Assembly (NCBI RefSeq): GCF_964194025.1 | Contig: NC_134473.1 | Location: 71,114,001 to 71,178,000 of the forward strand | Source: Convolutriloba macropyga | Lineage: Eukaryota | Direction of reading: 5' to 3' | Length of the DNA: 64,000 nt | In this document: piece after piece, positions 1 through 64,000 of the stretch | Position numbering within the stretch: position 1 is the first letter of the stretch | Layout: each line of letters begins with the position of its first letter | Position numbers and translations under genes: made by a program | The notes under the pieces: model-generated | Told to the model about the DNA's origin: nothing | Seen by the model: only the letters and a program-made list of their open reading frames with translations | Databases searched by the model: none

Positions 1-3000
1 GGCCAAACCGTTAAGGTAGTCAAACAAACAAGACTAACATTCACAATGGCACATCAACAATTCACAGAATCCTTTTTAGTTTTACCGACGGCAAACTCAA
101 TCATCCTAGGAAACCCTTTCTTCAAAAAACATGACATCACCATTAGCCCAGCACGTAAATTTCTACAATTATCAGACTTGACCATACAAATTAACGAAAT
201 AAAGCCGACAAACGAACCACGAAGAGTAGTTAGACAGAAAAAGATACCAATTTATCTCACGAAAAATACAACGATACAACCAAACCAGCATGCTATTCTA
301 GAATGTTCACCACCTGAAAGCACTGAAGAGTACAAAAACCTCAGTGGAGTACTGATACCGAATGAAATTTTGGAAAGAGAAACAGACTTAGCTTTCACTT
401 CTTCACTTAGCACAATTAGTGACCAGAATAAATTGTTTGTATCAACAATAAACATTACAAATCATCCAATTACCCTACACAAACGTACAGAAGTAGCAAG
501 ATTTTCAATATTGACACCCGAACAAGCAGATCAACTCATCAAAATTGATCCTGAACTTATAGCACTCGCTAAGTTCAGAGAAAAGGAAAACGAAATCCCA
601 GAAATCAATCAACTTATTCAAGACACAGAAAAGAAAGGAAAATTGCAACCGCCGCGACCTCCTCCAGACTACAATTCACTATGGTTCCCGACGCCAGAAA
701 CATGCGATCACCCCGAATTGCTGACACCAATCCAGTTAGAAATTTATAAAAAATTACAAGAACTTAGAAAAATGGAAAACTCAGACCCAATTAATAACAT
801 TGATGACCGACACAATTTCCTTCGCAGATTCCCTTGGAACAAATCAGCCTTAAACCCTGAACAGAAGGAAGAACTCGAAATACTGATACTTGAATATTGT
901 GATATTTTCGCGAAACATCGATTTGACGTCGGTTACAATACAGAACTGAAAATCAAACTGACTCCTGAGCATTCCATGCCAATGTACGTCCAAGGCCCTC
1001 CCACACCAGTACACCTCAGAGAAGAACTACAAGTGGAACTAGCCTTGATGCAGTACTATGGCCTCATCACAACATTGCCTCAATCGAAATACAGTAGCCC
1101 TTTGTTTGCTCACAGAAAGGAATCCGGTAAACTACGACTGCTAATTGATCTCCGGAGAATAAATCACCTTTTAAAAAACGATTATCTTAACTCAAATTTT
1201 CCAATCTCTAACATCACTGATGCAACTAATCACTTTGCCGGAAAGACACTTTTCACAAAACTAGACTGCTCACAAGCATATCACTGTGTCCAAATGGCAG
1301 ATGATTTATCAACACAACTTTTAGCGTTTAACTTTTCATCTCGGACCTATGCATACAAGTGTTTGGCACAAGGCCTCAACAAATCAGTGACCGGATTTAG
1401 TTCTTTCATAAGACATTACCTTGATCCTTGCTTGGCAGCAGACGTTTGTACACAATTCATGGACGATATTGGATGTGCGGTATCAAACTTTCAAGAGCTT
1501 TTACCAACACTAAGAAAAATTTTCGACTGTATTCGCAGATCTGGACTGAAACTAGCACCAGAGAAATGTGAAATAGCCTGCAAGTCAATGAAGTTCCTTG
1601 GAAACATTATAAACTCATCCGGAATTTCACCTGAAGCCGCAAAAATATCAAAATTCCTAAACACAATAAAAATGCCACAGACAACAAAACAAGTCAAAAG
1701 GCTAATCGGCTTTGTACAATTTTTCAAAAACTACATACCAAACCTTGGTGAAAAATTAATACCATTCTACCAACTGCTCAAAAAAGACGCAAAAATACAA
1801 CCCAGTGAAAAACACTATGAAAGACTTGAAATCATTAAAAAAGATTTACTCGAAGCAACCGACATGACATTACGACTCCCCCGACCTGACCTTCAGTACA
1901 TTTTATTATGTGATGCCAGCTACTATGCAGCCGGATTTGTTTTAATGGTAGAAGACTATGTCCAAGGAAAACAATCGAAAGAGAGGAAAACATATGCACC
2001 GGTATCATTTGGAAGCCAAACGTTCACAACAGCGCAACTCAAGTTCTCGATTTATTACAAAGAATTTTTAGCTCTCTATTTTGCATTGGAACATTTTGCT
2101 CATTACATTTGGGGCGCTAGTCAGCCAATTGTAGTACTCACAGACAACAAAAGCCTAACGCAGTTTTTCCAATCAAAGACTATACCACCCTCACTATGGA
2201 ACTTCCTGGACAGAGTCCTATCTTTCAACATAGTGATAGCACATATACCTGGGAGAGCTAACTACGCAGCAGATTTTTTGTCTAGAATTGAAACAGACAG
2301 ATCAGCAAGCCTTACGCTGAAAATGAACGACAAAATCCCAATACGCGAATTTGAAATAGACACGAAAGCAGATACACCAGATGTAACACTGAATGCAATT
2401 GATACAATAGATGAAATCTTCACACCAAAGAACCAACAAACCGAATTTGAGGAGCAACTCAAATTGCATGGGTTATATGAATCTTACTTAGAGCGTCAAG
2501 CAAGCCAACCAGCTGACGAGATAAAGGGATTTGTAAGATTCCATATACATCAAATAAATGCGCTACAATTCACAAACCCAGCAGATACTTTGAACGACAT
2601 ATTACAAAAAACTGACCCATTAGACCTAAAGCACGAACAAATGCAAGATGATGAAGTCCGTAGAGTGATTGAGTGGAAAATGAATGGAAGCCTAGTTGAC
2701 GTAACATACGGAACAAAAGTACTCAAAAAATACTACAAGCAATTAAATCGACTCATAGTGAAAGAAGGAATACTTTACCGTCTCTTTTATAACGATGTTG
2801 GACAAGTACAGTACGAGCAATACTGTTTACCAAAGCATTTGTGGAAGGAAGTACTTTATCGACTTCACAATTCACGTACAGCAGGTCACAATAGAATAAA
2901 CCGAATAATACAGGAATTCCGTCAAAGATTCTATTTCCCAGGCTTCACAGAACAACTACTAGACCTAGTCAAGAACTGTCTCACATGTCTCCAGCTCCGA

Positions 3001-5151
3001 AAAGCCAATGAGAAGCATCTCAGACCGAGTTTACAACCCTTGTCATCACTACAGTCATACCCAGGTGATATGCTACAAATAGATTTAGTGGGAACATTCA
3101 ATTCACCAGTTTACAAATATGTGCTAAGTGGCATAGATGTTTTTTCAAAGTTCTTGTTCGCCGTACCTTTAACAAATGCCAGCGCAGACACTGTAGCTAG
3201 AGAACTAGTGAAAATTTTCTTTAACCATAGTTACATCCCTGAGACCATTCTAAGTGATCTTGGCACAACATTCACATCGTCACTCTTCCATGAGCTTACT
3301 AAACTACTAGAAATAAAATTAAAACATGCAACTCTTAAACACCCGCAAACAATCGGGGTAGTAGAAAGATCACACAACGCTGCTTTGAAACGAATACTGA
3401 AAATCAATACAAGCAGTCAGTGGAATGACTGGCACAAATATGTCTCTCTCGCAGTCTTCATTCATAATACATCATATCACCACTCAATCGGCTGTTGCCC
3501 ATCCTCAATCTTCCACGGACGAGACCCGATCAAACCTTTGGATATACGATTTTCCAGGAAAGCAATGGAATCCGTTGAAACCAACTCTGATTACGTAAAT
3601 GCTTTACAGGACTCCATGATCACTAAATTCGCAGAAAACAAATTACGATTGATAGAATCTTATCAGCGATACAGATATTATTATGACAAAAAAGCGGAAG
3701 CTAAACCACTGCAGTTGCATTCATACTGTCTTCTTCTCAATCCAAAAATAACATCTCAACAACAAACGATCACAAAGACAGTCCAAGTTTGGTTACCACT
3801 TTATAGAGTAGAGAAAGTCTTAACTGACTCGAACTATATTATAAGAAAAACGGGCACACATTTTACCCAGTGTGTACATCGAATTCGAGTCCGCCCTATA
3901 AAACGACCAGACAATTTAGACGATTTAGCCACCATTGACCCAGCAGAGTTCAAAGCCGATCCGTCGCGAAGAGATACCAAAAAAGAGCCAGAACTCTTTG
4001 ACGAATATTTGGAAAACCTTGCATTTAATGATGTTTCCATAAACAACCATCCACCAGAACCACCCTCAGCTAAGAACCCTGTGAAAGTGTCACTATCAAT
4101 TCCAATTGCACCAGCTGCAGCACCTAGAGCCGAGCACCCTGCACCTGAAATCAGGCAACAACCAATAGTAGAACACCCGCCGACTCCAGAAAATGAAACA
4201 CCACCCCAATCACCCCCACCTATAACCAGAACTAATGTACTCGATGACCAAAAGGATAATGCAACCAATGAACCTGATCGCTTAGCACTGGGGTATGAAA
4301 AACGAAAATCGGAAAGACCACAAAACGTTGTTTATGGACCATCACCATTGAAACCTACGAAAATTCCGAAAAAAATCCAGTTCTCAAACCAAGTCGCTAG
4401 ACGGCAATATACAACTACCGACAGGAAAACACCAACTCGGAGAGCAACAACAATAGACGGACAAGCATTAGAAGTCTTGAATACAGACGAAACACCAACG
4501 AGAAGCGAAAAACGAAAAATAATTCAAAAATCTGTACAAAAAGCAAAAAGCTCAGAAGGCACTTCACGGGAAGTTAAATTAGACCAAGTCCGTGCTAGCA
4601 TTTTGAAATATCAAGGGAACGCAGAAACAGAACCCTCCCCTACGTCAGAGAAACGGAAAAAAACAAGAAACAACAAACAAACAACTATCAATTCTTTCAC
4701 ACCAAAAAACTGGCAAAAAATATTTTATGTCAAAGGCAATATTCTACGAATACCTTACCCTATAGCACATTCCATCTCAGCTGATTTCCATATGGGAAAA
4801 GGCTTCGCCAGACGCGTATCACGACAGTACCCGGGAATCAAACAAATAGCCGAGAAAAGTCCACAACTTCCAATCGGAGCGGTAATGTCATATTATGAAC
4901 CACGTGAAGACAAAATTATATTCAACCTTATCACAAAAAAACACTTCTTTGAGAAACCGACATATTACGCATTGTCACAAACACTTCACAACTTAAAGTA
5001 TCTGTTATTAAAACATCAAATCGATACTATAATCTTTCCAAAAATTGGATGTGGACTTGATCAGCTCAAAGAGAAAACAGTCTTCCATTTGATCCGCGAC
5101 ACATTTTCGAACTCAAAAATAACAGTGTATCATCAATTCTCAAAAAGCTGA
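1..5151 (+). CDS. pol: Pol polyprotein, 5'-truncated by the window: protease C-term, dUTPase-like spacer, RT, RNase H, integrase, Pro-rich linker, C-terminal macrodomain
   Basis: Frame is open from base 1. Motifs: protease IILGNPFF; RT SSPLF..RK..GKLRLLIDLR, LDCSQAY, QGL and FMDD (1456-1467); RNase H CDAS..EFLA..TDNKSL; integrase HHCC (H-NSRTAG-H..CLTC) and D..D-35-E (IDLVG / SDLG / VVER). No stops in about 1700 codons. Confidence 0.96.
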   Translation, partial: GQTVKVVKQTRLTFTMAHQQFTESFLVLPTANSIILGNPFFKKHDITISPARKFLQLSDLTIQINEIKPTNEPRRVVRQKKIPIYLTKNTTIQPNQHAILECSPPESTEEYKNLSGVLIPNEILERETDLAFTSSLSTISDQNKLFVSTINITNHPITLHKRTEVARFSILTPEQADQLIKIDPELIALAKFREKENEIPEINQLIQDTEKKGKLQPPRPPPDYNSLWFPTPETCDHPELLTPIQLEIYKKLQELRKMENSDPINNIDDRHNFLRRFPWNKSALNPEQKEELEILILEYCDIFAKHRFDVGYNTELKIKLTPEHSMPMYVQGPPTPVHLREELQVELALMQYYGLITTLPQSKYSSPLFAHRKESGKLRLLIDLRRINHLLKNDYLNSNFPISNITDATNHFAGKTLFTKLDCSQAYHCVQMADDLSTQLLAFNFSSRTYAYKCLAQGLNKSVTGFSSFIRHYLDPCLAADVCTQFMDDIGCAVSNFQELLPTLRKIFDCIRRSGLKLAPEKCEIACKSMKFLGNIINSSGISPEAAKISKFLNTIKMPQTTKQVKRLIGFVQFFKNYIPNLGEKLIPFYQLLKKDAKIQPSEKHYERLEIIKKDLLEATDMTLRLPRPDLQYILLCDASYYAAGFVLMVEDYVQGKQSKERKTYAPVSFGSQTFTTAQLKFSIYYKEFLALYFALEHFAHYIWGASQPIVVLTDNKSLTQFFQSKTIPPSLWNFLDRVLSFNIVIAHIPGRANYAADFLSRIETDRSASLTLKMNDKIPIREFEIDTKADTPDVTLNAIDTIDEIFTPKNQQTEFEEQLKLHGLYESYLERQASQPADEIKGFVRFHIHQINALQFTNPADTLNDILQKTDPLDLKHEQMQDDEVRRVIEWKMNGSLVDVTYGTKVLKKYYKQLNRLIVKEGILYRLFYNDVGQVQYEQYCLPKHLWKEVLYRLHNSRTAGHNRINRIIQEFRQRFYFPGFTEQLLDLVKNCLTCLQLRKANEKHLRPSLQPLSSLQSYPGDMLQIDLVGTFNSPVYKYVLSGIDVFSKFLFAVPLTNASADTVARELVKIFFNHSYIPETILSDLGTTFTSSLFHELTKLLEIKLKHATLKHPQTIGVVERSHNAALKRILKINTSSQWNDWHKYVSLAVFIHNTSYHHSIGCCPSSIFHGRDPIKPLDIRFSRKAMESVETNSDYVNALQDSMITKFAENKLRLIESYQRYRYYYDKKAEAKPLQLHSYCLLLNPKITSQQQTITKTVQVWLPLYRVEKVLTDSNYIIRKTGTHFTQCVHRIRVRPIKRPDNLDDLATIDPAEFKADPSRRDTKKEPELFDEYLENLAFNDVSINNHPPEPPSAKNPVKVSLSIPIAPAAAPRAEHPAPEIRQQPIVEHPPTPENETPPQSPPPITRTNVLDDQKDNATNEPDRLALGYEKRKSERPQNVVYGPSPLKPTKIPKKIQFSNQVARRQYTTTDRKTPTRRATTIDGQALEVLNTDETPTRSEKRKIIQKSVQKAKSSEGTSREVKLDQVRASILKYQGNAETEPSPTSEKRKKTRNNKQTTINSFTPKNWQKIFYVKGNILRIPYPIAHSISADFHMGKGFARRVSRQYPGIKQIAEKSPQLPIGAVMSYYEPREDKIIFNLITKKHFFEKPTYYALSQTLHNLKYLLLKHQIDTIIFPKIGCGLDQLKEKTVFHLIRDTFSNSKITVYHQFSKS
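4720..5136 (+). other. TARG1/OARD1 (Poa1p/DarG-like) macrodomain fused in frame to the Pol C-terminus
   Basis: IFYVKGNI..IAHSISADFHMGKGFA..IFNLITKK..KPTY..L...L..L..FPKIGCGLDQL..ITVY matches, motif for motif, human OARD1 as I recall it (ITYVKGDL..LAHCISEDCRMGAGIA..YYLITKK..KPTY..MPRIGCGLDRL..ITVY). Confidence 0.92.
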
Positions 5152-6385
5152 AGCCTACTTTTCACCTAAAACGCACCTCCATTATAGTAGCTATTGGAGC
5201 AATAACAGAAAGGATGCGAAAGAACGAAATTAAAGAGATAAAGAGAAAAGAATACAAAAAAGAGGAAAACTTGGAAGCCGAACGAACGAAGCAAAAACAC
5301 AAAAAAAGGAAATATCTTGTTGTGAAAAAAAAAATCAGTCGTCGAGCTATGCAAGACAACCTCGCACCTATCCACAAAAGGTCAGGTAACCAACCAAATA
5401 TGACAAATGAAGGAAGACAATCACAAAAAGCAGAAAAAAATGAAAAAACGAGAAAAATGGAAAAATTGGAAAAAACGAAGTAAGAGCGAATTTCAAATTT
5501 TGAGAAAAAATAACTACCGAACCCGTCTTCAGACATTACGTGGAGCTTATATTCCAATATTGATCAAGTTTTGAAGTTTAGTTTTCAAAAAAACTATAAA
5601 TAAAAAATTTGGGCAAAATCAGCAAAAAATGAAAAAGCGCCAAAGTTCAAAAGTCAACCAAACTTTCAAAAAAAGAGCAAACGACCTCAAATTTGGCCCA
5701 GCGACCCCATTATGCCACTAGAAAGGGCCCACCAAAGGGTTTTTACCTGGCACCAATAGGAAACGAGAACTTCTCTTCTGAATTTCCAAAAATCGGACAT
5801 CAAAAATGTGAAAATTGCACGCAAACAAACGGTAGCCCCACAAAATTAGATGCTGAAACGGGCAATTTTTTGCGCTGGTATTAAAGGCAACACGTATACC
5901 AACCCATCGAAGCCCAAACAGAACAGAAAAAATGAAAATTTTTGAAGTTATGGCCCAAAAATCACAGAAAATCGACTTTCGACAGCAACCCACTGCCTAT
6001 CTCCCAAAAATGAGCTAAAATCTCCATTTTTTTGAATTCGGAGACTACGAAACGCTGCACCAGACCCCAAAATGAGCCGACATGACCGGAATTTAGCTGT
6101 AATAGCCCCAGAATCCATTTTTGGCCGAACTGTGCAGACCAAAAGTCGACCGAAATCTGACCCAAAAAATAGCCTGAAAATCGGGGGTTTTTTCAAAAAA
6201 TTGCAAGTTTAAATGCCCAAAATGCCTAATTATATAGTACTCCGATAAAGCTAAGCTCACGGTGGTTCTAATTAAGCAAAAATACCCAGCACTTTAGCCT
6301 TGGTGGACAAGTTAGAGAACAGTATTGGTCATGTTGCACTAATCTGCAGAAACGCCAAAAAATGAAAAGTTCACTTACCATACCT

Positions 6386-6994
6386 TCATGAATTGATTGG
6401 CCCTTTTTGACGTTGCTGATTTCTTCGTACACCTAAGGCGCCTTGTGTCACACCAGCCCAAGCAGTTTTCTTTCTCTCTTCACTGATTAATGTTGATATA
6501 GAAAGAAGACACGTAAACTGATTTTGCACCCCAAAAGTCGAAACTGTATGGTGCCATCCATAAGGAAGATAAAGTGTCTCCCCGGGCGCTTGAACGGCAA
6601 TATATGCTTGGTCCACAAGCTCTGGCAGCTGATCGATAAGTGCTGGAACCTCTCTGGCCAATCTTACGACTTCAGCAGCAAACTTTCCAGGAGGCAACAA
6701 AATCCACAATTTTGAGGCTTGCCCGTGCAAAGTGATAAAAGAATCAGCAGCATCCTCCCAATCGGAATGCCAAGGCACGAACTGGGGTCCCTCGCCCAGG
6801 ATGCAAAATCCAAACGACCACGGAGCCAATTCAAACGTTGGGGGCAGCTTGTAATCTATATCACACTTGTACTCCTCCTTCAAGGTACAGTTAAATAAAA
6901 TGTCTTTGCCGAAGTTTCCGTACCGCGTTTCATCAACGGGCCAATTGAAACGCTTAGTGATGTTCCCAAACTTCTTTATATTCGCTAGGTCGCG
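6386..6994 (-). CDS. JmjC-domain (cupin-like) 2-oxoglutarate/Fe(II) dioxygenase, main exon (202 aa plus stop)
   Basis: WHSD (HxD, 6761-6769), SKLWILLPP and QAPGETLYLPYGWHHTV (distal His 6548-6550) are JmjC signatures. The frame stays open upstream of the tracked start to a TTTCAG acceptor at 6995-7000. Confidence 0.85.
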   Translation of the reverse strand, partial: RDLANIKKFGNITKRFNWPVDETRYGNFGKDILFNCTLKEEYKCDIDYKLPPTFELAPWSFGFCILGEGPQFVPWHSDWEDAADSFITLHGQASKLWILLPPGKFAAEVVRLAREVPALIDQLPELVDQAYIAVQAPGETLYLPYGWHHTVSTFGVQNQFTCLLSISTLISEERKKTAWAGVTQGALGVRRNQQRQKGPINS

Positions 6995-7090
6995 CTGAAA
7001 ATTTCATTAATCATTTAATATACAGTACAAAAGGCAAATTATTCGAGGAAACTCCAACAACTGCAAAACGTACTAAATAAGGAAACTCAC

Positions 7091-7232
7091 GTTTAAATTC
7101 CGATCAGAGAACTTCACAAGCTGTCTTTATGATCGAAGGAACACCAACCTCCACTTCCTTTGGCTGCACTCGCTTTACAGGCCGTAACAAAGCCTCAGCT
7201 TTAGATTTCAGATCATAAAATTCAGAAATCAT
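7091..7232 (-). CDS. Probable first coding exon of the JmjC gene (MISEFYDLKSKAEALLRPVK..GVPSIIKT / VKFSDRNLN)
   Basis: Acceptor TTTCCAG then ATCAAAATG at 7238-7230, GTGAGT donor at 7090-7085, and a 96-nt intron to the main exon. The ATG frame meets TGA at 7106-7104, so a 1-nt frameshift or a 58-nt GT-AG intron (7121-7178) is needed. Confidence 0.5.
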
Positions 7233-7521
7233 TTTGATCTGGAAATGAAATTTTAATTCATGCTAACATGCAATGATAACTAAAGCTACAAACATCTACA
7301 CAAAACGCTTTAAACACACGTGCTAAACTGTTTATTTCACGCACTCTGACAACACACTTAATTGAACTTTGTTGGGTAAAACATTACATGCACATGCACA
7401 CACTGAGTAATTAAATGAGGCATTAAAACAAACAGTTCTAACAATTGGTAAAGCACTCACTAAGTCTCAATGAAACTAACTCTTCCCTTCACTTACTCAT
7501 GCAGACACAAACTACACTGAT

Positions 7522-7746
7522 TTAACCTCTGAATAGGAGCCAACTAACAGCCCCCCTCAGTATGCACAAAACCAAGAGTATGATTAAGGCAACATAAATG
7601 AAGGACATCCAATCGAATTGATCTCCTTCAACTTGAACCCCACATTGTGGCGCATGGCCTCGAGTCCAAATGTTGAACCTTGCAAAATATGTGCCATTGG
7701 GACAGCAAGTAATAACAAACTCGTCAACAGTGACATTGAAACACAT
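7522..7746 (-). CDS. 74-aa single-pass membrane protein (accessory ORF of the retroelement)
   Basis: Real ATG in the context TTTTCAG|ATCAAAATG. N-terminal part has 4 Cys and two N-glycosylation sequons (NVT, NGT), followed by hydrophobic helix FIYVALIILLVLCIL. Confidence 0.6.
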   Translation of the reverse strand: MCFNVTVDEFVITCCPNGTYFARFNIWTRGHAPQCGVQVEGDQFDWMSFIYVALIILLVLCILRGAVSWLLFRG

Positions 7747-7930
7747 TTTGATCTGAAAAGCTCAATGAATATCAAATAAACTGATCCAACAAAATAAAGA
7801 GATTATGAAAGTTAAACAATTAACTAAATCATTCAAACACACAAACTGAACAAATAACCAGGGACAAATCAATTTTGACGTTTTGGAAGTACGCAGCTGC
7901 AAAATAATCATTGGGACACAAATCCAATCT

Positions 7931-7952
7931 AAATTTCAGTTACACAAAAATG
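7931..7952 (+). promoter_or_regulatory. Splice acceptor and start context for a subgenomic env mRNA
   Basis: AAATTTCAG (AG at 7938-7939), 10 nt before the ATG at 7950, as expected for spliced env expression. Confidence 0.55.
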
Positions 7953-10226
7953 AGATTAATTCTTTACCTTTTGACTTTATGCGAAGTATGCCTAATTCAG
8001 TCAACAAAATCAACTGACTACTTGTCTAAAGGAATTTTGTTCAATGAGAAAAGCAAAATCCTTTTGGCTGAAAAGTTTGTTAACATCGAATTCCTCGTTC
8101 CATTCCCAGAATACAATTTTACTACTAGAGCTTCAATCCAGGAAATGTTGACAAAACTAGCCGAAATGTGGAAACTTCCGTCAGTTTTCTGCCCCCTAGA
8201 TTTTTCCAGTCATTTCAATTCAACCACCGAACCCTTTAACTTGAACTGGATGCTACAGAAAACTATAAGCGAAACAACTGAAGCCCAACGAGAAGTTGAT
8301 TCTATGCGAGAAGAAACCGCTACCTTTCTAACGATGGGAGAAGAAAACGAACGGAAAAGAAGAGGAGCACATGTTGGAGCCGCATTAATGGCTGGCATAG
8401 GACTATTTGGTGGAGGAATTCTCATGGGAAACTCAGGGAGCTGTGGTTTTGCCGGAATTTTTGGTAACTGTCAGGACCAAGGTAGAAAAAATGCGGAAAA
8501 CATTGCCCAATTGAACGAGTACGCATCTGTGTTGACAGACCATGTACTAGAAGTTGAAAGCGAGGCGAACGAAAAATTTTTTCTCATTTCGAATGAACTT
8601 GAGGAAATCCAGAAGATACAAAATGAAATTATGAAAAACCAAAACGAAAATTGGAAAATCATAGAAGATCAATTTGAAGTCATCGAAAAAAACTTTCATT
8701 TGCTGAGAGATTGTACACAGATGTTATTCTCCAACCAGCAACTGAATATCAATTTTGACACTGTAGCGTCTCTCTTGTCCATCCTCTATGCAGACATAAA
8801 GAGCTACAGATCAGCTCTGTATGCGTACAAAGTCAACCTACTAAACTCAATTCCAATTTTATTGAGTAAACGTCTACCTATGTCTCTAGTCCCAAAGTCA
8901 TCGTTAATGGCTATACTCAACTCAGTTTACGATAGTCAAAAAGATGCCACCGATCGCCTTACATTGGCAATACCGATGCAAGATCTTTTATCGTACTACG
9001 ATGCAGAATTATTAAGTGAAGTTTCAACTATCACAGAAGGACTGTTGTTAACATTATCTATCCCTCTCTCCTCAAGCCAGACAGCATTCAACGTATACCA
9101 GGCTCATCTCATACCCATGCCACAACTAGATTCTTCAGAAGCCTTAAGATGGGTTACTGAAGGCCCTTACTTGGCTATATCTGAAGATTCGATGGAAACT
9201 ACGGTATTAACTGAACAACAATATTCAAACTGCCTCGGATCATCAAGATACCAAATATGCCACGAAACTATAGAAACCCACCTGGGACAATCGTCTTGTT
9301 TAGCCACTCTTTACTTCCATAGCTCAATTACTGCTCTCACAGTTTGCGACACAGAAAAGATAACACTTCCTACACCAGAAAAGGCTACTAATCTTGGATA
9401 CGGCATCTGGCTCATTACGTCCGCTTCGAAGACATTCACACTTCGAGAATATAGCATCAGAAGTGACAATTTGCCACGAAGTACTGAGCACCCAGGATGT
9501 AACGTATGTATTGTCACATTGGAATGCGGCACTCAACTAATTAGTAAATACATCAAAATCAGACCAGACCTTCAAAGTTGCGAAAATATCCCAGCGAAAA
9601 GAATAGCAGTCAAACTACCAGATCCTTTACAACATCTCATCTCAGCCATCCCTGACATCTCAGAATTGCCCTACTTTGAATCCAAAGTCGATGCAAACGT
9701 TGCTATGTTGAAAACCGTGAAGAAACAGTTAACAAAAAGCTCACAATTCATTGAATTAGAACAACTTGATGCAATTGCAAAACCAATTGCTCACAAAATG
9801 AAACTACTAAAACCTACATTAACAAATAAGCTTGAAACCTACGTCCCAATTAAGCTTTCACTAACTTTGACCTTAATTGTCTTTATCGGAAATCTCATCC
9901 TCCATGTTCTAGCCATGTATCTATACCATCGATTCGCAATTTTCAAACGTCTAGTACCGAACTTTTTGACTCATGATAAATCGAAAGTACCACTGAAACC
10001 GGTTGTCACTATAGCGAGTGAACACAAGGAAGCAGTGCGAAAGAGTGCCCACAAGTGGAAAGATGCATTAACAGTACTCACAGCCCAAGAACTTGGCACA
10101 CTTGCACGATCACGGTCTTTGACAAACAGTCAACAACTTAACACTTCGAGAAATTCCCTCGCGACAATTGCACGAGAAGACAACCCAATGGACGACACCA
10201 TTGAATTGGCAGAAACATCTACTTAA
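7950..10226 (+). CDS. env: Envelope glycoprotein, class I F-type fusion protein (758 aa)
   Basis: Signal peptide MRLILYLLTLCEVCLIQS; furin site RKRR (8352-8363) directly followed by Gly/Ala-rich fusion peptide GAHVGAALMAGIGLFGGGILMG; heptad/coiled-coil region; Cys-rich ectodomain; TM LSLTLTLIVFIGNLILHVLAMYLY; cytoplasmic tail. Confidence 0.9.
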   Translation: MRLILYLLTLCEVCLIQSTKSTDYLSKGILFNEKSKILLAEKFVNIEFLVPFPEYNFTTRASIQEMLTKLAEMWKLPSVFCPLDFSSHFNSTTEPFNLNWMLQKTISETTEAQREVDSMREETATFLTMGEENERKRRGAHVGAALMAGIGLFGGGILMGNSGSCGFAGIFGNCQDQGRKNAENIAQLNEYASVLTDHVLEVESEANEKFFLISNELEEIQKIQNEIMKNQNENWKIIEDQFEVIEKNFHLLRDCTQMLFSNQQLNINFDTVASLLSILYADIKSYRSALYAYKVNLLNSIPILLSKRLPMSLVPKSSLMAILNSVYDSQKDATDRLTLAIPMQDLLSYYDAELLSEVSTITEGLLLTLSIPLSSSQTAFNVYQAHLIPMPQLDSSEALRWVTEGPYLAISEDSMETTVLTEQQYSNCLGSSRYQICHETIETHLGQSSCLATLYFHSSITALTVCDTEKITLPTPEKATNLGYGIWLITSASKTFTLREYSIRSDNLPRSTEHPGCNVCIVTLECGTQLISKYIKIRPDLQSCENIPAKRIAVKLPDPLQHLISAIPDISELPYFESKVDANVAMLKTVKKQLTKSSQFIELEQLDAIAKPIAHKMKLLKPTLTNKLETYVPIKLSLTLTLIVFIGNLILHVLAMYLYHRFAIFKRLVPNFLTHDKSKVPLKPVVTIASEHKEAVRKSAHKWKDALTVLTAQELGTLARSRSLTNSQQLNTSRNSLATIAREDNPMDDTIELAETST

Positions 10227-10461
10227 CTGTCTAACCTTAACATGTGATAAACTTTAACATATGACTTCTTCACAGCCCTTTCATAAACAATCCCGATATT
10301 ACCTTAAGATCAAATGTGCTCTGATACCTAATTGCTCTCATTATTGCTTTACCTTTTAACCCCCTTTCAATTGGGCGGCTTTTCACTCCCTTTAAACTTC
10401 GTCTCATTTATCTGGAAATAATTCTTCAAAATTTTCATTGAAAATTTTCAAAAAGCAGCGT

Positions 10462-10810
10462 TGTGTGACATCCTAAATATTTTCATATTTAATTCCTAAA
10501 TATTTTCATATTTAATTAGATGTCAATCTATCATTTAACCTCTAAAGTAATAGACTCGAATTGACTTAATAGCCTTGATTTTCTCGTTCATATTATGCCC
10601 TTTACTATGCGAGTGCTTTCGAACAATGTTATTGAATTAGTCTAAATAAACCAATGTAAACTAAATGAACAGATTGCATTGATGTTATTAATCTTAACAT
10701 TATTTATAATGACCTTACATTCTTAATAAAATGAACCTCTAATCATTGAAAGTAGAGAATAGAATTCATACCCCAGAAGATGTGATCTAAAGTAAAGTTA
10801 CTTTAATTCA
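10462..10810 (+). repeat. Putative 3' LTR (end not determinable without the 5' LTR)
   Basis: Starts TGTGTGACA after the purine-rich AAAAAGCAGCG. AT-rich, with AATAAA at about 10585 and 10724 and an internal 23-bp tandem duplication. Confidence 0.45.
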
Positions 10811-10989
10811 TGTTCAAAATATAGCAGTTTTCAAACTAAGGCTGTCAGTTCCCACCGTTCGAAGACCTTAGACCGCTCTTCAGGAAAATTGAAAACCAAA
10901 ACATAAATTTGATAGAAGTTTATTTTGAATTTGATTTAAAATAACATAACAGATATACAGAAACTAAGTATATTACAACTACATTAAAA

Positions 10990-11480
10990 AATTTGCCCAT
11001 AAAGTGTGATTTATGTGGAAGAAGTTAAAAACTGAGAACTGGAATTGGTTCATCCACTTCACAAGAGGAGTGACCCACGGCAGTCTACTTGGGCCCTTGC
11101 CCTTCCTCCCATGATTTGGTGACATGTGAGATCTGCCTCGTTTCTACTTTTTTGCAGATGACGCAAAATTATGCTTAGGGCCTTGGTTTTACGAAGTGCC
11201 AGAACGGCCTGTTAATTATTCACACAAATGGGTTTTGGAAAACAGTGTATGTTTCCATACATAGAGATGCTGCTTCTTGCATCCAAGTAGAAATAATCCT
11301 AGGTATATTAAGCTTGGAGCTAAACTGAATTTTCTCTCGAACTCCTCTTATTTTAGGAGTATTTATTAGTGAATTGGTTTAACACATGAAAGTCAAACTC
11401 TTTAAAACTAATCGAACTTCATTTGCTTTGTTAGACAGACCATGATACATTGTTTAAGATTAGCAGTGAACGCTTCATTC
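10990..11480 (+). pseudogene. Highly degenerate non-LTR retrotransposon RT fragment
   Basis: Translates to remnants TRGVTHGSLLGPL (GVPQGS-LGP motif, about 11061-11100) and FFADDAKL (about 11149-11172), with frameshifts and stops. Confidence 0.7.
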
Positions 11481-13076
11481 AAATGCCGGTCTTCTGGTAG
11501 TTTCCATGCTCTAAGCTAAGCATGGCTTTGTTACAATACGCCTAGTTATTCTTTTTTGTCGTCTGACACTCTTCTTTTGATCGTCTTTCGTAAATGACTT
11601 ACCTCTTCAAATGTCTTTGACTCGCTTTTGGTCACTTATGGCTGCCCTAAACTTTTCGAAGTTAATTGAAGTACTGCTATGTGATGAAACCTATAAATGA
11701 AATTTAATAAAAAACTAGCATGAGAAACCAGAATAAAATGAGCTATCAGAAATGAGCGGAACGCTAGCCTTTAAAATGTTTTACTTTATACATGGATATT
11801 ACCTGGTGCCTTACTTTTTCAGCAGTCATTTTCAATAGCCTTTTGTTATTCTGGAAATTCTCTCGCTAACCTTGCGAGAAATTTACGATTGGTTCCCGTA
11901 ACTAGAAAAAGATAGTTTTGTTAGTTGATCAATTGCTCTCCAACCGATTTTGTGGTAATTATATTGGTCACGTGGTCTTTTTTAAGCGGTTTTTCGCCTG
12001 GCAAATTTTCCCGACGTTAGGAGGTTATGTTTATCTTCTATTTGGAAATTGACATTGTACCATGTTCTGTGATTGGCTTTTCGGAAACGGATCTTTTCTG
12101 TTTGTACCATACAGCTTAATGGATGTTTTTTTACAAAATGATTTACTATGTAGTTGCACGTGCTCTGTTACTGGGGGTGATTAACGTACTTGGGGGCACA
12201 AACGGAAAAGATCCTCGGAAACAATAATTTATTGGACTGTTGAGCATAACTTCTCATGATTTTTTGTATGTGATAATCTTTTCATTTATTCGCCACTTGT
12301 TTATTTAGTCAAATTGGGGCTCAGAGAGGGATTTGCTTATTTTGTTTCTTTTAAAGCCGCAAATTTGTGAATTGAGAAATTTTTTCATAGAGCAAAATTC
12401 TCTGTTTTGAAAGTTCTAGTCACATGGTTAAAAATAGTCTCATTTTTTTAAAATATGGTTTTCCCAATTCACTCATAGTCCGTTCTAGGTCTAGTTTTTT
12501 GTTTAGTCAATGAAAATTCTTTAAATTGTACGTGAGGACTTGTCCTGCTATGTTTTTTAATTCGCTTTACCTTTTGATCACGTTTTTCGTTTTTACATAA
12601 GTCACGACTTTCACGTTTGACTTCTGACTTACCTCACCCACTGTTTCAACTGAATGGTTTTTAAATCCATTCACTCAATGAATTACGCAAGATAGTGAAT
12701 ACAGTCAAGGTGAGAATATCAAAATCAAAAGAGAGGGGATAAAGCCCGGTCATTAAGTCAATGAGAATTAGGTTATCAAAGTTCATTAGTGTTTGCTAGC
12801 TGACATTGGTATTAAGCTTATTAGCTTTCAGTTTCGAAGCTGAATTAAGTATAGTTTTAGAATGGAAACGAAACTTGCACGTCAAATTAGAACACTTCTT
12901 AACACTGAAAACAAACAGAAAAAATTTCGGTCAATTTATCTCTTCTTTTTTTCTTATGTTTCAATCCCGATGTGCATCAAGCGCGTCAATGACGACTATT
13001 TTCCGGCAATCCGCCGGCTATGTTGGTAAATTTCGTGTTGTTTTTTTCGTGTTGTTTTCCAATTGCTCTTATTTAG

Positions 13077-13333
13077 ATGAACCTACACGGTCACTGTCTG
13101 GTCTTATTCTCAAGAACAATGTCAAAAACCACCTGAACACTTTCCCTGCAGAAGTAACAAAGTTTATCAAACAAGAATGCCTGAAATGCGTGGGCGATCG
13201 TTCCCCTCTCATTCGTGCTACAATTGGAATACTCATCACTACAATTGCGACCAAAGGAAACATCCTCTCCTGGCCCGAACTTGTCCCTACACTAATGACG
13301 TGTCTGGATTCCGACAGTATAGAAACAGTAGAG
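13077..13333 (+). CDS. TNPO1: Transportin-1 (karyopherin beta2), first exon visible in the window
   Basis: [33 protein letters not shown]; bounded by TTTAG| and |GTAGGA. Confidence 0.95.
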
Positions 13334-13817
13334 GTAGGAGGCTGTTCTTTTAGTGCTGATTGAGGACTTGAATGATAAAGAAAAAATGATTAAATTGATA
13401 ATCGACAGGTATCGACTTTGTATGCGATCTTTCGACGGATTGCAATGGTGTAGCCCATATCAGGAGCTCATAAAATAACAGTTTTACTTAAGCTTACAAA
13501 TATATTTTATATTTATTCTGTGGAACACATTAAAAAACATTTTTTCTCCTCTGTCGTCTAGGAGATACTGTTGAAATTTATGTGAGTTGTGTAGTACTTT
13601 ATTAAGACTGGAATATATGCCAGTGTGTTGCTGGAGATTAATTCCCCCAACGTTTGTGCGTTATCTTTTGTATTTTTCAGTAAATCTTGTCCGTTTCGTT
13701 TCATTCTTTAGTTGCGCAAAAGCCAACAGTAGTTTAACTGTCCGATGTGAGCTGCTTGATTGGAATTTTTGCCTACTTTTGTTGTACGTGGTCATTAAAA
13801 TTAACTGTCTGTTTCAG

Positions 13818-14156
13818 GGTGCGTTTGGAGCCTTACAGAAAATTTGCGAAGACTCATATGAAGTTTTTGAAATTGAACCCGCTTCTCAATACCTCAGTGT
13901 CATGATCCCCAAATTTATTCTCTTTCTTAAGCACCCCCAGGCCAAAGTGAGGTCACATTCTCTGGCATGTGTGAACCAGTTTATCTTTGGTCGATATTCC
14001 CCGCTTGGAGATCACATGGATCTTTTTATTGATGCTCTATTTTCGCTGTCCTCAGACAATGACCCCGAGGTCCGGAAGAACGTCTGCAGGGCACTGGTAA
14101 TGCTTCTTGAAGTGCGACTGGAACAACTTTTGCCTCACATGACTCAGATTATTGGT
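13818..14156 (+). CDS. TNPO1: Transportin-1 exon
   Basis: [31 protein letters not shown]; TTTCAG| and |GTAAGA; phases consistent. Confidence 0.95.
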
Positions 14157-14629
14157 GTAAGAACCTCGCTTTATAAAATTTTCTACATATGTCATTAAAG
14201 CAGCATCTATTACAACAATTTAAATTCATTCACTGGAAAGAATTGCGGGCTTTTAGTTATTTTTACATAAGATAACTCGCGGAACCCAAACGTTAAAAAA
14301 TGAATTTACCTCTTGAAAAATTGCTTTCAATGACTAAAACTGCAGTACACTGTTACAAATGTGTAAGTTATGTGACTGTGATCAAGTCACTGTGAAGATC
14401 TGACATTCGTTGAGAACCGCATAGCGGTTCGAGGTTTCGAGAATTTGTCTTTTGAGCCCAGTCAGGTAACATAGCTTGAAACATGCATTTTACACCTTTA
14501 AATTGCTGAAAGCCATTGGCATTTTGTATCGAAAATCTGACATTGCTGAATTTGGCATTTGAATCTGTGCACTTGAGTGTTGCAATGACAGATATAAAAT
14601 TGTAGATGAAAATTGTATGTTTGTTTTAG

Positions 14630-14748
14630 TATATTTTGGAGAGATCTTTGGACAAAGATGAAGCGGTGGCTTTGGAAGCGTGCGAGTTCTGGCTTACTTT
14701 TGCAGAGCAAGACATCTGCCGCGAAATACTCAGAGAGTTCCTACCAAA
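14630..14748 (+). CDS. TNPO1: Transportin-1 exon (not in ORF track)
   Basis: [27 protein letters not shown]; TTTTAG| and |GTAAGC. Confidence 0.95.
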
Positions 14749-14932
14749 GTAAGCCAAGCGTATTGTCAATAGTATCTTATCACAAATTTTAACAAGTGTT
14801 CCCAAAAGGGGTACTGACTAAAATTGACCGTATTTTATTGCCTTGCCTTGCAATTAGAAATTTGTTGAATTTCGAATTCGTGCATGGAAATCAGCGATTT
14901 AAGTTTGAATGGTGATTGTTTGTTTGTTTTAG

Positions 14933-15583
14933 ACTTATTCCGGTGCTTGTGCAATGTATGCGTTACTCTGAAATTGACGTGATCCTTCTGAAAGGAGATC
15001 TGGAAGAGGACCAGCACATACCAGATCTTGAGAAAGACATCAAACCCCGCTTTCACTACTCTAAGACCTCTGGATCTGCCGGTAGACTCTCAAGCAACGG
15101 TTCTGCAGACTTAGCTTCAGATGATGAAGATATCGGAAGTCCGGGATTTGGACCTGGAGGTCCAGATCTGGATGATGAAGACACATTATCGAATTGGAAC
15201 CTAAGAAAGTGTTCAGCTGCGGGCCTGGACGTTTTATCAAATGTATTCCACGAAGATATCCTGGATACGTTATTACCCATTCTGAAATCTAAATTGCAGT
15301 CTACAGAATGGGAAGAAATAGAAGTTGCTATTCTAGCTTTAGGCGCTATAGCTGAAGGATGTATGAAGGGAATGATTCCTCACTTGCCCGATCTGATTCC
15401 GTTTTTAATTCAGGCGTTGAACTCGAAAAAGGCGTTAGTGAGAAGCATTACATGTTGGACTTTGTCTCGGTACACACAATGGGTGATGCAACAGCCTCAT
15501 GACATATGCTTGCAGCCTTTAATGTCAGCTTTGTTGAGAAAGATTCTTGATGCTAATAAACGGGTGCAGAAAGCAGCTTGCAG
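14933..15583 (+). CDS. TNPO1: Transportin-1 exon including the acidic H8 loop
   Basis: [47 protein letters not shown]; AG/GT boundaries in phase. Confidence 0.96.
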
Positions 15584-15656
15584 GTTAGTGGAACGAAAAA
15601 AACCTGATCTTTTCAAATATCAGCTCAGTGAAATATGTAGAAAGAAAGTGTTTATT

Positions 15657-16045
15657 AATTGCTCTTGAACGCAGTTCATAGCAATTATAGTAAACGTGTG
15701 TGTCTTTTTTTAATGCAAATTTTTCGCTTGACAGTTTTGCGCTTTTCTTCTAGAACATTCTTTGACTTCTCAAGTGACTTTTTCACGCTTTCGTTCTTCA
15801 TTTTTGAGTAATCTCTATTGCTCTGAAGTAAAGCTAATATAAATTCGGTTGCAGAATAAGTGAGGTATGTGCTCTGTAGCGCAGTGGTTAGTAGTTGTGG
15901 CTGTGGATCGGGAGGCCAGTGGTTCGAATCCCGGCGGAGGAAATATTTTTTTGCACCCATAATTTGATCTAGGCTACAGCCCCTGAATTAAATTGCCTCG
16001 CCTGTCGTTCAAGAGCAATTCTTCCGACATTTGTCGGTTTATGTT
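15657..16045 (+). mobile_element. Non-autonomous Helentron/DINE-1-like element, family B (AATTGCTCT subterminal inverted repeats)
   Basis: 5' AATTGCTCTTGAACG, 3' CGTTCAAGAGCAATT, then hairpin CCGACATTTGTCGG and a T-run. Related copies at about 26104-26440, 28446-28670, 31311-31505, 37816-38168 and 40146-40555. Confidence 0.7.
15871..15943 (+). pseudogene. tRNA-derived (His-like) SINE-head remnant inside a family B element
   Basis: A box TAGCGCAGTGG, B box GGTTCGAATCC and a CTGTGGA loop. Anticodon and acceptor stems pair poorly. Confidence 0.6.
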
Positions 16046-16059
16046 TTCAAATTGCTGTA

Positions 16060-19000
16060 GAGAAGAGAGTGGTTTTTTGTTCATGTCGCGTTTTTGAGAG
16101 AGGGAGAGAGAAATAGATAAGGGAGCATTTTTTTTATCACGTGCGGTTTTTTAAACTCTAGCACTTTCAGTTACAGGTGTTTGTATTGTTTACCTCACAA
16201 CACTTATAGTGGATTTAAAAGCGTATCTAATCATTTGAAGCAAAATAAACTTTGTTTTATTAATAGCCGCACAGCGATAGCTGGGGCTATTATTGGCCTT
16301 CTCTTGGTTTTTTACAACTCGAAGAGGAGTATTGGAGAAGTCCTTTTTTTAATCAATTTTTTTGGAGTGATTTTTGAAGCGGGAAATGAAACGCGTGAAA
16401 AAATTTGGAGTGATTTTGGTGCTGAGCAAAAGTGAAGAGCGGAGCGAAAAGAGAGTGGTTTTTTGTTCATACCGCTGTTTTTGAGAGAGCGAGAATTTGA
16501 TGTGTGAAAAAATTTTCTCTAAGCGAGCGATTTTTTTTTTCACGTGCGGCTTTTAAACGCAGTTTTTTGCAACTTTTGATGGTTGTTAGGTTTGGTTTTG
16601 ATATTGTATTAGCTTTAGGCTTGTTTTGATAGGAATTGAAGGTTTCAAGTAGCTAATTTGAGTTTAATGCTAATTTGGAGGTATTTGATCAGTTTTGCTG
16701 ATTTGTAGACGAAATTTAATGATTTTTTGCCTGTTTTTTTGTTTTAATGCTTTAAGTGGGATTTGAATAGAAGCTTGTTCAGATAGATACCAATTGGTTA
16801 AAGTTTTCTTGGTATAAATCAGTTTTTCTTGGGAAAATTGACAGAAAAATTGAGAAATTTTAAACCATTTTTCTTATTTTTTTGCAGTTTTTCTTTTTTA
16901 TCTTTTTTTATCTTTTTTTTTAATCTTAGACAAGTTTCATAGCCTATAATGACTTGCCCGTTGTTTTGCGAGTTTTCAATGCTCTAAATGCAAAGGAACT
17001 TTAGTCGGCTTTACGTTTCCTTGTACTATTAAAAAAGTCATTTTTTTTCAATTAGTTTTTGGTTTTTGAATGCCGTTTCCTGAAATTTTTTATGGTTCTT
17101 GTTTAGGTTCAGGGTTCACAATAGTTTTTCTAGTTTTTTAGTCATATCATAGGTATGGGCAATTTTCTCCTTCGAGGCGTTTCCGGAATTCTTCCGGGTA
17201 TATTTTCTTATTTCGTCGTGTCGATTTTTGTTACGACCTTATGACGTCACAACCACTTCAAATCTGCTTTTTGTTCATTCGTTCATGCAATTTCAACTAG
17301 AGTTGCGTGTGCGACGTCATTTTTTGCTCTTAGTGGAGCGAGTTTTTTTTTCATTCGCGTGATTAAAATTTTGGTCACACTTGACTTACCTCACTCTCAA
17401 AAATGACTTCCTCACTTTGAAATTGACTTTTATTTACTTTAATTCAAAGAGATGGGTGTGTGCCACTCTAAATGAAGGTTATTTCAGAGCAGCTAATAGA
17501 GGCAGCAAAAACTTACACAGAATTTAAATCAAGAGTATAACATATCAGCTTTCAATGAAAAGACGAATTTTTCTGGTCTCCTTTTTACTGTTTTTTTTGA
17601 GACTGCAGATCTAGGAAGCTATTGCGGCTATTTTCTGGCAATCTGTCAGCAATGTTCTAATTTTGAGCTATTTTGACCTTTTTGCCACGTTGGACCCTTT
17701 TTAGGAGTTTGTATTCATCTTCAAATTTTATAGCATTTGGGGATGTTCTGTGGTTCGAACTAGCTGTTTTGGTTGCCTTTCGATATAATTGATGTTTTGA
17801 GTTTGATAGGATTAATTTTGAGTTGTTTAAAGATAATTAAGTAATTATGAGCAAATTTCGACCGATGTTCGTCTGGTAAGTTTTGTTAGTGCTTCTGATT
17901 TAAAGCTTCTCGCTGTAGTTTTTCTTGTTCAATCTTTAATTTAGAGCAATTTTTTATTCTTAAAGATGCCATTGAAGGCTAGACAGGGCATTTTTCACTG
18001 AAATAAATAATACATTTTTCCTTATTTTTTCATGTTTTTTTCTTTTGCTTTTTTTGTTTCTGGAAAGTGTTCTGTGGGTAAATGCTTGAGCAGAAGCAGT
18101 AAGAAAACTGTTTTCGCAAGTCAATGGATGGGAAGTAGCAGTTAAGTTTTTTTGTGGACGATTTTCTTAAGCATTTTGCAGAGAATTTTACAATTTGCTC
18201 TTGAATGAGAAGCAATTATTGTAAACGTATGTGTCTTTTATAATAGCCGCACAGCGATACCTGGGGCTATTTCTGGAATTCTGTCGGTTTTCTATTTCGT
18301 CACGATTTTTGTTATGACCATATGACGTCACAACCACTTCAAATCTGCTTTTGTACCTTCTTTCATGCAATTTCAACTGAACTGCGTGCGTAGCGTCATT
18401 TCTCATTGTTAGTGGAGCGAGTTTTTTTTGTTCGTTTGCGTGATTAACTTTTGGTCACACGTGAATTACCTCATCTCAAATTGACTTTTCTTTACTTTAA
18501 TTCAAAGAGCTAAGTTCAAGTGAGTGTTTTTCACTCTAATTGAAGATCATTTGAGAGCAGCTCATAGAGGCAGCCCTAACCTGTACAGATTCTTAATCAA
18601 AATTTAACATCTCATCCTTTAATGAATAGTAATTTTTTTGGCTGTCTTTTACTGTTTAATAGCCGCACAGCGATTGCTGGGGCTATTATTGGCCGTCTCT
18701 TGGTTTTTTTATTTCGTCAAGATTTTTGTTACAACCATATGACGTCACAACCACTTCAAATCTGCTTTTTGTTCAATCGTTCATGCAATTTCAACTGAAG
18801 TGCGTGCGTGATGTCATTTTTCGCTCTTACTGGAGCGAGTTTTTAAGTTCATTTGCGTGATTAAATTTTTGGTGACACGTGACTTACCTCCCTCTCAATA
18901 ATGACTTTTTGACTTTGAAATTGAATTTTATTTATTTTAATTCAAAGAGATAAGGTCAAGTGAATGTGTGTCACTCTAAATGACGGTTATTTGAGAGCAC

Positions 19001-20670
19001 CTAATAGAGGCAGCAATAACTTATACAGATTCTTAATCAAAATATAACATCTCAGTCTTCGATGAAAAGAATATTTTTTTGGTCTGTCTTTTTTTACTGT
19101 ATTTTGAGACTGCAGATCTACGAAGCTATTGCGTCTATCTTTTGGCAATCTGCCAGCTATGTTTTTTTAGCCGCGAAGCGATAGCGGCTTTTATTAGGGA
19201 CATCGTGTTATTTTTTATTTTGTCGTCTCCATCGATGATTCTTGCGACCATTGAGGTTTTTAATGTCAGTGACTTCACTGCTTTGCCATCAAAATTTGTG
19301 TGCGTGACGTCATTTGTTCTGCTTTTAGGTCATTTGTGTGACTTACCTCTTTCAAAAAATGACTTTTGATTTCACCTGATGAACTTTTAAGTTTTTTGAA
19401 CATTTACTAGTTGAAGATCAATAGTGTGCTTCTAAGTAGTGCAAACGTATTTGCCCTAATTCTTGAGTGATAGAATCTTAAGTTTTTAATTATGAATGTT
19501 AGTTTTGCAAAAGCTCTTATAGGGTTTTTCCTTATAGAGCGTGTGTGCCATAAAAATGACATTCCGAATCTAAACCAAAAAGTCCAGTGGTCTATTAAAG
19601 GACTGCTGGTCAATCTGGCTCTTATTTTTCAATTGTTTTCAATTCGATGGAAGTGCACAATCGTCTATGCGGCTAGTTTCTGGCAATCTGCCTGCTATAT
19701 ATGTGCAAAAATTTTTTTGAGTTTGTGCGCTTATCTTCTAGAATAAACTTCTCAAGTGACTTTTTCATGCACTTCTCGATTTTTGAGTGATTTCAATTGG
19801 TCTCACTCCAAAATAATGTTTGCTTTTCAAACAAAACCGATTGTTAGAGATACAATGACAAGGCCCTGATAACCTAGTGGTTACTGCATCTGTCGAGGTG
19901 AAAGTATCTGACTCCAGAGGGCGGGGTTCGAACCCTTTCTTTGTCTGATGTTTTCTCTATTTACAATTTTTTTGGATTTTGTTTTCTTTTAATGGTTAGT
20001 CGTTTATTTAATAAAAAATTAAGATTGTCACAATGTTTTTGCCAGTATTTGTTAGAATCGCAATGTGTAAAGAGTTTTTTTGTGAGATGCTTTGTCAGTT
20101 TTTGTTGTCAGATATTTCTCTATTGTTAATTTTTCTATTGTTGTATGAACATCACTAGTATAATTAATTGGTAGAATAATTATTATAGTTGGGATGGTCA
20201 ATTTGCTAGTTCGAGTCTTCTCCGGATTTCTTTCGGCTTTTTTTTTTACTTCGTGGAATAAAAATTTGTTTACGCTTTACTTCATTCTGCCGCTTTTTCG
20301 ACTTTTTGCTTAATGTTTTAGATTTCTCTAGGGTGGTTTCAATTCTCTATTGTGTTTTTAAACAGCATTTGAAAGGAGGAATCAAAAGTAGAAATGGGAT
20401 AAACCCATAAAGCCCAATTTTAGATGGATGCTACTTAAACTTTGTTCTTATAAGTCTTCGTTACCATCTCTAATGCTTATTGGTGTTGATACCGGCCCCT
20501 GTATCCTCTCGTTAAGGAACAGGAGTATGTTGATCTACGAAATGAAATAGAAGTGTTAGCACTTAAAAATGTTTTTGTATAAATTTAAGTTGTTATTTTG
20601 TTTTTTTTTTCAATCCCGATCGGGGTTATGGGAATCAACGGCGGCTATTTTACGGCAATGCCGGGCATGT
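16060..20670 (+). repeat. Nested cluster of Helentron-like family A/B fragments filling a TNPO1 intron
   Basis: Repeated 5' ends TAATAGCCGC (16261, 18241, 18657) and 3' ends GCGGCTATTT..GGCAATCTGCC (about 17620, 19670, 20640), plus a thrice-repeated ATGACGTCACAACCACTTCAAATCTG block. Confidence 0.75.
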
Positions 20671-21119
20671 TTTGTCGTATATGAATTACCCTACTTTCAA
20701 AAACTGCTTTTAATGAAGAGCAGAATTTCCGAAGTAACGTTCTGAAAGAGAAATCAGCATTAAAACCACTGCATGAAACTTGTAACAATGATACAGTTTG
20801 CATATGCTTAGAATTTTCAGCAATCTGACAACTATGTCGATTGTGAAGGGATTGTTTATAATTACTCCATAGTTGTTCAAAGTATAGAAAATAAAACTCT
20901 CAAGGATTTGGAATCGGGTTTTGAAGCTAGCGAATTTACAGAGGTCATAAATCTAACCTACCTCTAATTGAAATCAATTTAACTCTTACTTTTGCATCAT
21001 TGTGGGGGAGTAATCTGCAGGTTTAGTGTTGTCAAAGTTTTCCGATTTTTTTGTACTCAACACACCTTCCAACAACGCATCTAATTTTCATATACCAATC
21101 AAAATCATAAAAATTTTAG

Positions 21120-21486
21120 TGCGTTTGCAACTCTGGAAGAAGATGCGAGAACAGAATTGGTGCCATATTTGCCATTCATTCTGGACACCCTCGTGTACGC
21201 TTTCCAGAAGTACCAGACCAACAACCTCCTTTTACTATATGACGCCATTGGCACTCTGGCCGATGCAGTTGGAACGCACCTGAATAAACCTGAATTCATT
21301 GAACTTTTGATGCCCCCTTTGATAAATAAGTGGAATGAACTTTCGGACGAGGATAAGGGACTTTTCCCTCTGCTAGAGTGTCTGTCATCGGTTGCAACTG
21401 CGCTGCAAGCTGGATTCATACCCTACGCAGAACCTGTATTCGGAAGATGCAAGAGCTTGGTGGAACGAAACTTACAGCAAGAGTCG
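21120..21486 (+). CDS. TNPO1: Transportin-1 exon
   Basis: [36 protein letters not shown]; TTTTAG| and |GTAAGT. Confidence 0.96.
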
Positions 21487-24400
21487 GTAAGTGTTGCTAT
21501 GGACGTAATGCTGTGAATCTTATTTTTACCACATTTGGTGTCAAGGAAGAGTCGATTATTGTCTGAACTATTTGATTAATAGCCGCGTCCTCAATTCTAG
21601 GCGGCTATTATAGCGCTCCTATTTTTTTACAATTCAAAGAATTTGTTACATTTCAAAGAATTTGAATTTTATTGGGGCGCTGTCTTTTTACACTCGAAGA
21701 GGAGTATTGCAGAAGTCCTTTTTTTAATCAATTTTATTGGAGTGATTTTTGAGGCGGGAAATGAAACGCGTGAAAAAATTTAGAGTGATTTTGGCGCTGA
21801 ACAAAAGTGAAGAGCGGAGCGAAAAGAAAGTGGTTTTTGTTCATACCGCTGTTTTTGAGAGTGCGAGAAATTGATGTGTAAAAAAATTTTCTCTAAGCGA
21901 GCGAAATTTTTTTGTTCACGCGCGGCATTTTAAAGCAATTTTTTTCATTTATTTTGGTTAAGAGGTTTGGTTATGATTTTCTTTTAACTTTAGGCTGGTT
22001 TCGGTAGTGGTTTGAAGGTTTCTGGAATTTAATATGAATTTTAGATAATTCGGAGGTTTTTAATGTATTTTGCTGATTTTCGGGCTAATTTTTGCGTTTT
22101 ATTGACGATTATTTTGTTTTACGGGTTCAAATGGGTATTGAAGAAACCCCTTCTACTTGAGCGATTTTATGATAACAATTGGTTACAGTTTTGTGGGTAA
22201 GAAGCATTTTTTTGTTGATAAATATGACAAAAAATGGCGAAAATTGGAACTATTTTTCTAAATTTTTTGCACTTTTTCGTTTTTTTTTCTGTTTTTAGCT
22301 AAGTTTCTTTGCCTATTATGACTTGCCTATTGTTTTGCGAGCATCTGGACACCCTATTGGCTGAAGAGAATTTTTCTTTGGATTTATGTTTTTGAAATAT
22401 TAAAAAATTTAGTAACTTTTTCCAGTTTTTCAGTAAAAGTTGTTTATAGAGATTTTTTTTTTCATAATTTTAAACAAAAGTATTTTTTCAAATTTCACAA
22501 GTTGTTTTTGTAAGTACAAGTTGTTTTGATGAAGTTATTTTGGCAGAGATAGTTTTTCCGGGATCTCAATTTAAAACAAAATTTGATCAGATTTTGTATC
22601 ATATTTTAACAGACTTGATTTTATTGTTTTTACTTTTTTGTTTCATGACTTGGTTTCATGATAATCATAAATTAGTGAAGGCTCGTTTTGTTTGATGAGT
22701 AGTTGGATGGCGTTTAAATGGATTTTCACGTCGAGTCGTTTCCGGAATTCTTCCGGCTATGTTTTTTTTAAGATTGTTCACACATTTTCATGATTTTTGA
22801 AGTCAAATCGGAGTAGTGATTTTGGTCACGCCGAAACAGGAAACGGAGCGAAAAAGATTTTGTGGTTTTGAGGCGTGAATTTTCGCTCTAATTTTAAAGT
22901 AGAGTGCAAAAATGGTGTTTGAACAAAAATTTGGTTCCTCGGTAGTGTCTTTTTGTTCACATGCGGCAATTTCACTCTGATTTTTACTGTTTTTGGATCG
23001 GATTTTTTTTCTAAATGGCTTTCTCAATCCATTCACAGCTCATTGTAGGCCTGGTTTTTTGTTTGAATTAAATTTTCATCTCTTGCTAGTGGGTTTTTTG
23101 TTCACATGCGGCATTTTGACATTGATTTTCTGTTTATTTCTTATTTTTCGATCTGATTTTTTTAAAATGGTTTTCTCAATTCACTCCTAGTCCATTCTAG
23201 GTCTGGTTTTTCTGTATAGTCAATGAAAATTCTTTGAATTGTACGTCAGGACTTGTCCTGCTATGTTTTTTACTTCCTCTAACAGATTTTTGTTTCGTCT
23301 TGCCGTGACTTCTAGGAATTGACTTTTTCAATGACTTACCTCACTCAAAAAAATGACTTCTGAGCTCACTTATGAAACTTTTACTTTTATGAACATTTAC
23401 TTATTAAAGGTCAATAGTGTGCATCTGAGTAGTGCCAAACATATGCCCTAATTCTTGAATATAAGAGTCTTGAGTTTTTGATTTCGAATATTAATTTTGG
23501 GATCTTTTCCGTTTGTGCCCCCCCAAAAAGTATTGCACGTACATCTGGGGGATGCAAATAATATGCGCCCTCTAAGCTGAGGGGGCACAAACGGAAAAGA
23601 TCCTAATTTTGAAAAGCTTTACCTTAAAAAAAGACATTTTGTTTTCTCTTATTAATAGCCGCCCTCATCTTCTCAGCCGGCTATTATAGCGCTCCTAGTT
23701 TTTTTTTACAATTCAGAAATTGAATTGTATTGGGGCGCTGTCTTTTTTTTAAGATCTGTTCACACATTTTTATGATTTTTGAAGTCAAATGATCACGCCG
23801 AAACAGGAGTCAAATTTTGGTCACGCCGAAACAGGAAGTGGAGCAAAAATGCGAGTGGTTTTGCGGCGTGAAATTTTTTTGCTCTAAATTCAAAATAGAG
23901 TGAGAAAACGGTGTTTTTGAACAAAAATTCGCTTTCTCGTTAGTGATTTTTTTGTTCACATGCAGCAATTTCACTTTGATTTACAGTTTTATCGATTTTT
24001 TGGATCGGATTTTTTTCTAATTGGTTTTCACAATCCATTCATAGTCCGTTCTTCGTCTAGTTTTCTGTTTAGTCAATGAAAATTCTTTGAGTTATAGGTC
24101 AGGACTTGTCCTGCTATGTTTTTTTACTTCATCGAACAAAAAAATGTTTCGCTTCACCTCATTTTGCCGCTTCTTTCATCGTTTTGCGTGAAATCTTCTT
24201 GACTTCTCTAGGCTAGTTTCTCTCTTCTTTCATTCTGCTAAAAGTGATTTTGAACATCAGTTGCTCAGCAAAGCAATTCAAAATGAACTGAGTCAGTATA
24301 AAAATTGAAGTCAGAAAGAAACGGGATAAACCCATAAAGCCCAATTTTAGATGCCCGCTATTTGAACGCCGTTCCTATAAGATTTAGTCACCATCTCTAA

Positions 24401-25409
24401 TGCTTATTGGTATTGATGGTAGCCCCTGTAGCATCTCTCTCTAAGAAACAGAGGTATGTTCAACAACGAAATGCCATCAAAATAAATCGGACTTAAAAAA
24501 TGTTTTTGTACAAAAATCTTTTTTTTTTCATTATCTTCTATTTTTTCAATCCCAATCATGCTTATTAGAATCTGCGGCGGCTATTTTTGGGTAATCTGCC
24601 GGGAATGTTTTTTCTGCTTCGCTCCTAATAGATGTCAAGGGTGGCAGTGGTAGCTTTTTGCCGGCTACCTGCCAGCTACGTTAGCACCTCACTCAAAATA
24701 TGTCTACTCTACGCACAGCAAATTTGATTTCGAGAAGAACTTCGATTAATTTTGGTTAATGTCAAACATTGCAAGAGATCTGTCGCTTCAGAAACTTTCT
24801 GTTAATTAATTTTTCTCACGTTTTTATAACAATTAAAGTAGTGGTTTTTGTCTTTATTAATTGCTCTGAAACGAAATTTGTAGCAATTATATTAGTCCTG
24901 TGGTCTTTTTAAATGCAATTTTTCTCACAAACGTCGTAAACAAGTAGCGCGTGGAGGGCTTCAAGTTGCCGAGCAGCAGCTCTTTGCGCTTTACTAGTCT
25001 CTAAGTATGCGATTCACCGAAATTGAGGAGACAATTTCAGGTTGTGAGGGTCGGTTCTTAGACTTAAACGTTTGCCCGCCCCCTGTCAACCCCCACCCCA
25101 ACCCCCACCAAACCTCCGTCTGACCCCTCTTCCCACCTGGCGATTTGGACCCCCTCTTATCAAGCTTTTCCACAACCGAATTTAGTCGGTTATATTGCAA
25201 AATTTCTTGATTGTTTTTTTAAAGCCGCGAAGCGATAGCGGCTATTATTAGGGGACATTCTGTCTAATAGCCGCGAAGCGATAGCGGGTATTATTGGAGA
25301 CATCGTGGTTTTTTTTCTAAATGTGTTGTCTCCATCGATCATTCTTACGACCTGACTTCTTGAATTAACTTTCAATGACTTCAGTGACTTCTACTGCTAT
25401 GCAGTTAAA

Positions 25410-25410
<1 letters not shown>

Positions 25411-25444
<34 letters not shown>
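25411..25444. repeat. (TG)n microsatellite, about 17 units, inside a family A element
   Basis: Direct reading; other copies have only TGTGTGCGTG at this site. Confidence 0.95.
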
Positions 25445-25445
<1 letters not shown>

Positions 25446-26989
25446 CGTTATTTCTGATTTTAGATCAATTTCGTGACTTACTTCACTCAAAAAGTGACTT
25501 CTTAACGCACTTATGGAATTTTAAATTTTATGAACATTTACTAGTTAGAGATCAATAGTGTGCATCTAAGTAATGCCAAACTTTTTTGCCCTAATTCTCG
25601 AGTATTAGTCTTTGAGTTTTTGATTTCGAATATTAGTTTTGAAAAAGCTCTATTAGGGCTTTTTATTTATTGAGCGTATGTCTCATAAAATGACAGTCCG
25701 AATCTAACCCCAAAAAGTCTATTGGTCTATTAAAGGACTGGTGGTCCATCTGTCTATTTTATTTTTTTAGTTGTTTCAATTCATATAAAGCCACAAGCGT
25801 CTATGGCGGCTATTTTCCGGCAATCTGCCGGCTATGTTTTTTCATGCTGGGAAAAGCTGGCCAAACAGATATTGATAGCTCGGATAGCCATAGACGAATG
25901 GAGCTATTATTGGCCTTATCTTGCTGTTTACAAATAAAAAAATAAAATTTTATGGGGGAGAGTCAAATTTGACTGGTTAATTTAGTAACTCCGAAAAAGG
26001 CAGGGGAGGAAAAAGCGCGTCGTGTTGTGGAGTGAATTGTTTCACTCTGACTTATAACTAGAGTGAGAAATGGTGTACGGAGAAAAAAAAATTTCTCGAT
26101 AGTTAATTGCTCTCAAACGAAGTTTGTAGCAATTATGTTAGTCCTGCGGTCTTATGCGATTTTTCGTCTGACCCTTTTGGCTTTTCGTCCATCCTCAAAA
26201 ACGGGATGAACTGGTAAAACCCGGAGGTCATCAAGTTTTATGGGAGCCTTAAGGCTCACTAGTCGCTAAATATCAAATTATGCGATGCACCGAAGTAGTT
26301 TAAGAGACATAAATTCATGTTAAGGGTGGTTCTTGAGTTGATCCTTTACTAGTCTCACTAACCCGTAGCTAGCTACTGACGAACCATACAACTCGCCAGT
26401 CGTTTGAGAGCAGTTCGCCCGACGTTAATCCGTTATGTTTGCTTTTTCACGACCGCTATCAACATTCCAAGTTCAATTCAATATTTCCATGCTCTACTCA
26501 TGACCCAAACAAAGCTCAAAGGATTTGAAGAATTCATTCAAGAATTGGCTCTTTCTAAACTTGCAGTGAATGTTTGATACGATTAAACGGTGCCTTGTTC
26601 AGATTCATGGTAGCGCTTTTGTTTAATTGCTCTCAAACGAAGTTTGTAGCAATTATATTAGTCCTGTCGGTCTTTTTTATGCGATTTTTCGCTCGACCGA
26701 TTTTTCGTCTGACGCTTGTGACTTTTCGTCTTCAAAAACGGGATAAACAGGTAGAGCCCAGCGGGCAATAAGTGCTCTTAGAGCCTTTCAGCTCTGTTTC
26801 AGCTCAAACAGTTTTGGAGACTTATACTAATACTTATGGTGTGAAGGCGGTTCTTAGAGGTTGAAGACACCCCCACTGTTGACCCACCGCGCTGTTACCC
26901 CCACCCACCCCAGAGTTGCCCCAGTCTGTCCACCGTGCCCCCCCTCCCCACGTGGCTAGCTGCTGACGAACAACGCTTGCTAAAAACGC

Positions 26990-28220
26990 AAATTTATACC
27001 TTTTTTTGCAATTTTTTTCAAACTTTTTGAAAATTTTTGACCTTTTTTGATTTTTATCAGCCCTAGTTGTCAAAGAATTTCCTCTAGGTTTTGATAATAG
27101 GTTACTGCATTGTTTCTAGTGGTAATGGAATTGTTTCAACATTTTAACATCACGAAATTTAGCAATTTTTGACAAAACGTGCAATTTATTCAAATGTTGA
27201 CATTTTTTTTTCTTATTCAGGTCTTTCCAGACCCAGGGGCCAGAAAACATCCTATGGGGGTGGATAATAAGTTACTGACAAATTTTTAATGGCCATTGAA
27301 TTGTTTTTCAACTTTTTAATATCACAAATTTTAGCAATTTTTTGACAAAACATGCAATTTTTTCAAATGTTTTTGACATTTTTTTCCTTATTCAGGTCTT
27401 TGGAGACCCAGGGGCCAGAAAACATCCTAAGTGGGTTGATAATAAGTTACTGACAAGTTTTTAATGGCCATGGAATAGTTTTTCAACTTTTTAATGTCAC
27501 AAATTTTAGCAATTTTTTGATAAAACTTGCTTTTTTTCAAGTTTTTTTAAAACATTTTTTGTTGTTTTTTAGATTTTTTCAGCCTCAAGAGCCAAGGAAC
27601 CTCCTCTAGGGTTTGAAAATAGGTTACTGAATAATTTTTAGATTAAATGGAATGTCTTGCAAGATTTTAACATCACGAATTTTAGCATATTTTTGATATT
27701 TTTGGACATTTTTTTTTCCAATCTCATTTATACTCATTATTCAGATTTTTTGAACCTCAAATGTCAGAAAGCCTCCGTTAAGGTTTGATAATAAGTTACT
27801 GGAAAATTTTTGTTGGTGATGGGTTAATTTTCATCTTTTTAATATCATAAGTTATAGCAATTTTTTTTATAAAACTTTCAATTTTTAAAAATTTTTCTCA
27901 TTTCTTAGGTTTCTCTGGCCTCAAGGGCGACGGAACTTCCTCTAGGGTTTGATAATATATTACTGCATAGTTTAGAGATGTAATGGAATGTTCTTCAAGA
28001 TTTTATTGTCACGAATTGAAGCAATTTTTTTGAAATATCTGCAATTTTTTATGTTTTTGTTTTTTTTCCGGCATTAGAGGCCCTCAAACCTCCTCCAAAG
28101 TTTGATAAGCTGCTGCATAGTTTCTAGAGTTAATGGGATGGTGGTCAACATTTTTTATGACTCCAGTTTTAGTAGTTTTTGGATAAACTTGAAACTTTTC
28201 AAATTTTTTGAAAATTTGTG
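26990..28220. repeat. Degenerate ~170-175 bp tandem repeat, about 7 copies
   Basis: The TTTGATAATA(A/G)GTTACTG motif recurs at about 27101, 27271, 27446, 27623, 27795, 27960 and 28110. Confidence 0.8.
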
Positions 28221-30190
28221 TTCCAAGTGTATGGATCTTTATGAGCCTGTGGAACAATTTCTCGCTTGAAACAGGGATACCGGATAGTCTCTTGAAACAA
28301 TGAATTGGTTCTTAAGATATTAATGTCTTGCGTAGTGTCATCATCTTCTTTGCGTAATGTTATCATCTCTGATCCTCATTATCAATGAGTCAGTTGAATT
28401 TTTTTCATAACTCATCTAACAGGCTTTTTTTAGGAAACCATTGTTAATTGCTCTCAAAGGCAATTTGTAGCCAATTTATTAACCCCGTTTGTCTTTTATG
28501 CAATTTTTCGCTTGGCCGATTTTTAGTCTGGCCCATTTGACTTTTGTCTTCAGAAACGGGATTAATATGTAATGCCCTGAGGTCACTAAAACGAGGCTAG
28601 CTGTTGACGAAGCCAACCGCTCGCCGGTCGTTTGAGAGCAATTCGCCCGACTTTAGTCGGTTATGTTTGTTTGATTAATTGCTCTCAAACGATTTTTGTA
28701 GCAATTATAATAGCCCTGCTGGTCTTTACTACTACCGACGCATCATCTGACATTTTTTTCGTCTGGTCATTTGGTTTTTCGCCCTCCAAATCGGTGTAAA
28801 CAGGTAAACCCTGGAGGGCATTAACGCTAATAAGTTTTTTACGCCTTACTAGTCTTACGCTTTACTAGTCGCTAACTATGCGAATCACTGAAATTGGTCA
28901 GTAGATATAAATTCAGTGTGTGAAGGGTGTTTCCGTGACCCCCCGCGCTTGCCCCAACCCCTCCACCCTCGAGTTCACTCACCTCCCCCTCAATTAATTT
29001 AAATTTAGCCTCCCTGATTCCCAGCTAGCTAATGACAGACAACTGCTCGCAGTCTTTTGTGAGCAGTTCGCCCGACGTTAGTCCGTTATTAATAGCCGCA
29101 AAGCGATAGCTAGTGCCATTATCGGCCTTCTCTTGTTTTTTTTTACAATCCGAAGAATTTGAATTGTTTTGGGGGCGCTGTCTTTTTTAGGATCTGTTCA
29201 CATATATTCCTGATTTTTGATTTCAAATTGGAGTGATGATTCTGGTCACGCCGAAACATGAAGTGGAGCAAGAAATCACCTGATTTTGTGGCGTGAAATT
29301 TCACGTCCTCCAATTTCAAAGTAGATTGAGAAAACGGTGTTTGAAAAAAAAATTTCGTTTTCTAACTAATGGATTTTTGTTCACTTGCGGCTTTTTTGGC
29401 TTTGATTTTTACCGTTTTTTTTCGATTTTTTTTATCTGATTTTTTTCCCAATCCATTCATAGTCCAATCTAGGTCTATTTGTTTTCTTAGTCATTGAAAA
29501 TCCTTCGAGTTGTAGGTCAGGACTTGTCCTATTTTTTTTTATTTCGTCAAGATTTTTGTTGCGACCGTATGACGTTAGAACCAATTCAAATCTGTTTTTT
29601 GTTCATTCGTTAATGCAATTTCAACTTAATTGTTTGCGTGACGTCATTTTTCACTCTTAGTAGAGGCGAGTTTTTTTGTTCATTCGCGTGATCAAGTTTT
29701 TGATCACGTGACTCACTCTCAAAAATGACTTCCTAACTCTAAAATTGACTTTTCTGTATTTTAATTCAAAGAGATAAGGTGAAGTGAGTGTGTGTCACTC
29801 TAATTGAAGGTTATTTGAGAGCAGCTATTAGAAGCAGCAATAAATTTGACAGATTCTTTATCAAAATGTAACATCTGAGCATTTAATTAAACGAGTTTTT
29901 TTTTGGTCTGTTTCTTTACTATCTTTAAGAGAGTACAGATATACGAAGCTATTGCGGCTATTTTGTGGCAATCTGCCAGCTGTGTTGTTTATTATTTGTT
30001 CAAGTGCGGCAATGTCACTTCTATTTTTACTCCTGTGTATCCGTGTTGTTTTTTTTCGGATAAGGTTTATCTGCATTGGTTCATTTCTTCCGTTCCACCC
30101 ACCATTCCTTGGGTTGTTCAAAAATAAAACAATATTAGCCTGGTTGTGAACTAAAACACTGGATGACTGAACTTTGTTATGTATTGACAG

Positions 30191-30367
30191 AACTTCCGTC
30201 TGAATCCGACAGCAGTTGAGGAGCCCGATAAGGACTTCATGGTGGTTGCCATTGATCTGATGAGCAGTGTTGTGGAGGGACTGGGAGTGAACATAGGTGG
30301 ACTCCTGGAGTCCTCTTCAGACCTTATGCCATTGCTGCTTCAGTGCATGAGGGATGTGCAGCCAGAG
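30191..30367 (+). CDS. TNPO1: Transportin-1 exon (not in ORF track)
   Basis: NFRLNPTAVEEPDKDFMVVAIDLMSSVVEGLG..QCMRDVQPE; GACAG| and |GTTAGT; 59 codons. Confidence 0.94.
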
Positions 30368-31090
30368 GTTAGTAACTCATCTACAAGTGATCATAATTTA
30401 GCATAATCGAATCATAATGTTCCATTGATAGTTCATTGTGATGATGAGATAGTAATTTAAGCTGAAAATTTTGTTTGGGCGCTGAACGATCATTAGTGAA
30501 AATGAAATATCAACACCTACAATTCTGGATAAATGAAGATTTAAATGCTCTTAGTAAACATTTTAGCAGCTGTTTAAGTAGAATGAATCTTAATTTATTT
30601 AGCAATTTAATTAGCGGAGGTTTATTTTAGTTTGGAATTTTCAGTGTAGTTCTGTATTTTCCCATTAACTCTACTACTGCAATATAAGATTGAGGCTAAA
30701 ACACGATCACGCACGAAATGTGCTAGTCCTGATAATATGAAATTGCAGCATTTTTTGTTAGATCATGGGTTGGCGACTGATTTGCGAATTAAATAAGTAG
30801 CATAATTTTTTTGCAAATGATGCTGGTGTTAGATCCAATTGACGCAAAGTTTCAAATAATTGAGTCGTTCTAAATTCAGTTCTCTTCCAGAACAGTATAA
30901 ATCTTATTCCGTTGATATTTTTAAGCTAAAAATCATCTGATTTTTTTAATCTCAGTTTTGTCTGATCTTGGTTAAATATATTTTCAGCTAAGTCTGAAAA
31001 TTTGAACTGTTTATCCGCTGTCTCATGCCTTTATTGGTAACATTTTGTCCGGAGTATTCTGGCTTAGGATTTATTATGTCCTACTTATAG

Positions 31091-31262
31091 GTGAGGCAGA
31101 GCTCGTTTGCCTTGTTGGGAGATCTGACGAAAGCCTGCTTTGAGTTGGTCCAGCCTCACATGGAGAAAGTGATGCCAGTTCTGGCTGAGAATCTCCAGCC
31201 TGAACTTATCTCTGTATGCAACAATGCTACATGGGCAATAGGGGAAATGGCCATGAAAATGG
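31091..31262 (+). CDS. TNPO1: Transportin-1 exon
   Basis: [30 protein letters not shown]; TATAG| and |GTCAGT. Confidence 0.95.
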
Positions 31263-31310
31263 GTCAGTGGACATTTCAATTTATTGCAGTTTTTCCTGCT
31301 ACATTTCTTT

Positions 31311-31505
31311 AATTGCTCTCGAACGAAGCAATTATTGTAAATGTGCATGTTTTGAATGCAGAATTTCTGGAGGTCGCGGGTTCGAACCCCTACTTAGTCG
31401 GCATTTTTTGCACCCATAAAAAAATTATCTAGGCTAATGCCCCCTCCGAATTGAATTGCCCTGCTTGTCGTTCAAGAGCAATTTGTCCGGCGTTAGTCGG
31501 TTATA
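31311..31505 (+). mobile_element. Short complete family B Helentron-like element
   Basis: AATTGCTCTCGAACG ... CGTTCAAGAGCAATT, hairpin CCGGCGTTAGTCGG, internal GGTTCGAACCC B box. Confidence 0.7.
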
Positions 31506-32109
31506 TTTGTAAGCTGAGATAAAATTATCAGGGATTAAACATTAGATGAGCGAAAAGATAGTATTGGGTTACGTGGCATTTTACCCCATGCCATTATACC
31601 CAATGAATGCCCTTAGATCTTTTCGTTCAATGGAGAGGTTACAAATTACCACTTGTACTGCAAACATTTATTGTCATAATTACCCGTTTAAATTGATCTC
31701 ATGTTCTGTTGTGAGTGTCGTTGTCGTATCAAGTCCCACGGGCCGCTGATGCATGACTATGGACATATATAAATTACCTCACTTAGGTATACTGCTAAAT
31801 AATCTATCTCATAATTGTAATTATCGATATTCAATTGTAATTATAGATGTTATTTTGTCCTGAAACCGCAGTATTGCCCTACACTTTTAAAGCAATTATT
31901 GTATGCTATTGTTCGCAAGTAATTCAATGCATCCTTTTCAATAATAATTCTATGATGACTAGATTTGTCAATTCTGTCTGATGAAGTTGAATGCGACAGT
32001 GTCATAACCCAACAGTCATAACGTTACAGTTTCTTGATAAGTTGTTTTTTTTGCATAGATCAAATGCTCGATTTTGTATCAAATATTTGAGCTCTGATTT
32101 TTGCTGCAG

Positions 32110-32205
32110 GTTCGGCGATGGAGCCATTTGTTCCTCTGTTTCTTCAGCAGCTGATAGAGATTGTGAACAGACAGAACATTCCTAAGACCTTAATGGAAAA
32201 CACAG
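32110..32205 (+). CDS. TNPO1: Transportin-1 exon
   Basis: SAMEPFVPLFLQQLIEIVNRQNIPKTLMENT; TGCAG| and |GTTTGT. Confidence 0.93.
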
Positions 32206-32503
32206 GTTTGTTTCATTCCACAGTTACGTCATTGCAACGTTTCACTCTTGATACTTTTTTTCAAATGTACTGTAAACGTGGGGAAATGTTGCCTTTCTCA
32301 TTGGTATTTTTGTAACTATACAATGCTAAATTCTAATTTTATTAGATAGTTTAGTCCTATCTCTTAACAGGCTCTACAAAACATTATCAATGCAAAAACA
32401 TAAGTTTGCTCACAAACAGCGAAACAAAATCCTGTTCTTAGACGGTGGACGGGTGACTTGGTTGAGTGAACAGTTTTTAAGTGAACTTTGTGTTGTGTTT
32501 CAG

Positions 32504-32579
32504 CAATCACACTGGGGAGAGTGGGCTACGTGTGTCCTTCTGCAGTGTCACCTCACCTCCACCACTTTATCAGGCCATG
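32504..32579 (+). CDS. TNPO1: Transportin-1 exon
   Basis: [26 protein letters not shown]; TTTCAG| and |GTAAGA. Confidence 0.93.
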
Positions 32580-33241
32580 GTAAGACACAAGACAGGACAC
32601 TCTAGGTGTGCAGTCATGTAGACGGAGTATTTACATTCCCAACCATTTACCCTGAGTTCATCTTGCTAGTTGAGTGCAATTGGTCTGCAGTTTCATATGG
32701 CCGCATGCACAGTCTCAAAGACATCCGAATTTTGAGGATGAACAAGTCTTACTCCAAAATTAGGGAATGACAGTAGTGAATTATAATTATGAAAAATTAG
32801 TTCGTTTAGCGATTTCGAACAGTTTGAAGCAATTGTCATAGTCGTGTTTTTTTTACAAAATTATGGCTTGACAGTTTTTAGTCCAGAATGCCTGCTTGAT
32901 TGATTTAATTAATAGCCGCCTCAGCTTCTCAGCCGGCTATTATAGCGCTCCTATTTTTTTACAATCAAAGATGAAAAGTCTTTTTCAAAGATTCAGTCTT
33001 TTTTTAAGATCTGTTCACACATTTTCATGAAAATGGTTTTGCGACGTGAATTTTTTTGGTCTAATTTTAAAGTAGATTGAGAAAACGGTATTTGAACAAA
33101 AATTCGCTTTCTCGCTAGTGATTTTTTGTTTACATGTGATAAAATTTTGTGATAAACTTATTAAATAGTTTCAGATTAACTGAATTCCAGGGCAGCCGTG
33201 GTGGCCCTGTTGAAAACATTTCTTTATCTGAATTGTGAATC

Positions 33242-33976
33242 ATGCCCTCAAAACCTAAAGGATCAGTATCGGAGGAGACGGGCGAAGAGGCGGGCTTGAC
33301 ACACCTGTTCGGATGTACGGGCCGCAGCCCAGATGGAAGTCCCTGTCCTGCTTGGGTTCCCACGTGGCTGCCAAAACTGGTTCCAAGGGGCTTCATGGAA
33401 CGCCCATTCCTATGCGGGTTTTGTGCAGCTGAGGAAGTGGCGAAGTTGAAGACAAATTCAACACCCAACGACGAGGCCTCCAAACTCTTCTCGCTGCTCC
33501 AAAGTGATGCCAACGAGCAGTATGGCAGAAGGCATAATATTCTTATCTTCGGCCTCGAGGAGTCACCCGACGAGGGTCCTTACCAAGCGGTGCTAGATGT
33601 CGCCAACATGGTTGGAGTAGAAATCCAAAAAAGTTACATCAGCGTGTGCCATCGGGTTCCGAGCAGAAAAGGTAAGAGACCCCTTATCGTGAAATTTGTG
33701 AGACGCCAGAAGAAGTTTGAGCTGATGAGCTCAAAAAAGAAGTTGAGGGACAGTGACAGTAATGTGTACCTGAATGAGGACTTTACTTTTCTTCGAGCGA
33801 AACTGGCTGCTAAACTGCGTCAAAAAGCTGATATAAAAGCTGTCAGTATGCAAAATGAACGAGTTGTGATATATACTGATGATGGCAAAGGATTAGCTTT
33901 TGAAAATATTTGTGATCTCTACACGTGGGACCAAAGTTTGGTTCTCTCTGCTTGTAAAGAGCATCTAAATTTTTGA
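33242..33976 (+). CDS. LINE ORF1p (N-terminal Cys cluster plus L1-type RRM/CTD)
   Basis: C..C...CGFC, then EQYGRRHNILIFGLEE, VCHRV, RPLIVKF and VYLNEDFT motifs typical of CR1/L2-group ORF1. Confidence 0.8.
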   Translation: MPSKPKGSVSEETGEEAGLTHLFGCTGRSPDGSPCPAWVPTWLPKLVPRGFMERPFLCGFCAAEEVAKLKTNSTPNDEASKLFSLLQSDANEQYGRRHNILIFGLEESPDEGPYQAVLDVANMVGVEIQKSYISVCHRVPSRKGKRPLIVKFVRRQKKFELMSSKKKLRDSDSNVYLNEDFTFLRAKLAAKLRQKADIKAVSMQNERVVIYTDDGKGLAFENICDLYTWDQSLVLSACKEHLNF

Positions 33977-36780
33977 GTAGGGGGCCTCCTAAACTTCTGA
34001 AACCCCGAAAACCCAACAATCGCATCGGAAGAAACTTGTGCTTGTCCCATCTAAACATTAGATCTTTAAGTAAGAACTTCGACAACCTCCAGGTTTTTCT
34101 TGAAAATTCTATACGTCTGTGCTGTCTATCTGAAACCTGGCTAAATGACGATGCTGATGAAAACTTTTTTGTGTTAAAGGAATATTCATCTCCTGTCGTG
34201 AAAACCGGAGAATATCGATATAGTGGAGTGGCACTCTATATACACAATTCTATCTGGTTTGAGAAGGTTACTATTGAAACGAACTTGAATGTAGCTTTAG
34301 TTCAATGTTTCACCAAAGGTAAAATTGGTTTTTTAGTTGCTTGCTTGTACAACTCTCCTTCTGTAAGCGAACGGATTTTTCTGGAAGATTTTGACATCTT
34401 TCTCTCGAAAGTTCTTGAAATCAAGCTTCCCTGTTTTATTCTCGTAGATTTTAACATTGATCTACTGAATTATAATGCAGTGGTATCACAGTATCTAACA
34501 ATTTTAGAGAGACGTGGTTTTTCCCAGGAAATAGAAAGTCCCACTCGAGTGACATGTAAATCTAGCACCCTCATTGACCACATAATACATAACAGTGATT
34601 GCGAAGTTGATGCAAAAGTAGAGCAAGTCAGTATATCTGATCACTTTGCGATAACTGTGCTAATACTTGTAAAAAGTAGTTCCTCTGAAAAAAACAAATT
34701 AAAGTCCCCCTTTTTTGAAGGATGAACAAGCACACGTTTCGTTCCTGAATGATCTTCATTCTGAAATTTTCTTAGTAAATCTTGAACAGAGCTTTGATGC
34801 AGCGTTTGATAACCTAGAAGAAAAACTTACACTAGTTGTAAATCGAAATGCCAATTACAAGGAATAGAAAACTCCCCAAAATCCCTGGATAACAAATGCA
34901 GTACAAAACTGCGTAGCTAAGAAGGCAAAGTTTTCCCGCCTTTTCCAAAGATTCAGAGCACCTGCTGATGAACAGCGCTTCAAACATTACCGTGCTGTGG
35001 TGAATAAACTAGCTAAAGCATCCAAGAAGCAATACTATGGGCCTTCTTCTCAAGAAACTTCAACAATTCTCGAAAGTTTTATCGAGAGTTAAATGCCTTG
35101 TGTGGCAGAGAAAAAAGGCAAAGCAATATTGTTTTACTAGACGGAAATACTTTGCTGAGTGGACAGAAAGACGTCGTTAAAGCTCTGAATTCTAAATTTG
35201 TGAGTTTGGCTTTACCTCCTAACGACAAGGTTTCTACAACTGGCTCAGATATTGCGTAAAATGAACACAGCTTCTTTCCTCATCCTCTAGGTATGGTAGA
35301 GCTTGAACGTTATGTAGCTGAATTGAACGATGGAAAATGGTCAGGCCTCGATCGACTCTCTGCCGAAATTGTGAAGTCTAGTCTTCCAGTTTTCCGAGAA
35401 CCCCTTCTGTATATGTTCAATCGCTCCTTGAGTGAAGGCGATTTTCCAGAATGCCTCAAGAAAGCTAAAGTTTTCCCATTGCATAAAGGCGCAAAAATGA
35501 ATATTGAAAACTACCGCCTAATTTCTATACTCCATGTACTAAGTAAATTGCTTGAGAAAGTCGTTTACGCAAGACTTGAATGTTTCTTCTTGAAATTTAA
35601 CATTTTCTACCCGAAGCAGTTCGGCTTTCGATCAAAATACTCAACTATCCACGCCTTAGCCCATATCACCGAAACACTCCGTGAAAACTCAGGTATTGAA
35701 TGTTTCCATTCTCCTGAACTTGCGTAAAGCCTTTGATACTGTGAATCACACACGTCTTTTATCGAAATTGTAGATTTATGGCGTTCGTGGTGTTGCATTA
35801 GTTTGGTTTACTTCCTATTTGTCAAATAGATTACAGTGTGTAGAACTTTCCTCAATCCGATCTCCCTTTTTGCCAGTGACCTGTGATGTTCCCCAAAGGT
35901 TCAATTTTGGGTCCGCTTCTATTATCTATGTAAATGATCTAACCAATGTTTCTTCCTTTTTAGACACCTACTTGTTTGCAGATGATACAAATTGTCTTTA
36001 TACCTGTAATGATGTTGAGAAATCAAAGCTGAAAAATGAACTGAACAAATTGTTTGAGTGGATCAAGAAAAATGAACTTTCACTGAACATTTGGAAAACT
36101 CAAGTTCTGCAAATTCATGGAAAAAATGATCTCACTTTAGAATTAGACGGCGAATTGTTGTTTAAACAGCCGCTCGTTACCTATCTCGGAATAAAGGTAG
36201 AGATGATGTTCCATTTTACAAGCCATATACAGGATATTGTAAAAAAAGTGTTAAGCAGATTTTCATTGTGTCGCGTTTTTGTGAGTCGTGACGTTGTAAT
36301 ACGGTAATACAATGTTTACATCAAAACTGTCATACAATATGGTGTATTGATATACGGTTGAACTTCGCGCAACCGTTTACTTCCAATTTACTTGCAACAA
36401 AAGAAACTACTCAGGCTAATTTTCTTCAAAAGCTCAAGGTATCATTCCAGTTCACTTTTCGAAGATTCAGGAATACAAAACATCTATGATATTTATACGT
36501 TTGAATTGTTAAAATTCTACCTTTTTTCGATCAAGCAATTGCAGCCGACTTGCTACCTAAAGAATATCTTCAAAAGGCAGCTGAAAACTTCCATGGTTAC
36601 CCGAGCTACAATGTGTGGCTTGTATGAAATTCCCGCATCAAAATGTCTAAATGTCTGAGTGTTAGGCATTCTCTAATATATCGCGGAGCCAAATTACTCA
36701 ATACGCTAGTCAAAAATGATGTCTTCATAGAATACCTTGATGCTTCAACAGCCGCGAGCAAAAATCAGTCCTTTAAAACT
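33973..36780 (+). pseudogene. LINE ORF2 (APE endonuclease plus RT), disrupted
   Basis: HLNIRSL, LSETWL, GVALYI, DFNIDLL, TLIDHI, SDH; NYRLISIL, QFGFR, KAFDTV, LFADDT, YLGI. Several frameshifts and stops (e.g. about 34725, 34866, 35257, 35727). Confidence 0.92.
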
Positions 36781-37419
36781 AGCTAAACATCAGACTTCAC
36801 GAATGTTAAGTGATATCTGTTTCAATACAGAAGTAGTTTAAGAAAAATAGGTAAAGAAGTCAAACGCGATCAATGCTCTGCACTTTTAACTCGGGTCCTC
36901 ATAATAAAAGGTGATTCACCTTTATGTGGGTCCCCTCTGATCCATCTCTAGTTCTTCTAAACTGTTCACGTAATTTTAATATGATGAATCAGAGAAATTC
37001 TTTCTTTCTTTCATTTTTCACTGTTTTTGTTTTTTTATCGGATTTTTTTTCTGAATGATTTTCCCAATTCCTTCAAAGTTCATTCTAGGCCTGGTTTTTT
37101 GTTTAGAACAAATTTCCAATTATCGCTACTGGTGTTTGTTCTCATGCGGCATTTTGACATTGATTTTCTGTCTTTTTTTGTCTGAATTTTTTTTAGAAAT
37201 GGTTTTCCCAATTCACTCAGTCCGTTCTAGGTCTAGTTTTTATTTGATCATTGAAAATTCTTTGAATTGTACATCAGAACTTGTCCTGCTGTGTTTTTTT
37301 TTCACTTCGGCGAATAAAAATTGTTCGCTTTACCTTAGTTCACAGCTTGTTCAACATTTTGCGTGAAATCTTTTTGACTTCTCTAGGCTAGTTTCACTTC
37401 TCGATTGCTTGATTGCATT

Positions 37420-40400
37420 AATTAATAGCCGCCTCAGCTTCTCAGCCGGCTATTATAGCTCTCATAATTTTACAATTCAAAAAATTTGAATTGTATTGGG
37501 GCGCTGTCTTTTTTTATTAAGATCTGTTTATACATTTTCATGAGAATGGTTTTGCGGCGTAAAATTTTTTGGTCTAATTTTAAAGTAGACTGAGAAAACG
37601 GTGCTGAACAAAAATTCTTTGCGTAGTTCTTTTTGGAGCCTTCGTAAGCTCTAAGTGTTCAGTTGGCAGAATTTCGATGGCCATTGTCGCAAATAACATC
37701 AAAATGCTTTTTATTTGAAAGTTTTGAAGGAGATTCCCTTCCTCTCAATTTTGAATCTGGCTTAGTTGATACGGCAATATTAGCAGTTTTAGTTTACTTA
37801 ACTGACTTAGTTTCTAATTGCTCTTGAACGAAGTTTATAGCAATTATTGTAAACGTGTTGGTCTTTTTACAAATTTTTCGCTTGACCATTTTGAGCTTTT
37901 CTTCTAGAACATTCTTTGACTTCTCAAGTAACTTTTTCACGCTCTTCGTTCTTCATTTTTTAGTGATCTCTTTTGCTCTCACTTCGAAGTAAAGCTTGTT
38001 GCTAATATAGAGACGGTTGCAGCATATAAAATTAAGGGCTAATTAGCACAGTCGGGAGTGTGCATATGGTTATTAAGAGGTAAGTCAGTGGTTCGAATCC
38101 CGGTGGGGTCAAATGTTTTCCACCCGCCTGTTGTCCGAGAGCAATTCCTCCGACATTAGCCGGTTTATTTTTCAATTTCGTAAATTTGAGCTTTCATTTA
38201 TCTCTTGTGTACGGCGGGCGATTGGGATGGCCGAAAGACGCTTATTGAAGCTATTCATTTTTCTGATGAGCAGCTTTTTAAATGTATTATCATGCCTGGA
38301 GGGAATTAAGTGGCTGATTAGCTCTCTTAGTCTCTTCGAGCTTTACGCCATACTGGTCTCTAAGTATTCGATTGACCGAAACTGTTAGCATCCATAAGCC
38401 CCAGCTGCTTACTACCGGAGTCAACCGCTCATTGGTCGTTTGATTGCAATTCGTCCGATGTTTGTTCGATTCTTATCATCCTCATCTTCTTACCGCCCTC
38501 ATCTTCTCAGCCGGCTATTATTGCGCTCGTATTTTTTTTTACTTTGTCAAACTTTTTTCGCTTTACCATTTTGCCGCTTTTTCGACATTTTGTGTGAAAT
38601 CTTTTTGACTTCTCTAGGCTAGTTTCTCTCTTCTCTCATTCTGCTAAAAGTGAATTTGAACATCAGTTGCTAAGCAAAGCAATTGAAAATGAACAGAGTC
38701 GGTATAAAAAATTGAAGTCAGAAATAGATACGGGATAAACCCATAAAGCCCAATTTTAGATGCCCGCTATTTGAACGTCGTTCCTATAAGTCTTAGTTAC
38801 CATCTCTAATGCTTATTGGTATTGATAGTAGCCCCTGTAGCCTCTGTCTAAGAAACAGAAGTGCGTTATGTTCAACTACGAAATGCCATCAAAATAAATC
38901 GGACTTTTCAATATATTCTATTCGTTCAATCCCAATCATGCATATTGGAATCAACGGCGGCTGTTTTCCGGCAATCTGCCGGGTATGTTTTCTTTTTGAA
39001 GACAAACAAAATTTGAAGCCATTATTGTAAGCGTGTCATTTTTATGCAATTTTTTGCTTGACTGTTTTTTTTTCATGAACGTTCTTTCGATTTCACTTCT
39101 CGGGTGACATTTTCACGCTTGACTTTTTGATTTTTTGAGTGATTTTAGGTATAATTCTGTTGCTAAAATTAATTCTATTCGAGCGAAGAAGGTGCATAAC
39201 CCGTATATCGAAGTAGTTAATGTCCCTGATTTTCAGAAGCGCTCCTTAGTAAGAGGTTTATGCACCACAAAGGCTTCTCTGAACTATACGCCTTCTAAAT
39301 TGTTTACCTCGCTTGTGGTTCGGAAGCAATTCGTCCGATGTTAATTGGTTTATGTTCAAACAATGTGGATAGCAATTTTTAATTCGTTGTTGGGTTTTCT
39401 TCTGACCGCTTTTCGTCGACCTTTTATCCATCTAACACTTATCTGACACAAAAGTCAGATTGCGTGAAAATAATTGTTGGTTTTGTAACATATTTATTTC
39501 AGCTTCTAATGTGGCTTCACCTTACAAAAAAACCTTGTTTTCTAATATTTTTCTATTTCACTCCTAATGGATGTCAAGGGTGTCAGTGGTAGCTTTTTGC
39601 CGGCTACCTGCCAGGTACGTTAGCACCTCACTAAAAATATGTCGACTCTACGCATAGCAAAGTTGATTCCGAAGCAGAGAAGAACTTCGGTTAATTTTGG
39701 TTAATGTCAAGCATTGCAAGAGATCTGTCGCTTCAGAAACCTTCTTTTAATTAGTTTCCCTCTCGTTTTTTTAAAACAATTATAGTAGTGGTTTTTGTCT
39801 TTATTAATTGCTCTCAAACAAAATTTGTAGCAATTATATTAGTCTTTTTTAAGTCCCATTTTCCTCAAAAATTTCATATACAAGTAGCGCTCGGAGGGCT
39901 TTAAGTTGCCGAGCAGCTCTTTACGCTTCACTGGTCTCTAAGTATGCGATTCACCGAAACTGAGGTGACAATTTCAGGTTGTGAGGGGCGTTTCTTAGTA
40001 TTAAACGTTTGCCCCCTTTCAACCCCAACCGCACCAAACCCCGTCCATCCCCTCCTCCAACCATGCGATTTGGACCCCCTATTATCCAGCCTTTCCACAA
40101 CCGAAGTTAATCGGTTATGTTGCAAAATTTCTGCTTCATCGTTTTTAATTACTCTTGAACGAGGTTCATAGCGATTATTGTTAACGTGTGTGTCTTTTTT
40201 TATGCAAAATTTTTGCTTGACAATTTTGACTTCTTGAGTGACTTTTACGCCCTCAACTTTTTGCGTTTCGCGTGATCTAAAATTCTCTCTCAATCACAAT
40301 TTGAAGCAGCTGAATTCAATTGGCGGCAATTTAATACTAAAGGTCAACTGAAAAATGCGCCGAAACTGGTGTCATTTTTTACTTTAAATCCTAATAGTGG

Positions 40401-41500
40401 TATATGTTAACTTCTAATGTGGTTATTTGAAGCCCACTATTGAACTTCTTAGTCCCATTTAGGCTCCCCCTCCCTCTCCCCCCGTCTGAAGCAGGCTGCA
40501 ATTGATTAAAGCTCCCACTTATCGTTCGAGAGCGATTCTGACATTTGTTGGTTTGTTTTTTTAAAGCCGCGAAGCGATAGCGACTATTATTGGGGACATC
40601 CTGGTTTTTACAATTCAAAGAATTTGAATTGTATTGGGGCGCTGCCTTTTTTTAAGATCTGTTCACCCATTTTCATTATTTTGGAAGTCAAATTGGAGTA
40701 GTGATTTTTGTCACGCCGAAACAGGAAGTGGAGCGAAAAAGATAGTGGTTTGTGGCGCGAAATTTTTTGCTCTAAATTTAACGTAGAGTGAGAAAACGGT
40801 TTTTGAACAAAAATTCGCTGTCTCGCTTGTGATTTTTTTGTTCACATTCACGGCAATTTCACTTTGATGCTTAGTGTTTTTTCGATTTTTTGGATCGGAT
40901 TTTTTTCTAAATGGTTTTCCTAATCCAGTCATAGCTCATTCTAGGTCTATTTTTTATTTAGTCAATGAAAATTCTTTGAATTGTTTGTCAGGACTTGTCC
41001 TGCTCTGTTTTTTAATTCTCCATCGATGATTCTTACGACCTGACTTCTTGGAAAACTTTCAATGACTTCGCTGACTTCTACTGCTTTGCAGTTGAAATTT
41101 GTGTGCGTGACGTCATTTCTGATTTTATATCAATTGCGTGACTTACCTGACTCAAAAAATGACTTCTGAACTCACTTATGGAACTTTTTTGAATTTTATG
41201 AACATTTACTAGTTAAAGATCAATAGTGTGCATATAATTAGTGCCAAACTTTTATGCCCTTATTCTTGAGTATTAGTCTTGAGCTTTTGATTTCGAATAT
41301 CAATTTTGAAAAAGCTCTTTTATGGCTTTTTCCTTATAGACCGTATGTGTCGTAAAATTTACAGCCCGAATCTAACCCCAAAAAGTATTGGTCTATTAAA
41401 AGACTGGTGGTCGATCTGTCTATCTAATTTCTTTAGTTGTTTCAATTTATGGAAGGCCACAAGCGTCCAGCGCGGCTATTTTCCGGCAATCTGCAGGCTG
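37420..41500 (+). repeat. Further nested family A/B Helentron-like copies
   Basis: Same termini and internal blocks as other copies. 39550-40130 closely duplicates 24610-25200. Confidence 0.72.
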
Positions 41501-42121
41501 TCTTTCAATTTTCATGTTCTAGTGATTTTCACGTCCTTGCGTGTGATTAAATAGCTATGCCTCTTTCAAAGTTTTATGACACTCAACTCAACTGGTAGCA
41601 GTGTACTACTAAAAGTCAAATGAAAATGACACCGAAATTGTTTTCATTTTCATTTAATTTAAATAGTGGGCTATAATAATCTCTAATAAAGTTACGTTTA
41701 ATCATAATTGGTAGCGTTTAATCATGATGATTGAATCAAGTTTCCGAACATACAGTTGACTTACTTTTTACGGTGTTTATCGAGGCAGGATCTTGAGCCA
41801 AGTTTTTGCGTTTCTGATTTTCTGTGTCTAGTGAATTTCGTAGCTTTGACACAACTCCGGAGGTAGTGTATTTTGTTCCGTTTAGTTGTTGGTTTTATGT
41901 ATCCTTTTACGTTATTTAGCAGCTGTTGCATGTATTCAACTCACGCGTCGCGTCAACGGGGGTTTTGTTCTCACCAGTCTTTCTAAGTCTCGCGGTCGCG
42001 AGTGTAAGGTGTTTGCATATTCTACGTGCTGAACTGGTGTGCTTTTTTATGTCATCTATAAAATTTACCCGGTATCGCTTCATTATTTCTATCATTCTCT
42101 GCTGCTGTTGTTAACTTATAG

Positions 42122-42296
42122 GTGCACGTCTCTGAGGAACATCCGAGACAACGAGGAGAAAGATTCTGCCTTCCGAGGAGTCTGTGCCATGATTTCTTTG
42201 AACCCTGTGGGCATCTTAGCCGACTTCATTTTCTTTTGTGATGCAATTGCCTCTTGGGCCAACCCGAAACAGGATCTCAAACAGATGTTCTATATG
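42122..42296 (+). CDS. TNPO1: Transportin-1 exon
   Basis: [31 protein letters not shown]; TATAG| and |GTTAGT. Confidence 0.95.
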
Positions 42297-42571
42297 GTTA
42301 GTTGAAAACATGATGATACGACATTTTCGTTTTTTTTTCGCGACTGATTAGCAGAGAAATGTATTGCTTTCTATCTACTGATCGGTACTCGAGAAATAAT
42401 AATTTCAATTTTGGTAAGATTACCAAAATAATAATCGTAAGATGACATGGTGCTCATAAGGACAGACTCATTCCTTTATAGTTTTACAGATAAAATTTGA
42501 CCTATTATGTCAAAAAAATTTTATTCCGTATTTTTGAAGATTGTAGTCATGAAAAACTCCTAAAGGTTGTT

Positions 42572-43953
42572 AATAGCCGCCCTCATCTTCTCAGCCGGCT
42601 ATTATAGCGCTCCTATTTTTTTTACAATTCAAAGAATTTGAATTGTAATGGGGCGCTGTCTTTTTTACAATTCAAAGAATTTGAATTGTATTGGGGCGCT
42701 GTCTTTTTTACAATTCAAAGAATTTGAATTGTATTGGGGCGCTGTCTTTTTTTTAAGATCTGTTCACACATTTTCATGATTTTTGAAGTCAAATTGGAGT
42801 AGTGATTTTGGTCACGCCGAAACAGGAATGGGAGCGAAAAAGCGAGTGGTTTTGCGGCGTGAAATTTTTTCGCTCTAGATTTAAAGTAGAGTGAGAAAAC
42901 GGTGTTTGAACAAAAATTCGCTTTCTCGCTAGTGGTTTTTTGTTCACATGCGGCAATTTCACTTTAATTTTTACTGTTTTTTCGATTTTTTGGATCGGAT
43001 TTTTTTCTAAATGGTTTTTCCAATCCATTCATAGTCCGTTCTAGGTCTAGTTATTTAGTTAGTCAATGAAAATTCTTTGAATTGTACGTCAGGACTTGTC
43101 CTGCTATGTTTTTAAGATCTGTTCACACATTTTCATGATTTTTGAAGTCAAATTGGAGTAGTGATTTTGGTCACGCTGAAACAGGAAGTGGAGCGAAAAA
43201 GCGAGTGCTTTTGCGGCGTGAAATTTTTTCGCTCTAAATTTAAAGTAGAGTGAGGAAACGGATTTTGAATAAAAATTCGCTTTCTCGCTAGTGGTTTTTT
43301 GTTCACATGCGGCAATTTCACTTTGATTTTTACAGTTTTTTTGATTTTTTGGATCGGATTTTTTTTCTAAATGGTTTTCCCAATCCATTCATAGTCCGTT
43401 CTTGGTCTAGTTTTCTGTTTAGTCAATGTTTTCTGTTTTCTGTGAATTGTACTTCAGGACTTGTCCTGCTATGTTTTTTTACTTGGTCGAACTTTTTTTC
43501 GCTTTACCATTTTGCCGCTTTTTCTGCATTTTGCGTGAAATCTTTTTGACTTCTCTAGGCTAGTTTCTCTCTTCTCTCATTCTGCTAAAAGTGAATTAGA
43601 ACATCAGTTGCTCGGCAAAGCAATTCAAAATGAACAGAGTCAGAATGAAAAATTGAAGTCAGAAATAGAAACGGGATAAACCCCTAAAGCCCAATTTTAG
43701 ATGCCCGCTATTTGAACGTCGTTCCTATAAGTCTTAGTTACCATCTCTTATGCTTATTGGTATTGAAAGTAGCCCCTGTAGCCTCTCTCTAAGAAACAGA
43801 AGTATGTTCAACTACGAAATGTCATCAAAATATATCGGACTTAAAAAATGTTTTTGTACAAAAATCTTTTTTTCGATATCTTCTATTCTTTCAATCCCTA
43901 TCATGCTCATTGGAATCAACGGCGGCTATTTTCCGGCAATCTGCCGGGTATGT
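42572..43953 (+). mobile_element. Complete family A non-autonomous Helentron/DINE-1-like element
   Basis: 5' AATAGCCGC..CGGCTATT, 3' GCGGCTATTTT then hairpin CCGGCAATCTGCCGG and TATGTTT. Internal 44-bp triplication and ~359-bp tandem duplication. Confidence 0.75.
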
Positions 43954-44095
43954 TTCTTTTTGTCAGACCTCTCAGCGGAGTAGGTGCTTTGTTATTATAA
44001 TTACACTAGCAACTACAAAGAGGAAAGATCATTTTAAATCGAAATTTCGGTTCAAGCGAAAGAAGTTCACAAATCATTCTTACTATTTGCTTTAG

Positions 44096-44275
44096 ATATT
44101 AATGGGCTTTAAAAATCAAGTAGGCGACCAGAGCTGGGCAAAGTTTGTGTCTCAATTTCCGGCACTTCTCAAAGAACGACTGGAAAGCCACTATGGAATT
44201 ATATCATCTGCAGAGTCAATCATTACAACACAACAACAGCAACAAACAACACGTCCACCTGAACAAATGCAATGA
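44096..44275 (+). CDS. TNPO1: Transportin-1 last coding exon (not in ORF track)
   Basis: [35 protein letters not shown] plus a Gln-rich extension; TGA at 44273-44275. Confidence 0.93.
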
Positions 44276-45925
44276 AGGCTGCTTTTCCTAGTTTATTATT
44301 GTATTCGCTTTCCTTTTAACTTCACCACATACAAGCAACGCAGAAGAAACAGTGGGATTTACAATTACTGGCACAAGAACTGCGAAAGCAGAAGATAAGA
44401 GATTTCAACCTAAGTTAAGACACGTCTAAGCTGTCATGTGTTTAGTAGTTAACTGCACCGGCGGGCGAATGCTCTTCAAGAATTGTCCCCGATCTTGTAT
44501 TTTATCAGGGCTGCTTCGAGCTTGAGTTATTGGCCAGTCTTATTTGTTGACGGAACGGCGATTTTTCTTCTTTGTTTGAATGTTTTTGATCTTCCTTGCG
44601 TTTGTCTTACATTAAACTCTGGCATTTCAACGTTTACCTTAAAAGTCATTGTGACATTAAAGCCCTTAATAGTTAAAGCTCTAATCGCTAGAGCCTTGTT
44701 ATGAATTGACAATTAAACTGGTTATTCGCAGAGTTTCTTTAGTTTCTGAGGGCTCAACGGTCGCTATTTTGCGGCGCATATCTTTGACAAGATTTAGTGA
44801 GATTTATTATTAGTGACATCTAAAATTATTAAGATGTCGAAATGAAATTGATCAGTAGATTCTGAAGAATCTAATTAAACTATGAACGTTCGTTTCAAAC
44901 TTCTGTAACCGATGTCTTTGCTTATGCATTGTTACGCAAACTAAATGGACTTTATCCGAAATTAGCTCTTACATTGAAGTTTCTTTAATTTAACAAGAAA
45001 GTCATACCTATTGTTACCCTTATGATGACCTTTTCGCTCGTATTAAAGCAGCCTGCTTCATGCATCAACACTTTATATTTTCTCACTGGATTGTTGAGTG
45101 ATTTACCTTACCTTGTACCATTTATGTTCAAAAGATTAAATCTTGTTTCTCTCTTCTCTCATAAAACAAACAATTTACGCTATTTGGGGACTACTGAAGT
45201 CGTCGATGATATCGATGACGTTCTGTTAGGATTGTACCGCTTCAGTTTTCGATTCTTATCAACCGCTATGAAATTTACCTCTGCGCTATGCAATAGTCCT
45301 ATCCTACTGTAATGTATTGTAACATGTATTAACATGAAGAAATTGCTACTTCTAAGATGCAATATCAACCGAATCAACAATAATGTCGCCCAACCACTCA
45401 AAGTCATAAAGCGAAACTGAAGATATCAATTAACTACTTTCTCTTCATCACCATATCCAAGCTCCTTCGATGGTTTACGACAATATTTTTTGCGACGTTT
45501 CAACTGAGCGTATTGTGTTCGCTCAAGCTCCAGCTTTTTTCGCGACAAAGCGCAATTTTTTGACAGCTTATCTGGTTTATGAAAACCAAAATCTAGTTCG
45601 TCTAGCCAACAGCCCGTGCCTGAAAAGCTAACAGTCCTTCATAAGTTGTATATGCAGTATACAAAGTTTGATAATTGGTGGCAATATCGGATCTGTTATG
45701 GATGGAATTGCTGACCAAGTTGCCTCTTCTCCCGGCAGGGCCTGACGCGTGATCAACTTTCTTAAGGTGCTCTCTCACAAACACATGAAGATTACATGAA
45801 GCGCGTGAACAAGTGCAGCAACAGCCACTCAGCTAAGCTAAACTCTACATGCATTCATGCAGACTTAAACTCTTTCTTCTTAGGTTCCACTATACATTTT
45901 GAATGTACTTTTCATATTTCATCAT

Positions 45926-45931
45926 AATAAA
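45926..45931 (+). terminator. Candidate polyadenylation signal of TNPO1
   Basis: AATAAA near the end of the unique-looking sequence after the stop codon, preceded by TGTA. Positional inference only. Confidence 0.3.
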
Positions 45932-48689
45932 ACTTGTATTAGCACCGTTTTCAAATTAGAACATTTTCCGTTTGACAGTCATTGATAGAGCTGTCGATTG
46001 GTGGCTCTTTGTTTTGAATCAATATATTTAAAAGCAGCGTTCTCGTGGGGATCATTGCAAACAAAAAGCAGCAAAAAATTTCCTTTAGCGAGATTCTGAA
46101 AAGAATCTGTCATAGGCGCGAAGCGATAGCGAGTCTTATTGGTCTCATGGTTTTCTAAGAAGAGGAGGGACTCGAAGAGTTGTGGCGACTTTTTGTTTTT
46201 ACGACTTTAGGGAGCGAAAACCCGGAAGCGCAGGAAGTGAATCAAGTTTATTGAAGTTGTTTCGGTGAACAAATTCGAAGAGCAGGGAAAAGTATTTTTT
46301 CATACCTTCTTTTGCAGCAGTGAGAAAAATAGGTTCGAAGTTTGCGCTAAGCCGTTTTTTTTGTCAATTTGTAGCTTTCCATAGCAGTTTTTCAGTTTTA
46401 ACTGAACTTTATCGGATAAAAGTTTTGGTCTGAGATAACTAAACTAGTATTATTACGCTTGCAGGTCTTTTTGATCATCTGATAAGAATCTTTGACTTTC
46501 AGGCGCAATTTTGAGCTAGTTTTGCCATTTTGCCCTGTTGGATAGTTTTTTTTTGCAGTTTTTTGTAATCTTAATGCATTGTTTTTTATTGCATCTGGGA
46601 ATTTTTGGTTAAACTTAGTTATTTTATTGGTTTAGTAGGTCTTTTATTTTAATAGATTTTAATTTTGATTTATATTTGCAATAATTTGGGTAATTTTAAT
46701 CAAATATATGCTTTTTGCTAACTTTTTAAGTGTTGAGGCTATTTCTTCTGAATTAAGCGTTTGGTAAAAGCTCTTTTGCTCAATATTTAACCTAGAGCTA
46801 TAGTATAGGTATTGCTACTCAGACTGTTCAAGGTTTAATACATTGCAATTTTTATAGAAAAAAGTTATAAAATTGTAATTCTCCGATTTTTTGTTGTTTG
46901 CCTTTTTATTTTTGTTGATCATTGCTGTAGCTCGAGTTGCGTAGATCATTGATCGAGTGGATGAATTTATTAAAGGCTTCCCGGAATAACAATCGAGAGG
47001 CAGCACTTCAACTTTAGAAGACTTATTTTTTTTATTTCCTTTTCCTTGGTTTTCTCTGTATGTGTCGTTTTTGTTATTATTTTTATCAAAAGCTGGTCAG
47101 TTGCTGAATGAGGGTTATTTGTGTGAAGAATATTTTGATGGATGTGTTCTCGGTGGCGCAGTTTGGGATAAAATTTAATTAGATTTTTCCAAATATCGAT
47201 TTCGGACTTTCTCATGTTAGCGTTTCTCTGTTGTTGTTAGGTATTGATTAGTAGATTTACTTATTAGGCTCATTTGGCTCATTGAGTGTTTGGCTTGGGC
47301 CTAAATGAATGTGTACTTCGAATCGGTTCCGGAGTCTTTCGGCTTTCTTTTCTATAATTTAAAGAATTTGAGTTCTATTGGGACACTTTTTTGGGATCTG
47401 TTAACACTGAGTCATTCACACAAGTCAGAGTGATGTTACTGGTCATGCCAAACAAGGAAATGGAGCAAAAGTGCGGGCTTGATAAAGGTGGTTTTGAGGC
47501 ATGAAATTTTTCACTCTGATTTTAAAGTGAGAAATCGATTTTTTCTGTTTGTTTATTTTTGTTATTGGATTTTTTTTGCAATTGAGTTTACTAATCCATT
47601 GATAGCAGACTTGTCCTGCTGGTTAATTACTCTCGAACAAAATTTGTTGCATTTATATTAGTCCTGTGTTGTTTTTTATGGGATTTTTTTGCTTGAACGC
47701 TTTTTCGGCTGACCGATTTGACTTTTGTCCTCAAAACAGGATAAACAAGCAGCGACCGGTGGGTAATAAGTTTTGAGCAGCTCTCACAGAGCCTTGTGGC
47801 TTTCTAGTTTCCAATTATGAGATTAACCAAAACTTTTTTGAGGAAAAAATTCAGTATGTCAAGGAGGGTTGTTAATCTTGAAAGCTTGAAACTGCGCACC
47901 AAATTAGAACACATTTTGACAGAACAAATTCTGTCAGTTTTTATCTTTGGTGGTTTCAAATCCGGATTTGCGTCAAGCGTGTATTTGCCGACTATGTTGA
48001 GAAAAATTAAATGATTTTTCCAAATTAATATTTTGATTTGTTTCTATTGATTTGTTTTTTGACTTTTTTTTCTAAAACGGGATAAAAAGTAAGCGCCGGG
48101 AGGGCAATAAGTTATTAAGCAGCTCTCTTTAAGCCTTCCGGATTACTAGTTCCTATGTATGAGATTTGCCAAAACTTTTTTCAGGAGACAAATTCAGTGT
48201 GTGAAGGGCGGTTCTTAATCTTAAATGCTTAAAATTGCACAACAAATTAGAATACATTTTGACACAACAATTTCTGGCGATTTTTTTTCTTTTTTGTTTC
48301 AAGTCCCAATGCGTGTTAAGTTGGTCAATGGCGGCTACTTGACGCCTGTTATGAAAAATGAATTAAAGTTTCCAGTTTCTTTCGGTTAATTTATTCTCTG
48401 ACTCAGGTTTTTCTACGCTTTGATGCGTGCTGATAGCAGATACTAGTTACTTGAAAGGCTAGTTGTTTTTAGGCTACAACCAATTAAAGTCATTTACGAA
48501 ATTCTTGTTCTTTTATTGGTTAAATGTCTCTGAAACAGAATGTGAAATCTTGCAAAGTGTTTCTGGAAATTTGTTGAAAACGAGAAAGAAAAGGTGGAGA
48601 GCATTGGTGGTTTTTAATTGATCCCGAACGCTTTTGCGATCTTGTTCTGATTATTCTTTGACTTCTTCTTCTTTACTTTTTAGTTCTTT

Positions 48690-51600
48690 TTGTTTTTTGT
48701 AGACCGATTTGGTCAAAAATTTAAAATTACATTAGATTTTTACATTACCGTGTTAAATGCTGAGTTTTTGTTGATTAGTATGAATAATAAGTAGTTAATA
48801 TCATTAAATTTTATTAGGTCAAGTGTTGGAACTTTGGTCCGCTTTTGGGTTTATGGTTGTTTCTGCCAGGAGCAAACAATCGATTGATTGATGGTCCTTA
48901 TGATACTCAAATTACTCAAATAAACCTTTTCTTTTTTCTTTTCGTTTTCATTTTTCATTTAATGTCCTGTATGTTGTCTCAGTAGCCACTGAAAATTTAA
49001 AAACAAATTTTTTTAAAGGCTTTGGCGAACATTGGTTGACCAAATAACGCCTTTCGATTTGTATAGAATTTTCCGACAAGTAAGAATATTAATTGATCGA
49101 CTATGTTTTGGTCAATGAAACGCAATAATGATCCTACTTTTAGAAAAAAATTAGGATTTTCAAAAATATAGTTTTCACCAGCATTAAAAACAGAAATTGA
49201 ATCAAACTGATTTTTCGTTTTATTTTTCACCAGCTATTTCATTTCACTTTTTAGCGTTTTTTCCGACTTGAATTGATTCGAGTTGGTTTTCGAGTTGACA
49301 CGACCATATCGTTACACGCCAAGTAATCTGTCTTCTTCAATGACTTTTAACAATACACAGCAGTTGAATTTGTTGGTGGCGTCCATTTTTTGAATCTTTT
49401 TGTATAGGTTTTATGGAGAATTGTAAGTCATTCCGTGAAATTGCAAACACAATTCTTCATGGGAAAGACAAAGTTAATAAATTGAATTTTAACCAATTAA
49501 TTGATAGAGAGGTTTTGTGGTAGACTTGATTGCTTTTGAAAAATGATTTTTTGACTTTCTGTGATCTCGATTCCTCTCAAAATTAGTTTCGGAAGCTGAA
49601 AGACCTTGATTAATAATCTATTTTCTTACTGCCTGCAGCACAAATTTTTTTTGTCGACTGACTTGGTCAAAAATTTAAAATTACTTTAGATTTTTTGTTG
49701 GTGTGTTAAGTGATGAATTTTTGTTGTGATTAGTATGAATAATAAGTAGTTAATATCATAAATATTAGATTTGTCAAATGTTGTTAATTTAGTACGTTTT
49801 TGGTTTATGGTTGTTTTTGCCAGGAGCAAACAATCGAATGATTGATGGTCCTTTTGATACTCAGATTAATCCAATAAACCATTTCTCATATTTTTAAGTT
49901 TTGTTTTTTTCGTTTTTGTTTTCTATTTAAATTCCTCTATGTTGTTTCGATAGCCAGTTAAAACCTAAGAACAATTTTTTTAAGGCTTTTCCGAACAACA
50001 TTTGACCAAATAATGTCCCTCAATTTTTATAAAAATTTCTGTAAGTAAACTAAAATTTGAATTTTTTGTCTTGTCTTTTCCCTTTTCCTCGACGTTTTAT
50101 GCTTCTGTTGTTCTTATTAATTTGTAGACTATATTTTGCTCAATGAATCATATTATTGATCCTACTTTAAAAAAATAAGATTTCTAAAAATTTAGTTTTC
50201 ACCAGCATTTTAAGCAGAAATTGAATCAGACTGCTTTTTCATTTTCTTTTTCACTAGCTATTTCATTTCACTTTTAAGCAATTTTTCCAAATTGAGTTGA
50301 TTCGAATTGATTCTGGAGTCTTCTGATAACGTTTTCTAATTTGTTTCTTCATTACTTTGTCACGACCATATCGTTACACGCCAAGTAGTCGGTGTCTTTA
50401 TCAATGACTTTTTGTTGACAAAACACTGCAGTTAAGTTTGTTCGTGGCGTCCATTTTTTGAATAGTTTTGTACAGGTGTTATGGGAAATTGTGAGTAACT
50501 TTGTGAACTTGCAAATACAATTCTTAAAGTGAGAAGACATAGTTAATAAATTGTTTTTTTAAATATTTGATAGAGGTTTCGTGGTAGACTTGATTGCTTT
50601 TGCAAAATGGTTTTTGACTTTCTGGGATCTTGATTCCTTTGAAAATTAGTTTTGGAAGCTGAAAGACATTGCTTAAAAATCTATTTTCTACTATCTGTAA
50701 CACAAATATTTTTTATCGACCGATGAGGTCGAAAATTTAAAATTACATTAGGTTTTTACATTACTGTGTTAAATGGTGAATTTTTGTTGATTAGTATGAA
50801 TAATAATTAGCTAATATCATAAAAAAAATTTAGTCAAATGTTGGTATTTCAGTCTTTATTTGGCTTTATGTTTGTTTTTGCCAGGAGCAAACATTGGAAT
50901 GGTTGAACGTCCTTTGATACTCAACTTACTCAAGTAAACCATTTCGCATGTTTTTTTTACAAGTGTTTGTTTTCTTTTTGTTTTTTATTTAATGTCCTTT
51001 TTGTTGTCTCGGTAGTCACTAAAAATATAAAAGCAAATGTTTTTTAAAGGCTTTGGCGAACAATGTTTGACCAAATATTGTGTCTCAATTTGCATAGAAA
51101 TTTCCGAAAATTAAGAATAGATTTTGAAATTTTCGTCTTTTCTTTTCCCTTTTCCTGGCGTTCTGTGCTTCGTTTGTTCTTATTAATTTGTCGACTATGT
51201 TTTGCTCACTGAATCATATTAACGATCCTATTTCAAAAAAATTAGGATTTCTAAGAATATAGTTTTCACCAGCATTAAAACCAGAAATTGAATCAGACTG
51301 TTTTCATTTTATTTTTCACGAGCTGTTTCATTTCACTTTTTAGCATTTTTCTCCAAATTGAATTAATTTGAGTTGATTCTCGAGTTGACACGACCATATC
51401 GTTACACGCCAAGTAATTAAAGTGTCTTTTTCAATGACTTTTAAAAATACACAGCAGTTAACTTTGTTCGTGGCGTCCACTTTTTGAATCTTTTTGTATA
51501 GGTTTTATGGAGAATTGGGAGTAATTCCTTGAAACTGCAAACACAATTCTTGATGGGACAGACAAAGTTAATAAATTGAATTTTTAACTAATTAATTGAT

Positions 51601-54600
51601 AGAGAGGTTTTGTGGTAGACTTGTTTGCTTTTGGAAAACGGTTTTTGACTTGGTGATCTTGATTCCTCTGAAAATTAGGTTTGGCTGAAAGACCTTGTTT
51701 AAAATTCTATTTTCTGACTACCTGAAGCACAAATGTTTTTTAAAGACCGATTTGGTCAAAAATTTAAAAAAATTATATTTTTTCATTGCTGTGTTAAATG
51801 CTGAATTTTTGTTCAGTTTAGTTTGAATAATAAGTACCTAATAATCATAAAAATAATTTTTTGGAATGTTGGTATTTCAGTCCGTATTTCGGTTTATGCT
51901 TGTTTTTGGCAGGAGCAAACAATCGAATGATTGAAGGTCCTTTGAGACTCAATTTACTCAAACAAAACTTTTCGCATGTGTTTTATACAAGTTTTTTTTT
52001 CTTTTTGTTTTTTGTTTTTTTATTTGATGTCCTGTATGTTGTCTCGGGAGCCACTGAAAATTTTAAAATAAATGTTTTTTAAAGGCTTTGGCGAACAATG
52101 GTTGACCAAATAACGTGTCTCAAATTGTACAGAAATTGCCGAAAAGTAAGAATATTATTTGGTCGACTATGATTTGGTCAATGAATCGCATTAATGATCC
52201 TACTTTAAAAAAAATTAAGATTTCTGAAAATAATGTTTTCACCAGCATTTTAAGCAAAATTGAATAAGACTGCTTATTCTATTTTTTTCCAGCTATTTGT
52301 TTTCACTTTTTAGCACTTTTTAGAAAATGAGTTGATTCGAGTTGTTTCCGGAGTCTTCTGGTAACGTTTTCTAATTTGTGTCTGCCTTTTTTGTCACGAC
52401 CATATCGTTACACGCCAAGTAGTCAAATCGTCTTTTTCAATGAGTTTTGACAATACATTGCAGTTAAATTTGTTCGTGGCGTCCATTTTTTGACTCAAAT
52501 TGCATAGTCTTCATGGAAAATTCTGTGAACTTGCAAACACAATTCTTGAAGGGAGATGTCAAAGTATAATAATTAATTGATAGAGAGGTTTTGTGTTAAA
52601 CTTGATTGCCTTGGGAAATTGGTTTTTTCGATTTTCTGTGATCTTGATTCCTCTGAAAATTTGTTTTGAAAGTTGAAAGTTCTTGTTTAAAAATCTATTT
52701 TCTTGCTACCTGTAGCACCAATGTTTTTTTTCTAATGATTTGGTCAAAAATTTTAAATACATTAGATTTTTACATTATCGTGTTAAATGCTGATGTTTTG
52801 TTGATTAGTATGAATAATAATTAGTTAATATCATTAAATTTTATTAGGTCAAGTGTTGGAACTTTGGTCTGTTTTTGGGTTTATGGTTGCTTTTGCCAGG
52901 AGCAAACAATCGAATGATTGATGGTACTTGTGATAATCAAATTACTCAAATAAACCATTTCTCATGTTTTTTATACCAGTTTTGTTTTCTTTTCGTTTTT
53001 GTTTTTCTTTTAATGTCCTTTATGTTGTCTCGGTAGTCACTAAAAATCTAAAAGAAAGTGTTTTTTAAAGGCATTGGCGAACAATGTTTGACCAAATAAC
53101 GTCTCTCAAATTGTATAGAAATTTCCGAAAAGTAAGAATATTAATTGGTCGGCTATGATTTGGTCAATGAATCGCAATAATGATCCTACTTTAAAAAAAT
53201 GAAGATTTCTAAAATATAGTTTTCTTCATCGTTAAAACCAGAAATTGAATCAGACTGTTTTTTCATTTTATTTTTCACCAGCTATTTCATTTCACTTTTT
53301 AGCATTTTTTTCCAAATTGAATTGATTCGAGTTGATTCTAGAGTTGAAACGACCATATCGTTACACGACAAATAAACAATGTGTCTTTTTCAATTACTTT
53401 TAACAATACACATCAGTTGAATTTGTTCGTGGCGTCCATTTTTTGAATATTTTTGTATAGGTTTTATCGGAGAATTGTGAGTAATTCCGTGAAATTGCAA
53501 ATACAATTCTTGATGGGAAAGACAAACTTAATAAATTGAATTTTTAACTAATTAATTGATAGAGAGGTTTTTGGTAGACTTGTTTGCTTTTGGAAAACGG
53601 TTTTTGACTTTCTGTGATCTTGATTCCTCTGAAAATTAGTTTTGGAAGCTGAAAAACCTTGTTTATAAATCTATTTTCTGACTACTTGAAGCACAAATGT
53701 TTTTTGTAGACCGATTTAGTCGAAAATTTAAAACTACATTAGATTTTTACATTGCTGTGTTAAATGCTGAATTTTTCTGATTAGTATGATTAATAAGTAG
53801 CTAATATCATAAAAATAAATTAGTCAAATGTTGGTTTTTCAGTCTGTATCTGGATTTATGGTAGTTTTTGCCAGAAGCAAACAATCGAATGGCTGAAGGT
53901 CCTTTGATACTCAACTTACTCAAATAAACCATTTCGCATGCTTTTTATACAAGTTTTTGTGTTTGCTTTTTGTTTTGGTTTTTTATTGTCCTGTTTGTTG
54001 TCTCGGTAGCCACTGAAAATTTAAAAACAAATGTTTTTTAAAGGCGTTGGCGAACAATGGTTGACCAAATAACGTCTCTCAAATTGTATAGAAATTTCCG
54101 AAAAGTAAGAATATTAATTGGTCGGCTATGTTTTGGTGAATGAATCGCATTAATGATTCTACTTTTAAAAAATTAAGATTTATGAAAATATAGTTTTCAC
54201 CAGCATTTTAAGCAGAAATTGAATAAGACTGCTGTTTTCATTTTATTTTTTACCAGCTATTTCATTTCACTTTTTAGCATTTTTTCCGAATTGAGTTGAT
54301 TCGAGTTGTTTCCGGAGTTTTCTGGTAACGTCTTCTAATTTGTGTCTTCCTTTTTTTTGTCAAGACCATATCGTTACACCCCAAGTAGTCAAATTGTCTT
54401 TTTCAATGACTTTCAACAATACACAGCAGTTAAATTTGTTGGTGGCGTCCATGTTTTGAATCATATTGTTTAGGTTTCATGGAAAATTCTGTGAACTTGC
54501 AAACAGAATTCTTGAAGGGAGAAATCAAAGTTTAATAATTAATTGATAAAGAGGTTTTGTGGTAGACTTGATTGCCTTGGGAAATTGGTTTTTTCGACTT

Positions 54601-54850
54601 TCTGTGATCTTGATTCCTCTGAAGATTTGTTTTGAAAGCTGAAAGACCTTGATTAATAATCTATTTTCTTACTGCCTGTAGCACCAATATTTTTTTTATC
54701 TAATGATTTGGTCAAAAATTTTAAATACATTAGATTTTTACATTATCGTGTTAAATGCTGATTTTTTGTTGATTAGTATGAATAATAATTAGTTAATATC
54801 ATTAAATTTTATTAGGTCAAGTGTTGGAACTTTGGTCTGTTTTTGGTCTT
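48690..54850. repeat. ~1.0-kb tandem satellite, about 6 units, organised as a ~2-kb A/B higher-order repeat
   Basis: GACCATATCGTTAC at about 49302, 50363, 51392, 52398, 53351 and 54364; CCAGGAGCAAACA-type motif at similar spacing. Confidence 0.92.
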
Positions 54851-55741
54851 TCGACATACGTAACGATATGGTCTGATAAAGCGTAAGGTTCGCAGTTTTT
54901 GTCAGAGGGTTTCTGTTCTCAAATGATTACTACAATCAATGCTATGAGACTGCCAAATATCCCCCTGCCAAATTTTGTCTCCGTAATAATTAATTGAGTT
55001 TTTTCATAGCAAGAAGTTTTTGTTCTCGAGGTAGATACCTTTTCATTGGTAGTGACAATTTAGATACAAAAAATTGTCACAGGAATGTTTACCATTTTTT
55101 TCAAGTTCTTTTTTTTAATTTGTTCTTAGTTTTTAGGTGTTTGAATTTTGTGCAATGAAACGTAATAATGGCTTGCGAATTGGCTGGTTAAACGTTTCAG
55201 GTGCCATAGAAGCGATGATTTTGAAGACAATAGTTTCTTCGAAAAAATGAGCAATCGTTTATAAACCTTCGCAAATGTTTATTCTAGTTTTTTAAACATT
55301 TTTGTATTAAATTGCTCTCAAATGAAGTTTGTTGCAATTATGTTAGTATGGGGCTTTCCTTTATGCAATTTTTGTCTTGGTCGATTTTTCGACTTACCCT
55401 TTAAACTTTACGTCCTCATAAAGGGAATAAATAGTTAAAGCCCGGAAGGCATAAAGTAGCTTAGCAGCTATCTTAGTACCTTATGCAATAGTGGTCTCTT
55501 AGGCTGAGCAGCTATCTTAGAGCCTTACCCAAATGTAGTCTCTTGGTATGCAAGTAACTGAAACTGTTTTGAGGAGACAATTTCAGTATCTGAAGGACGG
55601 TTCTTCATCTTAAAAGGTTGTCCAACCTCAGTCAATCCCCCTGAGTTACCCCCACTCTGAGTCAGTTCACGCAACAGTCACCCCCGTACTCCTCCTCAAC
55701 CTGGCAATTTCAACCCCCTTTTGTACAGCCTTCCTCACCCT

Positions 55742-55763
55742 CCCCCCCCCCCCCCCCCCCCCC
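55742..55763. repeat. Poly-C tract (22 nt) in the C-rich core of a family B fragment
   Basis: Direct reading. Confidence 0.9.
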
Positions 55764-56312
55764 TCTAAAAGCTTGACCGTTATGTTTTTCGCCTTGTTTG
55801 TCCCTTATTTGTCCAAAACGATTCTTGGTTAAACCCATCAAAATCAGTTTTGATATCTGTTTGATTTCGTCGATTTTGCGTGTGTCACAGGAATCAGAAG
55901 ACAAGAGCGCAGAAAATGCGGTGACCTTTGAGGGTCGTCAAGGCTACCCAAAAATTGCTACCAAACTTTCAATTCGTAAGAAAAACTTTGTGGTTAATTT
56001 TGAGGGATTGTTGATTTCGTTTATACAACAATTTGAAAGGAAACATGATTTTATATAATATAAACGACTATCGTCGGACGAATTGCTTTCAAACGACAGG
56101 CGAGAAGTTACCCTCGATAATAAATAGCTTGGGCTTAGAGAGTCTATTATCAGGGGGGTTCGGAGCATGGGTAGGGTCAGCAGAGGGGGTCTCAAAGGGT
56201 GGGGTCAGGTGTGCCTGGGTCAAGTGTGCGGGGATAGGGTTGCAATGAGAAGATAAGGGTGAACGTGGGGAGGTAAGGGGTAAGACGAAGTGAGGGCAAG
56301 TAGGGGGCATCT

Positions 56313-59070
56313 AATTGCCCTTCACACTGTTTTTTCTTCTCGCAAGCTTCGATAAACTGTACAGTTAGCAACTAGCAGAGATCTAAGAGAGCTGCTCAAT
56401 GACTTAATGCCATCTATGACGCGAAACTCATTCACTTCTATTTACTATTCTATAGAAACCATGTTTTGAAGATACTGTAACCTTTTGCAACTCCTTTAGA
56501 ATACGGCAATCTGTAGCAGACATTTATACATCTATATAATGATGTGTAAATTTTTTGGCTAGTAGTCACATTGAAAAAATGTTGTTTACACCAGCAAAAT
56601 TTTTAACGATGGAAAAAATGTTCTTTTTTTCGAAAAATGGGACATGTGAAAATTAACGAGTTATTTAAAAATGAAGGGGGAAAAATAAAGAGGGATGTGA
56701 AAACGAAACAACAACAGACGCTTGTCATTAAAATGTATGTCAGTTTTTTAAATTGATTTTTTGCTTTTCTTAAAGAGGTTTCACTTCTGATGAACTAAAT
56801 AGACTGATGGCAAGATTTATCAACATTGCTTGCTTGAGAAAGTTGCGGCAACTGACTTTTGAGTCAGTTAAGACAAAACCAATCACTGATTTTTCCCTGG
56901 ATTGTTACACAATAGGCAGCAAGTGAAAAAAGGGAACAAGAAACACTTAGATACACATTGGGCAACTCGTTCGGGATGGGCGAATGAGCTCTAGTTGAAA
57001 AAATTTTTAACTTTCCTAGTTAGTTCGTGTTTTGAAAGCCGCAGATCAGCTAAATTCCCGGTTCGAACTCAAAGCCTCCGCTCCCCCTTTTGTATGGCTG
57101 ATTATATGTCGTTGTCACCTAGCTTAAATTTATTACCTGTCTTTCGAAGTAAAAATAAATATGATTAATTTGTGGGCGCATTTGCAATTGTCTCTCGCAA
57201 TGATGTCTGTTTCATTTTTGGCGCATCGACAATTGCCCTTCACAGTGTGGTTTTTTCCTCTCACAAACTTTGATAAATTGTACAGTTAGTGTTAGTGACT
57301 AGAAGAGATCTAAGAGCACTGCTCAATGACTTAATGCCATATATGACGCGAAACTCATTCACTTCCATTTACTAATCTGGAGAAACCATGTATTGAAGAT
57401 ACTGTACCCTTTTGCCACTCCGTTAGAATATGGCAATATGTAGCAGAAATTTATACATCTGTATAATTTTATGTGTAAATTTTAATGGCTAGTAGTAACC
57501 TTGAAAAAAGTTGTTTACACCGGCAAAAATTTTATTGATAGCAATTTTTTTTAATCGAAAAATGGGATACGTGAAAATTATAGAGTTGTTTAAAAGTAAG
57601 GAGGGATAAAAATAAAGAGGGAAGTGAAAACTAATAAACCACAGACGCTTGTCATGAAAATGTGTGTCCGTTTTTTATTGATTTTTTCCTTTCTTGATCA
57701 AGGTTTCACTTCTGATGTTGAACTAAATAATTTGATGGCAAGATTTATCAATATTGTTTGCTTAAGAAAGTTGCGGCAACTGAGTTTTGAGTCAATTAAG
57801 ACAAAATTCAAGCATTGATTTTTCACTTGATTGTTACACAATGGGCTACAAAAGAATGAAGGGAACAAGAAATACTTAGAGAAGCAATGGCAAACTCGTT
57901 TGGGATGGGCAAATAAGCTCTAGTTGAAAAGTTTTTAAAATTTCTTAATCAGTTCGTGTTTTGAAGGTCGCAGCGAAGATAAATTCTCGTTTCTAACTCA
58001 AAGCGTTCGCTCCTCCTTTAGTATGGCTTATTATATGTCGTTGTCACCTAGCTCAGGTTTAATACCAGCCTTTCGAAATCCCAAACAATAAAATTGATTA
58101 TTTTTTGGGCGCGTTTTGCAATTGTCTCTCGTAATGTATTTTTGATTTTGGGCACATCGACAAATGCCCTTCAAACTATGGTTTTTTCTAGCAAACTTCG
58201 ATAAATTGTACTCTTAGTGACTAGAAGAGATCTAAGAGAGCTGCTCAATGACTTAATTCCATCTATGACGCGGAACTCGATCACTTCCATTTACTGTTCT
58301 ATAGAAGATACTGTGCCTTTTAAACACTCCGTTAGAATATGGCAATATGTAGCAAAATTTTGTACACCTATATAATGATATGAGGAAATTTTATTGGCTG
58401 GTAGTCACATTGAAAAAAGTTGTTTACACCTGCAAAAATTTTATTGATAACGAATTTTTTTTTCGAAAAATGGGATATGTGAAAATAAAAGAGTTATTTA
58501 AATGTAAAGAGGGATAAAAATAAAGAGGGAAGTGAGAACTAATAAACCACAGATGCTTGTCATTAAAATATATGTCAGTTTTTCCTATTGAGTTTTTGAT
58601 TTTTTAATGAGGTTTCGCTTCTGATGTTGAACTTAATAGACTGATGACAAAATCTATCAACATTGGTTGCTTAAGAAAGTTGCGGCAACTGAGCTCTAAG
58701 TCCGTTAAAACAAAATTCAAGCATTGGTTTTTCACCGGATTGTTACACAATAGGCTACAAGAGACAGAAGGGAACAAGCAACACTTCGAGAAGCAGCATT
58801 GGACAACTCGTTGGGGATGAATAAGCTCAAGTTAAAAAATATTTAAACTTTTTTAATTAGTTCGTGTTTTGAAAGCCGCTGAGAAGCTAAGTTCCCGGTC
58901 GATTTCAGATCTTCTGTTTTCCCTTTTATATGGCTTATTATAAGTCGTTGTCACCTATTCTAGGTTGAATACCTGTCTTTCGAAATCCTAATCAATGCAA
59001 TTGATTAAATTTGGCGCATTTTGCAATTGTCTCCCGTAATGATGTCTGTTTCATTTTTGGCACATTGACA
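56313..59070. repeat. ~0.92-kb tandem repeat, 3 units
   Basis: Unit starts AA(T/A)TGCCCTTCA at about 56313, 57231 and 58162. Shared GAGATCTAAGAG..CTGCTCAATGACTTAAT and AAAGTTGCGGCAACTGA blocks. Confidence 0.92.
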
Positions 59071-59361
59071 GGCGCCAATTAGGTTTTCAAGAACAAAAAG
59101 ACAACGCGAAACAAAACGTCGCGTTTTTGGTTGCATTGTTATAAAATACCAAATGTTAATGCGACAGCTTAAAATATACTATCAGATGTTATGGCAGAAA
59201 ATTCCGCCGTTCGCAAAAAAGTTGGCATTTTTTCACCAATACTTGTTGCGTTTGGTATATATACAGTTTCAACCCGAAAACTGTAGACCCTTTAATTTGA
59301 GACAACTTTAATTTGAGTACTTAAGTGGTTCATTGCAAACCGAACGGCGGGTTTTGGATGA

Positions 59362-59469
59362 ATGGCTCTCGTAGGCAACCCGAAGTGGTACTGTGTTATT
59401 CTGTGTGTTCTACTATGTCATGTGGCTATTGTCAGTGGTCAAGCAGCGGGTGAAGATATTGCTGGAAAG
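59362..59469 (+). CDS. First coding exon (signal peptide) of a secreted or membrane LDLa-domain protein
   Basis: MALVGNPKWYCVILCVLLCHVAIVSG-QAAGEDIAGK has a hydrophobic core and a VSG|Q cleavage-like site; AAG|GTATTT donor, phase 0. Confidence 0.7.
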
Positions 59470-59604
59470 GTATTTTAAAAAACAATCATAACTACTGTCA
59501 TAACTGCTGTCATATATGCATTTAATTGGACCATTTTTAACGAAAGAATTTTTACTTGTTTTTGATATTTGAGGTCTTTGACAATATAAACACCGAGATA
59601 TTTG

Positions 59605-59867
59605 ATTTCTGCTTTCGAACTTATTAATTGGTCTCCACCTTTTAATGTTGTTTGGTCTTGAGGATTAGAGCTACCAAAAATAATAAACTCTGTTTATCCG
59701 GATTGATCTTGAGGCGATGTAATTTAGAAAAGTATACAATTATTTACATTACATCACCTCAATGTCAATCCGGATAAAACAGAAATTATTATTTTTGGTC
59801 GCTCTATTCCTCAAGACGAAACGACATTAAAAGTTGGAGACCAATAAATAAGTTCGAAAGCAGAAAT
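59605..59867. mobile_element. Foldback/MITE-like imperfect palindrome (arms ~115 bp)
   Basis: ATTTCTGCTTTCGAACTTATT..ATCCGGATTGA.. is mirrored by ..TCAATCCGGAT..AATAAGTTCGAAAGCAGAAAT. Confidence 0.85.
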
Positions 59868-60584
59868 TAGTCGAAACAAAAGCAAGAATTAGTAGAATTT
59901 TATGGCGAACTCAAAAAGATCAGAAAATTGTTTGCTGAAGAAACAAAAAAGAGATGAACAAGGAGATACAAAGAATTTTTGTAAGAAACTGCAGATCCAC
60001 ACGCAGACTTTGCAACCAATTTCAAATATCGTCACAATATTCTTTATTGAAAAATTCGATTAGTGCAAATTCAATTCACAAGCAAAGTGCCAGTCGCCGT
60101 TCATTTTTAAGCCAAAAACTAAAATCTACAATGTCTGCCAAAATTAGTGAACCAATTGCAGAAACTGTGAAGCTTAATAATACCCAGAAACCATGCCCAG
60201 AAAAAATAAGTTGGCATGCAAATGTAAAACAATGTTGTAATTACAATCCTGAAATTCAATTCTCAAAACTTGGTTAGTACGATTTGATGAACTGAATCTC
60301 CATCAATGTTCAAGACTGTTAAATTTTCATCTTCAAAAACCAATTAAAAATTAGTTATTTTTTCGACTACTTTTCTAAATAAGCTAAAAAAGAAGCTCAC
60401 TTTAAGCTTTTTTACTCAGGTTTTCAGTTTCATTTACTCAATTTTAACTGTGTGAGAGAGAGAGAGAGTGTGTGTGTATGTCGTTTGTAAACGTAAAAAA
60501 AATGTCGTTATATTCAGCAGACTAAAGCTTAAGCGCTTTTTCTTCAGAATTGCCGTTATGTTTAATTTTAAATGAAAGAAACTG

Positions 60585-60795
60585 TTGGTATGTTCGGTTT
60601 TTTAGTTTGCTTATGTTTGGCTTGAAACTTAAAATAACCTTTGGTATGTTTGCTTTCTTAGATTCGGTATGTTCGCTTTATTAGATTCAGTATGTTCGGT
60701 TTCAAAGGTCAGAAATCGTCAGTATGTTCGGTTTCTTAGTTTCAGTATCTTCAGTTTCAAAGATCACCAACCGTCAGTATCGTTGGTTTCTTCCT
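60585..60795. repeat. Short degenerate array of (A/G)GTATGTTCGGTTT motifs
   Basis: About 8 imperfect copies at 20-40 bp spacing. Confidence 0.65.
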
Positions 60796-61743
60796 AGAGG
60801 AATTCATGAGAAAAAGCCTTATTACTCGATTTCTCATGATCATATCAGAACTAAGTGAGTGTGATTTGATGAACTGAACCCCAATCAATGATCAACGAGT
60901 CTGTTTATTTTTTAACTTCAAAAACAAACAAAAAATGATATTTTTTCAACTAGTTTATAAATGAGCTATAAAAAGAAAATAAACTAATGCATAATTTTTT
61001 CGAAGAAATTGTCTCCAATATGTACCTTAAAAAATCTTTCGATTAAAAAATTATCATAACATTTGAATACCTTATCAACAAGAAACAAATTTGGCAGAGA
61101 AATAAATGACAATTGCTTACGTTTCAAACCGAATATAACGAATATAAGAAACTTAACATACCAAATAAGTTGATGAACGCAATGTAAGCCAATGTAGAAG
61201 TAAGCCGACATAAAAGCAAGCTGAAAGTTATGTAATAGTTATGTAATCTATCAAAAATAATCTATTGTTAAGCGTTACAATGAAGACTGTGCATGGTTTT
61301 ATTTTGTATAATGTATTCCAATGCATCAAAGAGGCAAAAATATGTCAATTTTTAGATGTCTAATGATTATTGGTATCAGCAGACCGCTGTCCATGGCCAT
61401 GCCTCTTATCCGTTTGGGATGTAATCCGGAAACGGCGGGCCGGTTATCGCGGCAAAGCCGCGATGCATGTGAAGCTAGCCCACCGGTCTGCCAGGGCAAT
61501 TTAAAATACGGGTATTCCAAAATTTTTCGGCTTAGTTAACCTCATTTTAAAACCGGCTTGCTTGCCTATTGGCTTGCTTGACCGCCACCATATAAGTTAC
61601 TGAGCATGCTGACAATTTTTTTTACGTTTGAAACCAAACATACTGGCAATTTCTTACGCGAAAAAGCAACATAACGAACATTTCTCGAGTCATTTCTGTT
61701 CGGTCTTTTGGAATAGGGGAGTGCATGCAAGGGTGTGTTGTAG

Positions 61744-61827
61744 GTGTTCTACTGCCCTGAGCCCCAGTCTCAGCTCATCCCAATCTCCAACGAGTGTGAC
61801 GGGGAAGCAGATTGCATTGGACTACAC
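61744..61827 (+). CDS. Exon encoding most of an LDL-receptor class A module
   Basis: TTGTAG| VFYCPEPQSQLIPISNECDGEADCIGLH |GTGAGC fits the F-x-C..IP....CDG..DC signature. It is phase 0/0, in frame with the signal-peptide exon. Confidence 0.8.
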
Positions 61828-62082
61828 GTGAGCATATATTTATCACATCTGTCATCCACGTGCTTCATTTGATTATATGCCACCACACTTAGAAACGAGG
61901 CCGAAAATAGTAAATATTGCGACATTCAATTTTTTACATTTTTATAATATTTTCTGCGGGAGGTCAGTGTTTTCTTTTAATGGTGACGTCTCAAGAAATA
62001 GACGTAACAAAACACAGAACTGCTCTCAATGTATCCAATTGTTTATGAGAAAATTTAAAATAAGAAAAGTTTATGTTAATTG

Positions 62083-62875
62083 AGAAAATGCAGTGATGTT
62101 TATTTTCTGTTTGGCTTATTGCTCAACAATGCAGCACTAAACAAAGTTTCCATGCCTTAACATTGAATGTAAACATCAATATAAGTATGATCAGGAGGAC
62201 TGGTGTTGATCCAGCCAGAAAAAAATGAACTTTTGGCAAACTAATCTCAAGTTCATTGTGATAGATTCATATCGAACAATAACTACATTCGACAATAGGA
62301 TGTCGAATGCAGTTTAATTGAACTGCATTCGATATAGCCTACTTCCAGTTGCTAAGATGTCCCGCGTTTGGTCATGCCTCGAGGTCCATGGACATTCTTC
62401 ATTGACCCGTCTGAATTGACCCGTCATTGACCCGTCTGAATCTATCACAATCGAACTTGAGATAAATTTGCCACAAAACCTTTTCTTTACTCCGGCTCAA
62501 CATGAGTCCTGGTCATACTTATGTTAATGTTTATATCCAATGTTCAAACATGGAAAGTTTGTCTAGTGTTTTGATCGAAAGTCTGGACATGAACGCATGA
62601 ACGCCAAATAGAAGACATGAACGCACGAAGTATTGAAAGTCTGGACATGAACGCACTGATTATGAGCGCACGAAAATTTTTCGTGCGTTGATCTTTAGAC
62701 CATCGTGCGTTCACCAGACTTTCGTGCGTTCCTCCGTGTTTCCAGATCGTGTAATTTTGAACGCACGACGCCCACCTCGTGCGTTCATTTCATTCTGGAC
62801 ATACCCGGCTTAGGTCTGGGACCTCAACCTGGGGTTGAGCAATAAGCCAAATAGAAAACACGATTGCATTCTCCA
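62083..62875. mobile_element. Foldback element with a nested small repeat element (about 62575-62806)
   Basis: TTTGGCTTATTGCTCAAC pairs with GTTGAGCAATAAGCCAAA, and ATCTCAAGTTC..TTGTGATAGATTCA with TGAATCTATCACAA..GAACTTGAGAT. The insert is built from TGAACGCAC / GTGCGTTCA motifs. Confidence 0.75.
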
Positions 62876-63071
62876 AATTCTGAATGTATGATGAGGCATA
62901 ACATTTTCACAAGCGCTGGTTTTTAATTTCATCTTGAGCTCAATACGTGGACTTGGTCATCGTTCTCGATGATATTTCCTTTCATTCCCAGCTGCTCTGT
63001 TTATCTAAGCAGAATGGAAAGAAATAACAATCATGATACAAATTTCGCATTGTTTCTTTTAAATTTTCAAT

Positions 63072-63953
63072 TTAGATTTAGACTTGCCAAGTCTTAAATC
63101 AGACTTGGATTTAGACTTGCCAAGTCTTAAATCAGACTTGGATTTAGATTTGCCAAGTCTTAGGTCAGACTTCGATTTAGATTTGCCAAGTCTTAGGTCA
63201 GACTTGGATTTAGATTTGCCAAGTCTTAGGTCAGACTAGACTTGGATTTAGACTTGCCAAGTCTTAAATCAGACTTGGATTAAGAATTGCCAAGTCTTAA
63301 ATTAGACTTGGATTTAGATTTGCCAAGTCTTAGGTCAGACTTGGATTTAGATTTGCCAAGTCTTAGGTCAGACTTGGATTTAGATTTGCCAAGTCTTAGG
63401 TCAGACTTGGATTTAGATTTGCCAAGTCTTAAATCAGACTGGGATTTAGACTTGCCAAGTCTTAAATCAGACTTGGATTGAGAATTGCCAAGTCTTAAAT
63501 CAGACTTGGATTTAGATTTGCCAAGTCTTAGGTCAGACTTGGATTTAGATTTGCCAAGTCTTAGGTCAGACTTGGATTTAGACTTGCCAGTTCTTAAATC
63601 AGACTTGGATTTAGACTTGCCAAGTCTTAAATCAGACTTGGATTAAGAATTGCCAAGTCTTAAATCAGACTTGGATTTAGATTTGCCAAGTCTTAGGTCA
63701 GACTTGGATTTAGATTTTCCAAGTCTTAGGTCAGACTTGGATTTAGATTTGCCAAGTCTTAAATCAGACTTGGATTTAGATTTGCCAAGTCTTAGGTCAG
63801 ACTTGGATTTAGATTTGCCAAATCTTAAATCAGACTTGGATTTAGACTTGCCAAGTCTTAAATCAGACTTGGATTTAGACTTGCCAAGTCTTAAATCAGA
63901 CTTGGATTTAGACTTGCCAAGTCTTATATCAGACTTGGATTTAGACTGCCAAG
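63072..63953. repeat. 33-bp minisatellite, about 26-27 copies
   Basis: Unit TTAGA(C/T)TTGCCAAGTCTTA(AA/GG)TCAGACTTGGAT. Confidence 0.97.
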
Positions 63954-64000
63954 TGTAAAAAGTGACATGATCATAGCTCTGAATCAGTATTGAAATGAGA

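Follow-up and report, generated by a model that had tools for sequence, protein, structure and literature searches.

An env-carrying Ty3/gypsy retroelement of Convolutriloba macropyga with putative accessory enzymes

Results

Overview of the element

The analyzed window, a stretch of 64,000 nucleotides of the Convolutriloba macropyga genome (GCF_964194025.1, NC_134473.1, positions 71,114,001 to 71,178,000), contains most of a young, retrovirus-like Ty3/gypsy element, whose lineage carries a macrodomain of the type that removes ADP-ribose fused to pol, an antisense JmjC oxygenase-like gene with a predicted intron and a gene for a predicted small membrane glycoprotein, a gene set that we found in no paper searched. 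The element is followed about 1.8 kb downstream by the first recognized exon of a transportin-1 gene. The original prediction, made from the sequence alone, described a complex-retrovirus-like Ty3/Gypsy element at positions 1-10810, with an intact pol ending in a TARG1-type macrodomain, two antisense accessory ORFs (JmjC and a 74-aa transmembrane protein), an intact F-type env and an LTR-like end. This observation is confirmed, as every listed feature is present, but three points have to be corrected: the element ends at position 10977, the JmjC ORF is only the second exon of a two-exon gene, and this gene carries a frameshift in this copy, so that not every gene is intact.

The window covers the 3' 11 kb (positions 1-10977) of an LTR element of 13.6 kb. 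The 3' LTR (10464-10977, plus strand, 514 bp) has TG..CA ends, is 100% identical to the 5' LTR lying upstream of the window, and is followed by the 3' copy of the 5-bp target-site duplication ACTAC (10978-10982). Identical LTRs with TG..CA ends and 5-bp duplications (ACTAC, ACGGG and CCTTT) were found in three copies. No part of the element resembles the rest of the window, and a search against Rfam found nothing in the window.

Gag, pol and the macrodomain

The pol ORF (1-5151, plus strand) runs off the window start; its full length is 1780 aa in L003 (related loci are denoted here by L and a number). On the same contig gag (403 aa) lies upstream and overlaps pol by 79 nt, with pol in the -1 frame. 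The order of domains in pol is protease (a weak RVP match), RT (about 1114-1605; Pfam RVT_1, E 7e-22), RNase H (about 1807-2205; RT_RNaseH, E 5e-18), integrase (2830-3333; Integrase_H2C2, E 2e-12, and rve, E 4e-11), a disordered Pro/Lys/Thr-rich linker and a macrodomain. The nucleocapsid zinc knuckle in gag is only weakly matched (zf-CCHC, E 0.018), and a TGG-starting stretch follows the 5' LTR, although searches for tRNA genes found no tRNA matching it as a primer-binding site. The pol architecture, with RT_RNaseH and Integrase_H2C2 domains, is that of Ty3/gypsy and not of Retroviridae; the likeness to complex retroviruses is functional only.

The in-frame C-terminus of pol (4711-5148, plus strand; the last ~160 aa) matches the human TARG1/OARD1 structures 2l8r and 4j5q (E 4e-19) and, more weakly, the DarG macrodomain 5m31 (E 7e-6). 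The TARG1-like pattern TKx(30,35)Px[IL]GxGxD, which holds the catalytic Lys and Asp (PMC6397177), is present in four elements, namely the window copy, L002, L007 and L009. The T-K, the EKP lysine and the GCGxD aspartate are invariant in three lineages, including L007 and L009. The domain is only about 35-40% identical to any cellular OARD1 found, so that no recent donor is evident. A region-limited protein search for pol-macrodomain fusions found only the element's own family; however, it also missed the 44%-identical pol of L007, and thus says little about rarity.

Antisense genes between pol and env

Between pol and env, 2.8 kb carry two genes on the minus strand. The spacer between the pol stop and the 3' end of the antisense JmjC gene (5152-6385) is of low complexity, has no DNA similarity to other lineages, and contains neither AATAAA nor ATTAAA on the minus strand, i.e. 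no canonical poly(A) signal follows the antisense gene. The K/E-rich ORFs of 89 and 131 aa at 5152-5560 were considered and rejected as genes, because they are of low complexity and were not found by TBLASTN in the other lineages tested.

The ORF 6386-6883 (minus strand), originally predicted to encode a JmjC dioxygenase, has no ATG and lies within exon 2 of a two-exon gene spanning 6386-7232 (minus strand). The predicted GT..AG intron of 70-96 nt sits at the same column in three lineages: donors GTGAGT/GTAAGT are in phase 0 in L002, L009 and L012, whereas the acceptor TTTYAG lies at the same alignment column in four lineages. The unspliced homologs of 286-288 aa and a cellular-type JmjC protein align straight across the junction. 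In the window copy the gene is broken by one frameshift in exon 1.

Taken alone, the window exon is only weakly JmjC-like and stays below the curated Pfam thresholds (21.8 against 27.4 and 21.1 against 24), while two relatives, the protein P0132 (23.7 against 22) and the JmjC protein of L017 (25.4 against 24), are above them. The similarity is clear for the family: we identified 34 relatives, all of them short, and their profile matched KDM7, PHF8, PHF2, JMJD6 and KDM2A with E-values of 2e-13 to 9e-8, the KDM7/PHF8 cores being matched at 2e-13. The predicted structure (pLDDT 83, pTM 0.78) is a double-stranded beta-helix with PHF8 and PHF2 as the best folds (PHF8, PHF2, KDM7 and KDM2A at E 6e-6 to 2e-4, TM about 0.5). 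All four residues of the HxD...H metal triad and the 2-oxoglutarate-binding Lys are present in the window's exon 2, and within the family the first His is found in 21/21, the Asp in 19/20, the Lys in 22/25 and the second His in 22/28 sequences. No PHD or other Pfam domain was found in the JmjC-like ORFs scanned (the window exon 2, the exon 1 and exon 2 pieces of L009 and L012, and the unspliced proteins of L016 and L017). As the protein resembles only the catalytic core, we do not assign it to the KDM7/PHF8 subfamily.

The second antisense gene, ORF74 (7522-7746, minus strand), is open in this copy and encodes a small Cys-rich protein with a conserved CCxNG(T/S) N-glycosylation sequon and one predicted C-terminal TM helix. 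Homologs were found in four other lineages.

The env gene

The ORF74 start and the env start are separated by a divergent intergenic region (7747-7949), in which a TTTCAG acceptor-like site lies about 10 nt before the env ATG; its use is an inference. The env gene (7950-10226, plus strand) is open and encodes 758 aa with a signal peptide, a single RKRR site at residues 135-138, a Gly-rich fusion-peptide-like hydrophobic stretch (hydrophobic windows start from residue 140), long helices and a C-terminal TM near residue 640. R135 and R138 are invariant in 38 relatives. By predicted fold (pLDDT 74) it is a class I, F-type fusion protein, similar to the F proteins of Hendra, Nipah, PIV5 and RSV (E 5e-7, probability 1.0) and to baculovirus F/Ld130 (E 1e-18 to 1e-13), although the TM-scores are low (0.2-0.4). 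It had no Pfam hit at E 0.01, and only two of 120 listed relatives carry Baculo_F (PF12259). A search with the env alignment found only two short contigs in JGI metagenomes and nothing in IMG/VR. The untranslated stretch after env (10227-10463, plus strand) contains a short purine-rich tract just before the LTR, and the same sequence is kept in the deletion copy L004.

Conservation of the accessory genes

Next we analyzed whether the interval between pol and env is peculiar to this locus, an outcome that had been named beforehand as refuting the original prediction. The whole cassette recurs in the same order and orientation in at least five diverged lineages from three ENA assemblies (ERZ25071359, ERZ25071366 and ERZ25074608) and ocean metagenomes; it was found in L002, L006-8, L009, L011, L012 and L016/17. 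These include elements whose RT-IN is only 55-65% and whose env is only 43-70% identical. The non-coding spacers have no detectable DNA similarity between lineages, while the coding parts do. A more distant lineage (L015) lacks the cassette. Within the family, a second full-length copy on another contig, with its own target duplication, carries the whole interval at 98.4% identity, whereas the one copy that lacks it (L004) is a deletion derivative and not an ancestral env-less form, as its deletion starts inside the macrodomain coding part and ends inside env.

In the window copy gag, pol, ORF74 and env are open and the JmjC gene has one frameshift; no copy seen has all genes open. Within-family substitutions are too few to give a dN/dS and show no sign of selection on the accessory genes (one synonymous and four non-synonymous changes in JmjC exon 2).

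Discussion

The original interpretation, an infectious retroelement with two enzymes erasing host modifications (PARP signalling and methyl-based silencing), is partly supported. Our analysis establishes a recently inserted env-carrying Ty3/gypsy (Metaviridae-type) element in an animal genome, with the layout LTR, gag, pol with the macrodomain, spacer, two antisense genes (JmjC and, upstream of it on that strand, ORF74), env and LTR, and it establishes that the three accessory modules are integral, conserved parts of a clade of such elements, with pol and env belonging to one element bounded by identical LTRs and a target duplication. Infectivity, the enzymatic activities including ADP-ribosyl hydrolysis, the action of the macrodomain against PARP signalling, the removal of silencing methyl marks by the JmjC protein and the mechanism outlined below are inferred from sequence and family membership alone. 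We consider this explanation as a whole likely, though not certain.

The macrodomain would be made as part of Pol and would thus sit with RT and integrase. Like TARG1 and DarG-type macrodomains, it would remove mono-ADP-ribose from acidic protein residues or from nucleic acid, which would protect the replication complex or its cDNA from host ADP-ribosyltransferases. The JmjC gene would encode an Fe(II)/2-oxoglutarate oxygenase of the KDM7/PHF8/KDM2-like core type without a reader domain; its most likely role is the removal of a repressive lysine methyl mark or the hydroxylation of a host factor, which would favor expression of the element, although the substrate of such a reader-less core cannot be read from sequence. 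The antisense orientation would explain how an intron-bearing gene survives RNA-mediated copying, since the intron is not a splice substrate in the sense genomic RNA. ORF74 would be a small type III or tail-anchored glycoprotein of the secretory pathway, acting with or alongside Env, and Env would be cleaved at RKRR and mediate membrane fusion. The frameshift in the JmjC gene of a copy with identical LTRs indicates that this gene is either dispensable for insertion or was lost at or after it.

It is also possible, though we consider it unlikely, that the accessory genes are real and conserved but serve the element's own replication rather than counter-defence. The macrodomain, situated directly after integrase in Pol, might process ADP-ribosylated Gag/Pol or bind poly(ADP-ribose) at DNA breaks to guide integration, and TARG1-type enzymes act in DNA-damage responses (PMC9967889); the JmjC protein might hydroxylate a translation or splicing factor, as JMJD6 does, and the hydroxylases JMJD6 and FIH are also among the profile and fold matches. 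Nothing distinguishes this possibility from counter-defence at the sequence level, although the best matches are lysine demethylase cores rather than hydroxylases.

It is much less likely that the cassette is decaying cargo, that is, host gene fragments captured once by an ancestor and now carried passively. The frameshift in the JmjC gene of the youngest copy, the interruption of the macrodomain in L012, its calling as an ORF separate from pol in L009, and a within-family pN/pS near one for JmjC exon 2, based on very few changes, could be explained in this way. However, open frames of about 200, 160 and 75 codons persist in lineages sharing only 26-51% amino acid identity, with the catalytic residues, splice sites and a glycosylation sequon kept while the spacers have diverged beyond detection, and young copies with identical LTRs carry the cassette in two different assemblies. 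A nested insertion or an assembly chimera at 5.2-7.9 kb, with pol and env coming from different elements, to which only the lack of the interval in L004 could point, is refuted by the deletion in L004, which also removed the end of the macrodomain and most of env, by the second full-length copy, and by the same layout in other assemblies.

The element shares with other env-carrying Ty3/gypsy elements of metazoans ("errantiviruses" in the wide sense, such as Drosophila gypsy and ZAM; PMC13524379) the LTR-gag-pol-env-LTR layout, the order of pol domains, an F-type (paramyxovirus/baculovirus F-like) env and the presence of multiple near-identical copies in invertebrate genomes. It differs in the extension of pol by a TARG1-type macrodomain and in the two antisense genes, one of them with a predicted intron; the words macro, JmjC, accessory and antisense do not occur in the main text of that paper, and literature searches for a gypsy or LTR element with a macrodomain or a JmjC gene found nothing relevant. 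The macrodomain belongs to the sequence family of human TARG1/OARD1 and bacterial DarG and has the same catalytic Lys and Asp, but here it is the C-terminal domain of a retroelement polyprotein and not a stand-alone cellular enzyme or an antitoxin. Positive-strand RNA viruses (coronavirus nsp3 Mac1, alphavirus nsP3, hepatitis E virus) also embed a macrodomain in a replicase polyprotein, where it is thought to reverse antiviral ADP-ribosylation; those domains are of the MacroD type, the one described here is of the TARG1 type and sits in a reverse-transcribing element, and no such viral macrodomain was among the hits in our searches. With the demethylase cores of KDM7A/PHF8/PHF2 and KDM2A (PDB 3kv9, 3k3o, 3ptr and 4qwn) the JmjC protein shares the predicted beta-helix core, the metal triad and the 2-oxoglutarate lysine, but it has only 250-290 aa, lacks a PHD or other reader domain and is less than 20% identical to them. 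Antisense accessory genes occur in complex retroviruses (HTLV-1 HBZ), and antisense or intron-bearing extra ORFs in plant Ty3/gypsy elements; shared with the present element are an accessory gene on the minus strand of a reverse-transcribing element and an intron, here predicted, that survives because it is antisense to the genomic RNA, while the element class (Metaviridae-type, animal host) and the gene content (a predicted oxygenase and a small glycoprotein) are different here.

A more far-reaching and only tentative reading is that a clade of retrovirus-like Ty3/gypsy elements of marine animals encodes its own kit against host control, consisting of a Pol-borne TARG1-type ADP-ribosylhydrolase, an antisense intron-containing JmjC oxygenase that erases a silencing mark, and a small envelope-associated glycoprotein. 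If so, these would be the first "complex" Metaviridae with enzymatic counter-defence genes.

In summary, env-carrying gypsy elements are now known across animals but are described as plain gag-pol-env, whereas this lineage has kept two putative enzymes and a predicted membrane protein through deep divergence. This suggests that host ADP-ribosylation acts on reverse-transcribing elements in invertebrates, viral macrodomains being otherwise known mainly from RNA viruses. It also offers a candidate element-encoded response to methylation-based silencing at the chromatin level, and the antisense JmjC gene would be a natural case of an intron preserved inside a retroelement by antisense placement.

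Structure of the element and its copies

One ORF runs from the first base of the window to a stop at 5151 on the plus strand and contains reverse transcriptase (RT), RNase H, integrase zinc-finger and integrase core domains, and a second long ORF is located at 7911/7950-10226. Two minus-strand ORFs lie between them, at 6386-6883 and 7522-7746. The window is identical to part of contig ctg37802 of ENA assembly ERZ25071359, which provided the DNA upstream of the window (this locus is denoted L003; L003 coordinates are window coordinates plus 10192). On that contig the element is 13,588 bp long and has 514-bp LTRs that are 100% identical, start with TG and end with CA, and are flanked by the 5-bp duplication ACTAC. 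In window coordinates the 3' LTR is 10464-10977, and hence the element ends 167 bp beyond position 10810, where the original prediction had placed its end. A 403-aa gag lies upstream of the window, and pol overlaps it by 79 nt in the -1 frame; gag has only a weak zinc-knuckle match and pol has a weak match to retroviral proteases.

Three more copies of the same family were found on other contigs of the same assembly. In the window copy (L003), gag, pol, ORF74 (the minus-strand ORF at 7522-7746) and env are open, while the JmjC gene has one frameshift in its first exon. The copy L002 is full-length, 98.4% identical to the window copy over 13 kb, with LTRs that are 99.2% identical and its own duplication ACGGG; it carries the whole pol-env interval, and its gag, both JmjC exons and ORF74 are open, whereas pol has two frameshifting indels and env has one premature stop. 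The 8.6-kb copy L004, with the duplication CCTTT, has one internal deletion that starts within the macrodomain coding part and ends within env, and thus is a deletion derivative and not an env-less ancestor. The copy L005 is older and degraded: its gag has two frameshifts, its pol has two frameshifts and three stops, and it is cut off inside JmjC exon 2. No copy seen has every gene open.

The macrodomain

The last ~160 residues of pol match structures of human TARG1/OARD1 at E 4e-19 and the DarG macrodomain at E 7e-6, while the match to Pfam Macro alone is weak. The published TARG1-like pattern TKx(30,35)Px[IL]GxGxD holds the catalytic Lys84 and Asp125 of TARG1 (PMC6397177; the mechanism is described in PMC9967889). 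This pattern is present in the window, in L002 and in two related elements, L007 (from ocean data) and L009 (from assembly ERZ25071366), and the two residues are invariant in an alignment of three lineages. A profile search yielded about 19 strong short hits on long ENA contigs, which are probably element-borne, and below them a broad plateau of 30-40% identical OARD1-like proteins from animals, protists, bacteria, a giant virus (Hokovirus) and a fish iridovirus (scale drop disease virus), the two viral ones being 33-37% identical. No recent donor is evident. One 251-aa fragment from a 1011-bp JGI metagenome contig (P0226) contains the end of an Integrase_H2C2 domain followed, after a Lys-rich linker, by a TARG1-type macrodomain, which hints that integrase-macrodomain fusions occur in other elements.

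The antisense JmjC gene

Taken alone, the 165-aa ORF at 6386-6883 is only a marginal JmjC match. A full scan of 1.84 billion representative proteins found 34 relatives, all of them 86-371 aa long. Their profile matches the JmjC cores of KDM7A, PHF8 and PHF2 (E 2e-13 to 5e-11) and of JMJD6 and KDM2A (about 1e-7), and a structural model with pLDDT 83 has PHF8 and PHF2 as its best folds. The metal-binding His and Asp, the 2-oxoglutarate Lys and the second His are retained in 21/21, 19/20, 22/25 and 22/28 family members, respectively.

The ORF has no ATG, and the same holds, upstream of the catalytic core, for its homologs in L012 and L010, two related elements of the same assembly. In four lineages the frame opens at the same alignment column, directly after a TTTYAG acceptor. 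In L002, L009 and L012 an ATG-started exon of 48-73 codons ends in phase 0 at GTGAGT or GTAAGT, 70-96 nt upstream. The joined proteins are 250-283 aa long, which is the size of the uninterrupted 286-288-aa homologs in L016 and L017 (elements from assembly ERZ25074608), one of which passes the Pfam JmjC threshold. These homologs and a cellular-type JmjC/Cupin_8 protein (P0162) align straight across the junction, including the conserved P-x-I-[ILV]-[KR] strand encoded by exon 1. We therefore read the gene as consisting of two exons, at 6386-7232 on the minus strand of the window. The Tara-type element has instead a 397-aa antisense ORF in this position, which is a distant relative (hhalign probability 77%, E 2e-5). 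In L011, a degraded element of the same assembly as the window, two copies of the JmjC-like exon (7980-8495 and 9992-10507) lie 2 kb apart, and the two frames have the same length and the same Met positions.

ORF74 and env

Homologs of ORF74 lie upstream of the JmjC gene, on the same strand, in L006-8 (contigs from Tara and Logan ocean data), L009, L011 and L012. They share four cysteines, an invariant CCxNG(T/S) sequon, a Trp and a C-terminal hydrophobic helix, and the L012 form also has a signal-peptide-like N-terminus. No Pfam family matches these proteins.

The env protein has a signal peptide, a single RKRR site followed by a Gly-rich hydrophobic stretch, very long helices, 14 cysteines and a TM near residue 640. 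It has more than 150 relatives, many of them in multi-copy clusters, and two carry Pfam Baculo_F. The structural model (pLDDT 74) matches structures of paramyxo- and pneumovirus F proteins (E 5e-7, probability 1.0), as well as baculovirus F/Ld130 and chuvirus-type glycoproteins (E 1e-20 to 1e-13). Thus the F type assigned to env in the original prediction is supported by the predicted fold, but not by Pfam on this protein.

Conservation of the cassette

Next we asked whether the cassette is part of the lineage. It is: the order and orientation pol-macrodomain, antisense JmjC, antisense ORF74, env recurs in related elements, with the exceptions stated below (identities are at the amino acid level relative to the window). 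In L009, env is 59%, the macrodomain 41%, JmjC 31% and ORF74 31% identical. In L006-8, env is 70%, the macrodomain 44% and ORF74 31% identical, and JmjC is represented by the distant 397-aa form; the contigs L006, L007 and L008 are permutations of one another (env-gag-pol against pol-env-gag), as if assembled across a collapsed LTR or a tandem or circular form. In L012, the RT-integrase region is 65%, env 52%, the macrodomain (interrupted in that copy) 26%, JmjC 30% and ORF74 33% identical. In L011 and L010 the RT-integrase region is degraded, env and JmjC are present, the macrodomain is found only in L011, and ORF74 is found in L011 and as a short partial match in L010. In L016 and L017, whose LTRs are 100% and 99.7% identical, respectively, the RT-integrase region is 55-57%, env 43%, the macrodomain 35-36% and JmjC 26-31% identical, and ORF74 was not detected.

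In contrast, in L015, from the same assembly as the window, the RT-integrase region is 50% and env 36% identical, the macrodomain, JmjC and ORF74 are absent, and env follows pol directly; hence that lineage has no cassette. It has 4.2 kb (12371-16601) between env and its 3' LTR (235-bp LTRs, 100% identical), and this stretch holds a 342-aa antisense ORF with no Pfam match, possibly a different accessory gene at a different site.

The spacers between the genes show no DNA similarity across lineages, whereas the coding parts are still detectable. This contrast, together with the retention of the catalytic residues, the splice sites and the sequon, is the main evidence of constraint, as the within-family substitution counts are too small to be used.

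Genomic surroundings

Exons of a host transportin-1 (karyopherin beta-2) gene, at 12806-21516 on the plus strand, start 1.8 kb downstream of the element in the same orientation; the encoded protein is an orthologue matching human transportin-1 at E 6e-77, with IBN_N and HEAT Pfam hits, which identifies the host as an animal. Several short interspersed repeat families (D4, D9, D10, D14 and D19 of our repeat analysis; 70-270 bp, 5-9 copies each) fill the transportin introns between 12400 and 47700, and none of them occurs inside the element. A degraded non-LTR (LINE-type) element at 33242-36307 on the plus strand comprises an endonuclease/exonuclease/phosphatase domain followed by RT fragments in separate ORFs. 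A tandem array of roughly 1-kb units, about six copies at 62-91% identity (repeat families D2, D3, D5-D7, D12 and D16), is located at 48700-55000, and a satellite with a 33-bp period (family D1) occupies 62936-64000, running to the end of the window.

Relation to described elements and possible functions

Env-carrying Ty3/gypsy elements with F-type or gB-type env have been described across metazoans (PMC13524379). The main text of that paper does not mention macrodomains, JmjC, accessory genes or antisense genes, and further literature searches found no LTR element with either enzyme. We consider the element described here to belong with these env-carrying elements, from which it differs by its macrodomain and antisense genes.

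In summary, our analysis establishes the anatomy of the element, the family membership of its domains, their conservation and the recent insertion of this copy. The functions are inferred from sequence and structural models alone, without expression data. The macrodomain may travel with RT and integrase and reverse host ADP-ribosylation of proteins or nucleic acids, while the JmjC core, which lacks a reader domain, may remove a repressive methyl mark or hydroxylate a host factor. ORF74 would be a small glycoprotein of the secretory pathway, and env may be expressed from a spliced mRNA, since a TTTCAG lies about 10 nt before its ATG. In this view, the antisense placement of the JmjC gene would let its intron survive reverse transcription.

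Follow-up and report, generated by a model that had tools for sequence, protein, structure and literature searches.

Antisense JmjC genes between pol and env in Ty3/gypsy elements of Convolutriloba macropyga, candidate erasers of repressive chromatin marks

The window analysed here is a stretch of 64,000 nucleotides of Convolutriloba macropyga DNA (assembly GCF_964194025.1, contig NC_134473.1, positions 71,114,001 to 71,178,000, forward strand), into which a 13.6-kb Ty3/gypsy element extends from the neighbouring stretch L031. Long terminal repeats (LTRs), a target-site duplication, gag, and the order RT-RNase H-integrase were all present, with 514-bp LTRs differing at 0 positions and a 5-bp duplication. 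The insertion lies in an early intron of transportin-1, upstream exons of which were located by eye at L031:2569-3030. A cassette of about 2.8 kb parts pol (1-5151) from an env-like ORF (7947-10226), and within it a JmjC gene runs antisense to both, as had been proposed in the original prediction of an antisense JmjC gene inside an LTR retroelement, made from the letters of the window alone. Gene A, the acceptors before the start codons, the TARG1-like macrodomain of pol, a second JmjC clade, and the swapping of cassettes between elements had no place in that prediction. Coordinates are collected in Table 1.

Table 1. Features of the element and its surroundings, in window positions
Feature	Position	Strand	Remarks
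gag frame, 406 codons, and 5′ LTR			precede pol, in neighbouring stretch L031
pol (RT, RNase H, integrase), open	1..5151	plus	frame starts upstream of window, 1834 codons in total
TARG1/OARD1-like macrodomain, pol C-terminus	4720..5148	plus	PDB E 2e-18 to OARD1; Pfam Macro E 9e-4
JmjC exon 2	6386..6994	minus	202 codons and stop; H76-x-D78, K95, H149; whole beta-helix core
Intron, 96-nt GT-AG	6995..7090	minus	phase 0 in intact relatives; position kept, interior diverged
JmjC exon 1, 142 nt	7091..7232	minus	broken in window copy: off-phase relative to exon 2, stop at 7106-7104
U-rich spacer, 289 nt	7233..7521	minus	ends in splice acceptor (last base 7239), 6 nt ahead of JmjC ATG
Gene A, 74 aa in window	7522..7746	minus	CCxNGT motif; C-terminal hydrophobic stretch; acceptor (last base 7753) 6 nt before ATG
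env-like ORF, 759 aa from Met	7947..10226	plus	hydrophobic N-terminus; RKRR/G, then hydrophobic stretch; late hydrophobic helix
3′ LTR, 514 bp	10464..10977	plus	identical to 5′ LTR at L031:7390-7903
Target-site duplication, 5 bp	10978..10982	plus	
Host transportin-1 exon	14916..15668	plus	PDB E 7e-77

The env-like ORF had no Pfam and no relevant PDB match, and its AF2 model reached a pLDDT of 34; by layout, compared by eye with the F-type features described in the main text of PMC13524379, it is likely of the F type. The macrodomain at the end of pol was also seen in many relatives of the element, and a literature search found no report on a pol-fused TARG1-like macrodomain. In the host region of the window, a tandem repeat array with units of ~1 kb (48700-54800) and a 33-bp minisatellite (62936-64000) were observed.

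On the minus strand, the window frame of exon 2 encodes H76-S-D78, the distal H149, and K95 within SKLW, matching the iron triad and lysine that had been predicted, and the predicted 96-nt intron is bounded by a GTGAGT donor at 7090 and a TTTCAG acceptor ending at 6995. A Pfam search with this frame gave JmjC at E 9e-4, below the curated cut-off. Exon 1, measured from the ATG at 7232 to the donor, gives 142 nt (phase 1), but exon 2 requires phase 0, and an in-frame TGA stands at 7106-7104; because of these two lesions the window copy is broken and unable to yield a full protein. A sister copy on C3, 98% identical, has an exon 1 of 144 nt free of stops, and the idea of an intact gene in the window, implied by the original prediction, was rejected on the phase mismatch, the TGA, and this comparison, leaving exon 2, intron, and ligands standing. 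Assembly error as the source of the break was unsupported: contigs from 4/4 DNA runs (at most two samples from one study, possibly the source of the assembly itself) track the window gaplessly through exon 1, and the break is therefore probably genuine. Right behind the JmjC stop, a 35-nt GTAAGT...CTGCAG stretch (6378-6344, minus strand) may be a small 3′ UTR intron.

Of 119 candidates in a genome search with exon 2, 97 were matches (a figure that does not count copies), the most distant sharing ~30% protein identity. When 10-kb stretches were fetched for 36 JmjC loci, 35 had pol and/or env on the strand opposite to the gene, in an unchanged order, which agrees with the predicted capture of a JmjC-only gene by an element family (clade I hereafter). 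The lone exception, L047, is a tandem array of a JmjC fragment; in L047 and L018-L030 (C2:27.10 Mb), ~11 such fragments follow one another with a period of ~1.14 kb, and the fetched 10 kb contain no pol or env.

For the splice sites, 31 copies, which fall into ~8 subfamilies and are not independent, were examined: an AG stands ahead of the homologous first exon-2 codon in every one, and 28 also show a GT donor 60-110 nt upstream. Exon 1 could be scored in 23 copies, of which 17 were phase 0 and open and 6 were off-phase with a stop; L054 and L041 additionally read as phase 0 and open in a separate reading of exon 1, and intact exons 1 measured 138-186 nt (46-62 codons). Introns were more diverged than exon 2 in 4/4 pairs (identity 0.47-0.59 versus 0.58-0.75), and none of the 31 copies was intronless. 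An antisense intron is not spliced out of sense genomic RNA, and the absence of intronless copies fits such an escape. Judged from these sequences, the JmjC gene family of the elements is old.

The metal ligands are conserved among homologous elements, as anticipated, with H76 and D78 kept in 21/21 open exon-2 frames and the distal H149 in 20/21. The 2-oxoglutarate (2OG)-binding lysine (K95) was found in 20/21 frames and the 2OG-binding threonine in 16/21, with valine in the subfamily of the window. By profile alignment to PHF8, from which the residue numbering was taken, the place of Y234 is aromatic in 21/21 frames and that of F250 in 20/21, while the place of Asn333 is serine in 21/21, preceded by LL where KDM7 has GG; the methyl-lysine pocket roles of Y234, F250, and N333 are those given in the accessible text of PMC13632499. 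A Pfam search over the 21 frames showed no PHD, CXXC, or JHD domain, and the proteins thus have no evident means of targeting.

Selection was assessed from dN/dS in 22 pairs. The pair L052-L058 gave a dN of 0.13 at a dS of 2.7, and its changes divide 31/14/97 among first, second, and third codon positions; in 8 between-subfamily pairs dS was saturated at a dN of 0.26-0.52, and 3 moderately close pairs gave dN/dS of 0.20-0.26. Near-identical pairs showed values of 0.6-1.3, or too few changes, as expected from decay after insertion. Selection between subfamilies is purifying, and because the JmjC region overlaps no sense ORF, it acts on the JmjC protein.

Elements without the gene were also found. 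Of 16 stretches picked by integrase, 4 carry JmjC and 12 show none, the picks being biased in that they were drawn from matches not already known for clade I and several were truncated. A 99% relative of the window element (L203+L187, C16:33.86 Mb), whose own LTRs differ at 2/517 places, has lost the cassette and most of env by an internal deletion. A window copy broken despite identical LTRs, a close relative without the cassette, and the 12 JmjC-less stretches together indicate that the gene is dispensable in cis. The broken young copy, the absence from this relative and from other active-looking families, and the regulation by antisense RNA discussed for plant elements in the accessible text of PMC7264820 are what would be expected if the gene were passive cargo, or if mere antisense RNA limited the element and the protein brought it no benefit. 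This explanation is nonetheless very improbable, since it is largely refuted by the codon statistics (the third-position excess in L052-L058 and the low dN/dS), and since phase-0 lengths of exon 1 and invariant catalytic residues, in a region clear of sense ORFs, need selection at the protein level.

In JmjC-less lineages, other antisense frames were seen in the same slot (L189:6327-7193, L195:5367-6161, L199:5080-5826). One slot frame has a C-x-F-S-S-V motif, which we take to recall OTU proteases; an OTU-like reading of these frames was dropped, with a meaningful Pfam match in 0/9.

To place the enzymes among JmjC proteins, profiles, trees, and folds were compared. Against solved structures, the clade I profile matched PHF8, PHF2, and KDM7A first (E 3e-7 to 4e-6), with JMJD6 (E 0.055) and KDM2A (E 0.07) at lower ranks, and a profile extended by distant relatives gave PHF8 at E 2e-11 and JMJD6 at E 6e-3. 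A search of 1.84 billion representatives returned 122 matches, namely family members, then compact JmjC proteins, then mostly PHD/JHD-bearing KDM2/7. In a 55-row tree (P0074, P0094, and the partial host JMJD6 exon left out; JMJD5, 7, and 8 absent), clade I, the second clade (clade II), and compact relatives formed one group (96/88) outside KDM2/7 (99/98), to which it was joined at only 91/70, on long branches. Approximately unbiased (AU) tests on 26 rows rejected neither a KDM2/7 partner (p 0.69) nor a JMJD4/6 partner (p 0.45-0.52). The profile search and tree proposed with the original prediction thus gave a KDM7-first ranking from the one and a separate group, with JMJD4/6 not rejected, from the other. 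Clade I most resembles the KDM7 core at the sequence level, yet falls outside the KDM7 family. A recent capture from a host KDM7 gene was considered and is unsupported, because the host exon nests within KDM2/7 and the element genes do not.

An AF2 model built from 21 natural exon-2 frames (pLDDT 74.5) matched JmjC folds with a double-stranded beta-helix, in line with the predicted JmjC or cupin match; the best Foldseek and VIA matches were JmjC chains (Z 10.6, rmsd 3.7, 177 aligned), and the Z-scores tie between PHF2 (10.6), FIH (10.5), and JMJD5 (10.3). A search of viral structures returned weak JmjC and cupin matches only. For the distant relatives P0033-P0061, 0/95 pattern matches were confirmed in metagenome contigs, and 3 of these proteins had no close match in the host genome; their N-termini aligned with exon 1 collinearly but weakly (P 0.006, probability 6%).

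The original suggestion that the compact form stands closer to JMJD4/5/6/7/8-type hydroxylases than to KDMs found no support in sequence, profiles putting PHF8, PHF2, and KDM7A first, while the AU tests and folds do not separate the two. A related possibility is an active enzyme with a non-histone substrate: RNA, one of the element's proteins, or a host protein of restriction or silencing, which it would hydroxylate or demethylate. The compact JmjC-only form, serine for Asn333 of KDM7 with LL for GG before it, the fold tie with FIH and JMJD5, and the unrejected tree partners would suit such a substrate, and the membrane-type gene A and the de-ADP-ribosylase-like domain of pol fit a broader counter-defence. 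Against it, profile E-values for KDM7 are 5 to 8 orders of magnitude better than those for JMJD6, clade I retains the two aromatic residues of the cage, and a JmjC-only form arose from KDM4 too, in the giant viruses of Amoebidium (accessible text of PMC11244446). We regard the non-histone reading as tentative, well short of an even chance.

Clade II has the HxE form and a long frame without the clade I intron. A single-query search gave matches for 150/150 scored from 462 candidates, and 18/20 sampled loci were antisense to env and/or pol, the gene lying beyond env in six. Iron ligands were kept in 14/14 aligned frames, with Thr, His, Glu, Gly, Ser, and the distal His conserved, and the motif T-x-x-H-x-E-x-G is near the KDM7 motif. 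Clade II matched the clade I profile at 94% (E 1e-7), and its own profile had no PDB match with an E of 1 or lower. Elements carrying clade I or clade II have integrases 71-80% identical. A third JmjC-like type occurs next to env in the L098 family; L098-L109 are multi-copy, with env and an interrupted gene of this type with a basic tail, and the fetched stretches contain no pol.

That the proteins serve mainly as binders or decoys for methylated substrates or the partners of host KDMs, with catalysis secondary, is improbable. It would agree with the valine for the 2OG threonine in the window's subfamily and with a second antisense JmjC-like frame in one lineage (L102:7290-8045, minus strand; hhalign 78%), which adjoins an intact-looking clade II gene and lacks metal ligands. 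Metal ligands and the 2OG lysine, however, persist in clades I and II and in distant relatives at ~20% mean identity.

Gene A shares the cassette with the JmjC gene. Across subfamilies it encodes a conserved protein of 73-95 aa (20 CCxNGT motif matches in fetched loci) that likely passes the membrane once, to judge from its hydrophobic stretch, and it had no Pfam match. Some subfamilies show a signal-peptide-like start, and gene A was also seen in JmjC-less lineages. In every subfamily with a readable start, the ATGs of gene A and JmjC stand 5-9 nt past a U-rich acceptor; an acceptor with an ATG behind it was found for 2/3 in the cassette versus 0/4 on the antisense strand of pol/env, in small numbers. 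The host genome gave 2493 matches to the spliced leader of the acoel Symsagittifera roscoffensis (control 0), and the host is therefore likely an acoel with trans-splicing. Since each start codon follows an acceptor and the host has the acoel spliced leader, the cassette is likely an operon-like unit, and trans-splicing would give a simple account of the acceptors ahead of both ATGs. In L111-L140, many leader copies run straight into related ORFs of up to ~340 codons (by eye), which look like the 5′ ends of leader-carrying LINE-type elements.

Both acceptors might instead be served by alternative cis-splicing from a single upstream antisense leader, as for accessory genes of complex retroviruses, with no spliced leader involved. 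Subfamilies L056, L061, and L065 have a short non-coding exon with a donor upstream of gene A, and no leader-joined cassette retrocopy was found among 30 loci examined from the 302 matches at which a genomic leader copy has an ATG within 12 nt. The frequency of such leader-ATG junctions points the other way, as do the U-rich spacers, in which a GTRAG donor is absent in 4/7 spacers and in L051, and so does the accessible text of PMC9911081, in which the acoel bearing this leader trans-splices about 30% of its genes. Cis-splicing is a plausible route that we judge somewhat less than evenly probable.

The cassette also moves between elements. Over pol and env, L039 and L040 agree at 93-94% of positions, but identity drops to 64% in the JmjC core, with a dN of 0.006 for RT versus 0.35 for JmjC (the RT tree excludes L045 and L052, whose rows contain stops). 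Near-identical pol and env with such divergent JmjC genes indicate that the cassette was exchanged as a block, and slot exchange of this kind is as expected in an arms race.

With the chances for and against evenly poised, we propose that intact copies encode a compact Fe(II)/2-oxoglutarate JmjC eraser of repressive lysine methylation on chromatin, acting in trans and countering silencing. One antisense transcript would bear gene A and JmjC, and the acceptor before each ATG would be joined to the spliced leader or to a cis donor lying far upstream. The JmjC intron would be spliced from this antisense RNA; in the sense genomic RNA it would not be recognised as one, and would therefore survive reverse transcription. 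The enzyme would then strip repressive lysine methylation off element chromatin, and because the protein is proposed to act in trans, broken or deleted copies would still move. The sole pointer to a histone substrate is the nearest-profile likeness to KDM7; the element's second eraser-type domain, the TARG1-like one, also counts for the counter-silencing reading. Counting against erasure are the serine at the Asn333 place, the valine for the 2OG threonine, the missing targeting domain, the tree position outside KDM2/7, the fold tie, and the clade II profile without a PDB match. A bolder version, in which a trans-spliced and swapped cassette forms an antisense counter-defence operon, its main cargo, active JmjC demethylases of a clade confined to mobile elements and present in hundreds of copies, strips H3K9/H3K27 methylation in trans, and LTR elements were thereby helped to take half of the genome, seems unlikely.

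Across numerous lineages with env, selection maintains two or more divergent clades of JmjC genes. Should these enzymes prove to remove repressive methylation, they would provide a direct and testable anti-silencing mechanism in an animal genome dominated by LTR elements; should they act on other substrates, a host restriction pathway not yet recognised would be indicated. The enzymes are small and lend themselves to assays, and both cassette-bearing and cassette-free elements occur naturally, so that the two can be compared. Chromatin erasers on transposons are known in DNA transposons and giant viruses, and none was found reported for an animal retroelement; a search of largely open-access literature turned up no publication that describes JmjC genes within LTR retroelements.

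Among known systems, KDM7 (PHF8, PHF2, KDM7A) and KDM2 give the best profile matches and have in common with clade I the HxD/E...H ligands, the lysine, mostly the threonine, and the Y234/F250 aromatics (accessible text of PMC13632499), whereas the element genes are without PHD, CXXC, and JHD, have serine for Asn333, and form a separate clade in the tree; the host genome retains a PHD-bearing KDM7 gene of its own. Invertebrate errantiviruses, which are env-carrying Ty3/gypsy elements, show gag-pol-env, a furin site, and a fusion-peptide-like stretch as in the window element, but the main text of PMC13524379 has no acoel, antisense, macro, or JmjC terms, and the window element has its cassette between pol and env. 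Plant Retand, Grande, and RIRE2 elements carry conserved ORFs in antisense downstream of pol, expressed from a transcript of their own and sharing that position with the JmjC cassette; these ORFs resemble nothing in databases and lack a known function, and no JmjC term occurs in the accessible text of the paper (PMC7264820). DNMT-carrying retrotransposons (PMC5890265) and TET/JBP-carrying fungal DNA transposons, in which TET genes shift between element lineages (PMC12730594), likewise keep a captured epigenetic enzyme over many copies, according to the accessible text of both papers, but theirs are DNA-methylation enzymes and not JmjC, and the TET study, as far as its accessible text goes, found no TET gene in any retrotransposon. 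The closest published case, going by the accessible text of PMC11244446, is the JmjC-only expansion in endogenised giant viruses of Amoebidium, which carry many KDM4-like, JmjC-only, intron-containing genes and for which an anti-silencing role was proposed. As here, many JmjC-only genes with introns sit on a mobile element; there it is a DNA giant virus with genes of KDM4 origin, and here an LTR element with an RNA intermediate, carrying its JmjC genes antisense and with a KDM2/7-like profile.

Follow-up and report, generated by a model that had tools for sequence, protein, structure and literature searches.

How does a retrotransposon express two genes that lie on its antisense strand, each starting a few nucleotides behind a splice acceptor? 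The question arises in a 64-kb stretch of the Convolutriloba macropyga genome (the window hereafter), in which a sequence-only reading had found that two minus-strand ORFs share one acceptor-plus-start cassette. Both cassettes are there to the letter: TTTTCAG|ATCAAAATG at 7744..7759 heads the ORF of a small membrane protein (TM), and TTTCCAG|ATCAAAATG at 7230..7245 heads a JmjC gene. That reading ascribed significance to the nine shared letters themselves. It also proposed that one non-coding antisense leader, perhaps from the 3' LTR, is spliced alternatively to each ORF, or else that a polycistron is resolved by trans-splicing of a spliced leader (SL).

Positions 1-10977 of the window are the 3' part of a young Gypsy element, in the order gag, pol, antisense block, env, with gag and the 5' LTR lying upstream of the window. 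The 3' LTR (10464-10977, plus strand, 514 bp) is 100% identical to the 5' LTR, and a 5-bp target duplication (ACTAC) flanks the element. With its LTRs, PBS, target duplication, gag, and a pol in RT-RH-IN order, it is a Ty3/Gypsy element. The pol ORF (46..5151, plus strand) encodes RT, RNase H, integrase, and a weak C-terminal macro domain (~4700-5150; E 0.028), which is seen by eye in other families too and is possibly a second candidate counter-defence module. The env-like ORF of 758 aa (7950..10226, plus strand) is the third sense ORF and has a signal peptide, a furin site, a TM segment near 628-660, and a splice acceptor of its own (7933..7952; TTTCAG ends at 7939, ATG at 7950); RKRR at residue 135 is followed by a hydrophobic stretch. 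It has no Pfam match and no meaningful PDB match. A host transportin-1 gene (12956-15668, plus strand; ~60% identity to animal homologues) adjoins the element. Two tandem arrays also occur in the window, one of a ~1-kb unit repeated six to seven times and one of a 33-nt unit (~48700-55000 and 62900-64000).

The antisense block, on the minus strand between pol and env, consists of the TM ORF and the JmjC gene. The TM ORF (7522..7746) encodes a predicted single-pass membrane protein of 74 aa with the pattern C-x-CC-x-N-x-T ... W ... C ... W, then a TM helix. The JmjC gene has a first exon at 7091..7232, an intron at 6995..7090 (GTGAGT ... TTTTCAG), and a second exon at 6386..6994 with the JmjC-only Fe(II)/2-oxoglutarate oxygenase domain. 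A second, short intron is predicted just after the stop (6344..6378, GTAAGT ... TTTCTGCAG), and a donor at or just after the JmjC C-terminus is found in most families. Intron 1 falls in phase 0 at one shared protein position in all eight other copies examined. In the window copy, exon 1 does not share the reading frame of exon 2 and runs into a stop (7106-7104) ahead of its donor at 7090, so this copy of the JmjC gene is broken. We rejected a possible third antisense ORF, located between JmjC and pol, as it is not conserved.

Pfam searches of the antisense block returned JmjC/cupin only. The iron triad (H76-x-D78 and H149) and the 2-oxoglutarate lysine (K95) are invariant in all eight rows of our alignment, and the protein combines the HxD/E...H triad and the 2OG lysine with the double-stranded beta-helix fold of Fe(II)/2OG oxygenases. 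Its best PDB sequence matches are PHF2, KDM7A, and PHF8 (E ~1e-6). The structure model has low confidence (mean pLDDT 58), and its fold matches are JmjC proteins. The same HxD...K...H signature is found in KDM7/PHF8/PHF2, KDM2, and JMJD6; the element protein differs from these in being JmjC-only, lacking a PHD or other reader domain, and has 15-24% identity to them. Judged by its residues, the enzyme is catalytically intact, and it has been kept under selection across ten families.

The JmjC protein has further relatives. Single-ORF, JmjC-only proteins of 255-300 aa from other data sets (P0154-P0184) are related at E 1e-13 to 1e-5, and the ESM Atlas returned only unnamed and JmjC clusters. All close protein homologues are encoded on genomic contigs; a spliced product is not among them. 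Exon 1 was also compared with unspliced distant homologues, but the likeness did not exceed that of shuffles. One distant relative (L157:89-615, plus strand) lies antisense downstream of a BEL/Pao pol (minus strand; Peptidase_A17, E 2e-21) and has GTAAGT right at its stop, as in the Gypsy cassette. The JmjC gene may be common to Gypsy and BEL elements, with a hint of wider spread. Inside several old copies the JmjC part is tandemly amplified, with up to ~11 units of ~1.1 kb on C2 (27.097-27.110 Mb) and further cases on C15 (20.71-20.73 and 30.07 Mb) and C11 (25.44-25.46 Mb).

Related elements were the check that the sequence-only reading had named for its two acceptors. Searching the genome with the JmjC exon gave at least 96 matches, 33 of which were taken as 10-kb loci for comparison. 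JmjC identity over these loci ranges from 53% down to 29%; env lies head-to-head with the JmjC gene in all 33, and pol is in range in 31. Twelve further JmjC loci had env in nine cases, pol only in one, and neither in two. Of the 33 other copies, 28 have the cassette at the TM start and 25 at the JmjC start by a fixed filter (acceptor, up to 13 nt, ATG); those it missed have decayed or belong to family C, whose acceptor ACTTCAG fails the filter. We grouped the elements by eye into ten families (A-J) with one representative each. The TM and JmjC ORFs are present in all ten representatives, and both acceptors are kept throughout, with YAG 5, 6, 7, 8, or 9 nt before the ATG and in mixed phase. 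The gag ORF, translated from unspliced RNA, serves as a control: in none of nine leaders does an acceptor lie near its ATG. The window's family falls with B and E in one clade (support 100/99 in the RT tree and 100/100 in the env tree).

Between families G and H, dN/dS was 0.11/2.3 for JmjC and 0.16/0.85 for TM; synonymous sites are saturated in most other family pairs. These values indicate that both ORFs are under purifying selection. The TM start itself takes two forms: in families A-F, Met-Cys stands exactly at the predicted mature N-terminus, and in families G-J (L079, L086, L088, L096), a signal peptide is added. Because the YAG acceptors are conserved in ten families and the ORFs behind them are under selection, we regard both as almost certainly real splice acceptors, and the pairing as ancient within the element lineage. 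The mixed spacing and phase mean that the exon spliced on is non-coding. To this extent, the proposal of a non-coding antisense leader joined to each ORF has held up.

The shared nine letters themselves fared differently. The window has just two exact copies of the 12-mer CAGATCAAAATG, each on the minus strand and at an ORF start, and base composition alone would give an exact 12-mer repeat in the 2.8-kb block ~1e-4 times. This repeat could suggest a dedicated element, arisen by local duplication or serving as a specific recognition site, but the comparison with other copies largely refutes that explanation, which we hold to be very improbable. Exact identity of the nine letters between the two cassettes was found in one of ten families (A) and, within family A, in two of five copies. 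Of the other 18 spacers, five match ATCAAA with no more than one mismatch, and pairwise comparison of the 18 gives three identical pairs in 153. Outside the motif the two window cassettes show no similarity, and their flanks do not align. With one mismatch allowed, CAGATCAAAATG has two matches in the window, which is not above shuffles (mean 1.67), and ATCAAAATG alone occurs twice on the minus strand and three times on the plus strand. The identity of the letters is likely a coincidence, the consensus signal AG|RTY of the acceptor overlapping with CAAAATG, which we take to be a Kozak-type start context. It is the layout that is conserved and not the word, the nine-letter identity being incidental.

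The spacer between the TM stop and the JmjC acceptor bears on whether the two ORFs could share one mRNA. In the window it is T-rich and 283 nt long (7239..7521, minus strand), and it contains the GTGAGT at 7460-7455 that had been noted behind the TM stop, a GTAAGT at 7496, and AATAAA at 7336-7331. A single bicistronic mRNA would take a leader on the TM acceptor only; the JmjC acceptor would close an intron from 7496 or 7460, and JmjC would be translated by leaky scanning or reinitiation. The two family-A donors, which precede the JmjC acceptor by 258 and 222 nt, fit this arrangement, as does the one donor-like spacer site in each of families C, D, and E. Six of the ten families, B included, have no strong spacer donor, and the positions vary in the four that have one (-113, -148, -171, -222). 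The 7460 donor is therefore present but not conserved, and the strong start context at the TM ATG would argue against leaky scanning. We regard the bicistronic arrangement as improbable. Since six families lack a strong spacer donor, the 5' exon of JmjC must be supplied either by sequence upstream of the TM gene or by an SL. Spacer length ranges from 177 to 333 nt across families (501 in one broken copy), and AATAAA 90 nt before the JmjC acceptor is confined to family A.

Each ORF might instead have an internal promoter just upstream, the acceptors closing short 5'-UTR introns or being vestigial. Internal promoters are documented for the env of the Oikopleura elements Tor3b/4b and for gene23 of the plant element Grande, in the available text of the respective sources (PMC4402516; PMC7264820). 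Families G-J do have a local 5'-UTR intron, with a non-coding micro-exon whose donor lies 50-64 nt before the TM acceptor. In family G, the upstream antisense acceptor lies ~35 nt from the opposite-strand env acceptor, so there is no room for a promoter there, and no local donor precedes the JmjC acceptor in six of ten families. Promoters of this kind we likewise regard as improbable.

The remaining question is where the leader comes from. Both sources named at the outset are viable, since the host genome carries SL RNA genes and six of the ten families have an antisense LTR acceptor-donor pair. A 25-nt SL core has been published for an acoel, in which 30.2% of genes are trans-spliced according to the part of the study available to us (PMC9911081). 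That core has 2,922 matches in the genome, against one for a control, which marks the host as a likely acoel. In 1,401 cases, the match runs into a GTAAG donor; of the first 100 listed, 98 are on C9, mostly in tandem arrays, and the leader + GTAAG matches fold as SL RNA hairpins. The arrays lie on C9 at ~23.1-23.8 Mb and from 62.0 Mb (L111-L114), with 1-2 kb spacing and a long hairpin. These features indicate that SL RNA genes and SL trans-splicing are both present in the host.

Retroelement RNAs in this genome receive this leader. An ATG lies within 12 nt of the SL in 315 other matches, a set selected for proximity that does not give the typical spacing; many of the 30 SL-ATG matches read are LINE ORF1 starts. 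At one ORF1 start, the exact leader lies directly upstream in 26 of 30 copies and in degenerate form in the other four, with the ATG 2-8 nt behind it. Such SL-headed copies imply that SL is added to retroelement RNA here, just before the ATG. LINE heads (L127-L156, L168-L197) often read leader + TTTCAG|AGATG or leader + AGATG, and these LINEs may rely on SL trans-splicing of read-through transcripts instead of a promoter at the 5' end. One LINE pattern search gave no match. An SL relic (leader tail + TTTCAG) heads a repeat in the window (33148-33170, plus strand).

Genomic relics of an SL joined to the antisense genes were looked for as well, a weak test because relics are rare. SL plus the window cassette gave five one-mismatch matches, all to another repeat or by chance; SL plus the TM start gave none; and SL plus the LTR-exon start gave 13, none from these elements. 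None of the 54 SL junctions read maps into these elements, and the 12 further JmjC loci have no SL tail. Four sequencing runs compared with the predicted introns behaved like genomic DNA and contained no spliced joint, which counts neither for nor against splicing.

The rival source is the element itself. By analogy with HTLV-1 HBZ, transcription would start from a 3' LTR promoter in all families and a short non-coding leader would be cis-spliced to either acceptor, its donor being joined over ~2.5-3 kb of antisense env; an SL might cap this leader without joining the ORF acceptors directly. The antisense strand of the LTR has TTTCAG followed 50-130 nt on by GTRAGT in six of ten families; the sense strand has no such pair, and 0.2-3.5% of shuffles do. 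A second family-D copy has the antisense GTAAGT too. Together with the micro-exon of families G-J, the LTR GTAAGT makes cis-splicing to the TM acceptor likely in relatives. The six families fall in two clades and so are not six independent cases, and A, B, and E lack the pair. Moreover, TATAAAAG stands directly before GTAAGT in G and H, and the LTR motif may be an antisense TATA box.

For the window, such a leader would need the donor at 10302 or the weak antisense GTAACT at 10801-10796 in the 3' LTR, which occupies the position of GTAAGT in other families. The sequence-only reading had pointed to three AG|GTA sites at 10302, 10327, and 10352 (10297..10354, minus strand) as donor-like. All three are present, but they lie in the env 3' UTR, outside the 3' LTR. 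The sites at 10327 and 10352 are kept only in two young copies; 10302 (AG|GTAA) is kept in four of five family-A 3' ends, with no counterpart aligning in B or E. It is as strong as some real JmjC donors, among them CAG|GTAAAA and CAG|GTGATA, and a TAG|GTATGT site lies at the inner edge of the LTR in family B. Other donor-like sites that seem to align in antisense env were rejected as codon by-products, as they coincide with different residues in each family and show no excess codon conservation.

The env gene also favours a cis-spliced leader. Its acceptor-then-ATG layout is found in nine of ten families, a conserved GTAAGT donor lies 207-364 nt before gag in eight of nine sense leaders, and env is likely spliced from this donor over a ~9-kb cis intron in the same element. 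Because env shares the layout and has a cis donor, the layout alone is not diagnostic of SL addition.

Weighing these points, our tentative preference for the window's family, held at a little under an even chance, is that direct trans-splicing of the host SL at 7752 and 7238 makes each ORF translatable. What speaks for it is a clade (A, B, E) that has no antisense LTR pair and a spacer that lacks a strong donor in most families; against it stand the retention of 10302 in family A, the family-B site, and the lack of a genomic SL junction. In this clade we consider direct SL addition slightly likelier than use of a weak cis donor such as 10302, and the HBZ-like scheme for all families is a realistic possibility of lower rank. 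In the preferred SL reading, one antisense pre-mRNA would start at or beyond the 3' LTR and run through env; SL addition at 7752 would yield the TM mRNA and at 7238 the JmjC mRNA, in the manner of an operon. In families C-J, the leader would be a short antisense-LTR exon, cis-spliced to either acceptor and itself likely SL-capped, given that its acceptor has no upstream donor in the element. The leader source is thus likely to differ by clade, and the either-or of LTR and SL survives in that divided form, with the LTR pair missing from the window's own clade. The reverse orientation would protect the introns, as splicing does not remove them from the sense genomic RNA, which is the form that is packaged and reverse-transcribed.

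The plant elements Retand, Grande, and RIRE2 carry extra ORFs in antisense (PMC11963269, PMC7264820), and so does the fungal element Boty (brtn, by a title among the references of PMC7264820). As far as the available text of these sources goes, Grande gene23, RIRE2, and Retand TRP28 (aORF-3R) are likewise conserved antisense coding genes downstream of pol that are inherited with the element. In the elements described here, too, an antisense ORF downstream of pol is conserved in most copies and under selection. Unlike aORF-3R, the present block belongs to an animal element with env and contains two genes, each start being fed by a splice acceptor, and it has a recognisable JmjC enzyme with two introns. 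The aORF-3R lies directly before the 3' LTR, whereas here the block is between pol and env, and env lies between it and the LTR. The Pfam search of the block found no TRP28 or SMC domain.

HTLV-1 HBZ and APH-2/3/4 are spliced antisense mRNAs from the 3' LTR, as described in the accessible part of PMC10186651. This type corresponds to the rival scheme and, by analogy, probably to families C-J. HBZ is one gene whose leader alters its N-terminus; here there are two ORFs in a Gypsy element with a predicted non-coding leader, and the antisense-LTR donor is absent or weak in the window's clade. For SL use, the Gypsy element Cer1 of C. elegans makes a subgenomic mRNA that takes the host SL (PMC3315495), and ~30% of long reads from Hydra transposable elements carry SL (PMC12220107), in the portions of these sources at hand. 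Cer1 has one SL site on a sense transcript, and that portion does not describe a two-acceptor antisense operon-like unit. The Tor elements of Oikopleura are env-bearing and Gypsy-type too, and in Tor3a, env is expressed by cis-splicing from a donor close to where gag starts, much as we infer for env here; antisense accessory genes are not mentioned in the available text (PMC4402516). Transposon-borne TET/JBP dioxygenases occur in fungi, according to the accessible part of PMC12730594.

In the literature, subscription papers and supplements aside, we found no JmjC or spliced antisense gene pair in LTR elements of acoels or other animals, and no two-acceptor antisense unit between pol and env of an animal element. 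The main text of PMC13524379 contains none of the terms acoel, JmjC, antisense, or splic, and the available text of PMC5408684 does not mention JmjC. Antisense accessory genes as such are known already; the pair of an intron-bearing JmjC gene and a TM gene, antisense between pol and env, is what we did not find in print.

Antisense accessory genes of Gypsy elements have so far been known mainly from plants and fungi, and mostly lack a recognisable function. A JmjC enzyme under selection is a direct candidate for a transposon-borne counter-silencing or RNA/protein-modifying enzyme. A bolder interpretation, which we think unlikely although worth stating, is that a lineage of env-carrying animal retrotransposons has an SL-resolved two-gene antisense operon and would use its own JmjC demethylase to strip silencing marks from the element. 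Cis and trans leader use can be compared naturally between the two clades that have an LTR exon and the one that lacks it. Should both acceptors receive SL, this would be an operon inside a retrotransposon, and host trans-splicing would let mobile elements gain genes without new promoters.
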